Shown here piece after piece: positions 1 to 61,008 of a stretch of DNA of 61,008 nucleotides (position 1 is its first letter; each line of letters opens with the position of its first letter). The position numbers and the translations under genes are program-made. The DNA comes from a virus (Duplodnaviria > Caudoviricetes). Below the pieces are notes generated by a model. That model had not been told where the DNA came from. It was given only the letters and a program-made list of their open reading frames with translations, and did not search any database. The stretch is from the IMG/VR virus record IMGVR_UViG_3300023214_000332, positions 1-61,008 of that record. One strand, 5' to 3'.

Positions 1-296
1 GTCTTCACCGTCTCCCGGCTGCCGAGGTCGTCCGAATACCGGCCTTCCCAGTGGAAGCTCGGCCCCGCCACCCGTTCGACGCCGTCCGTGTCGATGCGTC
101 GCTCTCGGAATCCGGCGAGGGTCTTCTCGGGGTAGTCCTCGCCGACGACGCCGACGAGGCGGCTCCGCCCGAACAACGACGCGGAGAGCGCGGCGTAGGT
201 TCCGGATCCGCCGAGCACCCGGGGGAAGCTGCCGAAGGGGTTGTGGAGGGTGTCGAAGGCGACGGATCCGACGATCAGGACGGGCTCGGAGCTCAT
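1..296 (-). CDS. PfkB-family carbohydrate kinase, N-terminal part (bacterial; runs off the left edge)
   Basis: Not in the ORF track. Manual translation from ATG 296: MSSEPVLIVGSVAFDTLHNPFGSFPRVLGGSGTYAALSASLFGRSRLVGVVGEDYPE..., with the GSxAxD, GGS and VGxVGxD PfkB signatures; very GC-rich codons; ATGA overlap with upstream stop. Confidence 0.8.
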   Translation of the reverse strand, partial: MSSEPVLIVGSVAFDTLHNPFGSFPRVLGGSGTYAALSASLFGRSRLVGVVGEDYPEKTLAGFRERRIDTDGVERVAGPSFHWEGRYSDDLGSRETVK

Positions 297-455
297 GAAA
301 CGTGTTTGCCGATCAGGGGTTCGAGTTTGGCCCGGGCCTCCGGGGTGATCGCCGACGGCGGGGTCAGGATCGCGTGGGCCAGGGCGTTTCGCGCCGGGCT
401 GCCCTCCGGGTCCGGGATCCGGGGCACCAGCGCTCGGAGAAGCGACTGGGCGTTG
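293..455 (-). pseudogene. mtnP: C-terminal fragment of S-methyl-5'-thioadenosine phosphorylase (bacterial), truncated by the junction with phage DNA
   Basis: NAQSLLRALVPRIPDPEGSPARNALAHAILTPPSAITPEARAKLEPLIGKHVS* resembles MtnP C-termini; its TGA overlaps the PfkB ATG; upstream of ~455 the frame is antisense of a phage gene. Confidence 0.6.
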
Positions 456-2420
456 TACAACTGTACCGCAGTGGGCTGTACTAACGCAGGAATTGAACAA
501 CTCGGCGGCAGCAGCAACGCTAAAGTAATCAACTGTCTTTCAGCCGACAATGGCACTGATTTTTCAATGGGTGACACGACGCACATAGTACAATACTGTG
601 CGTCCAGCGACGCAACCGCTGACGATACCGATACAACCGGCAACCGCATCAACCAGACCTTCACCTTCGTCGACGCCGCCAACGACGATTACCACCTTGA
701 TAGCGCGGACGCCGGCGCCAAGGGGTTCGGCACCGACCTGAGCGCTGACGCGGACTATCCTTTCGACTGGGATGTTGATGGCGACACCCGTGGGACGACG
801 TGGGACATCGGCTTTGACCAGATCACAGGAGTGGGCGGAGGCGGGGTGACTGTTTCTCCAACAGATTTGGCACAAGCACAACCACTAGACACAGCAGGTA
901 TCACACAAAACCATGTGCTAGTACCTGCAAATGCCTCACAGGCACAACTGCTTGATATTGTATCGATACTACAAAACCATGTTTTGTCCCCAGCAGATGC
1001 TGCACAAGCACAACCACTAGACACAGCAGGCATCACACAGCTACACAACCTGTCCCCAGCAGATGCTGCACAAGCACAAGCTGTGGACACAGCAGGCATC
1101 ACACAGCTACACAACCTGTCCCCAGCAGATGCTGCACAAGCACAAGCTGTGGACACAGCAGGCATCACACAGCTACACAACCTGTCCCCAGCAGATGCTG
1201 CACAAGCACAAGCTGTGGACACAGCAGGCATCACACAGAACCATGCATTAACACCTGCTGAGCTTGTGCAGAGTGTATTGTTGTCTGCTACAACAATATC
1301 CTCTGGCCTCACGCTAACACCATCAGACCTCGCACAAGCACAGACATTGAGTGCGGGGGTGGTCGCGCAAAATCACATCTTGGACGCGGTAGACCTAGTA
1401 CAACCTCAACTGCTGGGCACACTGACAATTACGCAAGTACATGCGTTGTCGGCAGACAGCCTGATGCAAGCGGTATTACTAGATGTAACCTCGTTAGTAA
1501 TAGGTGGTATTACATTCGTACCAGATGACCTAGCCCAAGCACAGAGGATAGATGAGGCGGCCATTACCCAGCTTCATGTTTTGTCCCCAGGGGCGCTTGA
1601 CCAAGCGATTACTATTGATGCTGCTACAGTAGTACAAGATTATGTGTTAACAATCAATGAGTTAGCACAGTCACAATCGATTGACCCAACTAACCTAACA
1701 CAAGTACATGTGTTGGCCCCCGCAGAGTTGGTACAAGCGCAAGTCATTGATGCGCTTACTATTTTGCAGAATCAGTTATTGGCAGCAGATGCGTTAACCA
1801 TTGCCCTGCCGTTAGACCAAGCATCTATATCTACAGACTCTGTTAACCTAAGCGCAAACAGTTTGTTGCTGTCTATGACTGTAGATGCAGCAGGCATCAC
1901 ACAGCTACACAACCTGTCCCCAGCAGATGCTGCACAAGCACAAGCTGTGGACACAGCAGGCATCACACAGCTACACAACCTGTCCCCAGCAGATGCTGCA
2001 CAAGCACAAGCTGTGGACACAGCAGGCATCACACAGAACCATGCATTAACACCTGCTGAGCTTGTGCAGAGTGTGGCATTGGCTGGTGGGGCTATAACGC
2101 TTAATTTTATCCTGTCCCCGGATGAATTGCTGCAGTTGCAGGCTTTAGCTCCATCCGGTATTAGTGCCATTGACTACATTTTGTCGCCAACTGACTTGCT
2201 GCAGGCTCAATTGGCGGATGAAACAGCACTCACACAGACACAGTTGCTAGCAGCCAGCGCCCTGACGCTGAGTGTTGTATTAGACGCCTCTGGTGTCACT
2301 GAGGTGAGCGATGCAGCCCCCACAGGCCGCACCATTAAAATCGGCGCAAGAGGGAAAACCATTGCGATTAGCGGCGATGGGCGTACAATTACTATCGGAC
2401 CCGAACAACCTGCTTCTTGA
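450..2420 (+). CDS. Virion fibre protein (5'-truncated): end of a beta-helix-like domain followed by about 22 repeats of ~22 aa
   Basis: LYNCT..VINC..FVDAANDDYHL..DVDGDTR..WDIG motif, Gly linker, then (ITQLHNLSPADAAQAQAVDTAG)-type repeats and a C-terminal GRTIxI motif; sits in the morphogenesis operon. Confidence 0.65.
   Translation, partial: ALYNCTAVGCTNAGIEQLGGSSNAKVINCLSADNGTDFSMGDTTHIVQYCASSDATADDTDTTGNRINQTFTFVDAANDDYHLDSADAGAKGFGTDLSADADYPFDWDVDGDTRGTTWDIGFDQITGVGGGGVTVSPTDLAQAQPLDTAGITQNHVLVPANASQAQLLDIVSILQNHVLSPADAAQAQPLDTAGITQLHNLSPADAAQAQAVDTAGITQLHNLSPADAAQAQAVDTAGITQLHNLSPADAAQAQAVDTAGITQNHALTPAELVQSVLLSATTISSGLTLTPSDLAQAQTLSAGVVAQNHILDAVDLVQPQLLGTLTITQVHALSADSLMQAVLLDVTSLVIGGITFVPDDLAQAQRIDEAAITQLHVLSPGALDQAITIDAATVVQDYVLTINELAQSQSIDPTNLTQVHVLAPAELVQAQVIDALTILQNQLLAADALTIALPLDQASISTDSVNLSANSLLLSMTVDAAGITQLHNLSPADAAQAQAVDTAGITQLHNLSPADAAQAQAVDTAGITQNHALTPAELVQSVALAGGAITLNFILSPDELLQLQALAPSGISAIDYILSPTDLLQAQLADETALTQTQLLAASALTLSVVLDASGVTEVSDAAPTGRTIKIGARGKTIAISGDGRTITIGPEQPAS
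1020..1276 (+). repeat. 66-bp in-frame tandem repeat, 3 exact copies plus partial
   Basis: gacacagcaggcatcacacagctacacaacctgtccccagcagatgctgcacaagcacaagctgtg repeated. Confidence 0.95.
1888..2074 (+). repeat. 187-bp direct repeat of 1090-1276
   Basis: Identical sequence at offset 798 bp (in frame). Confidence 0.9.
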
Positions 2421-2436
2421 TCAAGAGGTTTTTGCC

Positions 2437-2871
2437 ATGGCAAAATTTGTAAATGATAACAACATGGATGAGTTGTTAAACAGAGTTAAGAACAACGCTA
2501 TTCGCATTGTTCTATGCAATGGCCAACCGGCCAACTACAACGAAGCGCAGACCAACAAGGGCTCGACTGTAGCCGGTGGTGGCACAGCCCGCAGGCTTGG
2601 GCAGAAGACTATTAGCTCTACTACGTTTACTGGCCCCGCAAACGGGGATACCAGTGGGCGTAAAGTGACTAAAGACCAAGAGACCAGCCTGAGCATTGAC
2701 GTGACCAGCACAGGCGCTAACCACGTCGCTCTTGTAACCTCATCTACACACTCGACCTCGATTGGTAACGAGCTTATGCTTGTTACAACTATTAGCTCCC
2801 CGCAGGATGTTACTTCTGGTAATACCGCAACAATCAATGCGTTTGACCTAGAAGTCAACGACCCGAGCTAA
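2437..2871 (+). CDS. Virion structural protein (fibre-associated)
   Basis: ATG 2437 after GAGGT RBS; MAKFVND...ANGDTSGRKVT...HVAL...VTT...EVNDP pattern seen in phage structural proteins. Confidence 0.65.
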   Translation: MAKFVNDNNMDELLNRVKNNAIRIVLCNGQPANYNEAQTNKGSTVAGGGTARRLGQKTISSTTFTGPANGDTSGRKVTKDQETSLSIDVTSTGANHVALVTSSTHSTSIGNELMLVTTISSPQDVTSGNTATINAFDLEVNDPS

Positions 2872-2895
2872 TAGGAGGGGTAGTGTAGTGGTGCT

Positions 2896-2940
2896 GTGCC
2901 CTGAGCATTATCGGGGCTATGCCCCTTGGGGCACTTTTTG
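2896..2940 (+). terminator. Possible intrinsic terminator/attenuator
   Basis: gtgccc...ggggcac stem followed by ttttt. Confidence 0.35.
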
Positions 2941-2963
2941 TCATTCGTAAGCGGAGCGTGAAT

Positions 2964-3179
2964 ATGATTTACCGGATAGAGATAAAAGTGTCTGGCGTTT
3001 TGCGGGTAGAGGCGGAAAGTCCGGAAGAGGCAGAGCGTATGGCGCGGTCAGCCATACCTACAATGCATGGCAAGCATTTATTCGGTCCAAAAGTAGAGGC
3101 GAAGTGTGTTGGTAAAGTAGAAGATCACAACCTAACCCCGAATGGGGTTACACAGGTTATGAGGAATAAGCTGCATTGA
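2964..3179 (+). CDS. Hypothetical protein
   Basis: ATG 2964 after GGAG; overlaps next gene by 4 nt. Confidence 0.6.
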   Translation: MIYRIEIKVSGVLRVEAESPEEAERMARSAIPTMHGKHLFGPKVEAKCVGKVEDHNLTPNGVTQVMRNKLH

Positions 3180-3460
3180 TCTTCATAAAAGCACCGTCAG
3201 CCGTACTTGATTACACCGTTAATTGGGATGACGGCTACCTAGAGTCCGGAGAGACTGTGTCCACCAGTTCTTGGGCCGTGCAGCCGGATGTGTCTGGTGG
3301 TGTGGAAATAGACAGCGATGCACAAACAAGCACTACGGCAACGGCTACAATATCTGGTGGGCGACATGGCAAGCTCTACAGATTGCGCAACACGGTAATA
3401 ACCAATAATAGCCGCACAGATGTACGTACAGTGTACGTACTGGTGTGGGAGCCGCGCTAA
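3176..3460 (+). CDS. Small fibre-adaptor-like structural protein
   Basis: KxPxAVLDYxVNW...GETVSTSSW...ISGG..G..Y...NTV.T...RTD.RT pattern. Confidence 0.6.
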   Translation: MIFIKAPSAVLDYTVNWDDGYLESGETVSTSSWAVQPDVSGGVEIDSDAQTSTTATATISGGRHGKLYRLRNTVITNNSRTDVRTVYVLVWEPR

Positions 3461-4113
3461 TGTCAATTACTGTTAACACATCTGCGCCACACCGGGAGCT
3501 GACACTAATAGAGGTGGTCAAGTCAGAGCTGGGTATTACGGGTAGTTCCCATGATGGACTGCTGGCTAATTATATCAAACGCGCCAGTGATTTTATTGTG
3601 TCGCACACAGGGCGGGAGTTCGTCAGGGAGACGGTGACGGAGCTGCTGCCCGCAAAAGGTAGTCGGTTTATGACCCTGAGCCGACGCCCCATTGTATCCA
3701 TCACGCAGGTAAAACTCGATGGTTCCACAATAAGCTCAACAACTTACAGCATAGATGACGCCAATGCCGGTATAGTTTTTAGAGAAGACCGGTGGACTAA
3801 CACAGGCATCACCACCAGTTTCATCACAACCCGCCCCTCGGGTGACGGGCGTAGAGATTGGTCTATAAAATATGTAGCGGGGTACATTACCCCAGGGTCT
3901 ACGGAGGGTGAGAGTAACTTACCATCTGACATAGAGTTTGCCTGTGCAGAGATAGTCAAAGCGTGGTACCTGTCTCGCACAGAAAATGCAAACATCAAGC
4001 GGCAACGTGTAGGTGACGCCTCAGAGGAGAAATTCGATATAACAGAATCTAGAGGTATACCACCAATTGCTTTGTCTGTCTTGGATAAATGGCGTAGTGT
4101 TGATTTGACTTAA
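3460..4113 (+). CDS. Head-tail connector (adaptor) protein
   Basis: LTLIEVVKSELGI..D.LL...IKRAS..I...TGR.F, YVAGY, LPSDIEFAC; TAATG coupling. Confidence 0.8.
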   Translation: MSITVNTSAPHRELTLIEVVKSELGITGSSHDGLLANYIKRASDFIVSHTGREFVRETVTELLPAKGSRFMTLSRRPIVSITQVKLDGSTISSTTYSIDDANAGIVFREDRWTNTGITTSFITTRPSGDGRRDWSIKYVAGYITPGSTEGESNLPSDIEFACAEIVKAWYLSRTENANIKRQRVGDASEEKFDITESRGIPPIALSVLDKWRSVDLT

Positions 4114-4165
4114 CCCACACCTGCCACATGTTGGTTTGACTTAACTCCAGCGGAGGGGATACCCA

Positions 4166-5023
4166 GTGCTGAATACCAAAGACTCCTGTTACTTAGTAGC
4201 CGAGATTGGCATAAACCATAACGGCAGTATCCACACAGCAAAACAACTGATAAAAACTGCAAAAGAAGCGGGCTTTGACTGTGTTAAATTCCAAAAGCGC
4301 ACTTTGGACGTGGTTTACACAAGCGAGGCCCTAGCGGCGCCCCGAGAATCCCCATTTGGAACTACTAACGGAGATCTAAAGCGGGCGCTAGAGTTCTCTT
4401 ATGACCAATATGTGGAGTTGGACCAATATTGCCTGGAATTAGGCATAGATTGGACGGCGTCACCGTGGGATGAGCAGTCGGCTGAGTTTATATCTAGCTT
4501 TGATGTGCCGCACATCAAGGTGGCCAGTGCTTGCATCACAGACAAGGCGCTCCTAACCTCTACCGCCAAGCTTGGCGTACCACTGTGGCTCTCAACCGGC
4601 ATGTCTGACTTGGATACAATAATAAAAGCAGTCAGAGCAGTGGAGGAGAGTGGTGGCGAGGTTGGTATGTTGTACCACTGCAATAGCACCTATCCGTGTG
4701 AGGTCCGTAACCTTGGTTTGCTTGGAATTCATACACTTAATGCAGTATTCCCGCATATAAAGATTGGGTATAGCGGGCACGAGACTGGTGTGACCACCTC
4801 CGTCATGGCCGCTGTATTAGGGGTGTTTGCCATAGAGCGGCATGTGACGCTGAATCGAGCTATGTACGGGAGTGACCAGGCGGCGTCATTAGAGCCACCG
4901 GGCATGCGTAGGTTGGTGCGGGATGTACGTACCTGGGAGTTGGCACGGGGGGATGGGAAAATTGGTATATACGAAGAAGAAGTGCCAATAAAGAACAAAC
5001 TGCGGCGTGTTGATACGCTGTAG
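4166..5023 (+). CDS. neuB: N-acetylneuraminate/nonulosonate synthase family protein (no C-terminal SAF domain)
   Basis: AEIGINHNG, VKFQKRT, IKVAS, LSTGMS, HCNSTYP, GYSGHE, IERHVT, GSDQAASLEP motifs; GGAGG RBS. Confidence 0.93.
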   Translation: MLNTKDSCYLVAEIGINHNGSIHTAKQLIKTAKEAGFDCVKFQKRTLDVVYTSEALAAPRESPFGTTNGDLKRALEFSYDQYVELDQYCLELGIDWTASPWDEQSAEFISSFDVPHIKVASACITDKALLTSTAKLGVPLWLSTGMSDLDTIIKAVRAVEESGGEVGMLYHCNSTYPCEVRNLGLLGIHTLNAVFPHIKIGYSGHETGVTTSVMAAVLGVFAIERHVTLNRAMYGSDQAASLEPPGMRRLVRDVRTWELARGDGKIGIYEEEVPIKNKLRRVDTL

Positions 5024-5026
5024 CCA

Positions 5027-5689
5027 GTGGTTACCGCGATAATCCCAGCACGAGGGAACTCTAAGGGTATTACCCGCAAAAACATGTTCCCGCTTGGTGG
5101 ACGCCCACTAATCGATTGGACAATTAAGTGTGCACAAAACGCCAATATAGACCGGGTGGTTGTATCCACGGAGGACTATGAAATTGGCCAGCATTGTGCT
5201 GATTTGGGGTGTGTTGTGGTTAAGCGGCCTGTGGCGTTGTCAGCAGACAATGTACATGCAATCTACGTGGTGTTACATGCTATTGAGTACTTGGAGTTGG
5301 ATAGGCAAGAATTGGTGCTAATGCTGTTACCCACATCTCCCCTCCGGGTGCCCAGTGATGTTAATACCACCATACAGTTGCTCGCCAGACACCCTAGTCC
5401 AGCGAGTGTTATTGGGGTGGAGTGTGTAGGGCATGAATTAAACTTGGTGCGGATGAAGCGTGGCAGTTTACACCGTGTATTCGATGTAACTGACGCAAAC
5501 AACAAGCAGAGGCAAAACGCGAGCCCCGTCTACAAAACAAATGGCGCAATATTTGCTGCACATTGTCATACATTGTTATCAAACAAGTCTTTCTACACAA
5601 CCTTCTCCATACCATACCTTATGCCCGCGTGCCGCTCAGTTGAGGTGGACACAATAGATGACCTGCGGCTAGCCGAGGCTTTGTTGTGA
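5027..5689 (+). CDS. neuA: Acylneuraminate cytidylyltransferase (CMP-nonulosonate synthetase) family
   Basis: AIIPARGNSKGITRKN, GRPLI, VVVSTED, RP..LS.D, PTSPLR, RQ, NGAIF, EVDT.DDL. Confidence 0.92.
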   Translation: MVTAIIPARGNSKGITRKNMFPLGGRPLIDWTIKCAQNANIDRVVVSTEDYEIGQHCADLGCVVVKRPVALSADNVHAIYVVLHAIEYLELDRQELVLMLLPTSPLRVPSDVNTTIQLLARHPSPASVIGVECVGHELNLVRMKRGSLHRVFDVTDANNKQRQNASPVYKTNGAIFAAHCHTLLSNKSFYTTFSIPYLMPACRSVEVDTIDDLRLAEALL

Positions 5690-6816
5690 AGACGATATAT
5701 GTATGGGGCGGCTGGTCACGAAACTTTGGTGACTTGGCAATGTATTCAGCTCAAACCCGCCTTTTACAACAACAAAGCACAGAGCCGCTCCGGTTTATAC
5801 CAATTAACTCTGATGTCGATGAGGCAACCGGAGTGGTGCCTTATATATCGCAAACCATGGTCAACACCATAAATACTGGTGATATGCTCCTAATTGGTGC
5901 TGGGGGTCAGCTAATGCCCCGTAAGGTTGATGGGGTAAAAAACTTCTCCGGCCATCAAATAAATATACCTAAGCGGCTGATTAAAAAGATAAAAGTACCA
6001 ATTGTTATTTATGGTGTTGGCCTGAATATTTACTGGCATGGAGTAGATGGTTCAATAGATTGTAGTGCAATAGACCATTTCCGTGAGCTTTGTGATGCTG
6101 CAGCTTTGGTGTCTGTTAGAGATGGTTTGTCTGCTAGGTTGTTGAATTATATGGCGGTTGACGTTGTAGACCAAATTCCAGACCCAGCCTTTTTCTGCGA
6201 ACATGAGAATGGGGCGTCTTGTTTAGACACAGCGGAGGTGGACTATCCAATTATCGGAATAAATTGGGCAGGAGACCGACAGAGGTTGCGTCTCGGCAGC
6301 CTTGACAGTCGTAATACGCTGTTACAAACAGCGTGGCAATTGCAGCGTGTGCTGCGGGAGGTTGGCGGAGGTGACATAGTACACATACCCCATGTGTCAC
6401 GGTATGACATGGAGTCTTTATGGCAGTTGCGGGAGGTGTTAGAGGACCGTGTTATATCTATAAGCGAAGTAGCCCCATCCCTTTACCCAGAGCAGCTATG
6501 GGGTGTACCAGAACTGGTGCGTTGTTACGCCATTATGGGTGTAGTAGTTGCCACTCGCTGGCATGCTCATGTAATCCCCTATGGTCAGGGTGTGCCCATA
6601 GTATCGTTGGGAGATACATACAAAAACGATGCTTTTACCCAAGACCACCCAGAAGTTCCGCAATGTCTGTATGACGCGGATGGGTTATCGTCTGCTATAC
6701 TGACCGCGCTAAAAACGCGATCTGCTTTCCGACAGATGGCTAAACTAAAATTGGCAAACATGCGGCAAGTCATTGATGCGTTTAACAGAAAAGTGGTTGA
6801 TATATTAAATGGTTAG
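5686..6816 (+). CDS. Polysaccharide pyruvyl transferase-family (GT-B fold) protein
   Basis: NFGDLA, GAGGQL, YGVG, SVRD, PDPAF, TRWHA motifs. Confidence 0.8.
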   Translation: MKTIYVWGGWSRNFGDLAMYSAQTRLLQQQSTEPLRFIPINSDVDEATGVVPYISQTMVNTINTGDMLLIGAGGQLMPRKVDGVKNFSGHQINIPKRLIKKIKVPIVIYGVGLNIYWHGVDGSIDCSAIDHFRELCDAAALVSVRDGLSARLLNYMAVDVVDQIPDPAFFCEHENGASCLDTAEVDYPIIGINWAGDRQRLRLGSLDSRNTLLQTAWQLQRVLREVGGGDIVHIPHVSRYDMESLWQLREVLEDRVISISEVAPSLYPEQLWGVPELVRCYAIMGVVVATRWHAHVIPYGQGVPIVSLGDTYKNDAFTQDHPEVPQCLYDADGLSSAILTALKTRSAFRQMAKLKLANMRQVIDAFNRKVVDILNG

Positions 6817-7474
6817 TTTAAGCACGCCGGGTAGAACTTGTGTTGGTTCCCTGACAACAAGGGCGGGTGATGGTGACCGCCTATCCCAGGCGGTCAGAGA
6901 GCGGTTAGAGGCGTTAGATTCTACCCAGGGCGTGGACCGTGCTTTTTCCCACCAGCCGGTGATAGAGAGAACCTCTATATTCGACAAGGTTGTGAGTAAG
7001 CATATAGAAGAAAACCCTAATGCCATAATCCTAAATGCTGGCTGTGGCATGTGCGTCCGGTTTTTTAGACTAAAGCCCCCACCTACAGTGACTTGGATAG
7101 ACGCAGATTTAGCCCCTGTTATAGAGTTAAAAAAACAGGTTTTATCTGGACTGTGGGAGTTGCCTGCTAACTATACATTAGATGTGCTGGACCTGATACA
7201 GACTATCCCAGTCGAAAAAACCCCATATACCCTTATGGTGTTGGAGGGTGTTTTGTCGTACATACCAGAAGCGCGGGCACACAATGTTGTGCAAGGGCAC
7301 GTAGTTTTTGATGTATTATGGCATACCAGGAAATCGCTAGGCAGCGACCAAAAATGGAAATATAAAGAGGGGCAGTGGGACTTAAATGTGTTAGAAATGC
7401 ATTACTATGATATGGGTGAGCACCGTGGGGCAGTGATTATGGAGGTTGATGATGGCCGCATGGCCACACCATAA
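6809..7474 (+). CDS. Class I SAM-dependent methyltransferase (LCM/O-methyltransferase-like)
   Basis: RT..FD, ILNAGCG, WIDADL.PVI.LK, VLEGVLSY. Confidence 0.8.
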   Translation: MVSLSTPGRTCVGSLTTRAGDGDRLSQAVRERLEALDSTQGVDRAFSHQPVIERTSIFDKVVSKHIEENPNAIILNAGCGMCVRFFRLKPPPTVTWIDADLAPVIELKKQVLSGLWELPANYTLDVLDLIQTIPVEKTPYTLMVLEGVLSYIPEARAHNVVQGHVVFDVLWHTRKSLGSDQKWKYKEGQWDLNVLEMHYYDMGEHRGAVIMEVDDGRMATP

Positions 7475-7781
7475 CCTGCGCCAGAAAATAACCTACTGGG
7501 CGCCGGGTACACCTGACGGGTTTGGCGGGCGCTCTTATGTTGCCCCCGCTTCGCTGACGGCTCGGTGGGAAGACCGTGTTAATTTATTTGTTGATAACTC
7601 GGGTAACGAGAGTGTATCAGATGCTGTTGTATATTTAGGCTCTGCTGTTGTAGTCAAAGGCTATTTATACAATGGGGTATCTACCTCCACTGCCCCGCCA
7701 GATGGAGCGCGTGAGATAAAACGGGTGGATAAAACACCCACATTGAATGCACAATATGCATTGTGGAAGGTATTTTTGTAA
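7446..7781 (+). CDS. Head closure (stopper)-like protein
   Basis: YWAP...DGFG...Y..P.....RWED pattern; position upstream of neck and terminator genes. Confidence 0.65.
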   Translation: MMMAAWPHHNLRQKITYWAPGTPDGFGGRSYVAPASLTARWEDRVNLFVDNSGNESVSDAVVYLGSAVVVKGYLYNGVSTSTAPPDGAREIKRVDKTPTLNAQYALWKVFL

Positions 7782-8230
7782 TGCCCATTATACGTAAAAA
7801 GATCCGCATTAAGGACGCGGCCGATGGAGAGCAGGGAATAAAAGCCATTATGGAGGGCTTAAATAGCTTTTTCCGCGATGTGGATGACATAACAGAGGAG
7901 TTGGCGGTAAAGGCTGCTAGGCTTGTTATCACCGAAGCGGATGTACTTGTACCACGAGATACGAACGCCTTGGCGGAGAGTTGGGATGCCCGTGCAGTGC
8001 CGCTAAGCCGTGGTGGGTGGAAAGGGGTGGCCAGCTACGGAGGACCTACCCGCACAGGGCCGACGAGGAATGCGCCTGAGGGTATTGTGGACTATGCGGT
8101 TATAGTGCACGAGGATTTGTCTGTAGAGCACGTAATCGGTGAGGCTAAATATTTGGAGAAGGGGGCGGAGGCTGCAAAACCAGAGATTGACGCCCTGTTT
8201 AAGAATGAATTAAAGAAATTGGTGCGATGA
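7781..8230 (+). CDS. Neck protein (HK97 gp10-like)
   Basis: VPRDTNAL..S, YAVIVHE, GEAKYLE. Confidence 0.75.
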   Translation: MPIIRKKIRIKDAADGEQGIKAIMEGLNSFFRDVDDITEELAVKAARLVITEADVLVPRDTNALAESWDARAVPLSRGGWKGVASYGGPTRTGPTRNAPEGIVDYAVIVHEDLSVEHVIGEAKYLEKGAEAAKPEIDALFKNELKKLVR

Positions 8231-8652
8231 GCTTAGCGGTAGATATAAAAGACCGGTTGGTGACAGATGGCATTGGTACATTTGCGGCGACTTCTGGGTG
8301 GGGTATTTACATCTCCCGCGAGCCGACTACCCCGGATACGTCTATTACCATATATGAGACTGGGTCTGTCACAGAGCCAAGTCCTAAATTCAAATTAGAT
8401 TTCAATACCTTCCAAATACGTGTCCGGGGTGCCCGTAATGGGTATGCGGCCGCAGAGGCAAAGACTGCAGCCATAAAAGCCGCCCTATTGGGCCTTGGTG
8501 GGGTAACGCTGAACAGCACAAAATATGTAGGTATTTGGATGGTTACGGACATACTATTCCTCAAGTACGATGAGGGAGAGCGGCCTATTTTTGTGACCAA
8601 CTGGCGTGTGGCCCGAGAGCCATCCAGCAGTGATAATAGAACCGCGCTATAA
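8227..8652 (+). CDS. Tail terminator-like protein
   Basis: EP.TPD..I.IYETG...FQIRVRG...Y...DE..RP.F..N pattern; precedes tube genes. Confidence 0.7.
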   Translation: MSLAVDIKDRLVTDGIGTFAATSGWGIYISREPTTPDTSITIYETGSVTEPSPKFKLDFNTFQIRVRGARNGYAAAEAKTAAIKAALLGLGGVTLNSTKYVGIWMVTDILFLKYDEGERPIFVTNWRVAREPSSSDNRTAL

Positions 8653-8673
8653 TTAATAACAGAGGATCAAACA

Positions 8674-8844
8674 ATGGTAGAGGGTGACTGGTTAGGTGAA
8701 TACCTTAATCGCTTGCGACAGTCTCAGTTCTACGGTAAGATTATCATTGAGATCAAAGAAGGCTCTGTAGTCCTTGTACGCAAAGAGGAGACTATAAAGC
8801 CACCCCCGGCTGCGGAGTACCCGAACCGGATTAAAGTAAAGTAG
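8674..8844 (+). CDS. 56-aa protein, DUF2292/YezD-like
   Basis: Below ORF-track cutoff; GAGG RBS; MVEGDWLGEYLNRLRQSQFYGKIIIEIKEGSVVLVRKEETIK... Confidence 0.55.
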   Translation: MVEGDWLGEYLNRLRQSQFYGKIIIEIKEGSVVLVRKEETIKPPPAAEYPNRIKVK

Positions 8845-8856
8845 AGGGTATATGGT

Positions 8857-9252
8857 ATGAGTGTTGCTGGCTTTAACAAAAAGGTTCAGGTGAAGACCAC
8901 AGGCGCCTCTGTGTACAACAATGTACCGGGTAACAATGCGTCGCTGAACTTCGCTGGCGAAATGTTGGACGACACAACGTTCAACTCCACCGGCTTGCGC
9001 AGCAGAATACGTGGTCTGAAAGATTTTAGTATATCAGTCACAGCCATTTACAGCACCACAGACACCGCTCTTAACACGATCCGTGACGCCCTGTTTAACG
9101 ATACGACGTTGAACATGAAATATTTGCCAAACGGCACAAAGGGTTTTTCGGGCAACGTAAAAGTGGAGTCTTTTAGCCTGTCGGGTGATGTGGGTGGCTT
9201 GGAGACTATAGATATATCGCTACAAGCAGACGGCGCGCTCTCGACTGCTTAA
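8857..9252 (+). CDS. Tail tube protein
   Basis: LDDTTF...RSRIRGLKDFSIS...G..KVES.S.SGDV.G.ET..ISLQ..G; position before chaperone and tape measure. Confidence 0.8.
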   Translation: MSVAGFNKKVQVKTTGASVYNNVPGNNASLNFAGEMLDDTTFNSTGLRSRIRGLKDFSISVTAIYSTTDTALNTIRDALFNDTTLNMKYLPNGTKGFSGNVKVESFSLSGDVGGLETIDISLQADGALSTA

Positions 9253-9279
9253 CCTAGAATAAGCAGGAGGTAGACCGAT

Positions 9280-9924
9280 ATGGGTCTAGCGTCGTTTAGA
9301 ACCAAGGTGAAGTTAAGTGGCACTGCCACCGCAATGACTTCACAGGCGATGTCAACACATAGTACGGTGGCCAACACCTACCGTATTAATTCCACAGCCA
9401 GACGGGTGTGGAATCCGGCTGCGAGTTTGACGTTCTACGAAAATAGCGGCACAACAGGGGTGGCCGCTGTGTCTGCTGGTGATATCAGCAACATTAACCG
9501 GTTGTTTGGCACGGTTACCTTCGCAACCACGAAGGCAGGTAATGTTAGTGTGAGTGGTCAGTACTTGCCGCTAGCCTCTCTTGCGGGGGCAAATAATTAC
9601 ACACTGAACATTACACGCGAGCAGTTGGATGATACGGCATTTGAATCAACTGGCTTGCGTAGTCGTACATCAGGGCTGTTGGACGCCGCTCTGTCTGTGT
9701 CGCGCTGGGATAATGTTGACTTAAACATCCACACGGCCCTGAGTAATGACACAAGAGTTGTATTAGAGGTGGCGCCGGGTGGCAGTACAGTGACAGTGGC
9801 TCGTGGCTTCTTTAAAGTAGAAAGTGAGGGTCACTCTGGTGATGTCGGCTCTCTGGAATCGGCCGAGGGCTCTTTTGTGCTGGATGGGTCATCTGAGGGT
9901 GCTATTACATTCGGCACACCATAA
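9280..9924 (+). CDS. Second tail-tube-like protein with N-terminal extra domain
   Basis: C-terminal half is clearly paralogous to 8857-9252 (LDDTAFESTGLRSRTSGL; KVESEGHSGDVGSLE). Confidence 0.7.
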   Translation: MGLASFRTKVKLSGTATAMTSQAMSTHSTVANTYRINSTARRVWNPAASLTFYENSGTTGVAAVSAGDISNINRLFGTVTFATTKAGNVSVSGQYLPLASLAGANNYTLNITREQLDDTAFESTGLRSRTSGLLDAALSVSRWDNVDLNIHTALSNDTRVVLEVAPGGSTVTVARGFFKVESEGHSGDVGSLESAEGSFVLDGSSEGAITFGTP

Positions 9925-9953
9925 TACAACCTAGTCTGTAAGAGGAAGAACCT

Positions 9954-10448
9954 ATGACTACTGAACAAGCAAGCAACAACACAGTTTCCAACCGGGATAA
10001 AATCCGTGCTGCAACACTAGGCCGGTCACCACAGTTTCGCCGGAAAATCATTAAGTATTCTCCGCCAAAATACAAAGAAGTGAAAGATAGTGATGGCAAC
10101 GTGGTCGCGCTAGAATTGGTTGGGTTTGACGATAAAAACCCAATTGAAGTGGAGGTCCGTCAACCAACGGTCAAACAACGCAACGACTTGCTAACCAAAT
10201 GCCGGCGTGCAGATGGCAGTGGTGTGGATGAAATGGAATTTATCTTGCAGTGCGCCATCCGCTTTGTCTATGACCCGGTTAGTGGGGAGCGCATCTATGA
10301 TGAGAAAGACTACGACGCCCTAATCTCGCAGCCAGCGGGTGATTTTGTGGACCAGTTTGGTGGAGAGGCCATTGAGTTGTTGTCTCTTGGCAACCCGGAA
10401 AAAAAATCAGCGAACTCAAGCAAGACAACTTCCGACAAGCAGTCCTAG
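9954..10448 (+). CDS. Tail assembly chaperone (gpG-like)
   Basis: Position between tube and tape measure; IEVRQPTVKQR; slippery A8 near 3' end. Confidence 0.75.
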   Translation: MTTEQASNNTVSNRDKIRAATLGRSPQFRRKIIKYSPPKYKEVKDSDGNVVALELVGFDDKNPIEVEVRQPTVKQRNDLLTKCRRADGSGVDEMEFILQCAIRFVYDPVSGERIYDEKDYDALISQPAGDFVDQFGGEAIELLSLGNPEKKSANSSKTTSDKQS

Positions 10449-10642
10449 CAATCGGGGAGAACATTCACAAATTTGCATGGGAGGTGGAGGAGTTTTGCCC
10501 CCCACACGAGTTTGATGATTGGCTTGCATGGTTTAAGATAAAGAGGGAAGAGGCTGATAGACAGTTAAAGGAAGCAAAAAGAGAGCAACAAGCGAAGCAA
10601 GCTGGATCTCGCCGCCTCGGTAGACCACGCTTAGCGAGGTAG
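10397..10642 (+). other. -1 programmed frameshift site (GGAAAAAAAA, 10397-10406) and gpGT-like extension
   Basis: The -1 frame stays open: ...EKKISELKQDNFRQAVLAIGENIHKFAWEVEEFCPPHEFDDWLAWFKIK...RPRLAR* ending 3 nt before the tape measure ATG. Confidence 0.8.
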
Positions 10643-10645
10643 TAT

Positions 10646-13600
10646 ATGGCTGTTACCACAATTGGCGAGCTTCAGTTTGTCATAGGCGCGGAGACCCGAA
10701 GCCTCCAAGCCGCACAGCGGGAGGTCAACAAAACAGTGCAAGCCTTGCGTCAGGTTACGGGCGCGAATGAGCAGTTCTCTAATGTAAACAAGAAGGTAGA
10801 GGCCCAAGTAGTAAAACAAACGCGGGCTATGCAGAGTGCGCGTGAGACGGTACTAAACCTGCGTACGCAACTACGCAACCTAAGCCGGGCAGGGGCAGAT
10901 ACCACCGCCTCTAGCCGCCAGTTAGCACGCGCATATGGCGAGCTCCGCCGCCAATTATCCAGCGGCTTGGTGTCACAAACACAGTTTAATAAATCAGTAG
11001 ACACCTTCAACCGCACCGCTAACCGCACCCGCAGGGCGTTAAGTCAGGTAGCGCGGGGCGGGAAATTAGGGGCGGACGCTACAGGCGACCTCTCACAGCG
11101 CATGACAGACTTGTCGAAGTCTGTCCAGGTAGCCCTCGGCCCATTGTCGGGCGTCGCCTCTCGTATTACCGCCCTAACCTCCCTGGCTAACCGCAATACT
11201 GCTGCTATTGCTGGGCTAATTGGCGCGATGATTGGTTTTGGTGCCGCAGCCACGAAGTCTATTCGCGCTGGCCTTCAGTTTGAATCTGAAATGGCTGTTA
11301 TAGAAAACCGGGTACGTACTTTAGGGGATAGCTTGGGGTTTACTGCGGAGCAGCTAGACGTAATAGCAAAACGGTTGGGTCGTGATACCCTTACCAATGC
11401 CAATGAAGCACGTAAAGCCATTGTTGCCCTGAGTACGGCTACGTCGCTTGGTGGGGATAACTTCAAGCAGGCCCTAATATTAAGTCAAGATTTGGCTGCC
11501 AGTGGTTTTGGTGACTTAATCTCTCAAGCCCGGCGTCTTGCACAGGTATTGGAGGATCCAAAAGAGGGGATGGATCGACTGCGCCGTGTCGGTGTTATTT
11601 TTAATGACCAGCAGCGAGAGATTATCCGCACCTTGGTAGAAACGGGTGATGTGGCAACTGCACAGCGTATTGTATTGGAGGAGCTTACTAAAAAGGTTGG
11701 GGGGAACGCCAAGGCGGCGGCACAGGGGTTGGCGGGGGCATGGGATACGCTTAAGGAGACGTTGACCGAGGCCTCAGAGCGGTCAGTTAAAGAATCCGGC
11801 GCGTTAGACAACCTGACAGAGGTTGTTAACCGGGTTACCCGTGCGGTGCGGGAACTTATTGAAACTAGCGACATTCTTCCGAAGTTTGGTAAGGCGGTAA
11901 ATACCGTAGCAACCGGCTCGGCCAAAGTGGTAGCCGTGTTGATTGAGAATTTCGAACTGTTGGCCATAACACTGGCGACCACATTAGGAGCGCGCGTGTT
12001 GGGGCGGTTATTGCCTAGCCTGATTAGCTTGCGTGTAGGGTTGGAGGGTGTGCGGAAATCCCTGCTTGCTTTGTTAGCGATTAAGGGTCTTAAGCTAATT
12101 TTCGGTGCCAGCCCAATAGCTTTGATCGCAACTGTGGTGGGTTTGATTACGGGCTTGTTGGTGAAGCTAGATCTACTCGGCCCAACTATGCGTGCTGTGG
12201 GTGGGGTGTTTGAGCAGGTTTGGTTAAACATGAAAGCACCAATTGAGGGTGTAATTGACAAGGTAAAAGAGGTAACAGGCACCATAAAACTTATGGTGGG
12301 CGACCTGCTGGGTGGGCTTGTCAGCTTGGGCGGGAAAATTGGTAACAAAGTGTTGGATTTCCTTGGTCTCGACCCCGATAGGGCAAAGGAAGCTCTGGCG
12401 GCGTTTAGTGGTAAGGTTAAGGAGGGTATACCCAAAGCCTTGGGGGCGTTGGGAGATAAAACAGGCGTCTCTGCTTTGTTGTCCGCTGAGGTGGAGGGCG
12501 CGAAGCTGATATTTGAGGATGCTAGCGCCGCTTTGGCTGCTGCGGTGGAAAAGAAGGGCCTGACCATAAAAGAAATCTTTAGTGGCCTTTCTGGGGAAAT
12601 AGACAATTTCGCTGAATCCGCCGGTAATACCCTAGCCCAACTAGAGTCGGACATTAACTCCATCCAATTCCCAGAGGCACTAAAGGAGGCTACGGTTGCA
12701 CTTAAATCCGCCGCGCTGGAGGAGGCTGGCGTAGAGGAGTCCACAATTAAGTTGGCTGCCAGTGCCGGCATCCTTGACCGCGCATTCCGCGTGTCTGCAG
12801 ATGGGGTTGAGATTCTCAACAACTCCTTGAAAGAGATAAACAACCGTAAGCGGGACGCGGAGCAGCTTAAAGAGATTTTCAAAATTATAGAGAAAGACCT
12901 CCCCGCCGATGCCGGTATCGTGCAGGTGCGCAAGGAAACGGAGCAGTTAATAGCCAATGCGAAGCGTTTGGCAAAAGAAATGCCAGAGATCTTTGGCCCC
13001 AAACTAGAGACAGCAATGAAGGCGATTGAGAACCGCCAGGACCAGCTCATTAGCAAGTTTGAGAAGCCAAAGCGTGATGCAGAGGAGATGGTTGAAAAGC
13101 TGAACGAGCAGGCGGAAGCTTTGGGCAAATCAGAACGTGAACTGTTTATTATCAACCAGTTGCTTAAGTTGGATAAGCAGGGCATGGAAGAGCTCGGTGT
13201 TGAGGCAGAGGAGATTGCACGCACATTTGAGAATGTGCGCCGGGCGGCGGGCAATGTTTTTGACCAACGCGAGGCAATAAAGCAGTTCAAGTCCAGCATG
13301 GGTGAAATTGCCAGTCTGGTAGACCGGTCGTTTGATCGCATTGGCGACCAGATTACGGAGATGTTTGTACGCGGTGAGGAGGCCGCTATAGATTTTGGCA
13401 ACATTGTGCGCAGCGTTGTATCAGAGATTATTCAATTCTTCACACAACTGGCCATAATTAACCCAATAAAGAACTTGTTCTTGTCCAGCGTCCCTGGGGC
13501 TACACTGTCACCTACGCTATCAACTATAGGTCTTGCTGGTGCTGGTGTGGGCGCGGCTGCTGCCGGTGGTATAGGCACCGGCGGGCTGTTGCAAGGCGCT

Positions 13601-14956
13601 GGGCTAGTGAGTGGGCTAGTCAGTGGGTTCCAGTCACCGGGTCTTGGGTTGTTTGCCGCTAACTTGGGCAGCAAAGTAGGTCTCGGTGCAGTTGGGCAGG
13701 GTATTTTGGGGAATGCCTTTACAAACATTGGATTTGGTGGCTTAGGTACGCTGGCAGCGTCCCTCCTGGGCTTGGGCGGGGGGTTACCGTCCACCGTATT
13801 GGGTATAGGTGGCGGCTTGGCTGGCGGGGCTCTGGGCAGCTCATTAGGCGCTCTCGGTAGTATTGGCGGGCCTATAGGGGCAGTAGCGGGCGGTCTTTTG
13901 GGGTCTGTACTTGGCGGTTTGTTTGGCGGCAAGCCCTCACGGGAGATTGCTGGTGTCCAGTTTGAGCTAGGTAAGGGGGTAACTGCCACCGGCGGTAAAG
14001 GCGCTTCACCACAACAGTCAGCAGAGATAGCGAAGCAGTTATCTATTGCATTGCAACAATTCGCTGCTGCAGTGGGTGGTACAGCAAAGGGCGCATTTAG
14101 CATCCAGACATTTGGGAACGCAGATAAATTTAAGGGCAAATCACCATTTAGCCTTAACTTTGGATTCCAGTTTGAGTCAGCGCAAGACCTGTTGGCCGCC
14201 GCCCCACTTCAGTTGCTCAAAGACGGTAAAGTGGCGATTGCTGGCTTGGGTAAAGAGCTGACACGGGTACTGAAGTTGTCACTAGGCCGTGGTAATGACC
14301 TGAAGCAGGTTGCGGATGATATTGATTTTGCACGCAAAATACTGGGGCTGGCATCTACCGAGAACCTCTCGGCACTGCGGGAGTTGACAGCACAATTTGA
14401 CGCTATGCGGGAGCGTGCCCTGTCGTTGGGTCTGTCTATTAAAGAGATCAATGAGGCGGAGCTGCGCGCACTGTCAGACCTTGAGAATCAAATACTTAAC
14501 TCCTTATCCGCTATAGCGGACGAGGCACGCAAGTTATTGAATTTAGACGCGCTGTTTAATCTGCGTGACCAACTGTCCTTCGGCTCCCTATCCCCATTGG
14601 CGCCAATACCCAGGTTTGAGGCGGCAAAGTCCCGCTTTAATGAGGTTGCACAGGCTGCTCTGGCTGGAGATACACAAGCTATACGTGATTTCCCTGGCAT
14701 TGCTCGAGAGGCTGTTGATATAGGTCGAGATACTTTTGCTAGTGGCCCTCAGTTTGCAGAATTTTTTGTTACGGCGAAGTCCACACTGGACCAACTCATT
14801 GGCCAACAGGAATCATTGGTTGGCATGATTGAGTTTGAGCTGGACACTACTATCAGACAGACAAGTGAGCAGCAGGTAGCGGCGCTGAAAGAGATGCAAA
14901 CACAGCTTAGTGCCGACCTACAGGCAGTGCGTAGGGAGATCGCCAAACGGCGGTAA
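10646..14956 (+). CDS. Tail tape measure protein
   Basis: 1436 aa, Ala/Leu/Gly-rich helical; TIGELQFVIGAET start; LEDPKEGMDRLRRVGVIF lambda-like core. Confidence 0.92.
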   Translation: MAVTTIGELQFVIGAETRSLQAAQREVNKTVQALRQVTGANEQFSNVNKKVEAQVVKQTRAMQSARETVLNLRTQLRNLSRAGADTTASSRQLARAYGELRRQLSSGLVSQTQFNKSVDTFNRTANRTRRALSQVARGGKLGADATGDLSQRMTDLSKSVQVALGPLSGVASRITALTSLANRNTAAIAGLIGAMIGFGAAATKSIRAGLQFESEMAVIENRVRTLGDSLGFTAEQLDVIAKRLGRDTLTNANEARKAIVALSTATSLGGDNFKQALILSQDLAASGFGDLISQARRLAQVLEDPKEGMDRLRRVGVIFNDQQREIIRTLVETGDVATAQRIVLEELTKKVGGNAKAAAQGLAGAWDTLKETLTEASERSVKESGALDNLTEVVNRVTRAVRELIETSDILPKFGKAVNTVATGSAKVVAVLIENFELLAITLATTLGARVLGRLLPSLISLRVGLEGVRKSLLALLAIKGLKLIFGASPIALIATVVGLITGLLVKLDLLGPTMRAVGGVFEQVWLNMKAPIEGVIDKVKEVTGTIKLMVGDLLGGLVSLGGKIGNKVLDFLGLDPDRAKEALAAFSGKVKEGIPKALGALGDKTGVSALLSAEVEGAKLIFEDASAALAAAVEKKGLTIKEIFSGLSGEIDNFAESAGNTLAQLESDINSIQFPEALKEATVALKSAALEEAGVEESTIKLAASAGILDRAFRVSADGVEILNNSLKEINNRKRDAEQLKEIFKIIEKDLPADAGIVQVRKETEQLIANAKRLAKEMPEIFGPKLETAMKAIENRQDQLISKFEKPKRDAEEMVEKLNEQAEALGKSERELFIINQLLKLDKQGMEELGVEAEEIARTFENVRRAAGNVFDQREAIKQFKSSMGEIASLVDRSFDRIGDQITEMFVRGEEAAIDFGNIVRSVVSEIIQFFTQLAIINPIKNLFLSSVPGATLSPTLSTIGLAGAGVGAAAAGGIGTGGLLQGAGLVSGLVSGFQSPGLGLFAANLGSKVGLGAVGQGILGNAFTNIGFGGLGTLAASLLGLGGGLPSTVLGIGGGLAGGALGSSLGALGSIGGPIGAVAGGLLGSVLGGLFGGKPSREIAGVQFELGKGVTATGGKGASPQQSAEIAKQLSIALQQFAAAVGGTAKGAFSIQTFGNADKFKGKSPFSLNFGFQFESAQDLLAAAPLQLLKDGKVAIAGLGKELTRVLKLSLGRGNDLKQVADDIDFARKILGLASTENLSALRELTAQFDAMRERALSLGLSIKEINEAELRALSDLENQILNSLSAIADEARKLLNLDALFNLRDQLSFGSLSPLAPIPRFEAAKSRFNEVAQAALAGDTQAIRDFPGIAREAVDIGRDTFASGPQFAEFFVTAKSTLDQLIGQQESLVGMIEFELDTTIRQTSEQQVAALKEMQTQLSADLQAVRREIAKRR

Positions 14957-14961
14957 TAGCC

Positions 14962-15138
14962 ATGCTGGGTTATGGTGCGTTCTCTGAGCTGACATTCCTT
15001 GAGGTCCGGGTTGCAGACCAGTTCGCCCCAGGTGTGGCCGCCAAATTTAACGCCCTTATAATCAACCCAACAGCTAAACGGGAGTACTTGATACACATGC
15101 GCCCGTTTAAGCTAAACCCAGAAAATCCAACAACTTAG
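14962..15138 (+). CDS. 58-aa tail-tip-associated protein
   Basis: Below cutoff; MLGYGAFSELTFLEVRVADQ... shares its N-terminus with the next gene and fills the gap exactly. Confidence 0.6.
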   Translation: MLGYGAFSELTFLEVRVADQFAPGVAAKFNALIINPTAKREYLIHMRPFKLNPENPTT

Positions 15139-15140
15139 CA

Positions 15141-16655
15141 ATGTTTGGTTACACAGCCTTCGCTGAACTACCGTTTTTAACGGTTAAGTCCTCTGACCAG
15201 TTGACAGAGGGTGTAGCTGATTTCTACTTCAGCCGATTTGGGTTTGTGACCAGCACTGGGGATAGCCCCAGCCGCACATTGTATGATCCCCGTGTATTGC
15301 AACCCCTGCAGTTTGATCGGTCGATCTTAAACAGTGGTCGCATTGGCGGGCTCACTATAGCTACTGGGGAGATCGTTTTAGCTAATGGTGACGGGGCACT
15401 GGATAGCTTTGCGGTATCTCACGCTTTTGACGGTCGTACAGTAACCGTGAAGTTAGGGTCAACTGATTTTGCTACCAGTGAGTTTGGTCAGGTGTTCAAC
15501 GGCGTTATGCAAGACGTGGTGCTAGATGAAAACCGCGTAATAGTCAATATTAGGGATCGGTTACTTGACCTTGAGTTACCAATTCAGTCTGATTTCTACG
15601 AAGGTACCGGTGGAAATGAGGGTGGTGCAGACCTAAAGGGCAAGCCCAAGCCTATTGCTTACGGGAAGGTCAGAAATGTGCCGGCTGTGTTGGTAGACAA
15701 AACCAATTTGATTTACCAAGTACATGATGGGTCTGTACAGGACATCTCAGCCGTATATGACCGTGGGGTTAGTTTGAATGAGACTACTGCGGCACCGGGG
15801 TTGGGCGAGTACAAGCAAACCAGCACAGCCGGCACATTCCAGTTGGGCGGGGCGCCAGATGGGACCATAACAGCAGACGTGGAGGGAGATAATTCAACAG
15901 ATTTTGCGGTCAAGACCGGGGAAATTGTCCAACGAATTTTACTTAACCGGGCCAGCATAGCCTCGTCGTTGATAGACACAACGGCGTTCACTAAGTTAAA
16001 CACAGCCAGCACGGCCAAAATTGGTATTTGGATCGGGCCGGAGCAGCAATTAATGACAGATGTGGTGGACCGCCTGCTCTTCGGCATTGGTGCTTATGGG
16101 TATTTTACCCGCCTTGGGTTATTTACTGTTGGGGTGTTTGAGGATCCGAAAGCTGTTGGAGATGTAGTCAAACAGGCGTTTGGAGAGGTTGATATTATAG
16201 CAATACGCCGCGAGGCCTTGCCTGGGTTTGGCAACCCACCAATATGGCGAGCACAAGTGACATATAAAGTGAATTATATGGTACAAACTGACCTTGCGGG
16301 CGGATCCTCTGTCGGGCAGCAGGAGTTTGCAGTCGAGCCTTTCCGCTTGGCTGTAGCTACCGACTTGGCGGTCAAAAGCAGGTTTTCGTTGGCCGATGAC
16401 CCAGAGCCTATAGCTGCACTATATGATAACTCCAGTGACGCGCAGAATGAGGCAACACGCATATTAAACCTGCATAAAACCCCACGGGCCTTGTTTGAGT
16501 TTGTCACAAAGACAAAAGCAACGAAAATGAAGATTGGCGATGTTATCTCAATAACCTACCCACGGTGGGAGCTTAAGAATGGGCAACTTGCGCGTATAAT
16601 CGGTATAAGTGAGAACGCCGAGCGCAATGAGTTTGCCTTGACAGTGTTTGTATGA
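15141..16655 (+). CDS. Tail tip / baseplate hub-like protein
   Basis: L.NGDGALD, GGADLKGKPKPIAYGKVRNVP, AVYDRG motifs; follows tape measure. Confidence 0.75.
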   Translation: MFGYTAFAELPFLTVKSSDQLTEGVADFYFSRFGFVTSTGDSPSRTLYDPRVLQPLQFDRSILNSGRIGGLTIATGEIVLANGDGALDSFAVSHAFDGRTVTVKLGSTDFATSEFGQVFNGVMQDVVLDENRVIVNIRDRLLDLELPIQSDFYEGTGGNEGGADLKGKPKPIAYGKVRNVPAVLVDKTNLIYQVHDGSVQDISAVYDRGVSLNETTAAPGLGEYKQTSTAGTFQLGGAPDGTITADVEGDNSTDFAVKTGEIVQRILLNRASIASSLIDTTAFTKLNTASTAKIGIWIGPEQQLMTDVVDRLLFGIGAYGYFTRLGLFTVGVFEDPKAVGDVVKQAFGEVDIIAIRREALPGFGNPPIWRAQVTYKVNYMVQTDLAGGSSVGQQEFAVEPFRLAVATDLAVKSRFSLADDPEPIAALYDNSSDAQNEATRILNLHKTPRALFEFVTKTKATKMKIGDVISITYPRWELKNGQLARIIGISENAERNEFALTVFV

Positions 16656-17419
16656 AAATAGCTTGGGTCAACCGGTTTGATGATGGTGCGGTAACGGCGG
16701 GATCCCGCGTGTCTAGCCTTCCACCAGAAAACCTCCAAAACCCGCACTTAGCGGTAAAATGGCATAGCGAGGGTGGTGTGAATAATACCCACGTTGTAGC
16801 CGACTTGGGCGCTAGCAGCACTGTCGATTGTGTAGCGGCAATAGGCGCGAATTTGACCGCTAGCGCCACCTTACGGGTCCGGGCCAGTGATACAGATAGT
16901 ACTGGTGCGGATGGTGCTAAGTATGATAGCGGCGCATTAAATTCTGTAATATCAGACAGTTACAAAAACTTTTACCACTCCTTGTCATCAACAATCACCG
17001 CCAGGTATTGGCGTGTGGACTTCAACGACTCCACGCTGAATAACATACGTGTAGGACGCCTGTTTATAGGGCCAGCCTGGACGCCTACGAAAGAGATGTT
17101 GTTTGGCTGGGCCTTAACCTGGGCGGATAATAGCCGCAGGACAAAGAGCCGTGGTGGCCAGTCATACATAGATCTGGGACCGAGGTTTAGGATCCTAGAT
17201 TTCACGCTGTCCTTCATGGGGCAGTCAGAGATGTACAACAACGCATTCGAGTTGGCGCGGCGCAACGGTACCAATGAGGATGTGTTGGTGATACCAGACG
17301 AGGACAGTAGTTTTCTGTCAGAGTTCTCCGTTTTTGGCTTAGTCTCTGGCGCCCTCCCCCTAACTCATGCTAACTTTAATGTCTACCGGCAACGGTACCG
17401 AATAGAAGAGAGGCTGTAA
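16652..17419 (+). CDS. Minor tail (distal-tail-like) protein
   Basis: ARYWRV, VGRLFIG..W.P, D.S....SRGG..Y motifs. Confidence 0.65.
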   Translation: MKIAWVNRFDDGAVTAGSRVSSLPPENLQNPHLAVKWHSEGGVNNTHVVADLGASSTVDCVAAIGANLTASATLRVRASDTDSTGADGAKYDSGALNSVISDSYKNFYHSLSSTITARYWRVDFNDSTLNNIRVGRLFIGPAWTPTKEMLFGWALTWADNSRRTKSRGGQSYIDLGPRFRILDFTLSFMGQSEMYNNAFELARRNGTNEDVLVIPDEDSSFLSEFSVFGLVSGALPLTHANFNVYRQRYRIEERL

Positions 17420-18654
17420 TGTCGTTTGTACTAGCTAACCGCGTAAAAGAGACCTCCACAACTAACGGCACAGGCACACTAGACCTGGATGGTCCCGCAA
17501 CCGGCTTCCAGTCCTTTGTTGCCGGCGTTGGGGATAACAACTCCACTGTCTACATGATTACTGATGGTACTGATTGGGAGGTTGGGCTAGGTACGGTTAG
17601 TGACGCGGCTACGGATACCTTAAGCCGTGACGTAATTTTTGCCTCCAGCAACAGCGATGCTGCAGTCAATTGGGCTGGTAGTACGACTAAGGATGTAATT
17701 TGTGGGTTTGGTGCTGACGGGTTTTTGCAAAACTTGGTTTTGTATAGCACCGATGCTGGCGCGAGTGCTGGGCCAGAGCTATTTATACGGCGCTCTAGTG
17801 CTAGTCCAGCAGCAAATGATGAGCTAGGTAAGCTTACATTCCATGGTCGTGATAGCGGCGGAGCGAATAACCCGTACGCAAGCCTTCTTGGCCACATTAT
17901 TGACCCGACAAACGGGACAGAGGATGGCGCCCTAGAAATAAAGGGCATGATTGGTGGTGCAGATAGTACCCTACTGAAGTTGCAGGGTGCCCAATCCTAC
18001 ACGCTACGTAGCGTGCAGGTGTTTACCGGCAGCGGTACATGGACAAAACCGGCGGGGACAAACGCCGTACTCGTGCGCGTGGTGGGGGGCGGTGGTGCTG
18101 GCGGAGGCGCGGCGGCGACGGGTGCCGGCGCATCAGACGCCGGCGGGGGCGGCGGCGCTGGCGAATATGCCGAAAAATTTATCACCTCTGGTCTGGGTGC
18201 CACCGAAACCGTCACCATCGGGGCCGGTGGCACCGGTGTCAGCGGCGGCACCGGCGGTAACGGTGGCACGACCTCGTTCGGCTCGCATGTCACCGCTGCC
18301 GGAGGGAGCGGATCTGCCAATATCGGCGCGGGCGCGGGCCTGACCGCTGGCGGATTTGGTTCCGGGGGGACAGGCGGCTCTGGCGGAGATCTGCATGTCA
18401 AAGGGTCAGAGGGAACAGGCGCGTGGCGTGTCGGTAACTCGGTATCCGGTGCCGTCGTGCTCGGTTTCGGTGGCCACGGGGGTGCCTCGGCATTCGGGGC
18501 GGGCACGCGGGGGAAAATCGCGACGACCACAAGCGCGGGTTTGAGCGCGCAGCGCGGCGCAGGCGGCGGCGGTGCCGCCAATGGGGCCAGCCAGTCCGCT
18601 GTTGCGGGCGGTGACGGCGGCGACGGCGTTTGTATTGTCTACAATTTTAACTGA
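17419..18654 (+). CDS. Tail fibre / receptor-binding protein with glycine-rich C-terminus
   Basis: LANRVKETSTTNGTGT...WEVGLGT...TLSR N-terminal anchor; FTGSGTWTKPAG + GGGG-rich domain. Confidence 0.8.
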   Translation: MSFVLANRVKETSTTNGTGTLDLDGPATGFQSFVAGVGDNNSTVYMITDGTDWEVGLGTVSDAATDTLSRDVIFASSNSDAAVNWAGSTTKDVICGFGADGFLQNLVLYSTDAGASAGPELFIRRSSASPAANDELGKLTFHGRDSGGANNPYASLLGHIIDPTNGTEDGALEIKGMIGGADSTLLKLQGAQSYTLRSVQVFTGSGTWTKPAGTNAVLVRVVGGGGAGGGAAATGAGASDAGGGGGAGEYAEKFITSGLGATETVTIGAGGTGVSGGTGGNGGTTSFGSHVTAAGGSGSANIGAGAGLTAGGFGSGGTGGSGGDLHVKGSEGTGAWRVGNSVSGAVVLGFGGHGGASAFGAGTRGKIATTTSAGLSAQRGAGGGGAANGASQSAVAGGDGGDGVCIVYNFN

Positions 18655-18665
18655 CCGAGGCGACC

Positions 18666-19193
18666 ATGAAAAAAGCTTTAATTAACCCAAACCTGGGCAC
18701 AATACTAGAAGTAGTGGAGGTCGGTGAAGAATTCCCCTCACATAAAGACTTGTTATGGGTGGACGCGGATGACGCGACAACCCGGGATTGGGTATGGGAT
18801 GGCACTACTTTGGCGGCACCAACTAAAGAGTCTATAACGGAGGTGCGTCGTAGCAAACGAGATGAGATTAATGATGCCCGCGCTGCAACAATACACACTG
18901 GAGTACAATGGAATGGGAATACTTGGGACACAGACCCGGTAGCGATAAGTAACGTTGTGGGAGCCGTGTCTTTTATTAAGTCAGCACCGGATATAGGCAT
19001 TCCGTTACCAGCAACTATTGTATGGCGGACACAGGACGACATTGATGTTGAGCTGACACCACAGCAGGTAATAGAGCTGGGTGTGGCTGTATTCCAACAT
19101 GTGGAGGCACAGTATAGAAAGTCGTTTACATTGAAGGACCAAATAGAGGCCGCTACTACGGTTGAGGATGTAAGGGCCGTCCGCTGGCAGTAA
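18666..19193 (+). CDS. Tail fibre assembly protein (DUF4376-like)
   Basis: KRDEINDAR, WRTQDD..V.LT, LKDQIEAATTVEDV..V.W. Confidence 0.75.
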   Translation: MKKALINPNLGTILEVVEVGEEFPSHKDLLWVDADDATTRDWVWDGTTLAAPTKESITEVRRSKRDEINDARAATIHTGVQWNGNTWDTDPVAISNVVGAVSFIKSAPDIGIPLPATIVWRTQDDIDVELTPQQVIELGVAVFQHVEAQYRKSFTLKDQIEAATTVEDVRAVRWQ

Positions 19194-19196
19194 CCC

Positions 19197-19412
19197 ATGG
19201 GTGATGACAACACAAATGATCGCCGATGTAATGAATTTGGCCGCCGGTCTTACGATGACCTGCACAGGGCGGCGTGGGATTTGACGGAGCAGCTTAAGCA
19301 ATTGAACGGTCAATTAACTACCATAATCCGCGTCATGCTGCTGCTTATTGGTGGCGGATTAGTTGCGCCGGAGTTTCTGCGTAAAGTACTCTCAATAACA
19401 GTGGGTGGGTAA
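19197..19412 (+). CDS. Holin-like membrane protein
   Basis: Coiled coil + one hydrophobic segment, upstream of endolysin. Confidence 0.45.
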   Translation: MGDDNTNDRRCNEFGRRSYDDLHRAAWDLTEQLKQLNGQLTTIIRVMLLLIGGGLVAPEFLRKVLSITVGG

Positions 19413-19416
19413 CACT

Positions 19417-19731
19417 ATGCCCCCAACATCACACCACAAACGGATGCGACTAAAACCTAACGGCGCAGGCTCTACTTGCCCCGCAGCAGAGGAGCTTGCA
19501 GAGCAGTTAATCAATTTTGAGCGCATAGTCGAGCAGGGTATTGGCAGCCACACCCGCAGGATTACTGACCTGGAGGACAAGGAGCGCACACAAGACGCGC
19601 AAATAGAGGCCCTGCAAAAACAACAGGTTATCATGGAGGATATGTTAGGAGAGCTGAAAAAGATTACTGGTTTGTGGAAAGATTTCATTGACTCTGTTGG
19701 CGCTGCTGCCCGTTTGGCAGGTAGGGAATAA
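19417..19731 (+). CDS. Coiled-coil lysis-associated hypothetical protein
   Basis: Heptad pattern; TAATG-coupled to endolysin. Confidence 0.5.
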   Translation: MPPTSHHKRMRLKPNGAGSTCPAAEELAEQLINFERIVEQGIGSHTRRITDLEDKERTQDAQIEALQKQQVIMEDMLGELKKITGLWKDFIDSVGAAARLAGRE

Positions 19732-20297
19732 TGAGCGAACTTTTTGACCGGGCCTTTGAGTGTATAATGAAGCATGAGGGTGGGTATGTAAATGACCCAA
19801 ATGATCCAGGTGGTGCAACGAAGTTTGGTGTTTCTCTACGATTCCTAAAAGCAGTATCTGGGGCTGGGCTTGAAGATGCGGACATGTATGGCGACCTTGA
19901 CGGCGACGGCGATGTAGATGCAGACGATATAACCCTGATAACAAAGGGGTTTGCAAAGGATGTGTATAGGAAGCACTGGTGGGATAAATGGGGCTATGAC
20001 CGGTTGGCGGAATCACCCAATACAGCAATCAAACTTGTTGATTTGGCTGTGAATATGGGACAGCGCCGTGCAACCGCATGTCTGCAAAGGGCAATCCGCG
20101 CAGCGGCTGGTATATCTATAGTAGACGATGGAATTTTAGGCCCCATTACTATATCAATGATTAGGGGTAACAATGATGTGTTGGTCACATGTTGTACTAT
20201 GAGTGAGGCTGCCGGGTACTACCGTAAACTTAACCGACGGAACTATGAAAGAGGATGGCTAAACAGAGCGTACAGCAGAGAAGGCTTAGACTTATAA
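19731..20297 (+). CDS. Endolysin, glycoside hydrolase family 108 with peptidoglycan-binding C-terminus
   Basis: HEGGYVNDPNDPGGATKFGV, D.AVNMG, DDGILGP.T, GWLNR. Confidence 0.92.
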   Translation: MSELFDRAFECIMKHEGGYVNDPNDPGGATKFGVSLRFLKAVSGAGLEDADMYGDLDGDGDVDADDITLITKGFAKDVYRKHWWDKWGYDRLAESPNTAIKLVDLAVNMGQRRATACLQRAIRAAAGISIVDDGILGPITISMIRGNNDVLVTCCTMSEAAGYYRKLNRRNYERGWLNRAYSREGLDL

Positions 20298-20587
20298 CAA
20301 TAATAATCCTGTCCACATTTCTAACGGCGGCTCCCGCAACGGAGCCAATCATTAATGATTACTCCGGCGACACCGAACTGACAAAGGAGGGCAAACGCCG
20401 CCTCTCTTATGTCGGGCTTATACGCAAAGCAAAGACACCAAAAGATTGTAAATGGGTCTACAGACGCGCCCTCGCTTCTGGGTATAGGCGGGTACAAATG
20501 GAGTATGCACAAATTTACCGCACATGCATGTATTGGATCATAGAACAGTCAGTGCAGCGGCAATATCCGCTGCGCTCACAGCAGTAA
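20255..20587 (+). CDS. Hypothetical exported protein
   Basis: Basic N-terminus + hydrophobic stretch; overlaps both neighbours. Confidence 0.4.
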   Translation: MAKQSVQQRRLRLITIIILSTFLTAAPATEPIINDYSGDTELTKEGKRRLSYVGLIRKAKTPKDCKWVYRRALASGYRRVQMEYAQIYRTCMYWIIEQSVQRQYPLRSQQ

Positions 20588-20982
20588 CCACGCTAGTCGG
20601 TGGCGCAACACTATACCCGCCAGAATACCCGGCTGTGGTCACTGAGGTTGTGGATGGCGACACAATTGGCGTGGAGGTGTATGTATGGCCAGAGGTTGTT
20701 GTACGTACACGAGTACGGGTGAGTGGTGTGGATACACCGGAGTTGCGTGCAAAATCGCAGTGTGAGCGGCTTATGGCAAGGCGTGCAAAAGACCTGACTA
20801 CTGGATTTGTCGATAAAGATAGTAAAATGGTGACGCTCCACATACGAGGTAAGGATAAATACGGTAGAGTGTTGGCTACAGTATCCAACAGCTTGGGTGT
20901 GTTGTCAGAGTTTTTAACCACTACGATATACGGTCGTAGTTACGATGGAGGTAGTAGAGATGAAAGTTGGTGTGTGGATTAG
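20524..20982 (+). CDS. Thermonuclease (SNase-like) with hydrophobic N-terminus
   Basis: VVDGDT, RVSGVDTPE, DKYGRVLA. Confidence 0.88.
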   Translation: MHVLDHRTVSAAAISAALTAVTTLVGGATLYPPEYPAVVTEVVDGDTIGVEVYVWPEVVVRTRVRVSGVDTPELRAKSQCERLMARRAKDLTTGFVDKDSKMVTLHIRGKDKYGRVLATVSNSLGVLSEFLTTTIYGRSYDGGSRDESWCVD

Positions 20983-21370
20983 CCTATTAGTTGCACTTGC
21001 GTTGTTGTCCGGGTGTGCAAGCACATCGGTTGATGACGTAAAGTCTGTAACAGATGCCGGTGTGACTAGCGTTAATGTCGGGCCAGAGGTTGCAGATGCA
21101 GATAGCGTAAATATGGGTACTAGATACCGCGCGGTGTTCGGTAAGGAGTATGGTAACTTTACCCTGACTGCTGAGTTTGATGAGCATGGCCGCCCCAAAA
21201 ATCTGCAAGTAACAGCGGGTGATGTGGGGGCCTTTGTGGGCCAACAAGCGGCTGCTAACGCTATTGTGGCGGTGCAGCAAGAGTTGTCGGCTATGGGCGT
21301 AGAAATGACCAGTGATATTACTTCTGCGGTCGTAGAATCTGTACTGAAGGCTTTTGCGCCTCAAAATTGA
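20960..21370 (+). CDS. Lipoprotein (possibly spanin-like)
   Basis: MKVGVWISLLVALALLSG|C lipobox; GGAGG RBS. Confidence 0.65.
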   Translation: MKVGVWISLLVALALLSGCASTSVDDVKSVTDAGVTSVNVGPEVADADSVNMGTRYRAVFGKEYGNFTLTAEFDEHGRPKNLQVTAGDVGAFVGQQAAANAIVAVQQELSAMGVEMTSDITSAVVESVLKAFAPQN

Positions 21371-22013
21371 TGTGCTAGGCAGTCGCGACGGGCATGTTGT
21401 CTATGACCGGGGGGCTATAAGCACCGGGGATATATTGCTATTCAGTGGCAAGGGGCCGATTAGTCAGGGAATAAAACACGCCCAATCCTGGTTTAAACAC
21501 CTCAACGCAACCATCGCTAAGTGGTCCCATGTGGGGGTAGCTGTTGTTGACAAGGAACTGGACCTGGTGTTGCTGTGGGAATCGACAACACTGGGATCTG
21601 CTAAAGACATAATCTCAGGCAAGACAACCAAGGGGGTACAACTTGTAAGCCTTACTGAGAGGTTGCGTACGTATGATGGTGAGGTGGGGTTGCGGACACT
21701 ACAGGATGTAGCAATTGATTCCCGCCGCATCACCATCATGAACAATTTGCGGCAATCTTTTAGGGGGCGCCCATACGAGCAAAATAAAATAGAGTTGATT
21801 AGATCAGTATATGACGGGGCTTTTGGTGATAATAAGCGGGATGTAAGCTCTTTATTTTGCAGCGAGCTTGTAGCGGAATTGTATATTGCATGGGGTTTAT
21901 TACTTCGGACCCCGCCCAGCAATGAATACACGCCAGCAGATTTTGCTGTGTTAAGCACAGTAGAGGGTCAGCTATCAGAGGTAAAACCCTTAATGTATGG
22001 CGGTATAAAATAG
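21354..22013 (+). CDS. Permuted papain-like NlpC/P60 (YiiX/YaeF family) protein
   Basis: GDILLF, WSHVG, ES, GRPYE, FCSELVA, TPADF (His before Cys). Confidence 0.82.
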   Translation: MRLKIDVLGSRDGHVVYDRGAISTGDILLFSGKGPISQGIKHAQSWFKHLNATIAKWSHVGVAVVDKELDLVLLWESTTLGSAKDIISGKTTKGVQLVSLTERLRTYDGEVGLRTLQDVAIDSRRITIMNNLRQSFRGRPYEQNKIELIRSVYDGAFGDNKRDVSSLFCSELVAELYIAWGLLLRTPPSNEYTPADFAVLSTVEGQLSEVKPLMYGGIK

Positions 22014-22023
22014 GAGCTGTGTT

Positions 22024-23343
22024 ATGCCAACACCTAAGTTGGGTTATGAGCACGCAAAGCAAGCTGTAGACGAAGTCAATACGGTGCTAGCAGATGGGTT
22101 TCGGTTAGACGGCGGTGGTAGATCGGCCGTTAGAGAGGCGGCCAAACGACTAAACTTAACGTCTGGTACGATGTATACGCGACTTCGTCGGGCTAAGGAG
22201 CTGTACCAACTGGAGCCGGACTACACGCTACAGGAAGCGGTGGTGGAATCCAGCCGCACCGATGGTAAAAACAGAACAGCATTTGAGCTGGACAAATTAG
22301 AGGAATCTTACCGGGCTATAAGAGAGGTACATCGGCTACGGGCTGCAAACAAAACACTGACCGCGCAGCTTAGGGAAGCAATAAAACGACAACAAGACTC
22401 TGACGATATAAAACAAGTAGCCTTTGGAATCAACGACTTAAACCCCGACCCACCAGATTGGGTGGTGGCCAAACCTAGTTTAGGGGGTAAACACTACAAG
22501 CAGGAAATGCCTATTTTGTTTACCAGTGATTTCCAATGGGGAGAGCGTGTGGAGCCAAGCGAGGTTGACTACCTAAATGAATATAATGCGGAGGTTGCCC
22601 GTGACAGGTACCGTAAGCTAATTGAGAAAACAATAAATATTTGTCACCACCATCACGCCCACCCCAAATACCCCGGCATCATATATTTGCGTGGCGGGGA
22701 TGCTCTGTCTGGAGATATACATGACGAGCTCCTAGAGACCAACGAGTTAAGCCCGCACCCAGCAATTAAAGATTTAGCTGAAATAGAGATTTGGGGCATA
22801 GAAACCCTTCAGCAGCATTTCGGCAATGTCTTGGTATACAGCGTCCCCGGTAACCATGGACGCACGACAAAGAAGCCGAGGGCGAAGGGGTATGCGGACC
22901 TAAACTATGAGGACTTGCTTTCGTGGTTTTTGGAGAAATACTTCTCAGCCAAGAAGGGTGGTGGTGCTGTAACCTTTATCACACCACGGACTGGTGATGC
23001 GTACTTCAAGGTTTTTGACGTAAACTTCCTCCTTACGCACGGTGACCGTATTGGTGCACGAGGTGGGCAGGGGTTTATTGGCCCCGCTGCCGTTATCCTC
23101 AAGGGGATACACAAAACCCGCCAGCAATATCACCAGGTCGGGAAACACATTGACTACGTGCTAATGGGCCACTTCCATGAGCCCATGTTCCTGCCCCACG
23201 GCATGGTTAACGGGTCATTAATTGGGTTTAACGAATACGCACGCGGCCTACGCATAGAGCCGCACTCTGCTTGTCAGTGGTTATTTTTTGTGCACCCGGA
23301 CCATGGAATTGTAGAGAAGCGACTTATCTACGTAGATCGCTAA
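22024..23343 (+). CDS. HTH + coiled coil + calcineurin-like metallophosphoesterase
   Basis: SVREAAKRL-type HTH; SDFQWG, GGD..SG.IH, PGNHGR, THGD, MGHFH, NGS. Confidence 0.8.
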   Translation: MPTPKLGYEHAKQAVDEVNTVLADGFRLDGGGRSAVREAAKRLNLTSGTMYTRLRRAKELYQLEPDYTLQEAVVESSRTDGKNRTAFELDKLEESYRAIREVHRLRAANKTLTAQLREAIKRQQDSDDIKQVAFGINDLNPDPPDWVVAKPSLGGKHYKQEMPILFTSDFQWGERVEPSEVDYLNEYNAEVARDRYRKLIEKTINICHHHHAHPKYPGIIYLRGGDALSGDIHDELLETNELSPHPAIKDLAEIEIWGIETLQQHFGNVLVYSVPGNHGRTTKKPRAKGYADLNYEDLLSWFLEKYFSAKKGGGAVTFITPRTGDAYFKVFDVNFLLTHGDRIGARGGQGFIGPAAVILKGIHKTRQQYHQVGKHIDYVLMGHFHEPMFLPHGMVNGSLIGFNEYARGLRIEPHSACQWLFFVHPDHGIVEKRLIYVDR

Positions 23344-23344
23344 A

Positions 23345-25243
23345 CTACGCCACCTCACAAGCCCCAGCTACACAAGCCAGCTCTTGGGAGCCTGTTGTGT
23401 AATCCTCCTGCTCGTACCCATTTAGGTACGACCAATCTACATTCTTGGGCATTTTGGCTAGCATCTCCATGTACGCAGTCTCATCTATCGCTTCGTATGG
23501 TGCCTGTCGGTAATTGTGCTCTGTGTAGGGGAGGAAGGACACGCCGCTAATTTTATTAAATTTTTGGTATACCCAATCACCAACCGCTAACCACTCATAC
23601 TCTCGCACATACACAGTACAGCTTGGCTTGTGCTCACACCAATTATCCTGCAACAATTCCCACACCTCTAGCTGGTCTATAGCACTAACCTCATCTGCAG
23701 TCGTGCTAGTCGCGGGTGATTCAATTGGAAATTGGAAGACAATGTTTTTGTCGTTGTTTACGCAACGCTCGTGGGGGAATCCAGTGTTAACCATAAATTG
23801 TGTTAGGGGGTCCATTGCATCACCCCTAACACGACGGATGTAGTGACGGGAGAACCTTGGATGCAGGCCAGAGGCGCAGTCAACAAGCTGGCTAACTGTG
23901 CCGCTGGGTTTGACACATGTAATGGCGGTAGATTGGTTAATACCCAACGCCGCCGCCCACTCTGCATTAACCTCCACAGCGTAATCCCGCAAACTACGCA
24001 GCCACGCCGGGTCTAGGAATGACCTATCACAATCCATTATACCGGTGAGGGACACCCCTAGTAGCCGCTCCTCCTCACAGTTCTCGCGCCACTGCTGGCC
24101 CAAGTAGCGGAAGTTAGTAAAAGTGGATTGTATTGTCCCTAAAAGTGTTGCCACCATGACCTTTTCTCTGACTGATTCATTTGTATCATCGGGCCGTAAA
24201 ATAACCTCACTCAGGTTGCAGCATTGGGCATTGCGCAGGAGGATTTCTCCACAGGGGTTTGTGCCGAAGTCCCTGTCCGCATCCCTGCGCCCGTTCCTGG
24301 CGGCAACTAGCTGGGCAGCCTCTCGGTTAAATATACCCCTCTCACCAGCTTTACTTTCGTACAGGGAGAACCACTCGCGCATAAATGCGTGCATCTCCGG
24401 CTTCTCGGTGTACGCCACGGAGTTATTTGCCAATGCACGCTGTGGGTTTGTTACCCACCACTGGCCGGATTTTGCAGATCGCATACGATCGTCACTGAGG
24501 TTGCTGAGGCTTATTAGTGCAGACCTGCGTACACCTCCTACTACTACAACCTCGCCCACTTTACACACAATATCATGGAGCTCTAGGCTGTTTAGCCTGC
24601 GGCCGGCGGCGTCTCGTATGGTTGCCGTAGTAAACTCAAACAGGTCCTCCAAGGGCTCCGGGCCACTCGCACGACCTCCAAACGTCTTTAGTACAGACCC
24701 CGCTGGCCGCACATTAGACGTGTCCCAGCGCGGGATGCGTCCAGAGTAAAGCAGGCAGACCAGCTCCCGGAATGCGTTGCACCACCCAAGCTTGCTGTCA
24801 TCCACGATGATGAGCGAATCAGACCTATAAAAGGTCTCAGACACAGTAGGGAGTTTGGCTATGCTTTGTCGCTCTACGGAGAAACCAACACCCGAGCCAC
24901 ACAGCAGACAATACATAATCTCATCCAGTGCCCGGATGCTGTCTACTGCCCGGTACGTACAATTAAACGCGGCTAGGTTGTCGCGCTCTAATGCGGGGCC
25001 TGCAGTCATCATTGCCCGCATACTCGGCATGACGTGTTGGTAGAGGATGCTATCCTCTATTAGTTGCTTAAAACCCCTTAACCGCTCTGCTGCCCCTGGG
25101 TAGTGCTGTGCTACATGTTGGAGTATAAATTGGACATACCTGTCTACCGTAGTTTCTGACCATGTTTCCCGTCTTTGTTTTGTGTAATCCCATCTCGCAT
25201 ATCTGCTTAGATGAATGTAGTTCTGGTAGTCAGTCGCAAGCAT
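23345..25243 (-). CDS. nrdJ: Class II (adenosylcobalamin-dependent) ribonucleotide reductase
   Basis: PSMRAM, FNC, GVRRSA, TNPCGEI, CNLSE, TCVKPSGT, C-terminal CxxxxC; no beta-subunit gene nearby. Confidence 0.92.
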   Translation of the reverse strand: MLATDYQNYIHLSRYARWDYTKQRRETWSETTVDRYVQFILQHVAQHYPGAAERLRGFKQLIEDSILYQHVMPSMRAMMTAGPALERDNLAAFNCTYRAVDSIRALDEIMYCLLCGSGVGFSVERQSIAKLPTVSETFYRSDSLIIVDDSKLGWCNAFRELVCLLYSGRIPRWDTSNVRPAGSVLKTFGGRASGPEPLEDLFEFTTATIRDAAGRRLNSLELHDIVCKVGEVVVVGGVRRSALISLSNLSDDRMRSAKSGQWWVTNPQRALANNSVAYTEKPEMHAFMREWFSLYESKAGERGIFNREAAQLVAARNGRRDADRDFGTNPCGEILLRNAQCCNLSEVILRPDDTNESVREKVMVATLLGTIQSTFTNFRYLGQQWRENCEEERLLGVSLTGIMDCDRSFLDPAWLRSLRDYAVEVNAEWAAALGINQSTAITCVKPSGTVSQLVDCASGLHPRFSRHYIRRVRGDAMDPLTQFMVNTGFPHERCVNNDKNIVFQFPIESPATSTTADEVSAIDQLEVWELLQDNWCEHKPSCTVYVREYEWLAVGDWVYQKFNKISGVSFLPYTEHNYRQAPYEAIDETAYMEMLAKMPKNVDWSYLNGYEQEDYTTGSQELACVAGACEVA

Positions 25244-25392
25244 GGCTTACCTCTTGTTTGGTTAGTTCTGACGCGAGACTCAGACTGTACTACAAGCGAC
25301 GGAAGAAAAAACTATTGACTTTTTTTGCTGGTTATTATCGTAATTTAGACCGATTCCGTTGAACCACAACCGAGGTGATTTGATGTGTTGAA

Positions 25393-25932
25393 TCAGTCTT
25401 TTATACCCAATATAGCCGCCGCATAGGTAAACACGCGCTCAGCAATATCGGCCGTCCATGGTATCACCTCCAGCCCGCTTATTGGGCTTAACCCCGCGTC
25501 GGAGAGCCACCAAGGTTGGTGTAGGAACAGTACTGGGGTTTCGTTTGCTACGATGTGCCTATCCAACTCCTTGACGAGTTTTGGCATGGGCCAAGGAAGC
25601 CCATAATTTTGGAAAATAGCTTTGAGGATCTCGTTCTCTATAACCCCATAGTCAGTAACCATGTTCTTGAGCGGGTATGGTATGTCATTGACATACGCCT
25701 CTGCGGCATCATGCATTAGCGCGCATGCCTGTAATTCTACGTCGCCTCCAGCAAGCTCCACGCCCCTCGCTAGCAACGTACAATGTTGTGCAACAGAGTA
25801 ATGGGTGACAATATGCCCGCCGTAGCGGCACTGCAATGACAGAGCGTGCGCTATGTCTACCAAGCTAAAGGAATCCGGTCCATATAGTTTGTAATCAAAG
25901 CAGCCCGTATACGTTTGTATCCAACTACCCAT
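25393..25932 (-). CDS. HD-domain phosphohydrolase (YfbR-like deoxynucleotidase)
   Basis: DIAHALS..CRY.GH...YSVAQH, LMHDAAEAY..DIP.PLK; start moved to MGSWIQ. Confidence 0.85.
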   Translation of the reverse strand: MGSWIQTYTGCFDYKLYGPDSFSLVDIAHALSLQCRYGGHIVTHYSVAQHCTLLARGVELAGGDVELQACALMHDAAEAYVNDIPYPLKNMVTDYGVIENEILKAIFQNYGLPWPMPKLVKELDRHIVANETPVLFLHQPWWLSDAGLSPISGLEVIPWTADIAERVFTYAAAILGIKD

Positions 25933-26242
25933 TGGGGTGTCCCGTAGTACGTATTCTACGGATCTTTTCCTCTGTGACCATCTCCTCCGTCCTGGCATAC
26001 CCCGCTATGTCTACTAAGTTATCACGCTTTTTGTTAAAAGACTGCCGGCATAACTTCACCGCAATCATAAATCTCGACACATCCTCCGGCTCAAACTTAT
26101 ACCTACCACATGTGAGTACAGTCCATACTGCAGCTATGCGGGAGAAATTATCAAGTGGGCTGTCATAGGCCGCTTGTCGAGGGCCGCTTACCAAAGCCTC
26201 CGCCTCTTCAAGTATTGTCTGTTTGGATTCTTGACCCGTCAT
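25925..26242 (-). CDS. DUF6378-like protein
   Basis: ILEEA..LV.G.RQ..Y..P..NF.RIA..W...M...K..R...DN.VDIAGY. Confidence 0.75.
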   Translation of the reverse strand: MTGQESKQTILEEAEALVSGPRQAAYDSPLDNFSRIAAVWTVLTCGRYKFEPEDVSRFMIAVKLCRQSFNKKRDNLVDIAGYARTEEMVTEEKIRRIRTTGHPNG

Positions 26243-28058
26243 CTGTTTTAACCACCCTAGTTATGGAATTAAACCCACCAAACTCAAGGGAGTGGTGGTC
26301 TATAAGCCAAATTTGTATGCCCTGTGCCTCGGCTATGCCAGACAAAGTCACCAACAGTGCATCAATGCCCTCTGTGGATAGGTGTTGTGTCGGTTCGTCC
26401 AAAATCAACGGTGCTTGCAAAAGCCCAATCTGACGCCGGACCATGTTAGCTATGCCTAGGGCACCGGCTAACCGCAACCGCTGTAGCTCGCCACCAGACC
26501 AAGCCTCCCAAGGTACCGGCTCCTCTGCTTGTGGGGAGGTTATGTTTACTACAAACCCCTTTGTTATCTTTCCGGCCTTAGTCTCTCGTTCTACGTCAAA
26601 ATGTACCTCCCACCCAGTCAACCCAAGCTCCACCAGGTAGTTATTTACCTCTACCTCAAGGGTGGCGAGGGCCCTCTCTAAAATCATTAGCCGTATGTCT
26701 TTAAAGCCCTTAATCCAAAATTCGTGCGCCTCTTTCTCTGCCTGTTTTTTATCCAGGTCGGCCTCTACCTTCTCAAAAGCATTAACCAGGTCCTCTGCCT
26801 GCCGTTCTGCCTTGTCCAGCAGGTTTTGGAATGGGTTGTTGTCCCGCTCTTTTTGTTCTATTAAGTTAAGGGCACGAATGACCTCGCGGTTGGTGCTTGC
26901 TAGGGAGGACTCACATTCTTGTGTTGCCCATTCAGCCTCCCTTAATTTTTGTTGGGCACGGGCAAGTTCTCCCTCCACACCCCGCGCGGCCGCTTTATGT
27001 GTTGATAACGCATCATTTAATTCTACTAATTTAGCCTCAGTGGTCGTAAACTCTTTACGGGCAGCATCCAACCCGCCATTCATTTCCGTCACTATTCTCT
27101 TTATGTGACCCTTACCCAAGGGTTGGCAGCAAGTTGGGCAGACCTCACCAAGGGTTTGGAACGTCTTTAGCGAAAGCTCGTGTTTAGTGACCTCTTTTTT
27201 CAGTGCCCGTAATTCTGCCTCCAGATTGTAAATGCCCCTGCTATATTGGCTGTCTTGATCAGAGGTGGTGTGTGCTTTTTCTTGTGCTGCGTCCACCTGT
27301 TTGGATAGCACAGCCACAACGTTTTTTTGTTTTTTCAGTTTTGCCTCAATAGCAGAGACTTCTTCCTGTAAACGGGCCGCCACCGCCGCCAGCTCTTTGA
27401 GTTCCTGTTCCCTGTTATCCTCGAAATCTTTCGCCGCCTTCTCATGCGCAGCAATTTGCTGCTCTAACTGCTCCATTTGACCGCTAATGTGGTCAAGCTC
27501 TCGGCTTAAGCTCAGAGCTTTATTTTCTGCGTCTTTAGCCTTAGTTGCAGCCATGGAGCTGCGCTGCAACCATACATCTAATTCAAGTATTTTCGCGAAT
27601 ACAGCAAGTTTTGGTGTTGGGGCGAGGTCGAAAAAGGTGGTAGCAAACTGCCCTATTAATACTGAGTGTAAAAACGTGTCAGCAGACACGCCAATTAAAT
27701 CCTCTAACCCCTCCTGGTCTACACTGCGCCCATTAACCTCCAGTGTGTTGGGACTCCAACTACGTACCACCTCTTGTTGTTGTCCGTTTACCTCGACCCG
27801 CAGCGCGCAGCGCATTGTATCCGTACAAGTCCAATTACGTATGCTACCACCACGTAAGTTTCTGGTGGTTTTCCCATATAAAGCCCAAAACAAAGCCTCG
27901 AACAGGCTAGACTTACCAGCCCCATTGCCGCCAAGATCTGGCTCCGCTTGGTTAGCCCCAACAATAAAGTGTAGGCCGGGGCCGTAACTAGAAAAGTCGA
28001 ATTCATGCTGCCCGTGGAATGACCGGAAATTCTCGAGCACTAATTTGCCAAATCTCAT
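26208..28058 (-). CDS. Rad50/SbcC/gp46-like SMC ATPase
   Basis: ENFRSF, GNGAGKSS, CPTC zinc hook, SGGE, LILDEP, IDH. Confidence 0.92.
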   Translation of the reverse strand: MRFGKLVLENFRSFHGQHEFDFSSYGPGLHFIVGANQAEPDLGGNGAGKSSLFEALFWALYGKTTRNLRGGSIRNWTCTDTMRCALRVEVNGQQQEVVRSWSPNTLEVNGRSVDQEGLEDLIGVSADTFLHSVLIGQFATTFFDLAPTPKLAVFAKILELDVWLQRSSMAATKAKDAENKALSLSRELDHISGQMEQLEQQIAAHEKAAKDFEDNREQELKELAAVAARLQEEVSAIEAKLKKQKNVVAVLSKQVDAAQEKAHTTSDQDSQYSRGIYNLEAELRALKKEVTKHELSLKTFQTLGEVCPTCCQPLGKGHIKRIVTEMNGGLDAARKEFTTTEAKLVELNDALSTHKAAARGVEGELARAQQKLREAEWATQECESSLASTNREVIRALNLIEQKERDNNPFQNLLDKAERQAEDLVNAFEKVEADLDKKQAEKEAHEFWIKGFKDIRLMILERALATLEVEVNNYLVELGLTGWEVHFDVERETKAGKITKGFVVNITSPQAEEPVPWEAWSGGELQRLRLAGALGIANMVRRQIGLLQAPLILDEPTQHLSTEGIDALLVTLSGIAEAQGIQIWLIDHHSLEFGGFNSITRVVKTDDGSRIQTDNT

Positions 28059-29059
28059 AACAACCTACGCCCTACATTGGTTAGTGCTTTGTCCAGCTTT
28101 TCCCGTTTGCAGTATTCGTCAAAAACTTGCGCTGTAGTAACTACAGGCTCGGCATTGTTGTCGTCTTTAGACAGCCGCTTACGCTCTTTTGTCACAACCT
28201 CCAGCCCCTGCAGCAGCACGCCGTGCTGTTGGCACCATTGGACTATTACTGCTTTGTTCTCTGCCCAGGACGCAAACTCAGACCGAGCCATGCGCACTTT
28301 GACCTTTAGTTGGTCGTTTGGCCTAAGCCCCAACTTCTCTAGGTCATCTGTTGTTGATATTGTGGCACTGACTTTCTTTACACTACCAAAATGGTGGTCT
28401 TGCGCAGCGTGTGTGGTTTGGTCTAAGGATAAAATCCTAGGTGTAAAATCGTCACCAAAATGGACATGATAGGGGCTGCCCACATACGTAATCGGACCAA
28501 CCCGTTGTGGCACATGAATATCACCGCTGTAACAGTTTGATTTTGGTTTTTTACCTCGTAGCTTGCTGAAATAAGAGGTAGACATGCCTGTCATTTTTAC
28601 TCCGTTAGAGGCTCGTGCACCATCAAATGTTTGGTGCAACATCACATATTCTGCCCTTGCAATATCCCGCTCGGTCCCAGACCACTCCTTCTCCGGGTTG
28701 CGACTATGGGGCAGCATAAGCACGCCGTTTTTCAGTAGCCTGGGTTGGGTAAAAAACTCAACATTGGCCGCTATTAATGGTAAGAATCGGAAAAACGGGT
28801 TATTTGGGTCAAACCCATCATGATTCCCGCGTAAGATGCGTACGCACTGGAAGTGGTCAGACAGCAGTCTGATCCCATGTACCAACCGGTTGACCAGCGA
28901 GGCGGGGTGTCTGTCTTTTGCATCGGTCAGGTCACCCAGGATATATAGGTCATCCACACCGCCAGGGAATGTGTTGCACAAGTACTCGAAAACACCCCAC
29001 CGGTACTCATCTTGTTCTCTGCTAGTTAAGTGCCAGTCTGCTGATATAATAAACATCAT
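28055..29059 (-). CDS. Mre11/SbcD/gp47-like nuclease
   Basis: ADWHL, LGDL, GNHD, HQT, SGDIH, YVGSP. Confidence 0.9.
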   Translation of the reverse strand: MMFIISADWHLTSREQDEYRWGVFEYLCNTFPGGVDDLYILGDLTDAKDRHPASLVNRLVHGIRLLSDHFQCVRILRGNHDGFDPNNPFFRFLPLIAANVEFFTQPRLLKNGVLMLPHSRNPEKEWSGTERDIARAEYVMLHQTFDGARASNGVKMTGMSTSYFSKLRGKKPKSNCYSGDIHVPQRVGPITYVGSPYHVHFGDDFTPRILSLDQTTHAAQDHHFGSVKKVSATISTTDDLEKLGLRPNDQLKVKVRMARSEFASWAENKAVIVQWCQQHGVLLQGLEVVTKERKRLSKDDNNAEPVVTTAQVFDEYCKREKLDKALTNVGRRLL

Positions 29060-29595
29060 ACTGTCTGCGGTAGTCGTTTAAGTATAGATGGCGGGACATT
29101 TTTTATGAACTGATCAAAAAAAACCACATGCATATCAAATGGTTGAAACGTAGCCCGCAGCAAGCATGAAACATTTCCTGTGTCCGTGCCACAATTATCC
29201 AAAAGCAATTTTTTACCGTCTGTATTCATACACAACAAGGGCTGGAAAAAATTTTGCTTGGCTATGAGCAGTGGCAGTTTGCGGTCGGCGTCCCGCTTTG
29301 CCTGCGCCCAAAACCCAGGCAATGCCGCTTTGCGCCCGTAAATGAGGTTTTTTATTCCCAAATCTTTATATGATTTACACTCAATACTAAAACAGTCTAT
29401 TAGCGCATACCCATCTGGGTGTATGGCACTAATATCACCGGGGTTGGTGGTTTTGACACTCAGCGTCGCCCTACCCCCGGACATGGCACTCCGCCAGAAC
29501 AAGTCATCCCTGTGCCCAGCACTAACCCATAGGGATAATTGTTTGCATACATGACGCTCAAAATTTGCGCCCTTTTGTTTACTCTTTGATCCCAC
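29056..29595 (-). CDS. Holliday junction resolvase (PD-(D/E)xK)
   Basis: KGANFER, RSAMSGG, GDI, IECK, FWAQA; likely GTG start at 29595. Confidence 0.8.
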   Translation of the reverse strand: MGSKSKQKGANFERHVCKQLSLWVSAGHRDDLFWRSAMSGGRATLSVKTTNPGDISAIHPDGYALIDCFSIECKSYKDLGIKNLIYGRKAALPGFWAQAKRDADRKLPLLIAKQNFFQPLLCMNTDGKKLLLDNCGTDTGNVSCLLRATFQPFDMHVVFFDQFIKNVPPSILKRLPQTV

Positions 29596-30619
29596 GGCGT
29601 TTTTGTCTTGTCGGTAGGAATGTTGTTTCAACCTCACGCCATAAATCATCAACCGCTTCTGCAACCCGGTCTAGCTCCTCAAAGTAAGCCGGGTCTGGCA
29701 AATCCTGCACTTCTCTCAAGTACGTCTTTTTGTCTTTGCCCGTTAGTCGGTCCAAACCGCTAACAGCTTCAAGCCATTCTATGTTTGCAGTGAGGTCGTC
29801 TACACCATACCCAAACATTATATCAAACTCGCACTCCCTAAACGGGAGGGCCACCTTGTTTTTATCGCACTTTGCTTTTACCCGCACCCCAATAGGGCGC
29901 TCTACTTTATTTTTGGTTTTCTTGTGTGTTTTTAGTTGCGCCAGGTAAATCACCTGACTGGCGTAAAAATCCAGTGCGCGACCGCCACTACGGGTTACTT
30001 TGCGGCCGAAAGTAACACCAATGTTGTCCCGCACCTGTGATATGACCATAACGCAAAAACGGTGTGTAGACAGCCTTTTGTTTAACTTGCGGAAAAGCTC
30101 TGACATTTTCTTCGCTTTGGCCGCCCCAAAGCTGCCCTTGTCAATTTCGCGGTCTAGTTCTGCCCTGTCGGATAGGGCGTCTAGCGAGTCAACAATAAAC
30201 AGCACAGGCACATCAGACTTTTCCTTGTCTAATATCCCCATTAATTTATCTAAAGATTCGAAAAGGTCCTCTACGGTAAAAAGGTCCTCGATGAAGTTAA
30301 GTTTTTTTACCGGCACTCCCAAAGCTTCTGCATACCCCTTATCAAAGGCAGCCTCTGTCTCCACATAATATGCTTGGCCATTGGGGTATTGGCTAAGGAA
30401 GTTTGCTACCGCCTCCATAGCCAACAACGTTTTACCCGTGGATTTATCACCAACAATATTGACTATGCGCCCAATAGCCCAGCCGCCGCCCAACACGCAA
30501 TCAAGCAGCTTACTGCCACTATGAATAAAATTCACGTTCCTGTTATTGCTAGCGAAATAGAGCCCCGATGACGTATCATCTGTATCATCGGGGACATCAC
30601 TAAGTTTTTTCCTGGCCAT
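29579..30619 (-). CDS. recA: RecA/UvsX recombinase
   Basis: SGS..LD..LGGG, GDKSTGKT, IVDSLDAL, SQVRD, GGRALDFYAS, KNKVA.PFR. Confidence 0.93.
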   Translation of the reverse strand: MARKKLSDVPDDTDDTSSGLYFASNNRNVNFIHSGSKLLDCVLGGGWAIGRIVNIVGDKSTGKTLLAMEAVANFLSQYPNGQAYYVETEAAFDKGYAEALGVPVKKLNFIEDLFTVEDLFESLDKLMGILDKEKSDVPVLFIVDSLDALSDRAELDREIDKGSFGAAKAKKMSELFRKLNKRLSTHRFCVMVISQVRDNIGVTFGRKVTRSGGRALDFYASQVIYLAQLKTHKKTKNKVERPIGVRVKAKCDKNKVALPFRECEFDIMFGYGVDDLTANIEWLEAVSGLDRLTGKDKKTYLREVQDLPDPAYFEELDRVAEAVDDLWREVETTFLPTRQKRRGIKE

Positions 30620-30629
30620 TTAATGCTCC

Positions 30630-31622
30630 TTATTTCCCCCGGCGGTTACGGAGCTGGCGTAGTCTATCTCTGGCATTGGAGCTTTTTGCTGGACGCTCTT
30701 CCTCTTCCGCAGGCTCTTCTTCTTCCTCCTCCTCCTCCTCCACTTCTTCCTCCTCCTCTTCCGCAGGCTCTTCTTCTTCCTCCTCCTCCTCCACTTCTTC
30801 CTCCTCCTCGTCATCGTCTTCTACAACACGGCGCCGCGACGGCACGCCACTCGCACCCCTAGTGCGGCGCGGTTGTGACTCCCCTTCCTCGTCGCCGCTA
30901 TCAGTGGCGGCCTTGCCACTAAATATTTTTGCTATATATTCAGCGTCGTGCACCACCAACAAGTCAGGCAAGGGGTTGTTTGCTACAAACTCCAGCCATT
31001 CATCCAGGATGTCCGGGTCATCATGTAGGGGGCTGCTCTTGCGGGCAATGTCTATACCCACATATTTGGTTTTCCAACCCTGCCCCTCTCTGGCAAACTC
31101 AACGTCATAACCATTATCAGGGTTGTCTATCCACAACACCTCATTTGTGTGTTTATCAATTGACCTGCGGCTAATCTCCTTGTCCACAGTCTGCGGCATT
31201 CCCCAAACAATGGGGCCATCCTGCTCGTTGTCCCGGTCAACCAACCATACAAGCACCCGCTTCGTTGGCGCCAGCTCCCGTACATACTCCTCATCATTAC
31301 CAAGTGCATCTACGCGCGAACGCTCCGCGCAAATGGGGCAACCACCATCTCCATGGTGGTTTGGACACAAATAACTGTTTTTATCCGCCCCAATGCCATA
31401 GTGGACAAAAACGTCAATGCCGTAGTGGTCTGCCTCCTCCCATGTTGGTGGGAAGATTCTAATACGGTAGTCAGTGTCACTTTTCACTTTGAACAGCGAC
31501 GCCACATCACTGAGGTAGCTATCAAAAGACCCGGTACGCTGTTCTGCGCGGCGCTTAACCTGCTCGCGCGTACGCTCTTTGTATTGGAACCGCGACTTAG
31601 CTGCTTTTTTCTTCATTACCAT
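30630..31622 (-). CDS. Single-stranded DNA-binding protein (gp32-like) with long acidic tail
   Basis: IRIFPP, H..., C...CPIC zinc site, D.DNGYD, poly-Glu tail; GGAGG RBS before 31622. Confidence 0.8.
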   Translation of the reverse strand: MVMKKKAAKSRFQYKERTREQVKRRAEQRTGSFDSYLSDVASLFKVKSDTDYRIRIFPPTWEEADHYGIDVFVHYGIGADKNSYLCPNHHGDGGCPICAERSRVDALGNDEEYVRELAPTKRVLVWLVDRDNEQDGPIVWGMPQTVDKEISRRSIDKHTNEVLWIDNPDNGYDVEFAREGQGWKTKYVGIDIARKSSPLHDDPDILDEWLEFVANNPLPDLLVVHDAEYIAKIFSGKAATDSGDEEGESQPRRTRGASGVPSRRRVVEDDDEEEEEVEEEEEEEEPAEEEEEEVEEEEEEEEEPAEEEERPAKSSNARDRLRQLRNRRGK

Positions 31623-31757
31623 GATGTCCTCCGTTATACAAACGGTTGATAAATAAAAACCGTTGAGTAAAGTACGCTGACGCACCTACCCACACAACTA
31701 CATATACAACACCCGCTAGCAAAATTAATGCTTTGATGTATTCTATAAACACATCCA

Positions 31758-32318
31758 TTATACACCGGCATCAAGTCGTTTTTTGCGCATGGTCAGGCGT
31801 TTTTTCCTTTCTGGGCTATCACTGGCCTGAGATTCACGCCGCTTCTCAGCCACGGCTTTGCGTACAACATCCGTCCTGGCTGTCATGGCTGTGTTAACAG
31901 GCCCAGATATGGTTGCGGTAGCGGAGTAATTAGCAATATGTAACTCAACAATTTCACGCAACGCATATGACCGCTGTTCATATGCAGCTTTTAGATTCCC
32001 CCAGTTGTCAGCCTCCACACACCGCGCCCTATAAGCAGAGAGGGCTGCGTGGTGATCGTCGTGCGTCTCTATTGCTGCTGCAACCTGTGACTCTGTGGGC
32101 CGTTTACCCTCCTCCTCCAGCCTTTGACGCACAGTAAAACTTAACTCCGCGTCTTGCTGTTTCAGCAGGTCTTTTGCTTCGTCCCGACTAGAGATTGCAC
32201 CCGTGTAGCCACAACACACAAAATAGTAAAGCTGGGGATGGTTTATGACCATATTATCCAAGTCATCCGGGTCTATTTGTAACCCAGACTCTAAATCATC
32301 AAAATTTAGCCTGTTCAT
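31758..32318 (-). CDS. UvsY-like recombination mediator (helical)
   Basis: LQID.DDLD, K.TES.V, AYEQRS..L; adjacent to SSB/RecA. Confidence 0.55.
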   Translation of the reverse strand: MNRLNFDDLESGLQIDPDDLDNMVINHPQLYYFVCCGYTGAISSRDEAKDLLKQQDAELSFTVRQRLEEEGKRPTESQVAAAIETHDDHHAALSAYRARCVEADNWGNLKAAYEQRSYALREIVELHIANYSATATISGPVNTAMTARTDVVRKAVAEKRRESQASDSPERKKRLTMRKKRLDAGV

Positions 32319-32319
32319 G

Positions 32320-33252
32320 CTAGTCTCCATAAATAACTGCGCCCACGGCCAACACCAGAGGCGCTAGTTTATCCGTATGGTTAAATGGCTTGGCAAATTG
32401 TTCCATTGCATAAAGCACCGGTATGACAGCGTCGCCTTTCGCACCCATAGCTACTTTTGTTAAGTATTGCAATACAACTATACGGACAGATTCGGGACTC
32501 TGCCCATCAAGGTCTTTTAGGATTTTTACTGCCCGTTGCCAAGTCCGCCCTTGTGGGTTGATCAAAAACCGACACAGGTCAATGACCTCCTTGCTACTCT
32601 GCGCCGTTTGCAGCAACTGCGCTACTGTAGCACGGTCTTTAGCAGCGGCGCAGAGGGACAAGCTCACAAGCGCCTGCCGCATACTACCGTCTGCCCGGTC
32701 CACTATTAGGTCTACAGCACCCTCATCCAGGGTAAACCCCTCCACGCCGCAGATGTCTAGTAAATAGCTCCGGATCTCATCCTCGTCCAGCGGTTTTAGG
32801 TCATAAGCCACGCACCGGGTTCGTATAGTTTTAGCTATTTTATCTGCTTCTGTTGTACACAACATCCAATACACATGACTGGGCGGCTCCTCCAACACTT
32901 TAAGCAGACTCGACCACGCGGCTGCTGACAGCCTGTGGCACTCATCTACAACAACTGCTTTGTGACCGCCGCCAAAACCGATGTAGGGTAGGGTCGCACA
33001 TACCCTGCGCATATCATCGACGCCCGTATTCGTAGCCGCGTCAATCTCTATAACCTCTGTGCAATTAAGCTCTTTAGCTGCAATTCTAGCCAGCGTCGTT
33101 TTACCCACACCAGAGGGGCCAGTAAAAAGGAAAGCGTGTGTAAGGCCTTTGCTGATAACATCGCGCAAAGACTGGACAATAAGTTTGTGGCCAGCTACGT
33201 CATCAAACGTAGCTGGTCGGTACCGGGTATGTAAATCATTTGCTACAGTCAT
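32320..33252 (-). CDS. Clamp loader AAA+ ATPase (DnaX gamma/tau-like)
   Basis: YRPATFDDVAGH, GPSGVGKTTLARI, EIDAA..TGVDD.R, DECH.LS, LLKVLEEPP, TIRTRC. Confidence 0.9.
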   Translation of the reverse strand: MTVANDLHTRYRPATFDDVAGHKLIVQSLRDVISKGLTHAFLFTGPSGVGKTTLARIAAKELNCTEVIEIDAATNTGVDDMRRVCATLPYIGFGGGHKAVVVDECHRLSAAAWSSLLKVLEEPPSHVYWMLCTTEADKIAKTIRTRCVAYDLKPLDEDEIRSYLLDICGVEGFTLDEGAVDLIVDRADGSMRQALVSLSLCAAAKDRATVAQLLQTAQSSKEVIDLCRFLINPQGRTWQRAVKILKDLDGQSPESVRIVVLQYLTKVAMGAKGDAVIPVLYAMEQFAKPFNHTDKLAPLVLAVGAVIYGD

Positions 33253-33608
33253 AGCACCTTCCCGTGTTTCTGTGGGCGCCCGCTGTTATAACTCATTTTA
33301 TCCTGTATAGCAGCATCTATATCTAGACCAAGCTTGGCGGATAAATCCAGCACCCTAATAATCACGTCAGCTAGCTCCATAGCTATTGCTGGGTGTCCGG
33401 GCAGTTTATCATCCATACGACTATGCAAGTCATTCAACGATTCACATTTTCGAACAACCTCCAACGCCTCCGAAACCTCGGAGTGCACAAGGCATAATTT
33501 AACCGCTACCAACATTGGTGCTACTGGGGGTTCCGCCCAAAACCCCTTCTGCACCGAGTTGTTGTGGCATAGACTAGCCAGCTTATTTAGTGGCCCCTCT
33601 CTACTCAT
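33249..33608 (-). CDS. MazG-like nucleotide pyrophosphohydrolase
   Basis: LVHSEVSEALE, ELADVIIRVLD, KM.YN..R..KHGK. Confidence 0.85.
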   Translation of the reverse strand: MSREGPLNKLASLCHNNSVQKGFWAEPPVAPMLVAVKLCLVHSEVSEALEVVRKCESLNDLHSRMDDKLPGHPAIAMELADVIIRVLDLSAKLGLDIDAAIQDKMSYNSGRPQKHGKVL

Positions 33609-36141
33609 TAAGCCAATCCTCTGTAGTGAAAGTACCCACACCTTCCATGTGTGCCCAGTCGTAACCGCACTCCACCTCTACACTTATAGGCACAACCTTC
33701 ATAAAGTCATACGACACAGACAACATTTCATTGATGATTACCTGCATATAATCATCAACCAAATCCTCTGGTAAATCGAAAGTAAGGTCATCATGTATAT
33801 TCATTATTGGTTGCAGCGCCGCGTCGTTTTCTTTGTCAGCCAACTCAGATAGTCTGTTCATTGCGTCCACAACAACATCACTTGCAGTGCCTTGTATAGG
33901 GGTATTAATCACGCGGTTGCCAACAAGCGGCGCGTGCCGCCGGCGCCCTGTTTTACACTCAACATAGCCTTGTTTCTTGTATTGCCGCATTAACTCATGC
34001 TGCCACCGCTTCACGCCAACAAACGTACCCCAAAACTCCCCCAACAAGTCCTCACACAAGCTCCTGGGCAATCCCATACGACGTGCGATGCTAAAAGCCT
34101 CTGAGCCATAAAAGCCCGCCAGTACGAAATTACTTTTAGTATCTTGTCTAAGTGCGGGTAAATCTCGCCCCTTTAATGCTGATGGGTGTAACTCCGCTAT
34201 TCGTTTTGCCCAATGTAGGTGTATATCATAGTTCTCCCACAACAGTTTGATAAGGACCTCGTCACCAGACCAGGCAGCGATGACCCTGGGCTCTATTTGA
34301 CCATAATCACAGGCAACAAGTATGTGGCCGGGACTGGCAACTATTTGATTCCTCACCCATTTATCTTTCCGCTTAGGAAAATTCTGGGTATTTGGGTCAT
34401 CGGACGACAACCTTCCCGTTTCTGTAAAAACCGTATTCAGGTTTGTATGCAGCTTCCCATCTGGGTATACAAACCCACCTTTGGTTAGGAACGGGTCTGT
34501 ATATGTAGACTTCAGTTTTGTGTACCGACGGTAATCCAAAATGAGCTGGGCGACAGGGTGTTTTATTTCTTTAAGCACCTCCTCCCCAGCTTTGTATTTA
34601 TCGTTAACCCACCCCTCTTTGCACTTTAATACATCACGGAACAATTTCACCACATCCGTAGTGCTGCCGGGGTTGAACGCTCCAAACTGTTTTTTATAAG
34701 CTGTAACAGCGGCGTTATTATTAATCGCCGCCAACACCTTTTTTATCTCTATTGCTAGCCAAGCATCATTCTTTCTGGTTGCAGTCAGGTCGCAAACAAT
34801 CCCACGCTGTTGTGTCATAACAACCGTGGGTATTCTTCTTAACTGTTCCCTCTCGTAGAAGCCAGTCAATCCTAACCGGTCCAACTCCGCCTGTTGTTCT
34901 AAGTAAAGGGCGTGGGTGTATTTTGTATCCAGGGCGTTGTATTTTAGTACATCCTCCAGTCGTTCCTGGTCTAATGCAGCACGATTTAGGTTGCTTATTG
35001 GCTTTAGGTTGAAACCAAAATACTGTAGACAAAGTAGATCTAGACTTAATACCGACCTGCGCTCATCCAGCACATAAGCTTGGGCTTGGGTATCCCCCCA
35101 AGATGTGCCCCGCAGTAGTTTGCGGCCAAAAAAATGCGACAACCACTCTAGCTCAAAAGAGAGGTTATGCGCTACTTTAACGCCTCGGTGACTTAGTAAA
35201 AAGTCACCCACCATTTCCTCTACCGTACAAATGTCCCGCTCGGTAAAATGGGTGTTAACTTGGCTGTGCCTTATGGGGAATGCTACCGTACGGGCATACG
35301 TCCCAATAGCTACAGATAGAAGCTTGCTACCAGTGCGGTACGGACGAAGTCCATTTGTCTCTATGTCTATACCAAGCACGGGCTCTTCACTTAGGCTGCC
35401 CAATGCATCGATTACGTCGTTTACTTTTGTTAGCAACTCTATACCAACATAAAACTGGTCTGGGGTCTCCACCACTGGCTCCCCGACCACCGACAACTCA
35501 TCTAGCGCCCGGTGTAAGTCTTTTTTGAATACCAACCCCTCGTGGGTCTGGTATATATCTACACCGCGTTTCTCGCGCTGCTCCTGCGCCCGTTGCTGCC
35601 GCAACACATAAGACGGGTGCAGCATAGGGTAAAACCAGCAGACATGAGAGCCGACACGAACAGGCATGCGCCGCCCACGCCAACTAGTTATGGTGTCTAA
35701 CCCAGTAACCCAAGCTAGAGGGACATTGCCGAAACCAAAAATAGCCCGTGGTTTTGTCTGCTCAATATCCCGCACAATAGATGGACGACAACACTCCACC
35801 TCCTGCCATGTGGGGTTCCTATTGCCCGGTGGGCGGGTGCGGATGACATTGTTAAACCTAAGCCTGTCCTTATACCAACTTGGTATAGCATCACGGAGAA
35901 CACGGCCAGCGGGACCAATAAACTGCTCCCCGCCTTTATCCTCGCGCTCCCCAGGAGCCTCGCCCAAGATGTAAACCAGCGGTTGGTCGCTCCCAGTTGG
36001 TGCCATCTTGGGGTGACCAACATTTGCATTGTTGAGCGGACAAGCCCTGCACTCCAAGGAGTGCAGGGTGTCTACGGCTGGTCTGCTGGCGTCCCTTCTT
36101 TGTGCAGCAGAGCGTTTTTGGGTGGAGAAGAAGAAACTCAT
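33601..36141 (-). CDS. polA: Family A DNA polymerase with N-terminal family-4 uracil-DNA glycosylase domain and 3'-5' exonuclease
   Basis: CRACPL, GEAPG..ED..G..F.G.AG, HPSY (UDG); DIET, HN..FE, YNALD (exo); TGRLSS..PN.QN, DYGQIE, NTPIQGTA, IHDD (pol). Confidence 0.93.
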   Translation of the reverse strand: MSFFFSTQKRSAAQRRDASRPAVDTLHSLECRACPLNNANVGHPKMAPTGSDQPLVYILGEAPGEREDKGGEQFIGPAGRVLRDAIPSWYKDRLRFNNVIRTRPPGNRNPTWQEVECCRPSIVRDIEQTKPRAIFGFGNVPLAWVTGLDTITSWRGRRMPVRVGSHVCWFYPMLHPSYVLRQQRAQEQREKRGVDIYQTHEGLVFKKDLHRALDELSVVGEPVVETPDQFYVGIELLTKVNDVIDALGSLSEEPVLGIDIETNGLRPYRTGSKLLSVAIGTYARTVAFPIRHSQVNTHFTERDICTVEEMVGDFLLSHRGVKVAHNLSFELEWLSHFFGRKLLRGTSWGDTQAQAYVLDERRSVLSLDLLCLQYFGFNLKPISNLNRAALDQERLEDVLKYNALDTKYTHALYLEQQAELDRLGLTGFYEREQLRRIPTVVMTQQRGIVCDLTATRKNDAWLAIEIKKVLAAINNNAAVTAYKKQFGAFNPGSTTDVVKLFRDVLKCKEGWVNDKYKAGEEVLKEIKHPVAQLILDYRRYTKLKSTYTDPFLTKGGFVYPDGKLHTNLNTVFTETGRLSSDDPNTQNFPKRKDKWVRNQIVASPGHILVACDYGQIEPRVIAAWSGDEVLIKLLWENYDIHLHWAKRIAELHPSALKGRDLPALRQDTKSNFVLAGFYGSEAFSIARRMGLPRSLCEDLLGEFWGTFVGVKRWQHELMRQYKKQGYVECKTGRRRHAPLVGNRVINTPIQGTASDVVVDAMNRLSELADKENDAALQPIMNIHDDLTFDLPEDLVDDYMQVIINEMLSVSYDFMKVVPISVEVECGYDWAHMEGVGTFTTEDWLNE

Positions 36142-37202
36142 GCAAATATCGCTACAACGTAGTTAAAAGCCCCCTCGTCTGTCATAGTTATACACGAGGG
36201 TAAGACACAAAACGATGTGCATAGATTTAATGCGCGGTCTACCAGTTTGGGGTTTACCGATACACTGACGTTCGGGTGTTTTTTGTCTATGGACAGTTGA
36301 TCTTCTACGGCACCAGAGCTGGTGCTCGTGATTAAACGCATCTCCCCCTTGTTAATAGCAACTGTTGTACCACCCACAAAGAAATCCTCCCGTCCCATTA
36401 CCAATTGTGCTCTGGCTATAGCACCAGGTAAATCCGGGGGTATGTTTATGTAACACAAAGCATCTTTCTGCATGACCCGTTCTATTTGCCCTTTAAAATC
36501 CAAGCCCCGATCAGAATCATTAGAGTGAGCTACGGAGATGTATTTAGTGAACACGTGACCGCCATCAAAGGAGGCTAAAATACCGTCCCCGGTAAAAAGC
36601 AGTTCGAATTCCTTTTGCTCAAAAAACTCCGACATAGCTATGACGGCCCTACAAAACTCTGCTGGTAAATACTCCCTGCGGCTGTGTGCAGAACCAGCCC
36701 CGAGATCAAAACTCGATATTGTTACCCCGTCTGTTGCATACAACATACCGTCAGGTAAATCCCAGTTAACACAAGTTAACTCTGGTCTGGTGCTAGACTC
36801 TTGTACCGACACTAAGACCATTTTTATGCCCTGGAGCCACGTGTTTGTTAGCAACACTGTCTTGTCATTCTTTCTGATTTTTGGGTGACTGTATAAACGC
36901 TCGCTAACTGGCATCATTGGAAGCTCAAATTTTGAGCCGCAGTTAAAAAGCACAGAGCCCCCCTCTGTTTTGAATGAAACAGTGTCATTGTTACTGCTTT
37001 TTAGGAGCGACAACAGAAGCATCCCCGACACACAAGCCTCCAAACCAGTGTCACAGTCCACACTAATACCCAGGCGATCGTTGTATGCGGAGACAGTCTC
37101 CCCATCAAACACAAACTTTGTGAATACGGGGATATAGTCCTGCTTAGATAACGCAGGCGCCACCAACTCCAGTTTGTCCACCAACTCAGATTTCTGTAGC
37201 AC
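36138..37202 (-). CDS. dnaN: Sliding clamp, beta-clamp-like
   Basis: 354 aa; IPVF..F, AYN..LGI, RPEL..V, YATDG, NPKL; between polymerase and MTase, near clamp loader. Confidence 0.72.
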   Translation of the reverse strand: MLQKSELVDKLELVAPALSKQDYIPVFTKFVFDGETVSAYNDRLGISVDCDTGLEACVSGMLLLSLLKSSNNDTVSFKTEGGSVLFNCGSKFELPMMPVSERLYSHPKIRKNDKTVLLTNTWLQGIKMVLVSVQESSTRPELTCVNWDLPDGMLYATDGVTISSFDLGAGSAHSRREYLPAEFCRAVIAMSEFFEQKEFELLFTGDGILASFDGGHVFTKYISVAHSNDSDRGLDFKGQIERVMQKDALCYINIPPDLPGAIARAQLVMGREDFFVGGTTVAINKGEMRLITSTSSGAVEDQLSIDKKHPNVSVSVNPKLVDRALNLCTSFCVLPSCITMTDEGAFNYVVAIFA

Positions 37203-38241
37203 CGCTATAAACCTCTTTTATCTTAGATGGGTTGCCCTTCCAAAACACTAAAATGTTTTGGTGCGATTTTCCTACCTTCCTGGACACACGGAAATATTGT
37301 CCGGCGCGTAGGGGTAGACTACCTGTTTTTGTAACAAGAATGAGCTCGTTGTAATAAGTCAGTCCAAGCTCCCTAAACACAGCGACTGTATCTGGTACAA
37401 AACCACGGTAAGCCCCTGTTTTTTGGTCCCTTATTTCACCAACTACCACCACCAAGAAACGGTCTTCGTGCAAAAAACGCACACACTGCTCAAACACTTT
37501 ATAGTACCAATCAATAAAATCCTCGTACGTCTGGTGTGTGCTCCCATCTCTACTGTCATGACTATACAACTCAAGGTCATAGTATGGCGGGCAGGCAAAT
37601 ATTAGGTCCATGGTCCCGTAACCGACCCCGTGGGATTCAAGCACTGCATCAGTCTGTGAGCTGTCACCCAACAGCCATAACGGACGGTTGTCTACTGTAA
37701 TAGCGTCAGCCTGTGCCTCGTTTGCTTTTACCTGCACCTCGCGCACTTCTATTCCTGTATAAACATACCCCAACGCGCCGGCAACAATGCCGCGTGTAGA
37801 GCCCCCAGCAAAAGGATCTAATATACGGCCGCCCGGCAAGCAGAACCACCTGTAGCACAGCTCTGTTAGTACGGGGTCGAACACGCTGGTGCCAGTTCCC
37901 GGCCCCTCCTGGTCATAACTTAACCCCTCGTCTATATCTACCCCAGTCTGTTGTTTCACCGCCCGCTTTTTATACTGCTCCCGCAACCTTTTCCCATGTC
38001 CATCCAGCGTCTTGCGGTAGGCTCGGTTAAGCGTGTCCGTCTCATCCCTGCTACGGCCCTCCTCTCCTCTAAGCCCAAGGTTTAGCCACGCCTTCTTGCG
38101 CGTGCTCCATGCGCCAGATCTAGCGTCTAGGATGCTAAATGGCGGCATGAAAAATTTGTCCCCCATGATTGTGGAGGTAGGTGCATGGGTGGTGCCGAAA
38201 AACCCGGAACCAAACAACACGGCATCTGTTTTGTGTGCCAT
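37186..38241 (-). CDS. Amino-methyltransferase-fold (N6A/N4C-type) DNA modification enzyme
   Basis: PPFSILD.R.G.W..RK..W, SVFDPVL.E..Y.WF, DPFAGG (motif I), ACPPYY (motif IV), HQNILVF.KG. Confidence 0.85.
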   Translation of the reverse strand: MAHKTDAVLFGSGFFGTTHAPTSTIMGDKFFMPPFSILDARSGAWSTRKKAWLNLGLRGEEGRSRDETDTLNRAYRKTLDGHGKRLREQYKKRAVKQQTGVDIDEGLSYDQEGPGTGTSVFDPVLTELCYRWFCLPGGRILDPFAGGSTRGIVAGALGYVYTGIEVREVQVKANEAQADAITVDNRPLWLLGDSSQTDAVLESHGVGYGTMDLIFACPPYYDLELYSHDSRDGSTHQTYEDFIDWYYKVFEQCVRFLHEDRFLVVVVGEIRDQKTGAYRGFVPDTVAVFRELGLTYYNELILVTKTGSLPLRAGQYFRVSRKVGKSHQNILVFWKGNPSKIKEVYSGATEI

Positions 38242-38816
38242 TAATACTCTGTCCTTGGTAACGGTTTCACGTTCTCACGCTCCCACAACTGCTCCAATGC
38301 GTATTGTCTAACTACAGCATCTGGTACTATGAAATAGCTATCAATATGCTTTTCTACAATGTCTGCACGCACACGCATGACCTGGTCGTAACCAAACAAT
38401 GCGGACAAGTTTTCACGCAGCACGTCAATTATCATTGGCCCGTGGTTATGGTTACCTCGGCAAAGGCCTCTACTGGTAGTTATACGCACGTGCCCGACGA
38501 GGGTGCTGTACTTATTTAACATCAATGGGTACAACAGGCAGGTTACCGGTCTGTTTTTTGGGTCAAACTTACACCCCGAGTCAGTCAGATACCCACAAGC
38601 GGTGCCAATACGGGCTAGCCCAGCTCCGTTGTGTATTAATTCTCCAAACCGCTCTGTGGTTACATCCCTAAAAGCACGCGGTGGCCAAAAGGCGGGACTG
38701 GAGCAACACATACCGCCGCAACGTGTGCGTATACCGGCAAGGTTGCACTCATGCTGCCGGGTAGCCCACTTTGCACTGACACCCCAACGTGTGTTGTCTT
38801 CTTCGAAGAACACCAT
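38241..38816 (-). CDS. Cys-rich putative metal/Fe-S cluster protein (YkgJ-like)
   Basis: C..CGGMCC, CGYL...GC, RP.TC.LYP, C pattern. Confidence 0.6.
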   Translation of the reverse strand: MVFFEEDNTRWGVSAKWATRQHECNLAGIRTRCGGMCCSSPAFWPPRAFRDVTTERFGELIHNGAGLARIGTACGYLTDSGCKFDPKNRPVTCLLYPLMLNKYSTLVGHVRITTSRGLCRGNHNHGPMIIDVLRENLSALFGYDQVMRVRADIVEKHIDSYFIVPDAVVRQYALEQLWERENVKPLPRTEY

Positions 38817-38817
38817 A

Positions 38818-39045
38818 TCAACGCGACCTCAAGACTTTACATAGCCCAGCCACCACAGAGATAAACAGGGAGCCCAAAACAAGGGCTAAATTACCCAAAA
38901 TTGGGGATAGCACCTGCCACCAAGCCCACGTATTTATCGGAGCCACCTCAAGCACCCGTAAAACCACTAAACCTATAGTGCCAAATATACAGGCGTCGTA
39001 TAAAGTCCAGAATAATCGCCCGTGGTCCGTTAACCGTGTTTTCAT
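38818..39045 (-). CDS. Small two-TM membrane protein
   Basis: GGAGG RBS, ATGA overlap; W.WWQVLSP motif. Confidence 0.6.
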   Translation of the reverse strand: MKTRLTDHGRLFWTLYDACIFGTIGLVVLRVLEVAPINTWAWWQVLSPILGNLALVLGSLFISVVAGLCKVLRSR

Positions 39046-39842
39046 GTTGTAACCTCCGACAGTCGGTTGCGGCTGCCTACAACCCACAATAAATCCCCAC
39101 CCTGTAAAAATGGTAAGCACTTGGCCTCGTAAACGGGGTCCAGATTTATGCCCCCCAATTGGGTTTCCTGCGCGCTGCAACTATAAGGTAAATCACTTTT
39201 CACCAACCTAACCTTTTGGCGCCAACTAAACGGGCCGTAAAAATCTAGCCGCCGTGTCGGGTCCGCCCCCACTATTACACCCAGGACAGGAATATCCGTT
39301 ATGTGTAGCCACTCCAGACCGTGGGTGATGCCACATAGGGTCATACCACTGCCTACAGGCACCACGATGCGGTCAATCTGCAGTCCGTGTATAGACCGAA
39401 CCTGATAACTGGTTTGGTGGACAGCCTCCGCGCACTCCATTCCAAAAGGGATTTCCAACCAGCCGCGCTCAAGTGCGTCGTCCCTGGCCCGCTTTATGAT
39501 TACAGAGTTATACCCAGGTTTATGCTGGATTATTGTGGCACCAGCACCCTTTGCCAATAACGCCTGCTCCCCAAGCTGGCCACTCGGCATGTGTATACGG
39601 CATGGTACCCCCAAATAACGCGCAACCCGCGCCACAATGTTTGCTTGCGGGCTGGAGCGTGCACCCGCTGTTACAATTCCTTTGAGTGTAGCTGGCTTAG
39701 TAGAGAGGTAATAACAGGTACGGGCCTTGCCCCCATTGATCCCAGCAATACTATATTTATCATCTCGTTTAACCGCTATATCGCCAACCCACTCTACTGG
39801 GGTCAGTAATGTTGGTTGTGTTACCCAATCACAGTGTGACAT
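39042..39842 (-). CDS. PLP-dependent enzyme, fold type II (ACC deaminase/D-cysteine desulfhydrase-like)
   Basis: LTPVE, VKRDD, GGKAR, SPQ, VPVGSGMT, LDPVYEAK. Confidence 0.85.
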   Translation of the reverse strand: MSHCDWVTQPTLLTPVEWVGDIAVKRDDKYSIAGINGGKARTCYYLSTKPATLKGIVTAGARSSPQANIVARVARYLGVPCRIHMPSGQLGEQALLAKGAGATIIQHKPGYNSVIIKRARDDALERGWLEIPFGMECAEAVHQTSYQVRSIHGLQIDRIVVPVGSGMTLCGITHGLEWLHITDIPVLGVIVGADPTRRLDFYGPFSWRQKVRLVKSDLPYSCSAQETQLGGINLDPVYEAKCLPFLQGGDLLWVVGSRNRLSEVTT

Positions 39843-40455
39843 CTTTCAAAAACCCCAATTTGTTAAGCACAAAAAGGGACTGTCGGAAGTCCGACAGGAT
39901 ACCTAAAACAGTAGACTGCGACGCCGTATAACCCTCTGCCAGCAACTGATCAGATAATTGCCGTTTGGTTATTTTGGGGTTATACGCAATAAGTTCCTTC
40001 ATGCGCCAGGTCATACTAACCCCGCCCCCGCCCGGCTTGTTTGCACGTTTCCCCGTATTCCTGTGGGTACCACGTTTTATCGGTTGTGATTTTGGTGGTG
40101 TTTTAACCTCCTCTACCTCTTCCTCTTCCGCAGGCTCTCCTTCCTCACCCGCCCCCCTATTCACCCTCTCATCATCCTCCGCCTTTTCCACACCAACCTC
40201 AACATTTGGTTTGGCCATATTGGTCTGCGTGGGGAATGGGGCTGGGTTTGGCTTACGCCCCTCAGCGTTTGCTGCATTAAACTCATCTGTTGCGTCTTGT
40301 GACCATTTTTGCGCCGCCTCCGACAATGATTCATACTCGTCGTCTGTCAAAATATCCCCTATAACTTCTAACATGCGTCGTATATAAGTCACACGCGACT
40401 CTTTAGCCCGCTGTTTAACACCCGTTGCTATTTGCAACTCTCGCTCAACATTCAT
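39829..40455 (-). CDS. Hypothetical protein, acidic linker and possible C-terminal HTH
   Basis: GGAGG RBS; coupled to neighbour. Confidence 0.6.
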   Translation of the reverse strand: MNVERELQIATGVKQRAKESRVTYIRRMLEVIGDILTDDEYESLSEAAQKWSQDATDEFNAANAEGRKPNPAPFPTQTNMAKPNVEVGVEKAEDDERVNRGAGEEGEPAEEEEVEEVKTPPKSQPIKRGTHRNTGKRANKPGGGGVSMTWRMKELIAYNPKITKRQLSDQLLAEGYTASQSTVLGILSDFRQSLFVLNKLGFLKDVTL

Positions 40456-40492
40456 AACAACCCTCCTATGTCCACATTAAATATACGTACCA

Positions 40493-40999
40493 TCAATTAC
40501 TATTAAAATAATTGCGCACCTCCTCCCGCAGGTTAGCTCCCACACCCTCTGGATCTTTTCCAATTAACCTGCACCAATATGTATTAGTGGTTTCTCGTCT
40601 GTTTATGTGTGCCCCCCGCTTTACCAACGCATCGATAAGCTGCTTTATATGTTCCGGGGCCGCATCTAACAATGCAAGTTCATATGCATTTTCGCAACCA
40701 ACCTCATCTGCAAGAATTTTCTTGTCCGCAAGAGTCTGCTGTTCTCTGGTACGTTGTGTGGCCAAGTTGTTGAAATGGTTACACATACACCGTTGAAATA
40801 TAGACATAAAATGTCTGGCATTCTCTACCTTGTACCGGTTACGACACACAAAAAAATACTCCCTGGCATCTTGTAACAGGTCCTCAAAATCCAAATAGTC
40901 CGCAACCCTCCATAAATTCTTGCCTATGTATTTTTTTACCCATCCTTCTATCGGACCCTCGAACTCTGGGTAAAACGCAAGCTGCTTTCTTTTTCCCAT
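40493..40999 (-). CDS. Sigma-factor-like protein (region 2)
   Basis: DFEDLLQDA...F.....RY......F...F......N...N pattern. Confidence 0.55.
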   Translation of the reverse strand: MGKRKQLAFYPEFEGPIEGWVKKYIGKNLWRVADYLDFEDLLQDAREYFFVCRNRYKVENARHFMSIFQRCMCNHFNNLATQRTREQQTLADKKILADEVGCENAYELALLDAAPEHIKQLIDALVKRGAHINRRETTNTYWCRLIGKDPEGVGANLREEVRNYFNSN

Positions 41000-42045
41000 G
41001 TCCCAATGCCCTCCACAAAGGCCCTTACATCTTCTGGCGTCATCTCGCCGGGGTCTTTTAACCCAGGTGCTAATGTGTGTGCCCCAACCAAATGCAACGA
41101 CGCCAACCTCCGTGACAAGCTCAATGCCTGAGCTGTCGCTGTGCTGTCCAACAAAATGTGTAACCTACAGTTATAGATCTCAGACAACGCCGTCAAAAGC
41201 GACACCTGCTCCGGTGTCGTTGCCAATGTAAATAAACACGTTGCGCGCACTCCACGCGGCGCCGCAAAAAAATCTAGCTTTATTGCGTCAAACGGACCCT
41301 CACAGATAACCACGTCCAATGGACGCGCCTGTGCTTCTGCGGTGCTTACAATCAAGTCATAATTCCACAGCAACCGGTTGACCGGTACCGCCCCTACGGG
41401 GTCTCCCCGCTCCCTTGCCTTGTCCTGGTCGCCGGTGAGGCTCATGTACCGTAGGGTTGCGTCAGGTAAGATGGAACGGGATGTCCAAGACTGCAATATG
41501 CAATTTACATCAAACACGGGGATAATAATGCGGTCCCGCCACCGCCCCGTGGTGGCGCATAGCAGGTTGTATTTTTTTATTACCCCGCATGCCTCGCTGT
41601 GCGAAAACCCACGACTGATCACGTAATCAAAAAACCTTGCTGTGACCCCCTGAGGTTTTATTGTGCGGAATTCCTTATTGAATTGAATCCCTGTGGGGGT
41701 GTTGTAGACAGCCTCGCCAGCGGGGGAGAAGCCACCAATAACCTTGTCAAAATCACTAAGTGGCGGCCCAGCTTGTGCTGCTATTGCTGCAGCCTCTGCA
41801 TGACTACAACCTATTAAAGCGCGGATCAAGCGCGTCGGATCTTTTCCCCGGTGGTCTTGGTCACGCCAACACCCGTAATATCCGGTAGTGGTCGAAATAC
41901 CCATGTGGTGTGACGGATCATCGCCACACCAAGGGCAGCTAATATTTATATTCCCGCGCGCGACGTTCGGCCCACGGGTCACATAAGGTATGCCATGCCG
42001 TTCCAAAAACAACGCAAAATTAAACAACGGCCTCCCCCTCCACAA
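40948..42045 (-). CDS. DNA primase (Zn finger + TOPRIM)
   Basis: CPWC..D...H...CWR...H, RIIIP, CEGPFDA, LLD, KDPG. Confidence 0.88.
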   Translation of the reverse strand: MWRGRPLFNFALFLERHGIPYVTRGPNVARGNINISCPWCGDDPSHHMGISTTTGYYGCWRDQDHRGKDPTRLIRALIGCSHAEAAAIAAQAGPPLSDFDKVIGGFSPAGEAVYNTPTGIQFNKEFRTIKPQGVTARFFDYVISRGFSHSEACGVIKKYNLLCATTGRWRDRIIIPVFDVNCILQSWTSRSILPDATLRYMSLTGDQDKARERGDPVGAVPVNRLLWNYDLIVSTAEAQARPLDVVICEGPFDAIKLDFFAAPRGVRATCLFTLATTPEQVSLLTALSEIYNCRLHILLDSTATAQALSLSRRLASLHLVGAHTLAPGLKDPGEMTPEDVRAFVEGIGTWEKESSLRFTQSSRVR

Positions 42046-43537
42046 GGGCTTTAAACAGATCTTTGCCTTCTTTTAAGTACTGGTATAACTTTTCGTCTAC
42101 GCTGCCCACCACTGTTATATAATGTATAAAAACCTTGCGCGTTTGTCCAGTCCTATGCAGCCGCCGCAGCATTTGCTCGTGGGTTATGGGAGAGGTTGGC
42201 ATCTCATGGATAACCATGTAGTTAGCCACCTGCAGGTTTAGCCCGGCAGACCCAGAGTCGTTGTTCGCAACAAGCACCCGGCATTTTGGGTCAGTTTGGA
42301 ATTGCTCTAGAACAGCCCCCTTATTTTTCGTTCCCCCGTATAAACGGACATGGGGAACTTTCGCCTGCTTTAACGCCCGACAGATCATTTCCCCCGTGTA
42401 AATAAACTCATTAAACACCACCATTTTACGGCCATCTGGCAATTCATCTACTAATTCTAATAATGCTTCTATCTTGGGGTTTTCCTTTAACTCAACCTCT
42501 ACACGCTTACCCTCCTCCGTTACCAGTGGCACAATCCCACTGGTCAACATACGCAAGCGTATAAACGCGTTCTCCATCTCGCGGTAATTACCCTTGCTTG
42601 CGCGCACAGCCTGCACAATTTCCTTATAGTGCTTTTTCGCTTCTATTGGCATGGGCACCTCAAATAGAGATACTGACCTGGGCGGCAAATCAACACATGC
42701 CTCGGCCTTGTACCGGATGGACCGGTTTTTGGTGGCCTTATACATCGCGCCCTTCATATCTTCTTTTAGCGTGTACTCATAACCACCCCATCGGTTTATG
42801 TGCGTCTTGAAATATGCCGCACGGAATATTGATAGTGTGTAACCAAAGGTGTGGCCACGGTCTATACAGAAAAACTGTGCCCACAGGTCATGGGGGTCTC
42901 TGCCAAAAGGCGTGCCCGTCATGCCAAACCTATTCTCACACCCGGACGCTATGCGGCTACAGATTTTATACGTCCAAGACCGGTGATTTTTTATTTTGTG
43001 GCACTCGTCCAGTATTAGTGTGCCCAATGTCCCCGCAAACAAATCAACGGCGTCGGTGTTTAGCAGCGTTTCCTTATTCTCGCGGTAAGTAAATAAGGCA
43101 ACAAGCCCAGCGTAGTTGATAATATATAGGTTTGGTTTGTCCTTGCTGTTAATCTCGCGCTGCCTCTCGCGTGAACTGCCTAATAGCGGGGTAGCTACCA
43201 GTCCGGGCGCGTGGCGTGCTATTTCTGGTAGCCAATTACTGATATTAACCACATTAGGGACACAAACTAAGGCGGGCTTGCTGCCTAGCCATTTGATTAA
43301 ATTTAGTGCTACTGCCGTTTTCCCCAGGCCCATATCCGCGAAGAACAAAAATTGGCGCAACGTGGCGCCAAGCAAGAACATGACTTTTTGATGCCTAAAC
43401 GGTGGGGTAGCAAATGTTGGAGGTGGGTCCAACTCCGCCAACATTGCGTCCAACTCACTCTCTGGTAAATCTTTCAGATAATCATAATGGTCTAGTTTGC
43501 GCGCTAAGAATTGCTGTACAGCCCGCTTTGATATCAC
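42020..43537 (-). CDS. SNF2-family helicase
   Basis: DMGLGKT, DECH.IKN, TGTP, GLNLQ, R.HRTGQ. Confidence 0.92.
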   Translation of the reverse strand: MISKRAVQQFLARKLDHYDYLKDLPESELDAMLAELDPPPTFATPPFRHQKVMFLLGATLRQFLFFADMGLGKTAVALNLIKWLGSKPALVCVPNVVNISNWLPEIARHAPGLVATPLLGSSRERQREINSKDKPNLYIINYAGLVALFTYRENKETLLNTDAVDLFAGTLGTLILDECHKIKNHRSWTYKICSRIASGCENRFGMTGTPFGRDPHDLWAQFFCIDRGHTFGYTLSIFRAAYFKTHINRWGGYEYTLKEDMKGAMYKATKNRSIRYKAEACVDLPPRSVSLFEVPMPIEAKKHYKEIVQAVRASKGNYREMENAFIRLRMLTSGIVPLVTEEGKRVEVELKENPKIEALLELVDELPDGRKMVVFNEFIYTGEMICRALKQAKVPHVRLYGGTKNKGAVLEQFQTDPKCRVLVANNDSGSAGLNLQVANYMVIHEMPTSPITHEQMLRRLHRTGQTRKVFIHYITVVGSVDEKLYQYLKEGKDLFKALVEGEAVV

Positions 43538-43654
43538 AAAGCACCCTTGAGGTTAGTTACGCCCTAGAAAATGGCTAATGATTCCTGTGGTGTTTGTGTT
43601 TGTGGGGTGTTGTCTTAAAGTAAGGTAACCCACAAACTCCGGCCCGACCTTTAT

Positions 43655-43683
43655 ACAATATAACAAAACCCCAACACAGTCAA
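43655..43683 (-). promoter_or_regulatory. Sigma70-type promoter
   Basis: TTGACT-17-TATTGT in the gap upstream of the SNF2 gene. Confidence 0.5.
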
Positions 43684-43685
43684 CG

Positions 43686-45125
43686 CTAACCGTCAGCCTG
43701 CGGAGCATGGCTTGCGAGCACATCCCAGTACCGGGAGAGCATCAGCACAGAGTCAAGAACAAACTGGCCCATAGCATAGTTTTGTGTAATCAATACAGTA
43801 AACTTGTCCTCATCGTTGCGCCCGTTAGACACATAAATACGCGCCAGCCCACAGGCACGCTCTGCCTCAGTCTGGTTATATGTGAGGACACAATCGGCTG
43901 TCGCAATTTTACTGAAATCCTCCGACACGTTCCCCTCCGTCAACACCTTACTACCCACGCCACTGCGGTTAGATTGTGTGGCAGTAGCCACAGCGATATT
44001 ACGCTCCACCGCAATGCCGCGTAGCCGTTTGTACAAATCTCCCAGCTCATGGCGGTAATTGTTAGGGTTGATGAACATTAGGTCTGCATAATCAACAATC
44101 AACAAATCCGGTGTAAACCCCTCCTGCAGCTCTAGCATGTCCAAATAGGCCGCCAACTCCTGCACCTTTAGCTGCCCTGTGGGGAATTGCTTCACCAACA
44201 ACCGGTTTAACCGAGTACCGGCCCAACTGGCTTTGTCCATCAATTTTTGAGCTATTTTGGGGTCGTCCAGCGCCAGCTTTGGCTTTACGTTTTTCTCTGA
44301 TAAATCAATAAGTCTGCCAAGCTCATCTTTCTCCAACTCACTTGTGGTCACCTCGTCTGTTGTCCGTTTGGCGACGGCGAAGAGGGACTGGTAGTACCGT
44401 TGCACCATCCTAGGCTCTGACATCTCCAACGTCACATGACATACCCGTAGCCGATGCTCCAACACCGCCCGACGCCCCAGGTTTACCAACCACCACGTTT
44501 TGCCAGATTTTGGGAGTCCTATGTACAAGTGTAAGCCCTTGCGGATTGGGCCTAACCCACGCCGATCCAACTCTGGTATCCCCGTGGGGAAAGACTCTAC
44601 GTTGTCTGACAAAAACTGCTCTATTATCCCCGCGTCTGTTAACCGCACCCCAGGCCTAAACAACTGTACCCGGCGGCGGATTGCATTATTTAGTAAATCC
44701 TCCGCCTCATCGGCACCCCCACCCGCCTGCAGTCGAGACGCCGCCTTTATTATCCCCTCTTTTAATGCTTGCTGTCGGACAAAATCCTCTGCTCGACTAA
44801 TGGCAAACTCCCCATTGACCACATCTTTATTCTCATAAAGGTCGTGGAGGATGCGCTTATACAGCTTGGATTTTCTGTCGTCTTGCCCCTCTAATATATC
44901 ATCAAACAGATCTGCTGTATGCTCCCCCGGCACCTGTTTATATTTATCGATGTAGTCATAGACACGGATGACTATGCTTTGGTATTCACCCTCAAATAAG
45001 GTTGGGTCCACCAACCCCCGGACCACGGGGCCGTACTGCTGATCAAAACAGGCTAACAACAATAAATTTTCTTGTTGTGCCCGTGTAATTCTATCTCTCA
45101 CGACGCCAACCCCCCGTAACCCCAT
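43686..45125 (-). CDS. dnaB: DnaB-like replicative helicase
   Basis: PTGI.ELD, GLPKSGKT, TLEM, IVDYADL, TATQSNR, SEDFSK...AD; true start possibly ~45101. Confidence 0.9.
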   Translation of the reverse strand: MGLRGVGVVRDRITRAQQENLLLLACFDQQYGPVVRGLVDPTLFEGEYQSIVIRVYDYIDKYKQVPGEHTADLFDDILEGQDDRKSKLYKRILHDLYENKDVVNGEFAISRAEDFVRQQALKEGIIKAASRLQAGGGADEAEDLLNNAIRRRVQLFRPGVRLTDAGIIEQFLSDNVESFPTGIPELDRRGLGPIRKGLHLYIGLPKSGKTWWLVNLGRRAVLEHRLRVCHVTLEMSEPRMVQRYYQSLFAVAKRTTDEVTTSELEKDELGRLIDLSEKNVKPKLALDDPKIAQKLMDKASWAGTRLNRLLVKQFPTGQLKVQELAAYLDMLELQEGFTPDLLIVDYADLMFINPNNYRHELGDLYKRLRGIAVERNIAVATATQSNRSGVGSKVLTEGNVSEDFSKIATADCVLTYNQTEAERACGLARIYVSNGRNDEDKFTVLITQNYAMGQFVLDSVLMLSRYWDVLASHAPQADG

Positions 45126-45588
45126 TTAGCACCCAAGACAACAACCCGGATTGTGCATACCCGGGGAAGTTCTTGTTTATTAGTGATGGCGCCTTCTCCA
45201 TATTTGCTGCAAGCGTATTCAAAGTGACAATGACGCCAGCATCGCCCAGGTGCTTTATGACAAGTCCAGCAAACAGCCTATACAGGGCGAGGCGCTGCTG
45301 TTTTGCCGGCCGCCCACCTGTATATGTGTGGTCTAAGAAGTCGTCTATGCTGGCCAGAGCCTTGACGAGCTGGGCTTTTATTTTGTTGTCTTGTAACCCC
45401 TTACCACGGGGACTTCTCTTACACACATCCCTATACGCCTCCTGCATCCCTGCATATAACAGGGACAACTCCTCTGATTGCCCCCGCGCGGTCTTAGAGA
45501 CAAGCAAAGCACTCGCAGTATCTGCTACCCGCCGGAGGTCCGCAACACTAAGGGTGTCCAGCCCTCTAAGCGTGTCTTGTAACCCCAT
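45091..45588 (-). CDS. Hypothetical protein
   Basis: In operon; FPGY..SGLL C-terminal motif. Confidence 0.6.
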   Translation of the reverse strand: MGLQDTLRGLDTLSVADLRRVADTASALLVSKTARGQSEELSLLYAGMQEAYRDVCKRSPRGKGLQDNKIKAQLVKALASIDDFLDHTYTGGRPAKQQRLALYRLFAGLVIKHLGDAGVIVTLNTLAANMEKAPSLINKNFPGYAQSGLLSWVLNGVTGGWRRER

Positions 45589-45589
45589 A

Positions 45590-46030
45590 TCACGTCAATA
45601 ATTCAATTGCTCTATTAGCATCCGATACCGTCAACCCATATTTTTTATTTGTTCTGACTAACCTGGGGATCTGCTCGGGTAGGAAATCACTGTCATCGTC
45701 CAATATAACGTACCTGTAGTCACTCCAACTGCCCCGCCCCCAGACCTCTTGCAAATAGGACAATACCTCCCTCCCGCGGCTTTCAGTGCTGCCCGGCGTC
45801 ACACCAACCACCCGACTACGGCGGAGCCCAGCCACCTTTAGAAGCCATTTCAGTTCTTCTACATCATGCAAAAACCGCCAATTGCTACTAATTACTATAC
45901 GGGCTCCCGTTGCAAGACAAGCGCCCTCCACCAGCAACACCTTACTAGGGTCAAGTTGTACCCCGCGCTGGATATCATAGGTGCTGTTCAATACACCGTC
46001 TATGTCTAGGAATAGCAACTTGCTATTCAT
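45590..46030 (-). CDS. HAD-superfamily protein (Swiss-Army-Knife RNA-repair type)
   Basis: FLDIDGVLN, IVISSNWR, RGREV, YVILDD, GLT. Confidence 0.85.
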   Translation of the reverse strand: MNSKLLFLDIDGVLNSTYDIQRGVQLDPSKVLLVEGACLATGARIVISSNWRFLHDVEELKWLLKVAGLRRSRVVGVTPGSTESRGREVLSYLQEVWGRGSWSDYRYVILDDDSDFLPEQIPRLVRTNKKYGLTVSDANRAIELLT

Positions 46031-46220
46031 GTGCTGCCACCGATTTCGTCAGTATGATTCTCCCATTCTCGTCCACCACCTGTAATATGTCTAGACCAAC
46101 GTTACCATCCCGCCTGCGCATAAAAAGGTTACCACCCACACGGCCAACCGGCTGATAGCCGAGGTCGGCCAGCCGTTCGCAGACCGCCCGCTGCGTCTTT
46201 GATGGTCTAACCATTACCAT
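46023..46220 (-). CDS. Hypothetical protein
   Basis: Overlaps HAD gene start. Confidence 0.45.
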   Translation of the reverse strand: MVMVRPSKTQRAVCERLADLGYQPVGRVGGNLFMRRRDGNVGLDILQVVDENGRIILTKSVAAHE

Positions 46221-46361
46221 TGTTCTGGTTGATGTTAAGTTCCCGGCTGGCTACTTTAACCCGCGCCGGGGACGGGTTACGGGGTGTCCCTCCGTAGCCT
46301 CAGGCCCCTTGTGCGGACTCCCCTCGGGGTAGGGTAGACAGCATTAGCGCCGCACTCGCCA

Positions 46362-46757
46362 TTACTTCAGTCCAAAATAAGCAGAATCCGGTAATTCTCC
46401 CCTTGCACCTAATTCCACCAAGCATGCCATCAAACAACGTGCCTTGCTGGTCCTAAAATAAACATACGTGGTATGCAGGGCAGCAAAGCAAAAAACGCAA
46501 TAAGCTATTGCTGTACCCAACCCACGGGGCGCAGCCATCAAGAGAATAAGGGGAACAGCCGCCATAAGGGGCGCGACATAAGAAAGCCAACGCTCTGTAT
46601 TGCTAAGGCTGTTGAGGGTTTTGACACAAACAGCATTGCGCCGAAAAACAACTGGGCGTACCAGCCAATTGAGGACATACTCAAACCTAGTACTGGTAGG
46701 CACCGTCCACCACACTATTTCTTTGTTGTCTGCCATCATATTCTCCAGCAAAACCAA
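46362..46757 (-). CDS. Membrane protein (two TM segments)
   Basis: Hydrophobic segments; GGAG RBS before ATG ~46739. Confidence 0.55.
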   Translation of the reverse strand: MVLLENMMADNKEIVWWTVPTSTRFEYVLNWLVRPVVFRRNAVCVKTLNSLSNTERWLSYVAPLMAAVPLILLMAAPRGLGTAIAYCVFCFAALHTTYVYFRTSKARCLMACLVELGARGELPDSAYFGLK

Positions 46758-46794
46758 TAGCTTATATATTACACTAAGCTAGCCACCATTACAA
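46758..46794 (-). promoter_or_regulatory. Promoter for the leftward operon with inverted repeat around -10
   Basis: TTGTAA-17-TAATAT; TAGCTTA(46758-64)/TAAGCTA(46775-81). Confidence 0.5.
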
Positions 46795-47035
46795 CACCCG
46801 CATATTACATCAACAAACACAAACCCACCCGGTATATATTCTATAGGTTGACCCCCAACCATAAAAACTCGGCGCCCGGTACTGCGTGACAGGGGAGCAT
46901 AGGTACCAGCCCTAGGCATGGCTCAAAACTGCTACCAGACGGGGTGCAACTCCCATAACGATCTGGCGGTGGGCCGTAAGCGCGAGCCGGGGGTATCAAC
47001 ATAATGGTTGGTACAGAGCGCTTCCTCTATGCGGT

Positions 47036-47078
47036 GGCCCCTCCCTACCCTCATGTGTGGGGGTAGGGGGGCCTTCTT
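47036..47078 (+). terminator. Strong GC hairpin / intrinsic terminator
   Basis: cctccctaccctca-tgtg-tgggggtagggggg followed by ccttctt. Confidence 0.55.
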
Positions 47079-47126
47079 ACGGTAGCCCATAATTCAAGGA
47101 TTGTAGAGGTGTTGTTATTATATTCA

Positions 47127-47228
47127 TGTGTAGAGGTTGAATTATGCTATCCCTGCTGTGTAGAGGTTGAATTATGCTATCCCTGCTGTGTAGAGGTTGA
47201 ATTATGCTATCCCTGCTGTGTAGAGGTT
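47127..47228. repeat. 30-bp tandem repeat, 3.4 exact copies
   Basis: tgtgtagaggttgaattatgctatccctgc. Confidence 0.95.
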
Positions 47229-47299
47229 TTATGAGAATACACGACAATGCACCCCATTGGTGTATACAATGGGGTGTGTATGGCATCGGCAGTTTGTTG

Positions 47300-47602
47300 T
47301 TACGTGTCGTACTTGTACGACACGGGGTTCCCTGCTTTAGCCATACTTTCCAACATCCGTCTACTCCCAGGCGTTCTCTTGCCATTGCGTTTCGCCCACT
47401 GCAGCATAGTCCCCATGTCGAACCTAATGTTGTGGCGGTCATCGCCGGGGATGATTATGCAGGGTAGCGGGTCGTCCGTTCTGTGGCGCCAATTCCATAT
47501 GGTCATCTGTTTCACACCAAAGAGGCGACAGACACCACTGGTGGTCAACAGGTTATTGAGTATGACGGTTGTGTTTGGTTTGTTCCCAGTTTGTGTTTGC
47601 AT
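47300..47602 (-). CDS. MerR/excisionase-like HTH DNA-binding protein
   Basis: LLTTSGVCRLFGVKQMTIWNWR...PLP....IRF......W. Confidence 0.75.
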   Translation of the reverse strand: MQTQTGNKPNTTVILNNLLTTSGVCRLFGVKQMTIWNWRHRTDDPLPCIIIPGDDRHNIRFDMGTMLQWAKRNGKRTPGSRRMLESMAKAGNPVSYKYDT

Positions 47603-47710
47603 GCATTATATATACCATGCTTTTTAATACCTGTCTACAGTCTCTTATGTAAATCATAATTATGGTAGAGTGGTGGGGAATAAGGGTTTGGTGTTTATTT
47701 GGGTTATCAC

Positions 47711-48379
47711 ATGGCACGGAAAAGGCTGGAAAAATCCCCCAAGCGGCAACAGGCTGTTGATGCATTGCGGCATAAACGGGAGTTGCGGCAGGGGGGAGGG
47801 TCGGTGCTGAGTTACCGGTACAAGCACCTTATGACGAAAAACCCGGAGGTAGACCCGGATGCCGTACCACCGCATGTCCCTAGTAGTCGGGAGCCGGTTA
47901 TTGTGGACCCGGTGGTGCGGGAGGCTATTGTTGAAAAAATACGCCAGGGTAATTACATCCGCACCGCCGCTGCTTATGCCGGCATTAGCTACAATGCGTT
48001 GATGGGCGCTTTGGCCAAGGGGCGGGATGGCAAGGACTTGTTGTACTACAATTTTTGGAACGAGGTGCAGCAGGCGGAGGCGGAGGCGGAGGTCAACCGA
48101 CTGGAGCAGGTTAGTGAGCATGCCAAGGAGGATTGGCGTGCTGGTATGGAGATATTGGCTCGGCGGTGGCCTGAGCGGTGGGCGAAGAGGGAGCACCACC
48201 GGCATGAGGTAAGTGGGTCGGTGGACCACAACCTGCGCAATAACTTTGCTGCGCGTATTTTGGCTGATCCTGTAAGCCGGGATTTGGCGCGGCGTTTATT
48301 GACCCGGCAACAGGGGGAGGGAGAGGGGGAGGAGGTTATAGAGGGTGAGTGGTCAGAGTCTGAAGATAGAGGAACCTGA
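47711..48379 (+). CDS. Terminase small subunit
   Basis: I.QGNY..TAA.YAGIS HTH, AEAEAE, DWRA...LARRWPERW; directly upstream of TerL. Confidence 0.75.
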   Translation: MARKRLEKSPKRQQAVDALRHKRELRQGGGSVLSYRYKHLMTKNPEVDPDAVPPHVPSSREPVIVDPVVREAIVEKIRQGNYIRTAAAYAGISYNALMGALAKGRDGKDLLYYNFWNEVQQAEAEAEVNRLEQVSEHAKEDWRAGMEILARRWPERWAKREHHRHEVSGSVDHNLRNNFAARILADPVSRDLARRLLTRQQGEGEGEEVIEGEWSESEDRGT

Positions 48380-49775
48380 AGCCGGTAATGTCGCGCAGTT
48401 ACGCCGGGAGGATTTGGCGTATGCGATGCCAGGGGCTTGGGCAAACTATGCCAGTGAGGGGCAGTGGCAGTATGCCCGTCATTTGTCGCTAATTGAGGAT
48501 AAGCTGTTGGATGTCGCGGCCGGACGCATTAAGCGGCTGGTCATAAACATGCCCCCGCAGAATGGGAAAAGTCAGTTTGTCAGTCAGTACTTTACAAGCT
48601 GGTACTTGGGGAGGAACCCAAACAAGCGGGTTATTTTGACCAGCTATGAGGCAGATTTTGCTGCCAGTTGGGGGAGGAGGAGTCGGGATGCACTGGAGCA
48701 GTATGGGGAGGTTGTCTTTGGGGAAAAGGTCAGTCAGGCCAGCGCGGCTGCCAGTCTCTGGTCCCTGCAGGGGTCAAGGGATGGGTACATGGCGACGGCT
48801 GGTGCTGGCGGCCCCATTACGGGTAAGGGGGCGGACTTGATTATTATTGATGACCCCATTAAGAATCAGCAGGAGGCGTTGTCTGCGGCACACAACGCGA
48901 AGCTGGTGGAGTGGTACCGCAGTACGGTTATTAACCGCCTGTCGCCGGATGGGGCAATTATCGTCATCATGACCCGCTGGGCGTATGATGACCTGACGGG
49001 GTGGTTGTTGCGGGAGGGGGCTAAGGTGGCTACAGCCGGACGGCGCTGGCATACGGTTGTGTTGCCGGCGGTGGCGGTGGCGGAGGGTGAGTGTGACCCG
49101 TTGGGGAGGGTGGCGGGGGAGGCGCTGTGGCCGGAGAGGTACAGTTTGGAATGGCTCCAGGAACAGCGGGCTTGGGTAGGCAGTTATTGGTGGAATAGTC
49201 AGTACCAGCAAAACCCGGCGCCGCGCGGCGGTGATATGGTACAAATGTCGTGGTTCCGCCGCTACCGCGTTGCGCCGGAGCGCAGGAATGCCAGTATGGT
49301 TGTGTTGTCGCTGGACACGGCGCAGAAGGGGGCGGAGGTCAATGCCTACACGGTTATTGGTGTGTGGTTGATTTATAATGAGCATTACTATTTGGTGGAT
49401 GTGATCAGGGACCGTTACACACACCCGAGGTTGCTGCAGATAACAAAGAATCTAATCTCGACGTGGCGCCCACATGTTGTGCTGGTGGAGGACAAGGGTA
49501 GTGGTATCTCCCTGGCCCAACACCTGGAGGATGATGGCAAGCCGGTTAAGCGTGTAGAGCCTACGGTTGATAAGGTAATACGGTTTAGCAATGAGTCACC
49601 GGCCATAGAGGCGGGCAACGTGTATTTGCCAGAGGAGGGGACGGCGCCCTGGTTGTTTGAGTATGAGCAGGAGGTTCAGTCTTTCCCGAACTCCATTTTT
49701 ATGGACCAAATTGATATGACCAGCCAATTCCTTGCCTGGGCGCGAGAGAGAAGCTCTGGTGTTGAGATGTTTTGA
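48345..49775 (+). CDS. terL: Terminase large subunit
   Basis: MPPQNGKS, TGKGAD.IIIDDP, MTRW, YQQNP, LDTA, VEDKGSG, DQID. Confidence 0.95.
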   Translation: MSGQSLKIEEPEAGNVAQLRREDLAYAMPGAWANYASEGQWQYARHLSLIEDKLLDVAAGRIKRLVINMPPQNGKSQFVSQYFTSWYLGRNPNKRVILTSYEADFAASWGRRSRDALEQYGEVVFGEKVSQASAAASLWSLQGSRDGYMATAGAGGPITGKGADLIIIDDPIKNQQEALSAAHNAKLVEWYRSTVINRLSPDGAIIVIMTRWAYDDLTGWLLREGAKVATAGRRWHTVVLPAVAVAEGECDPLGRVAGEALWPERYSLEWLQEQRAWVGSYWWNSQYQQNPAPRGGDMVQMSWFRRYRVAPERRNASMVVLSLDTAQKGAEVNAYTVIGVWLIYNEHYYLVDVIRDRYTHPRLLQITKNLISTWRPHVVLVEDKGSGISLAQHLEDDGKPVKRVEPTVDKVIRFSNESPAIEAGNVYLPEEGTAPWLFEYEQEVQSFPNSIFMDQIDMTSQFLAWARERSSGVEMF

Positions 49776-49914
49776 TGTGCGATACTATGGGTGTGTGATT
49801 GAATTTGAATTGAAATTACGCGAGTATTTGAGTCGTTTTCGTTTTGCTAGCCATAGCGCCTCGCGTGCGCGTGCGCGTGAGGGGAGCCGTTGGGGGTGCT
49901 GTGAGAGGTGAGAG

Positions 49915-51411
49915 ATGTTTGAAAGGGTAAAAAACTTCTTTGGTGGAGAGAAACAACAGATAGCCCCAGGGGTGACATCCGCTGGTTTGTTTGGCACCTC
50001 CTCCCGCCCGCCCCGCAGGGGCACGACAGAGCTTATCTCGGTGTACAACGATAGCCCCTGGTTGCGAGCGGTAGTTCACAAGGTTGGCCAGGGTGTTGCT
50101 GAGACCCAGTGGCGGCTGTTCGTTGCCCGCACTGGTGGCGGGAAGGCGATGCGGTATGTTGGCGCTCAACGGGCGCCCCGCACGGCACGCCGGCAGATGT
50201 TGGAGTCTGTGGTGCGGCGTCCCACAGTGGATATTGATGTGGTGCAGGAGGTGGTAGACCACCCGCTGCTGGATTTGTTGTCCATGGGGAATGGGGAGCT
50301 TTTGGGCTACTCCGCACTCCAGGTCACACAGGTACATTTGGATCTTGCAGGCGAGGCTTTTTGGGTGAAGGAGCGTAACGCTGCTGGCATGCCAGTTGCA
50401 TTCTGGCCAATACCGCCGGATTGGGTCAGAGAGTTGCCAACGCGGGATAACCCGTTTTACCGCATTAGCGCCTCTGCTGGTACGCTGACCAATGTTGAGG
50501 TGCCTGTGACGGAGGTTTTGTATTTCCGCGACCCGAATCCCTCCAACCCCTACGGTCGTGGTAGTGGTGCTGCTCGGGCGTTGGCGGATGAGATTGAAAT
50601 TGATGAGTTTGCTGCCAAGCACCTTAAGTCCTTCTTTTTCAACCGCGCGCGTCCAGACGTTATCATTAGTGGCGAGAATATAAGCCGGGAGGATGCAAAG
50701 CGGTTGGAGCTGCAGTGGCGGGAGCAGCACCAGGGGTTTTGGAATGCCTTTAAGCCCTTGTTTTTTAGCCGCAGTATTGATGTGAGCCCGTTGTCGCAAT
50801 CATTCGAGTCCATGCAAATGGTGGAATTGCGCAAGCAGGAGCGGGATGCTTTTATCAACGTCTTTGGCGTACCGCCGGAGAAACTGGGTGTGATTGGGGA
50901 ATCGAAGCGCAGCACTATTGCCGCCGCTGACTTCTTCTGGACGAAAGACATTATTGTCCCACGGGTAGAGATGCTGCGTAACTTCCTGCAGTGGAAGTTG
51001 GTGCCTGATTTTGACGCCCGCCTCATCCTGGATTATGACACGCCCATTGTGCAGGATGAGGAATTTGAGCTGCAGTCCATGCGAGCTGCCCCTTGGGCTT
51101 ATACGGTGAATGAGTGGCGTAACCAGGCGAACCGGCCGGCTGTTGAGAATGGTGACCGACACCTGTTGCCGCTTAACCAGATGCTGGTGGATATTGCTGC
51201 TGGTGAGAATGTGGATAACAGCAACCAGGGTAATGACCCGGCGGACAGTGAGGTTGTGGATGGTGAGGGAGAGGCAGAGGCAGAGCGTGCGGGAGAGGTA
51301 GGGGAGTTTGATGTAAAGACACTGGTGCAAACAGTGTTGCCCACGGTCCGAGCCCGTTTTTTGGACCACGTGAAAAACAGCCGCCGGGCTAATAGTGGCG
51401 CCGGCGGCTGA
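49915..51411 (+). CDS. Portal protein (HK97-like)
   Basis: DHPLLDLL, L.GEAFW, P..FWPIPP, PYGRG, FF.N.ARPD, FGVPP..LG, TVNEWR. Confidence 0.9.
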   Translation: MFERVKNFFGGEKQQIAPGVTSAGLFGTSSRPPRRGTTELISVYNDSPWLRAVVHKVGQGVAETQWRLFVARTGGGKAMRYVGAQRAPRTARRQMLESVVRRPTVDIDVVQEVVDHPLLDLLSMGNGELLGYSALQVTQVHLDLAGEAFWVKERNAAGMPVAFWPIPPDWVRELPTRDNPFYRISASAGTLTNVEVPVTEVLYFRDPNPSNPYGRGSGAARALADEIEIDEFAAKHLKSFFFNRARPDVIISGENISREDAKRLELQWREQHQGFWNAFKPLFFSRSIDVSPLSQSFESMQMVELRKQERDAFINVFGVPPEKLGVIGESKRSTIAAADFFWTKDIIVPRVEMLRNFLQWKLVPDFDARLILDYDTPIVQDEEFELQSMRAAPWAYTVNEWRNQANRPAVENGDRHLLPLNQMLVDIAAGENVDNSNQGNDPADSEVVDGEGEAEAERAGEVGEFDVKTLVQTVLPTVRARFLDHVKNSRRANSGAGG

Positions 51412-51495
51412 ACCGCGCCCGGTGTTGGACTGGCGGGGTGCCAGCGCGGTTTTTGGGCCGCTCGGGCTAAGCTCCGCTGCCCTCTCTGCCCTTCT

Positions 51496-51531
51496 CCCCC
51501 CACCCCACCCCTAGGGGTAGGGTAGGGGTAG
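51496..51531. terminator. C-rich/G-rich hairpin between convergent transcription units
   Basis: ccccccaccccacccc-ta-ggggtagggtagggg. Confidence 0.4.
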
Positions 51532-51563
51532 CCAATGGGGTTAAGCACGTGAGCTTTGTCGAT

Positions 51564-51764
51564 TTATACCGACACGGCAAAGCGCCACATTTTTACCGAC
51601 CAATAAAAGGGCCAGAAGGCGCCGCATCCCAAACTGCGCACAAGTTGTGCCTGCTCCTCCGACGGGTAGGTGCCTAGCGGGTGTCTACCCTCTTCCAGCA
51701 CCCACGCGGCGCCAAAGGTGTAGATGGAGCCAAGTATGTAGCCAATGGCCAATGCCTTTGTCAT
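51564..51764 (-). CDS. Small membrane protein
   Basis: GGGAGG RBS; hydrophobic; FWPFYW motif. Confidence 0.6.
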   Translation of the reverse strand: MTKALAIGYILGSIYTFGAAWVLEEGRHPLGTYPSEEQAQLVRSLGCGAFWPFYWSVKMWRFAVSV

Positions 51765-51780
51765 GTGTCGCCCCTCCCGC

Positions 51781-52254
51781 TCAGTACAACACGCTGTACC
51801 CGCGCCCTTGCAGGCATTGGCGTACTATCTCCCGCTGCTTATCCCACTGTCCGGCCGTGCCGCCGGCGCCGCCGGCCACACCGCCATACCCAGCACCAAG
51901 GCTCGCGCCAAATCCCGCGTCCCCTACTATTGCCCCGGTTATTGCCCCGGCTAATGCCCCAAGCGCGGCTCCGGCCACAGCTCCGCCCGCTGCCCCTGCG
52001 CCTACATTAGTATGACTGGCTGCAATTGCTTTGCACTCACGCAAGTCCTCCGCGTACTGCGCCGGCTCCACAACCGCTGCCGGGTCTACTACCGGGGTAT
52101 AGGCTACGCTATCACCATACCCGCATGGCGGTACCGTTTTGGTGCCGTCCTCGCTGACAGCGAAAGCGTTGTGCAGACATCCACCATCCGCCACCCGTTG
52201 CGGGCCGCCGCAGGCGTAGAGCGAGATTGTTAATGCCAGTAACAGGTATTTCAT
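51781..52254 (-). CDS. Glycine-zipper lipoprotein
   Basis: LYA|C lipobox; DLREC...GAAGGAVAGAALGALAG...CLQGRGY. Confidence 0.8.
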   Translation of the reverse strand: MKYLLLALTISLYACGGPQRVADGGCLHNAFAVSEDGTKTVPPCGYGDSVAYTPVVDPAAVVEPAQYAEDLRECKAIAASHTNVGAGAAGGAVAGAALGALAGAITGAIVGDAGFGASLGAGYGGVAGGAGGTAGQWDKQREIVRQCLQGRGYSVLY

Positions 52255-52339
52255 GGTTGCTACCTCCGCGTGGTTTTAGCTCCCCAGGAGCGGCTCCAAG
52301 GTTACCGTGTCTGCGTCCATGCTGATCACTCCCCGTCCG

Positions 52340-52654
52340 CTACCGTACTGGACCAAAGAACGAGACGACGTTTCTACCCCACGGCTCATCGTCCGTCAGG
52401 CAAACAAATCGCTGCCTGCCACCGTAAAGCTTGCTATGGCAGACGCTGCACGGTGACGAGGTGAATTTTAGGTAATCATCCCCGTCATCCTCCCCCCAGT
52501 CCGGGTATATGCAACCCCCAAGCCGTTGTACCTCTTTTCCGATTTTCTCTGCCTTTTCTGCGTCCTCTTCTGTGTGGCCCCCGCCACAATCGGCTCCAAA
52601 CACCAGGTGGATTACACAGTCCATGCATATCCACAACACGTGCTGCGTTGACAT
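52340..52654 (-). CDS. Hypothetical Cys-containing protein
   Basis: C.DC, F...PC..C...L.G.R; GGAGG RBS. Confidence 0.65.
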   Translation of the reverse strand: MSTQHVLWICMDCVIHLVFGADCGGGHTEEDAEKAEKIGKEVQRLGGCIYPDWGEDDGDDYLKFTSSPCSVCHSKLYGGRQRFVCLTDDEPWGRNVVSFFGPVR

Positions 52655-52666
52655 TGCTCTGCCCTC

Positions 52667-53197
52667 CTATAATTTCCCCGCTTCTGCCAAGGAATATGTT
52701 TTTGTCCCGCCCACTATAATGTGGTCGAGCACCCGCACATCAACTTGGGCAAGGGTCTCCCTTGCCTGCATTGTAAACCGTATATCCTCCTTGCTGGGCG
52801 TCTCGTCCCCGCTGGGGTGGTTGTGTGCGAGGATAACCGCCCCCGCGTTTTGCTCTATGGCACGCCGGACTACGGCGCGCATGGGTATATCGCAGTGGTT
52901 GATTGTACCCCTGTAGAGCACCTCAAACCCAAGTAACCGGTGGCGGTTGTCCAGCCACATACAGCCGAACACCTCCTCCGGTTCCTGTGCAATGTTGAGG
53001 GTTACCAGTTTTTTGCTGTCTTCCGCTGTGGAGATAAACTTGCGGTCGGTATTGGTGCCCAACCGCGACTCCAATATACGGATTGCCTCCGCAACCACCG
53101 CGTCCTCGCGGGAGCGTCTGTTCTCGTCCCCGGCTGAGGGGGTATAGTCGGGGCTGTCCTCGTCCTTGGTGGTGTGGTCGGTTTTCCGCTTTGCCAT
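52667..53197 (-). CDS. radC: RadC-like JAB/MPN domain protein
   Basis: EVF....LD, GTI, R.V...A...NA..VILAHNHPSG...PS.ED, VLDHIIVG. Confidence 0.92.
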   Translation of the reverse strand: MAKRKTDHTTKDEDSPDYTPSAGDENRRSREDAVVAEAIRILESRLGTNTDRKFISTAEDSKKLVTLNIAQEPEEVFGCMWLDNRHRLLGFEVLYRGTINHCDIPMRAVVRRAIEQNAGAVILAHNHPSGDETPSKEDIRFTMQARETLAQVDVRVLDHIIVGGTKTYSLAEAGKL

Positions 53198-53254
53198 TGC
53201 AGCACCTCCGTTATGGTAGTTATGATTGTAAAGCCCGTGATATGGTGTTGGGTG

Positions 53255-53500
53255 TTAGTGGTGCTTTATGGGGAAGTCGGTGTTTTTGGCGCTGGACATT
53301 GGCAGTCCTTGCCGCGCCCGCTGATTGTTTATATTCGATGTACTGGCGCTTGCCCCCAAGTGTACAACCCAGCCGATAACGAGGGCAATGCTGGACAGGG
53401 TTATAAACAGCCACCCAACGAAATCGTTGAACGAGAGACACAAGTAGCCCAGGGCGCCCAACGCCACGGCCTCTATTGTCTCCGATATGCTATTACTCAT
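53255..53500 (-). CDS. Small membrane protein
   Basis: Two hydrophobic segments; ATGA overlap. Confidence 0.5.
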   Translation of the reverse strand: MSNSISETIEAVALGALGYLCLSFNDFVGWLFITLSSIALVIGWVVHLGASASTSNINNQRARQGLPMSSAKNTDFPIKHH

Positions 53501-54345
53501 ACAGCCTCCGGGAATTCATCTCTGGTGTCGTAGACAAAGGATCGTCTGCGGGAGTTTGTCCGCAGGATATTCCACGCATTTATGCATGTGCCTAACACAA
53601 CTATTTTCTCTTTGTGATGCGACCGGAAGCCAATGCCGGTGGCGCGCATTTTGATCAGCCGCTCTCGCAGCCGGTACAATATATCCTCCTTGGTCAGCAT
53701 CACACCGGTGTTTAGTTTATCAAAGAACTGGTTTGCCTCTCCTTGGCTTTGTCGGGAGAAGATGTAATGCAGGAATCCACCTGCTGCTGGCGGCATGAAG
53801 TCTTTGGTTTGCATACCCACCCGTATGCTCTCCCGTATGCCACCCTCCTGCTCCAGCAAGTCCTCCAGATCTTGTGGAGTAACCACGGCGTTTACATTAA
53901 GCAGCTCCCGCATTGCTCCACACCGGTAGCAAAACAGCATGCGTAATGCTGACGCTAGGTTGTTGGCGTTTTTCTCGCCGCGCATGCCCAGGATAGCGCC
54001 GTTTGACCGTACGGCGTTGCGGTCTATGCTGTCAAAAGCCTCCGGTGTCACTCCCCATACCACCAGGGCCTTGATGCTTTTGCCGGTTTTGATGACGGCC
54101 CGCAGTCTGTGCTGACCGTCGATTAGGTGACCTGTGCGATCAAACTTGATTGTGTCGCCCGTCAGCCTCCATTGGTTCTGTAATATTGCCCGCTCCAGTT
54201 TGGCCATCGCCCTAGGGTTTAGCCGGCGGTTTGTTGGCAAGTTCTGCTCCAGCCATTGGGCTGCCAATGCTGGGGTGATTGTCCTGACCTGTGTTTTTAG
54301 GTCGTTTTCTATACTATCCTTTAGCAGTTGTGTCATCATACTCAT
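53497..54345 (-). CDS. ParB/Srx-like (DGQHR) domain protein
   Basis: ITPALA..WL..N..NR, W..TGD.I.FD..G.LIDGQHRL.A. Confidence 0.8.
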   Translation of the reverse strand: MSMMTQLLKDSIENDLKTQVRTITPALAAQWLEQNLPTNRRLNPRAMAKLERAILQNQWRLTGDTIKFDRTGHLIDGQHRLRAVIKTGKSIKALVVWGVTPEAFDSIDRNAVRSNGAILGMRGEKNANNLASALRMLFCYRCGAMRELLNVNAVVTPQDLEDLLEQEGGIRESIRVGMQTKDFMPPAAGGFLHYIFSRQSQGEANQFFDKLNTGVMLTKEDILYRLRERLIKMRATGIGFRSHHKEKIVVLGTCINAWNILRTNSRRRSFVYDTRDEFPEAV

Positions 54346-54529
54346 TTTGTCCTCCTGCTTTGCATGACATATTCAAATGCCGCACTGCGTGGCTTTCCGT
54401 GGGCACCCCACTGTTATACGCCTCAGCACGGCGTAGCCACCACGCAGATTCCTGTGTGTTATGTTCCGTCTCCCGCGCCCTCCTCTTGCAGTATGCCTCC
54501 AGGGTTATTACAAGCCCTTGCTTTATCAT
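54314..54529 (-). CDS. Hypothetical protein
   Basis: Fills gap in the early array. Confidence 0.4.
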   Translation of the reverse strand: MIKQGLVITLEAYCKRRARETEHNTQESAWWLRRAEAYNSGVPTESHAVRHLNMSCKAGGQNEYDDTTAKG

Positions 54530-54620
54530 CAAACCCCCAGCGATTCGCCGTGTGTGGTGTATTGGCCTACATATGTATATACCTACACCGTGCGGCATGC
54601 AAGCTAGTGGGCTGATGTTA

Positions 54621-55001
54621 TTAGTGTTTTACTTGATTAATTTCTGTGTCAAATGTGGCCAGCTCTTGCTGGAGTGTTGGGATCAGTAACGATAAACCAG
54701 CCTCGGAGAAGCGCATTTTTAGTGCTTGGTATGCGACTGCGATTGCATCTTTGATCGGGGGGCGGTTTGTCGTGTCGTTCAGGAAGGCCAACTCTTGGGA
54801 AGTAAGCGCCCCTGCGTGCTGTCCCATCGTTGCCCTCACTACTGCGGGCATTGTGTGTGTCAGCATCGAAAACACTACCACCATTTTCCTGATGTCGTTG
54901 TCACAAAGCCCCCGCACTATATCAAATACAGTGGCACAGATCAGCAGCTCCTTGCCAGTAATGCAAACAACTTGTTTGTACACTTTCTCCTCCTCTTCCA
55001 T
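54621..55001 (-). CDS. Hypothetical protein
   Basis: AGGAG RBS. Confidence 0.6.
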   Translation of the reverse strand: MEEEEKVYKQVVCITGKELLICATVFDIVRGLCDNDIRKMVVVFSMLTHTMPAVVRATMGQHAGALTSQELAFLNDTTNRPPIKDAIAVAYQALKMRFSEAGLSLLIPTLQQELATFDTEINQVKH

Positions 55002-55017
55002 GCCCGCTCTCCTGACG

Positions 55018-55206
55018 TTATATGTAGCGCGCGGCTACCGGATCACGCTTGCTGTGGGCTCGTCGCTGGATTTCCTCCGTGATGTTGGCCAGCTCTATTT
55101 CCACCGGCACACGGTCCTTCTTTTGCAGCCTGGATTTGCCCGACTTGGATAATGCTGCAGATATTTTCCTTGCCCTACGGACAAGCGCCGCTGTTTTGCC
55201 TTTCAT
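55018..55206 (-). CDS. Small basic hypothetical protein
   Basis: GGAGG RBS, ATGA overlap. Confidence 0.55.
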   Translation of the reverse strand: MKGKTAALVRRARKISAALSKSGKSRLQKKDRVPVEIELANITEEIQRRAHSKRDPVAARYI

Positions 55207-55421
55207 TCGAATCCTCCTGCGGCAAGGCGGTACTGGTCGCCTTGCAGTAAGTATAGCTGGCCTCGGCCGGTGCCGAGGCCAACGCCAAACGATTTGTGGC
55301 AGTCCTCACACATCACGGCCCAGGGGCCGTGATGTGTGCGGCCATCGACCAGGATCGATGTGCACACTCTGTGACATAAATCACAGGTTGTGCACCCCAT
55401 CCACACTGTGCCGGTTTTCAT
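55203..55421 (-). CDS. Small zinc-finger-like protein
   Basis: CDLC...DGRT..GPWA.MC..C....G.GLG.G.GQ.Y; start at MKTG. Confidence 0.7.
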   Translation of the reverse strand: MKTGTVWMGCTTCDLCHRVCTSILVDGRTHHGPWAVMCEDCHKSFGVGLGTGRGQLYLLQGDQYRLAAGGFE

Positions 55422-55723
55422 AGTTGCAACTCCTCCACGCGGCACGGCTTGAAATACATGTCGCGCTCTATGGGCAGTCCTAACGGGCCTCGGGACTGTT
55501 CCAGCTCCCGGAGTGAGAAGTACCCCCACTCGCGCTCCAGCCCATGGACCCAGCCAAAAAACACCCAGCCACCCTCGGACTCCTCTCCCTCGACCACGTA
55601 CCAAGTCCAGTTGTTATCGGGGGTGAAGAATTTGCACCGCACAATCTTGTCCCTTGCTGGTGTGCCTTCTGTGGCAAGGAGCTTAGGCAAGCGCTTGATG
55701 ATTTCTTTGGTTAAGAGTTTCAT
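55418..55723 (-). CDS. DUF2958-like protein
   Basis: MKLLT.E....LP.L, KFFTP..NWTWY..E, FFG.V.G.E.EWGYFSL.EL, IERD.YF. Confidence 0.85.
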   Translation of the reverse strand: MKLLTKEIIKRLPKLLATEGTPARDKIVRCKFFTPDNNWTWYVVEGEESEGGWVFFGWVHGLEREWGYFSLRELEQSRGPLGLPIERDMYFKPCRVEELQL

Positions 55724-55733
55724 ATGTTACCTC

Positions 55734-56210
55734 CTAGACGCAAGACCAAACCAATTCCCACTCGTCGTCCGTGCTGTCACGGCAGTAAAGCGACACATTC
55801 CCGTGGTCGTTGCAAAACACCGCCTCCGTGTGTCGTTCGACCTCGTCTAAATCTGATGGGTCGTTGACCGTCGCCACCTCACCGTCGGCGACAGCGCGTT
55901 GCAGCATATCCATGTTGGGCCAGAAACCATAGTCGCTCAGGTCTCCTTCATGCGGACCAAAGTAGCAGTAGGGAGGGGCCATGTTGTTGAGCGCGTCCAT
56001 TAACTGCTCCAACAACTCCTCTCCCTGGCCGTTATCCCATCCATGCGTAAGGTACTGGTCGGCGGTATCGATCAGCAGCTCGACTGCGTCCCTGTCTTGT
56101 TTGTCCAGCATGCTCTTGTAGTGGTATTTTATCTCCGTTCCAAAAGCATCTATTAGCTCCTCTGTGAGCTGCGTCCCACGCGATACTAAACCAATGTTTG
56201 GGTGATACAT
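55734..56210 (-). CDS. Hypothetical protein
   Basis: GGAGG RBS; S.GT...LI..F, AP..CYFG.HEGD..DYGFW, NDHGNV.LY. Confidence 0.7.
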   Translation of the reverse strand: MYHPNIGLVSRGTQLTEELIDAFGTEIKYHYKSMLDKQDRDAVELLIDTADQYLTHGWDNGQGEELLEQLMDALNNMAPPYCYFGPHEGDLSDYGFWPNMDMLQRAVADGEVATVNDPSDLDEVERHTEAVFCNDHGNVSLYCRDSTDDEWELVWSCV

Positions 56211-56223
56211 TGCACACCTCCAG

Positions 56224-56424
56224 TTACTTGGTCATATGTAGCACTTGCTCAAGGGCGTCCCGCCTTGTGTTCCATATTCCTGCGTAGCACAGGAGTGCCC
56301 CGTCTTGTGTGCGCCGGATTTCGGCTGCCCACTCTCTGGCGGCTATTTTTTTTATTTGCCCGAACCGCCCGTCCGGCAAGCTAACCCTGTAGCATCCTCG
56401 GTAATGCCGTCTCAGTATTGCCAT
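56224..56424 (-). CDS. Hypothetical protein
   Basis: AGGAGG RBS directly downstream of a promoter. Confidence 0.65.
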   Translation of the reverse strand: MAILRRHYRGCYRVSLPDGRFGQIKKIAAREWAAEIRRTQDGALLCYAGIWNTRRDALEQVLHMTK

Positions 56425-56435
56425 GTTTCACCTCC

Positions 56436-56480
56436 TTGCCGCATGGTGTACATTATACATAAATATACACCATGCGGCAA
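56436..56480 (-). promoter_or_regulatory. Sigma70 promoter inside a perfect 15-bp inverted repeat
   Basis: TTGCCG-17-TATAAT; arms ttgccgcatggtgta (56436-50) / tacaccatgcggcaa (56466-80). Confidence 0.75.
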
Positions 56481-56487
56481 CCCAACC

Positions 56488-57252
56488 TCAAAGCACAGCA
56501 AGCCCAGCTCCGGCCGCCGCAATGCGGGCCGGGGCGCTATAGCGCCCGGCAAAGCTTTTTGCCCGAGCACGCAGCTCCTTGTCCGTAGGTACATATTGCT
56601 CCGGGTCCACCACCTCAACGTTGGAGGAGGCCGTCCATACTACGTGTGCATGGCGCTCCACCACGTAGGTGGTCCCGTCACGGCGGCTCCGCACCACCTG
56701 CTCCTTCTCGTCGTCCGTGGCGATGCCGATGCGGGTTACCCGCTGCCCGTAGGGACCGTAGTTTTTCTCCCCCACCCAAATCACCACGCCCTCTGTGCCG
56801 TGGGGTACCTTGCGGCCATACACTACCCGTACCCGTTTGCCCTTTTCGGGCCACTTGGCAGCCGCCTCAGCCTGCATTTTTAGCTGGGCAAACCCATATT
56901 TGACCAGCCAGCGGTCGGCCTTCTTCTTGACCGCCTCAGTGGCGTCTATGGTGGCGCCTACGCGGTAGCATGAGCAGTGGGTTGAGGCATAATCAACCGT
57001 TTTTATTTTCTTCTCTTTGCTGTCCCACACGACAGCATAAAAATCGCTGTCGTCGTGGTAATTGCGCTCGCGTGTCTCAAGCACGCAACCCTCGTACCGG
57101 TACAGCCATCCCACAGTCGGGGCCTCTCCTTGCCTGAGACTGCTCTCCGGCTTGTCCAGTAAGACAAGCCGGCTATCTGGGGTGGTCTGTACTGCCCGCT
57201 GCGGCCACCCGTCATCCAAGTCTCTCTTAAAAAGCCAGTTTACTATGGCCAT
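56488..57252 (-). CDS. Hypothetical protein (SH3/KOW-like C-terminus)
   Basis: RNYHDDSDFYAVVWD, KG..V.VV.GRKVP.GT.G.V.W; GGAGG RBS. Confidence 0.7.
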   Translation of the reverse strand: MAIVNWLFKRDLDDGWPQRAVQTTPDSRLVLLDKPESSLRQGEAPTVGWLYRYEGCVLETRERNYHDDSDFYAVVWDSKEKKIKTVDYASTHCSCYRVGATIDATEAVKKKADRWLVKYGFAQLKMQAEAAAKWPEKGKRVRVVYGRKVPHGTEGVVIWVGEKNYGPYGQRVTRIGIATDDEKEQVVRSRRDGTTYVVERHAHVVWTASSNVEVVDPEQYVPTDKELRARAKSFAGRYSAPARIAAAGAGLAVL

Positions 57253-57272
57253 GATTCACCTCCATCATTGTG

Positions 57273-57422
57273 TTATACCCGGATGAGGTCTGCGCCTTTG
57301 TCCAGGTATTTTTTCACCTCCCACAGGGTCAGGTAACGCTTACGCTCTTTACGCTGCCCAGTAATCAAATAAAACAATGGGTATTGTCCGAGGGTGTACG
57401 TAAAGATGGTGGTATGTGCCAT
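57273..57422 (-). CDS. 49-aa protein
   Basis: Below cutoff; AGGAGG RBS and promoter upstream; MAHTTIFTYTLGQYPLFYLITGQRKERKRYLTLWEVKKYLDKGADLIRV. Confidence 0.6.
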   Translation of the reverse strand: MAHTTIFTYTLGQYPLFYLITGQRKERKRYLTLWEVKKYLDKGADLIRV

Positions 57423-57451
57423 GTATCACCTCCTACGTTGTCTGCCTATAT

Positions 57452-57480
57452 ATTATAGCAAAAACACAAGCAATCGCCAA
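57452..57480 (-). promoter_or_regulatory. Sigma70 promoter (extended -10)
   Basis: TTGGCG-17-TATAAT with TGn. Confidence 0.7.
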
Positions 57481-57513
57481 TACCTGTTTAGGCGCCGACG
57501 CGCGCGGTATCCA

Positions 57514-57927
57514 CTATCCAAACAGTGGTGTCGGCGCCTGGAGGAATGCTTCCGGGTTGCCGCACCAGCTCTTGCTTGTGCGGCACTCAACTATTGCTAG
57601 CGCTGTTGCCTCACCCTGGACAGTGATGTAGTAGGCGTAGTCGGCGCCAAGGTCTTGTGGGGATTTGGTTGGGTTCGCCAGGTACACACCCCCCTCCATG
57701 CTCTCGGCCTTAAACGCCACCACCATGTGGGCGGCCAGCTCCCACAAGCCATTAGAGACCTTGATTCCTGCTCCGTTGAGCGGTATGCCGTTGACAATAC
57801 GGCGTCCCCGCAGGAAATCCACCAACTCCGCACCATGCCCCTCCGGGTACCCGTCATACAATACGAGCATGGCTACAACAGCTTCTTGTCTTTCGTCAAG
57901 TACGTAAGTCACGCTGCGCGTTCCCAT
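57514..57927 (-). CDS. Hypothetical phage protein
   Basis: MGTRS...YDGYPEGHG.EL...DY.Y; AGGAG RBS. Confidence 0.7.
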   Translation of the reverse strand: MGTRSVTYVLDERQEAVVAMLVLYDGYPEGHGAELVDFLRGRRIVNGIPLNGAGIKVSNGLWELAAHMVVAFKAESMEGGVYLANPTKSPQDLGADYAYYITVQGEATALAIVECRTSKSWCGNPEAFLQAPTPLFG

Positions 57928-57943
57928 AGTCGTGTTCTCCTGT

Positions 57944-58504
57944 TTACTCGCACTGGTACCGGTTTGTGTAGGTGAGCCTACACTTACAGTATCGGCATAG
58001 GTAGATGTACCCATCCATTATGCGGTTGTGCCTGATTTTTGTTACTTTATGCGTCCTGCACTGGCACGCATACAGAAACCTCTTATACTTTTTCCGGTGG
58101 TTTTGCGTGTTGTAGTTGTGCGTACGCCTCGGCGTCACGCCCATCGCCAACATGGCTTCCTGCCAATGCGGTCCATGTGGCTGCGTGTGTGTATCAAGGC
58201 AAACCCACCAGTAATATCCCACAGCGCAATGCGCTACCTCATGGGGGATGGTGCTGGTTAAAAACCCCGCTGTGTTTTCCTGCATCAGCCCCAGGTTGAG
58301 GCGGATGTAAAGATGCAGTGGGTCGTGGTTAGTGCAGGCGGTCCCTGCTGTGCGGCCCCATAAATTGAAAAATACATCGACATCCGGCATTGGCTCAAAC
58401 TCTTTTGTATGCTCTCGCGCAGCATAAAAGCTACGCAACAACTCGACTGATTCTTCTGCCTTTTGTGTCGCTGCCTTCTGCAAATCCTCGGTGGTCATCA
58501 TCAC
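57944..58504 (-). CDS. sprT: SprT-like zinc metalloprotease
   Basis: AG.A, IRLN, TIPHEVAH, PHG..W...M, Y.C.C...H, Y.C..C. Confidence 0.9.
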   Translation of the reverse strand: MMMTTEDLQKAATQKAEESVELLRSFYAAREHTKEFEPMPDVDVFFNLWGRTAGTACTNHDPLHLYIRLNLGLMQENTAGFLTSTIPHEVAHCAVGYYWWVCLDTHTQPHGPHWQEAMLAMGVTPRRTHNYNTQNHRKKYKRFLYACQCRTHKVTKIRHNRIMDGYIYLCRYCKCRLTYTNRYQCE

Positions 58505-58539
58505 ACACCTCCTTCAGTCGGGCTTTGTTTTACGTGTAT

Positions 58540-58568
58540 ATTATACCAAAACTATAAGACTCGCGTAA
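58540..58568 (-). promoter_or_regulatory. Sigma70 promoter (extended -10)
   Basis: TTACGC-17-TATAAT with TGg. Confidence 0.55.
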
Positions 58569-58594
58569 TAGCCTATTGCGCATATAGCAGGAAT

Positions 58595-58621
58595 AAAAAA
58601 GGCCCGGCGTGGAGCCGGGCC
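58595..58621 (-). terminator. Intrinsic terminator
   Basis: ggcccggc-tccac-gccgggcc-tttttt on the - strand. Confidence 0.85.
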
Positions 58622-58680
58622 AACCACTCAATGGTTGAGTGGGGAGGTGTTCTGGTCAATTGCCCAGGCGTTAGCCTAAC

Positions 58681-58950
58681 CTACTTCTGTGTGTGGCTCT
58701 CCTTGTCGCCTCCGCTTTCTACCATGATGTAGTCCGTCTTTTTGCGGTTGAACCCGTCACTGCTGTGGACCATCCACTTTCCGGGTTTGTCCAGGACGAG
58801 CACATCCTCTGTGCTGTCATACGGCCGCGTGGCCCACGTGCCGGAGGCCATGTGCTTCGCACAGTGCTTCCCGCGCGAGCAGTGAGAGAAGCGGCCAGTG
58901 AAATATGTGAGCCCATCATTGCGGGTTTCGATTGTTCCTGCTGTGGACAT
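58681..58950 (-). CDS. Hypothetical protein
   Basis: AAGGAGG RBS. Confidence 0.6.
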   Translation of the reverse strand: MSTAGTIETRNDGLTYFTGRFSHCSRGKHCAKHMASGTWATRPYDSTEDVLVLDKPGKWMVHSSDGFNRKKTDYIMVESGGDKESHTQK

Positions 58951-58994
58951 GTTTCCTCCTTTGCCCCCAAGGGGTGTTGGTCGTGGTCAGTCGA

Positions 58995-59285
58995 TCAGCA
59001 TTGCGTCAGCTCGTCGAGCTCGACTACGATGCGGATCCCTTTCTCGGCGTTGTAGCGGACGCCGTGGAGGGCCGGCGGGCAGACCTCGTCGTCCCATTCG
59101 TCGACGATCAGCTCTCCGGCCGTGGACAAGCCGACGCGGAGGTACCCGTCGGGCCCGTACGCGAGGCCCTCCTGGGCGGCGCCTAAGGAGTAGATGGCCC
59201 GCCCGGGGCCGTAGCTCTCGAAATGGTACGGTGCCGTGACGGCTACATCGTCACGGATCAGGACTTTCGCTTCTTCGTTTTTCAC
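58995..59285 (-). CDS. Hypothetical protein (GC-rich codons)
   Basis: AAGGAG RBS, GTG start. Confidence 0.6.
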   Translation of the reverse strand: MKNEEAKVLIRDDVAVTAPYHFESYGPGRAIYSLGAAQEGLAYGPDGYLRVGLSTAGELIVDEWDDEVCPPALHGVRYNAEKGIRIVVELDELTQC

Positions 59286-59338
59286 GCCTATCTCCTTTGC
59301 CCCGAGGGGTGGTTGAGTGGGCTACTACGCGCCGGCGC

Positions 59339-60415
59339 TCATGACAGGTACCCGCCGGCGAACCCGCGCTCCGGGTCGCCATACAGGTCCACGAGATGCG
59401 CGGACCCATAGTGGGCCAAGAATGCCCGGACCTGCTCAGGGCTGCCCGAGCAGGTGTATTTGCGCCGCCCGTCCGGGCATGGGAGCGGCCCGCTAATGTA
59501 GCCGATACCCGCGCGCGTGGCCGCCTCCGGCAGCTCGGGGTGGGGCGGCTCGCGGCGCATGTCCGCGACCTCCACCCCGGGCGCGAGCATGATCACTGGC
59601 GCTGCGCGCAGCGCTGCCGTCGTGGCCTTGACATCGGCCAACACGGCATCGACCGGTCGCTGTTGAAATGCGGCTCGCGACCCGGCGCGCCAGCGCATCA
59701 GCTCGTCCGGGTCGACACCGGGGCACTCGCCCCGGTAGGCGGCGCCGAGGCAGTGGTCGGCAGCGGCGGTGAGCACGATATCATGCGGGATCTGGCGCCA
59801 GTAATCCTCCGTGCCACCGGCCTCGTCGCCATGTGTTTCCCACACCCACCATTCGCCATCCGCGCCGCGCGCGAATAGGTCGTCGATATCAAGTCCTGGC
59901 GACCCGAACTTGCACAGCTCCTCATGGAGCTGCTCCCACCAATCGGAGTCGCGGCAACTGATCCGACGACCGTCGTAGGGCTCAATTTCAGCGAAGTTCT
60001 GGCATCCACCATCTGCCAGGCGCCATCCTATATGCGGCCATGTATCCGGTAGGACGCCCCGCCGCGCCAGCTCGGCGATCACCTGTCCGATCGATGACGC
60101 CAGCAGGAACTCCGCCGGCGGGCGTCCGTAGCCCGGGTCGCCTGGCCGGTGGTGGTCGATGTGCCGGTCCATATCCGTGCCGCGCGTGAATAGGTCATCG
60201 AGGTCGAGCCCTGGCGACCCTGCAATCGGCGGCCGGCAGCACTCGACTGTCCAGGCGCCATCGGGGGCAGTCGCCTCATAGGCGTTGCCCGGATGGACTC
60301 GCTTACCGTCCACCATCGCGTACCGCACGGTCTGTCCGGCCGCGCGGAGCAGGTCGCCCGTCACTTCCATCTCGGTGTCACTCGCCCCGAGGTACCATAG
60401 GTCTTCGTCGCTCAT
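59339..60415 (-). CDS. Hypothetical phage protein (GC-rich)
   Basis: LGA.D.EM, VHPGNAY, IDHH.PGDPG, ASSIGQ, AAADHCL.AAY.G.CPG, YGDP.RGFAG; GGAGG RBS. Confidence 0.7.
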   Translation of the reverse strand: MSDEDLWYLGASDTEMEVTGDLLRAAGQTVRYAMVDGKRVHPGNAYEATAPDGAWTVECCRPPIAGSPGLDLDDLFTRGTDMDRHIDHHRPGDPGYGRPPAEFLLASSIGQVIAELARRGVLPDTWPHIGWRLADGGCQNFAEIEPYDGRRISCRDSDWWEQLHEELCKFGSPGLDIDDLFARGADGEWWVWETHGDEAGGTEDYWRQIPHDIVLTAAADHCLGAAYRGECPGVDPDELMRWRAGSRAAFQQRPVDAVLADVKATTAALRAAPVIMLAPGVEVADMRREPPHPELPEAATRAGIGYISGPLPCPDGRRKYTCSGSPEQVRAFLAHYGSAHLVDLYGDPERGFAGGYLS

Positions 60416-60485
60416 GTCAAATGCCTCCTACTCTTTCATGTGATGAAATCAGTATGGGCAGCTGCTCGCCATAGCGTCGCGCAGG

Positions 60486-60986
60486 TCAGCGCCGCAGGTC
60501 AGCACCGCGCAGGTCAGCGCCGCTCAGGACGGCATCGCGCAGGTCGGTATATCTGAGGATGGCATATCTGAGGTCGGCATCGCTCAGGTCGGTATATCTG
60601 AGGTCGGCATCGCTCAGGTCGGTATATCTGAGGATGGCATCGCTCAGGTCGGCATATCTGAGGATGGCACCGCGCAGGTCGGCACGGCGCAGATCGGCAC
60701 CGCGCAGATCGGCACCGCGCAGATCGGCACTGCGCAGGGCGGCACCGCGCAGGGTGGCATCTCTCAGGACGGCATAGCGCAGGACGGCACCGCGCAGATC
60801 GGCACTGCGCAGGACGGCACCGCGCAGGTCGGCATCACTCAGGATGGCACTGCGCAGGTCGGCACCGCGCAGGTCATACCCCACCACCACCAGCCGCTCG
60901 CCGCCTTCGTCGCACCGTAGCCATTTTCCGTGGGCTTCGATCCTGGCGTGCAGGTCAGCGTCTGTGATTTGCTGCTCCGCATACAT
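60486..60986 (-). CDS. Pentapeptide repeat protein
   Basis: H.KWL....GGER then about 25 A(D/I/V)LRx pentapeptides; 15-bp DNA periodicity. Confidence 0.9.
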
Positions 60987-61008
60987 CGCGGCTACTAGAT
61001 GTTTATGG

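Follow-up and report, generated by a model that had tools for sequence, protein, structure and literature searches.

A candidate three-part DNA base-modifying module of methyltransferase-fold, PLP-dependent and cysteine-rich proteins in a viral replication operon

A coupled gene run within the replication module

The window analysed here, 61,008 bases long, is a virus record from IMG/VR with an estimated completeness of 69%, and its replication module occupies the minus strand from roughly 23.3 to 47.4 kb. Within this module lies a run of four genes encoding, in order of transcription, a PLP enzyme, a small membrane protein, a cysteine-rich protein and a methyltransferase-fold enzyme (Table 1). 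A sequence-only reading of this DNA had placed four such open reading frames on the minus strand, immediately upstream of clamp and polymerase; the ORF coordinates agree with it in position and strand, and the gene order confirms the neighbours. The junctions inside the run are ATGA, TGAtATG and TAATG, the methyltransferase and clamp genes share 17 nt, the start of the polymerase gene lies in an ATGA, and the four genes of the run are translationally coupled. Phage DNA methylases are usually sited near replication genes or the terminase. The methyltransferase gene lies between primase/helicase and clamp/polymerase both in the window and in four related loci (L005, L022, L032 and L039), and a gene of the same family adjoins the terminase in other loci.

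The small membrane ORF is coupled to its neighbours yet does not belong to the conserved module. It had been listed as a gene of the coupled run; tblastn returned no match to it in any of the 44 loci searched, and its family matches are weak (phrog_1374 at 7e-6; TIGR04438 at 5e-4, below the cut-off).

Table 1. Positions of the genes and sequence features discussed in the text
Feature	Position	Strand	Family or remark
Four-gene run (PLP enzyme, small ORF, Cys-rich protein, methyltransferase)	37186-39842	minus	
PLP enzyme, fold type II, 266 aa	39042-39842	minus	PF00291 (PALP)
GGKAR with PLP (Schiff-base) lysine K39	39720-39734	minus	PLP enzyme
SPQ loop	39645-39653	minus	PLP enzyme
GSG (phosphate-binding glycine loop)	39345-39353	minus	PLP enzyme
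DPVYEAK	39120-39140	minus	PLP enzyme
Small ORF, 75 aa from internal ATG	38818-39045	minus	two predicted transmembrane helices (hydropathy)
Eight-cysteine protein, 191 aa	38241-38816	minus	CxxCxxCC/DUF3109 (YkgJ/DpdM-like) superfamily
First Cys cluster, C24-x8-C33-x3-C37C38	38703-38747	minus	Cys-rich protein
C74, C82, C93	38526-38597	minus	Cys-rich protein
C119	38454-38468	minus	Cys-rich protein
Circularly permuted N6/N4 amino-methyltransferase-fold enzyme, 351 aa	37186-38241	minus	PF01555
N-terminal family motif FFMPPFSILD...RKKAW	38083-38154	minus	methyltransferase
R63	38047-38067	minus	methyltransferase
Motif I DPFAGGSTRG, residues 142-151	37789-37818	minus	methyltransferase; SAM-binding glycine loop
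Loop, residues 176-192, AQADAITVDNRPLWLLG	37666-37716	minus	methyltransferase; site of inserted domains in relatives
Motif IV FACPPYY, residues 215-221	37579-37599	minus	methyltransferase
Clamp	36138-37202		phrog_947; directly after methyltransferase gene
UDG-exo-PolA fusion (polymerase)	33601-36141		directly after clamp

Features of the three conserved proteins

The methyltransferase scores 55.4 bits against PF01555, above the cut-off of 26.7, and matches phrog_12517 (2.3e-89) and phrog_498 (4.8e-68). The PF01555 match falls into two pieces, with residues 212-339 covering profile positions 2-110 and residues 119-166 covering the C-terminal motif I part, and the resulting order of motif I before motif IV is a circular permutation of the beta-class order of PF01555, in which IV precedes I. 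Within motif I, all 12 sequences compared have D142, F144, A145, G146, G147 and R150. The PPY of motif IV is present, with cysteine as its first residue (CPPY, residues 217-220) where the usual form is (D/N/S)PP(Y/F). CPPY had been taken as atypical, but it is family-wide and hence no sign of special chemistry: solo, PLP-linked and SpeD-linked members all have it as a rule, and only phiCTP1 and Alsa_1 have SPPY. We know of no characterised member of this permuted CPPY clade. The window enzyme shares its fold, its motif I SAM loop and an xPPY catalytic motif with the ParB-fused and orphan phage amino-methyltransferases of PF01555, which also occupy the same genome sites as the window's clade, beside terminase or replication genes. 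Many relatives of the enzyme carry a ParB_N DNA-binding domain, which it lacks itself, and none of the described ParB-fused or orphan enzymes has a PLP or CxxCxxCC domain. The window's clade also differs, in permutation and in CPPY, from M.EcoGIX and M.BceJIII, two characterised plasmid enzymes of the ParB type, which are beta-class with DPPY.

The PLP enzyme passes the Pfam PALP model (PF00291; 58.5 bits, cut-off 35) and matches phrog_3650 at 3.6e-32, and its best solved relative is 1j0a (E 2.6e-5). Its scores lie far below the cut-off of TIGR01275 (40.4 bits against 289.4) and below that of TIGR01274 (14.6 against 392), NF003030 and related models likewise gave no score above their curated cut-offs, and it belongs to a separate subfamily that resembles ACC deaminase and D-cysteine desulfhydrase. 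Like the family of those two enzymes (TIGR01275; 1j0a) it is of fold type II and keeps the lysine and the glycine loop, and across 22 sequences K39, S64, Q66, G164 (in GSG), D235, P236, Y238, E239, A240 and K241 are invariant. A Tyr-Glu pair is characteristic of true ACC deaminases, and the window enzyme keeps this pair within its DPVYxxK segment. In contrast to the ACC deaminase/D-cysteine desulfhydrase family, it is some 60-70 residues shorter, has Ser-Pro-Gln in place of the Ser-Asn-His of 1j0a, and belongs to a subfamily that is nearly always joined to a methyltransferase.

All eight cysteines of the cysteine-rich protein (C24, C33, C37, C38, C74, C82, C93 and C119) are conserved in its relatives. 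The protein itself scores below the cut-offs of PF11307 (DUF3109; 19.9 bits against 33.5) and PF03692 (CxxCxxCC; 15.2 against 23), and PF11307 is the top match for 11 of 12 relatives, with a best E of 7.5e-5. Its structure model (pLDDT 76) has a single BFVD match, to a 'zinc- or iron-chelating domain' protein (E 1.1e-6, TM 0.56); in the Atlas, a structure match to a PF03692 cluster reached TM 0.72/0.76, and 28 of 30 feature matches were PF03692 clusters. Among the closest known systems is DpdM, a DUF3109-family protein described as the in vivo-validated methylase of the dPreQ1 aminomethyl group in DNA. DpdM is likewise a phage protein (the range being ~190-300 aa) whose eight conserved cysteines presumably form two metal sites. 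It is DUF3109-assigned and YkgJ-like, its substrate is an aliphatic amine borne by a base of the DNA, and it has CxxxCxxCC where the window protein has C-x8-C-x3-CC. DpdM accompanies 7-deazaguanine genes, whereas the window protein accompanies a methyltransferase and a PLP enzyme. An hhalign comparison of the cysteine-rich alignment with a validated DpdM, Vibrio phage VH7D gp081, was negative (probability 0.08), although the test is a weak one because its target was a single sequence; the identity of gp081 as DpdM was checked through its cysteine positions against those in the publication.

Linkage in other viruses and a sister clade with a SAM decarboxylase

Searching IMG/VR with the PLP protein gave 39 loci, of which 36 also encode the methyltransferase, a count made on rows that were not de-replicated and that include the near-identical L009-L016. 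The PLP enzyme is inserted in the methyltransferase frame in 24 of these 36, fused C-terminally in one and encoded separately in 11. A second sample comprised the best 150 representatives of 50%-identity clusters found with the 969-aa fusion of locus L025, and here 137 of the 150 carry methyltransferase and PLP enzyme in one polypeptide, with the PLP domain inserted in 107, C-terminal in 23 and N-terminal in 7. A Cys domain is present in 19 of these best 150 representatives, in at least seven arrangements that include PLP-Cys (2) and Cys inserted without PLP (2); in the L025 and L030 fusions it follows the PLP domain and precedes the C-terminal half of the methyltransferase. In the alignment, the inserts at the loop of residues 176-192 measure 266-301 aa for PLP and 468-498 aa for PLP plus Cys. 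The linkage extends to isolated phages: Pam4 gp70 and Erythrobacter ZS04 gp7 are methyltransferase-PLP fusions, Vincenzo gp1 and gp2 are adjacent methyltransferase and PLP genes, and ~1 kb separates the two genes in Staphylococcus phage Alsa_1. Because they are domains of single polypeptides in other viruses, the methyltransferase, the PLP enzyme and the cysteine-rich protein almost certainly form one functional unit. The functional link between the three enzyme genes that had been proposed from the window is thereby upheld, as is the co-occurrence that had been suggested as a check on it. The literature searched for such a module held no published description of one, and the three parts together apparently represent an undescribed viral DNA-modifying machine.

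Some relatives carry accessory genes, namely a QueC-like PP-loop ATPase between the PLP and methyltransferase genes in two loci (L041 and Alsa_1), a GNAT (L024) and a 2OG oxygenase of the Asp/Asn-hydroxylase type (L114), which would act on an amino-acid-like side chain.

Methyltransferases that adjoin a SAM decarboxylase gene, as in phages ZRG1 and P2559S, have FAGDTVFG where the others have FAGGS(V/T)RG. We fetched 80 IMG/VR loci of this sister clade by the FAGDTVFG motif, so that Asp and Phe in place of G147 and R150 are fixed by the search pattern, and in 76 of the 80 the next gene downstream, on the same strand, is an AdoMet_dc gene; all 12 sampled IMG/VR ORFs and the ZRG1 and P2559S genes pass the PF02675 cut-off. 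No AdoMet_dc gene was found in any of 80 loci with an arginine-type enzyme. Outside the search pattern the sister clade also shows R63 replaced by E, S or Q, together with G192 to D, Y161 to F and W189 to Y. The cofactor pocket has turned from cationic to anionic, with two arginines lost and acidic residues gained. Of the 25 positions that best discriminate SAM-type from SpeD-linked enzymes, nine lie at residues 171-192, and the PLP insertion point at residues 176-192 falls among them. Enzymes that use decarboxylated SAM are recognised by an acidic residue in their glycine-rich loop, and spermidine synthase and TYW2 have a methyltransferase fold but transfer, instead of the methyl group, the amino-acid arm of either SAM or its decarboxylated form. 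The sister clade has acquired an aspartate of this kind in its glycine loop, and its features direct attention to the amino-acid end of SAM. We considered the window enzyme itself as a member of this decarboxylated-SAM-using clade and rejected this, as it has G147 and R150 and the record is without a PF02675 match. Given that it keeps the glycine and arginine at these positions, unlike users of decarboxylated SAM, it should bind intact SAM.

Candidate chemistry and competing explanations

We infer that the DNA probably carries a decoration larger than a methyl group. The particular route that we favour, to which we give somewhat less than an even chance, is that the three proteins are the split form of one post-replicative DNA base modifier that combines aminocarboxypropyl transfer, PLP processing and N-methylation. 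The module would be made alongside the replisome and act on DNA bases after replication. Its methyltransferase-fold part would bind intact SAM, with R63 and R150 holding the carboxylate, while a flipped A or C would have its exocyclic amine presented by CPPY. What is transferred would then be SAM's 3-amino-3-carboxypropyl arm, in place of or in addition to the methyl group, with MTA as by-product. The PLP enzyme, placed next to where the cofactor's amino-acid end is bound, would form an aldimine with the alpha-amine of the arm and most likely decarboxylate it to a 3-aminopropyl adduct, and the DpdM-like cysteine-rich protein would N-methylate the resulting aliphatic amine. It counts against this scheme that we know of no decarboxylase among fold-type-II PLP enzymes. 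In favour of this scheme, the catalytic residues are kept throughout (the PLP lysine, the GSG loop, Y238-E239, motifs I and IV and the eight cysteines). If it is true, host nucleases would be blocked by the product, a base both bulky and positively charged.

A processed, SAM-derived non-methyl adduct had already been proposed from the sequence-only reading. It gains indirect support from the remodelled pocket of the SpeD-coupled clade, from the DUF3109/DpdM relationship and from the variable tailoring genes, and none from CPPY. Several observations count against the favoured scheme and its adduct, among them the solo relatives considered below: PF01555 enzymes are methyltransferases, the SpeD link belongs to the sister clade and not to the window enzyme, the families closest to the PLP protein are deaminases, dehydratases and desulfhydrases, and the cysteine-rich protein remains below the DUF3109 cut-off and gave a negative comparison with VH7D gp081.

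A parallel for a methyltransferase-fold enzyme that transfers a non-methyl group is described for Synechococcus phage S-B43, in its CmoA/CmoX(/CmoY) system (Nat Commun 2025, PMC12783734). There, a partner enzyme makes a tailored SAM, an arginine reads the extra carboxylate and the adduct serves as a handle for further enzymes. CmoX is a C5-cytosine enzyme that uses carboxy-SAM, in contrast to the amino-methyltransferase fold of the window enzyme; the partner here is instead a PLP enzyme (SpeD in the sister clade) and, unlike CmoA and CmoX, it is usually fused into the methyltransferase.

The most serious competitor, in our view unlikely though deserving of real weight, is that the enzyme is a plain orphan m6A or m4C methylase and that the PLP and Cys parts are tethered helpers that create no new adduct; such helpers might degrade SAM or SAH, supply a metabolite, or regulate or target the enzyme. 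The PF01555 membership and the intact motifs are consistent with this, and in 64 of the 80 best contiguous relatives the methyltransferase stands alone, with no PLP gene within flanks of up to 4 kb per side. When PLP-linked and solo members were compared, no conserved catalytic position differed, and the highest Jensen-Shannon divergence (0.45) fell in variable linkers, so PLP-linked enzymes probably do what solo ones do, which is possibly plain methylation. However, the site at which the PLP domain is inserted, next to the cofactor pocket, and the three independent fusion topologies argue that the parts act catalytically together on a single substrate, the arginine-less pocket and dedicated SAM decarboxylase of the sister clade are hard to explain by methylation, and the variable tailoring genes fit an extendable side chain.

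Fold-type-II PLP enzymes that catalyse beta-replacement include cysteine synthase and tryptophan synthase, and it is conceivable, if improbable, that the PLP enzyme here forms an aminoacrylate from serine, cysteine or O-acetylserine, which a flipped base attacks to give an alanyl-type adduct. SAM would then serve only for extra methylation or as a structural ligand. The PALP fold with its lysine and glycine loop intact and the beta-eliminating activities of the nearest families would suit this chemistry, and its product would also offer an aliphatic amine to a DpdM-like methylase. It leaves unexplained the sister clade coupled to SAM decarboxylase and the two of the 150 best representatives that have the Cys domain but no PLP domain, and in its invariant Tyr-Glu pair the enzyme is closer to ACC deaminase than to beta-replacement enzymes.

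That the substrate is not DNA at all, and that an RNA, nucleotide, polyamine or protein is acted on by a metabolic or anti-defence enzyme built on the methyltransferase fold, we regard as more doubtful still. The small amino acids used by the PLP enzyme's relatives and the missing ParB N-terminal domain of the window enzyme would accord with such a role; against it, the enzyme has the fold and the motif IV of a DNA amino-methyltransferase, many relatives do have the ParB_N domain, and the gene sites, between primase/helicase and clamp/polymerase or at the terminase, are typical of phage DNA methylases.

Very little probability falls to sulfur chemistry, in which the PLP enzyme would free sulfide from cysteine, the cysteine-rich protein would be an Fe-S protein and a thiolated base would be methylated. 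The Dnd system and tRNA thiolation combine PLP, PP-loop and Fe-S components, and a similar logic could be seen here in the weak matches to D-cysteine desulfhydrase models and in the PP-loop ATPase between the PLP and methyltransferase genes. That ATPase occurs in only two loci, however, the desulfhydrase-model scores are far below their cut-offs, and the SpeD-coupled clade is left unexplained. The known sulfur donors of this kind are, moreover, fold-type-I desulfurases.

Finally, phage operons are dense and the run does contain one non-conserved small membrane ORF, but that the three genes are unrelated neighbours can practically be dismissed, given their co-occurrence in 36 of 39 loci across very different viruses, and it is refuted by the fusions of several topologies in 137 of the 150 best representatives.

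A four-gene run within a replication module

The record has a completeness estimate of 69% (61,008 bases, IMG/VR) and no tRNA genes were found in the 61,008-base window; the stretch is present, as contigs, in four metagenome runs of one study, and no RNA datasets are listed as containing it. A replication module occupies the minus strand from about 23.3 to 47.4 kb, with genes for a class II ribonucleotide reductase (23345-25243), a dNMP-phosphatase-like protein (phrog_318, 25393-25998), SbcCD, a PDDEXK nuclease, RecA/UvsX, SSB, a clamp loader, a MazG-like pyrophosphatase (phrog_5658, 33249-33641), a UDG-exo-PolA fusion, the clamp, the four genes considered here (see table), a 208-aa protein, a sigma-like protein, a primase, an SNF2 helicase and DnaB. 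The four open reading frames are exactly as described in the sequence-only reading. Their starts and stops overlap or abut (ATGA, TGAtATG and TAATG), and a 17-nt overlap joins the methyltransferase gene to that of the clamp. Ribonucleotide reductase, dNMP phosphatase and MazG-type genes are able to reshape nucleotide pools; we found no connection between those in this operon and the PLP-methyltransferase module. One gene (33601-36141) encodes the whole replicative polymerase, an 846-aa protein in which a uracil-DNA-glycosylase-superfamily domain (residues 49-189) precedes the 3'-5' exonuclease and PolA. The acidic 208-aa protein (39829-40455) lies upstream of the PLP gene and has no family assignment, and its C-terminal 80 residues share 28% identity with an ORF (306-536) upstream of the PLP gene in L022, one of the fetched loci.

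Positions of the four window genes and of candidate tailoring genes in related loci
Feature	Source	Position	Strand
PLP enzyme	window	39042-39842	minus
75-aa ORF, two hydrophobic helices	window	38818-39045	minus
Eight-cysteine protein	window	38241-38816	minus
Methyltransferase-fold enzyme	window	37186-38241	minus
QueC-like PP-loop ATPase	locus L041	6760-7830	
QueC-like PP-loop ATPase	Staphylococcus phage Alsa_1 (L004)	6012-6620	
GNAT acetyltransferase	locus L024	5516-5974	
Asp/Asn-hydroxylase-type 2OG oxygenase	locus L114	3121-4272	

The methyltransferase scores above the Pfam cut-off for N6_N4_Mtase and is permuted, its motif I segment preceding its motif IV segment. It carries the hallmarks of the phrog_12517/phrog_498 family, namely an N-terminal FxxPPFSVLDxRxGxWxxRKxxW, FAGGS(V/T)RG as motif I and (S/T/A)CPPY as motif IV. 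The last of these had been read as an atypical motif IV of the window gene, but it also occurs in solo members (phiFL3A gp36, B054 gp77, HCTV-2 gp11 and Mae-JY30) and is therefore a trait of the whole family, which rules it out as a sign that something other than methyl is transferred. M.EcoGIX and M.BceJIII, plasmid enzymes of the ParB type that have been characterised, belong to the beta class and have DPPY; they are not close models for the CPPY enzyme of the window.

The PLP protein is of fold-type II. Among solved structures it comes closest to 1j0a, an ACC-deaminase homologue (E 2.6e-5), and it falls far under the curated cut-offs of both the ACC deaminase and the D-cysteine desulfhydrase models. 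Across 22 sequences the Schiff-base lysine K39, S64, Q66, a GSG loop and D235-P-x-Y238-E239-A-K241 are invariant. A Tyr-Glu pair at the position of Y238-E239 distinguishes true ACC deaminases from desulfhydrases, and its glutamate bonds the pyridine nitrogen, favouring carbanionic chemistry. Where 1j0a has Ser-Asn-His, the family of the module has Ser-Pro-Gln.

The cysteine-rich protein has just 8 close homologues among 5.8 billion clusters and lies under the Pfam cut-offs, with DUF3109 the best match for 11 of 12 relatives. Its model (pLDDT 76) gave one clear BFVD match, to a 'zinc- or iron-chelating domain' protein (E 1.1e-6), and the ESM Atlas groups it with PF03692/PF11307 clusters both by features and by structure. 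Among solved structures there was no meaningful sequence match, and VIA-align of 48,161 chains returned none at Z>=2. Hutinet, Cui and colleagues placed DpdM in DUF3109, and its conversion of dPreQ1 into the N-methyl form has been shown in vivo. Comparison by hhalign of the cysteine-rich alignment with DpdM of VH7D (gp081, a single sequence identified by its cysteine positions) found nothing, so that the link to DpdM is weak and stands at the superfamily level only. With the cysteine-rich protein as partner, a structure prediction that also contained the PLP protein, the methyltransferase and two Zn scored 0.25, short of the mark of 0.32. In the phage collection the cysteine-rich protein had no tblastn match at 1e-3; at E up to 10 there were weak matches only (E about 0.06-0.2), which fell on a Hanrivervirus gene for a 130-aa protein annotated 'YdbL'. 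The gene, gp75 of Escherichia phage grams (L248:1934-2326), recurs in about 45 related coliphage records and in Hanrivervirus phages sits downstream of a helicase. The match shows 29% identity over residues 1-138, and the product may be a distant relative of the cysteine-rich protein.

Fusion of the methyltransferase, PLP and cysteine-rich parts

The comparative evidence shows a functional link between the methyltransferase, PLP and cysteine-rich parts, and it is the occurrence of several independent fusion topologies that argues strongly for their acting together. Searching 50,697 phage records by tblastn, we found that gp70 of the Pseudanabaena phage Pam4 (829 aa) has its PLP match between the two halves of its methyltransferase match, an architecture shared by gp7 of Erythrobacter phage ZS04 (812 aa). 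In Mycobacterium phage Vincenzo the parts are separate neighbours, gp1 (ParB-methyltransferase) adjoining gp2 ('carboxylate deaminase', PALP), and in Staphylococcus phage Alsa_1 the two genes are about 1 kb apart. Scanning IMG/VR with the PLP protein and mapping the window's proteins onto the results gave 39 loci (not de-replicated; L009-L016 are near-identical), in 36 of which the methyltransferase is also present. The PLP part is inserted within the methyltransferase reading frame in 24 of the 39, two of them ending at a contig edge, is joined to the methyltransferase C-terminus in one (L006), and is a separate gene in 11, comprising nine adjacent on the same strand, one convergent (L008) and one about 4 kb off (L029). 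No methyltransferase was seen in the fetched DNA of the remaining three (L023, L034 and L042).

The cysteine-rich protein is rarer than the PLP/methyltransferase pairing, yet it recurs in the same location. In L022 and L032 its gene separates the PLP gene from the methyltransferase gene, and in L005 it is found upstream of the latter. Two loci encode all three parts as a single polypeptide, L025 (ORF 5002-7911, 969 aa) and L030 (ORF 3614-7009, 1131 aa), which begins with a ParB-like N-terminus and continues with the N-half of the methyltransferase, PLP, the Cys domain and the C-half of the methyltransferase. When 1.84 billion cluster representatives (50% identity) were searched exhaustively by phmmer, with the L025 protein as query, 10,836 proteins matched at E<=1e-3 and 2,124 at E<=1e-30; the best 150 of the 10,836 were sorted using HMMs built from our own alignments. 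Methyltransferase and PLP occur together in 137 of these 150 (PLP inserted in 107, C-terminal in 23 and N-terminal in 7). The Cys domain is found in 19 of the 150, in at least seven arrangements: ten are arranged as N-half, PLP, Cys, C-half, another five are singletons of other orders, two are PLP-Cys without methyltransferase, and two (P0143 and P0152) have Cys inserted between the methyltransferase halves without PLP. A remaining nine of the 150 comprise seven methyltransferase-only proteins and two partial ones (one PLP with C-half, one N-half with PLP).

The co-occurrence of the methyltransferase and PLP families across viruses, part of a check that the sequence-only reading had suggested, is borne out by 36 of 39 loci and by fusions in 137 of 150 representatives. 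The small membrane protein, which that reading listed in the coupled run, is not counted in the module, since the 75-aa ORF had no match in any locus examined. No other universal partner emerged, neighbour clustering finding just replication or terminase genes conserved around the module. A ParB-CTPase survey mentions ParB fusions to N6_N4_Mtase and not PLP, and the text of the Pam4 genome paper lacks 'pyridoxal', 'methyltransferase' and 'methylase'. In the full-text literature searched, which covers few subscription journals, no paper described a DNA-modification module that pairs a methyltransferase with a PLP enzyme or with SAM decarboxylase (SpeD). We regard the module as a real, widespread and apparently undescribed putative DNA-modification enzyme system. 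New here are its three-way fusions, the tally of fusion topologies and a SAM-decarboxylase-coupled clade with a re-charged pocket, the last of which makes the chemistry proposed for the module specific and open to test.

A sister clade coupled to SAM decarboxylase

In Stutzerimonas phage ZRG1 (L050:1093-2938) and Croceibacter phage P2559S (L051:2012-3653) the gene of a methyltransferase homologue overlaps the one after it, which encodes S-adenosylmethionine decarboxylase (SpeD). The two homologues share changes at the cofactor site, with FAGDTVFG in place of FAGGS(V/T)RG and DDGQN in place of GDS at motif III. Scanning IMG/VR DNA for FAGDTVFG gave at least 114 stretches, of which 80 were taken with flanks (L134-L213, not de-replicated). 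A same-strand SpeD-like ORF lies directly downstream of the methyltransferase in 76 of the 80, mostly with an overlap of 7-50 nt; two have the methyltransferase without SpeD (L180, and L187 with just 532 bases downstream) and two are interrupted by a contig end. All 12 sampled IMG/VR ORFs, together with the ZRG1 and P2559S genes, passed the AdoMet_dc Pfam cut-off. We found no description of this FAGDTVFG-SpeD clade in the literature searched.

The contrast set, gathered with profile A2, consisted of the window enzyme's 80 best contiguous relatives. Within up to 4 kb on each side, SpeD accompanies none of the 80, a PLP gene lies just downstream in 16, and 64 have neither. That the majority stand alone, and that no conserved position separates PLP-linked from solo enzymes, speaks against arm transfer and for the main alternative: the window's enzyme may be a plain methylase if its solo relatives are.

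Positions 147, 148 and 150 (G->D, S->T and R->F) were set by the search pattern, and column-by-column comparison of the other positions separates the SpeD-linked clade fully at R63->E/S/Q, Y161->F, G192->D, W189->Y, F121->L and A173->L/F. Around the cofactor this clade has lost two arginines and acquired two aspartates, as would be expected if the carboxylate of SAM were gone and its ammonium left. In spermidine synthases an acidic residue in the same glycine-rich loop marks a preference for decarboxylated SAM. These substitutions and the gene pairing make a good case that the sister clade uses decarboxylated SAM, probably in modifying DNA. It is less likely that the PLP domain makes decarboxylated SAM for its own methyltransferase, given that PLP-linked enzymes retain both of the arginines that the SpeD-linked clade has lost.

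Proposed chemistry and its implications

The amino-acid end of SAM takes no part in methyl transfer, and the simplest account of a family that evidently cares about that end is that it transfers the amino-acid arm. The SpeD-linked clade would then move aminopropyl from decarboxylated SAM, and the arginine-type clade, including the window's enzyme, aminocarboxypropyl from SAM. A PLP cofactor reacts with alpha-amino acids, of which the transferred arm is one. We propose for the window's type that arm transfer is followed by PLP-dependent processing, after which the DpdM-like protein would methylate the free amine on its nitrogen; were the processing a decarboxylation, the product would be the same aminopropyl group as in the sister clade. 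Against that particular step, the relatives of the PLP enzyme are deaminases, dehydratases and desulfhydrases, not decarboxylases. The PLP part is inserted at methyltransferase residues 176-192. Of the 25 positions that best tell the two cofactor types apart, 9 fall in the stretch 171-192, which includes this site, an indication that the PLP domain lies next to the pocket that takes the amino-acid end of SAM. If the methyltransferase alone already installs an amine-bearing group, this would fit the two of 150 proteins that have a Cys domain and no PLP. Variable tailoring genes, for PP-loop ATPases, a GNAT and a 2OG oxygenase (see table), are placed between or beside the methyltransferase and PLP genes, and these accessory functions fit a side chain bearing an amine, a carboxylate and methylenes.

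Taken together, we tentatively propose, with rather low confidence in the whole, that phages widely write exocyclic-N-modified A or C carrying N-(3-amino-3-carboxypropyl), N-(3-aminopropyl) or N-methylated forms, by means of one permuted methyltransferase-fold family and two convergent routes. The first, that of the window's type, would use a built-in PLP domain to process the arm within a composite active site; the second, that of the sister clade, would rely on a dedicated SAM decarboxylase to supply decarboxylated SAM to a variant with a re-charged cofactor pocket. DpdM-like metal enzymes, PP-loop ATPases, GNATs and 2OG oxygenases would tailor the side chain. DNA as substrate and A or C as target base are putative assignments. 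From the SAM-adduct reading made of the sequence alone, the functional linkage of the three parts has held, and the special status of CPPY has not. The nearest described system in logic is cyanophage CmoA/CmoX/CmoY, whose methyltransferase-fold enzyme uses a tailored SAM to transfer carboxymethyl, the adduct then being extended by additional enzymes (PMC12783734).

If true, this would represent a new and widespread DNA hypermodification chemistry, with fusion proteins in at least 137 clusters (50% identity), and, in DNA, the first equivalent of the transfers of aminocarboxypropyl and aminopropyl known from tRNA, rRNA and polyamine synthesis. It would also entail an unprecedented enzyme architecture, a PLP domain plugged into a methyltransferase fold, and would give the DpdM/YkgJ cysteine-cluster methylases, which are poorly understood, a second class of substrate, as well as accounting for the SAM decarboxylase beside a "methylase" in many phages. 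There would be consequences for restriction, CRISPR and nanopore base-calling, and possible handles in DNA labelling. Cultured phages that possess the module make a direct test of the reading possible, among them Vincenzo and AlanGrant (Mycobacterium smegmatis), Pam4 (Pseudanabaena) and ZS04 and R6L (Erythrobacter), with Croceibacter phage P2559S and Stutzerimonas phage ZRG1 for the SpeD type.

Two related loci show further arrangements of the methyltransferase. In L024 its N-terminal motif region (window residues 9-99) is fused ahead of a family A DNA polymerase (9010-11421) and the methyltransferase gene itself (6800-7696) is without that region, which may dock the enzyme to the replisome. 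Locus L031 carries two tandem paralogues in one virus, the first (5458-7191) with PLP inserted and motif III degenerate and the second (7178-8092) solo with all motifs intact.
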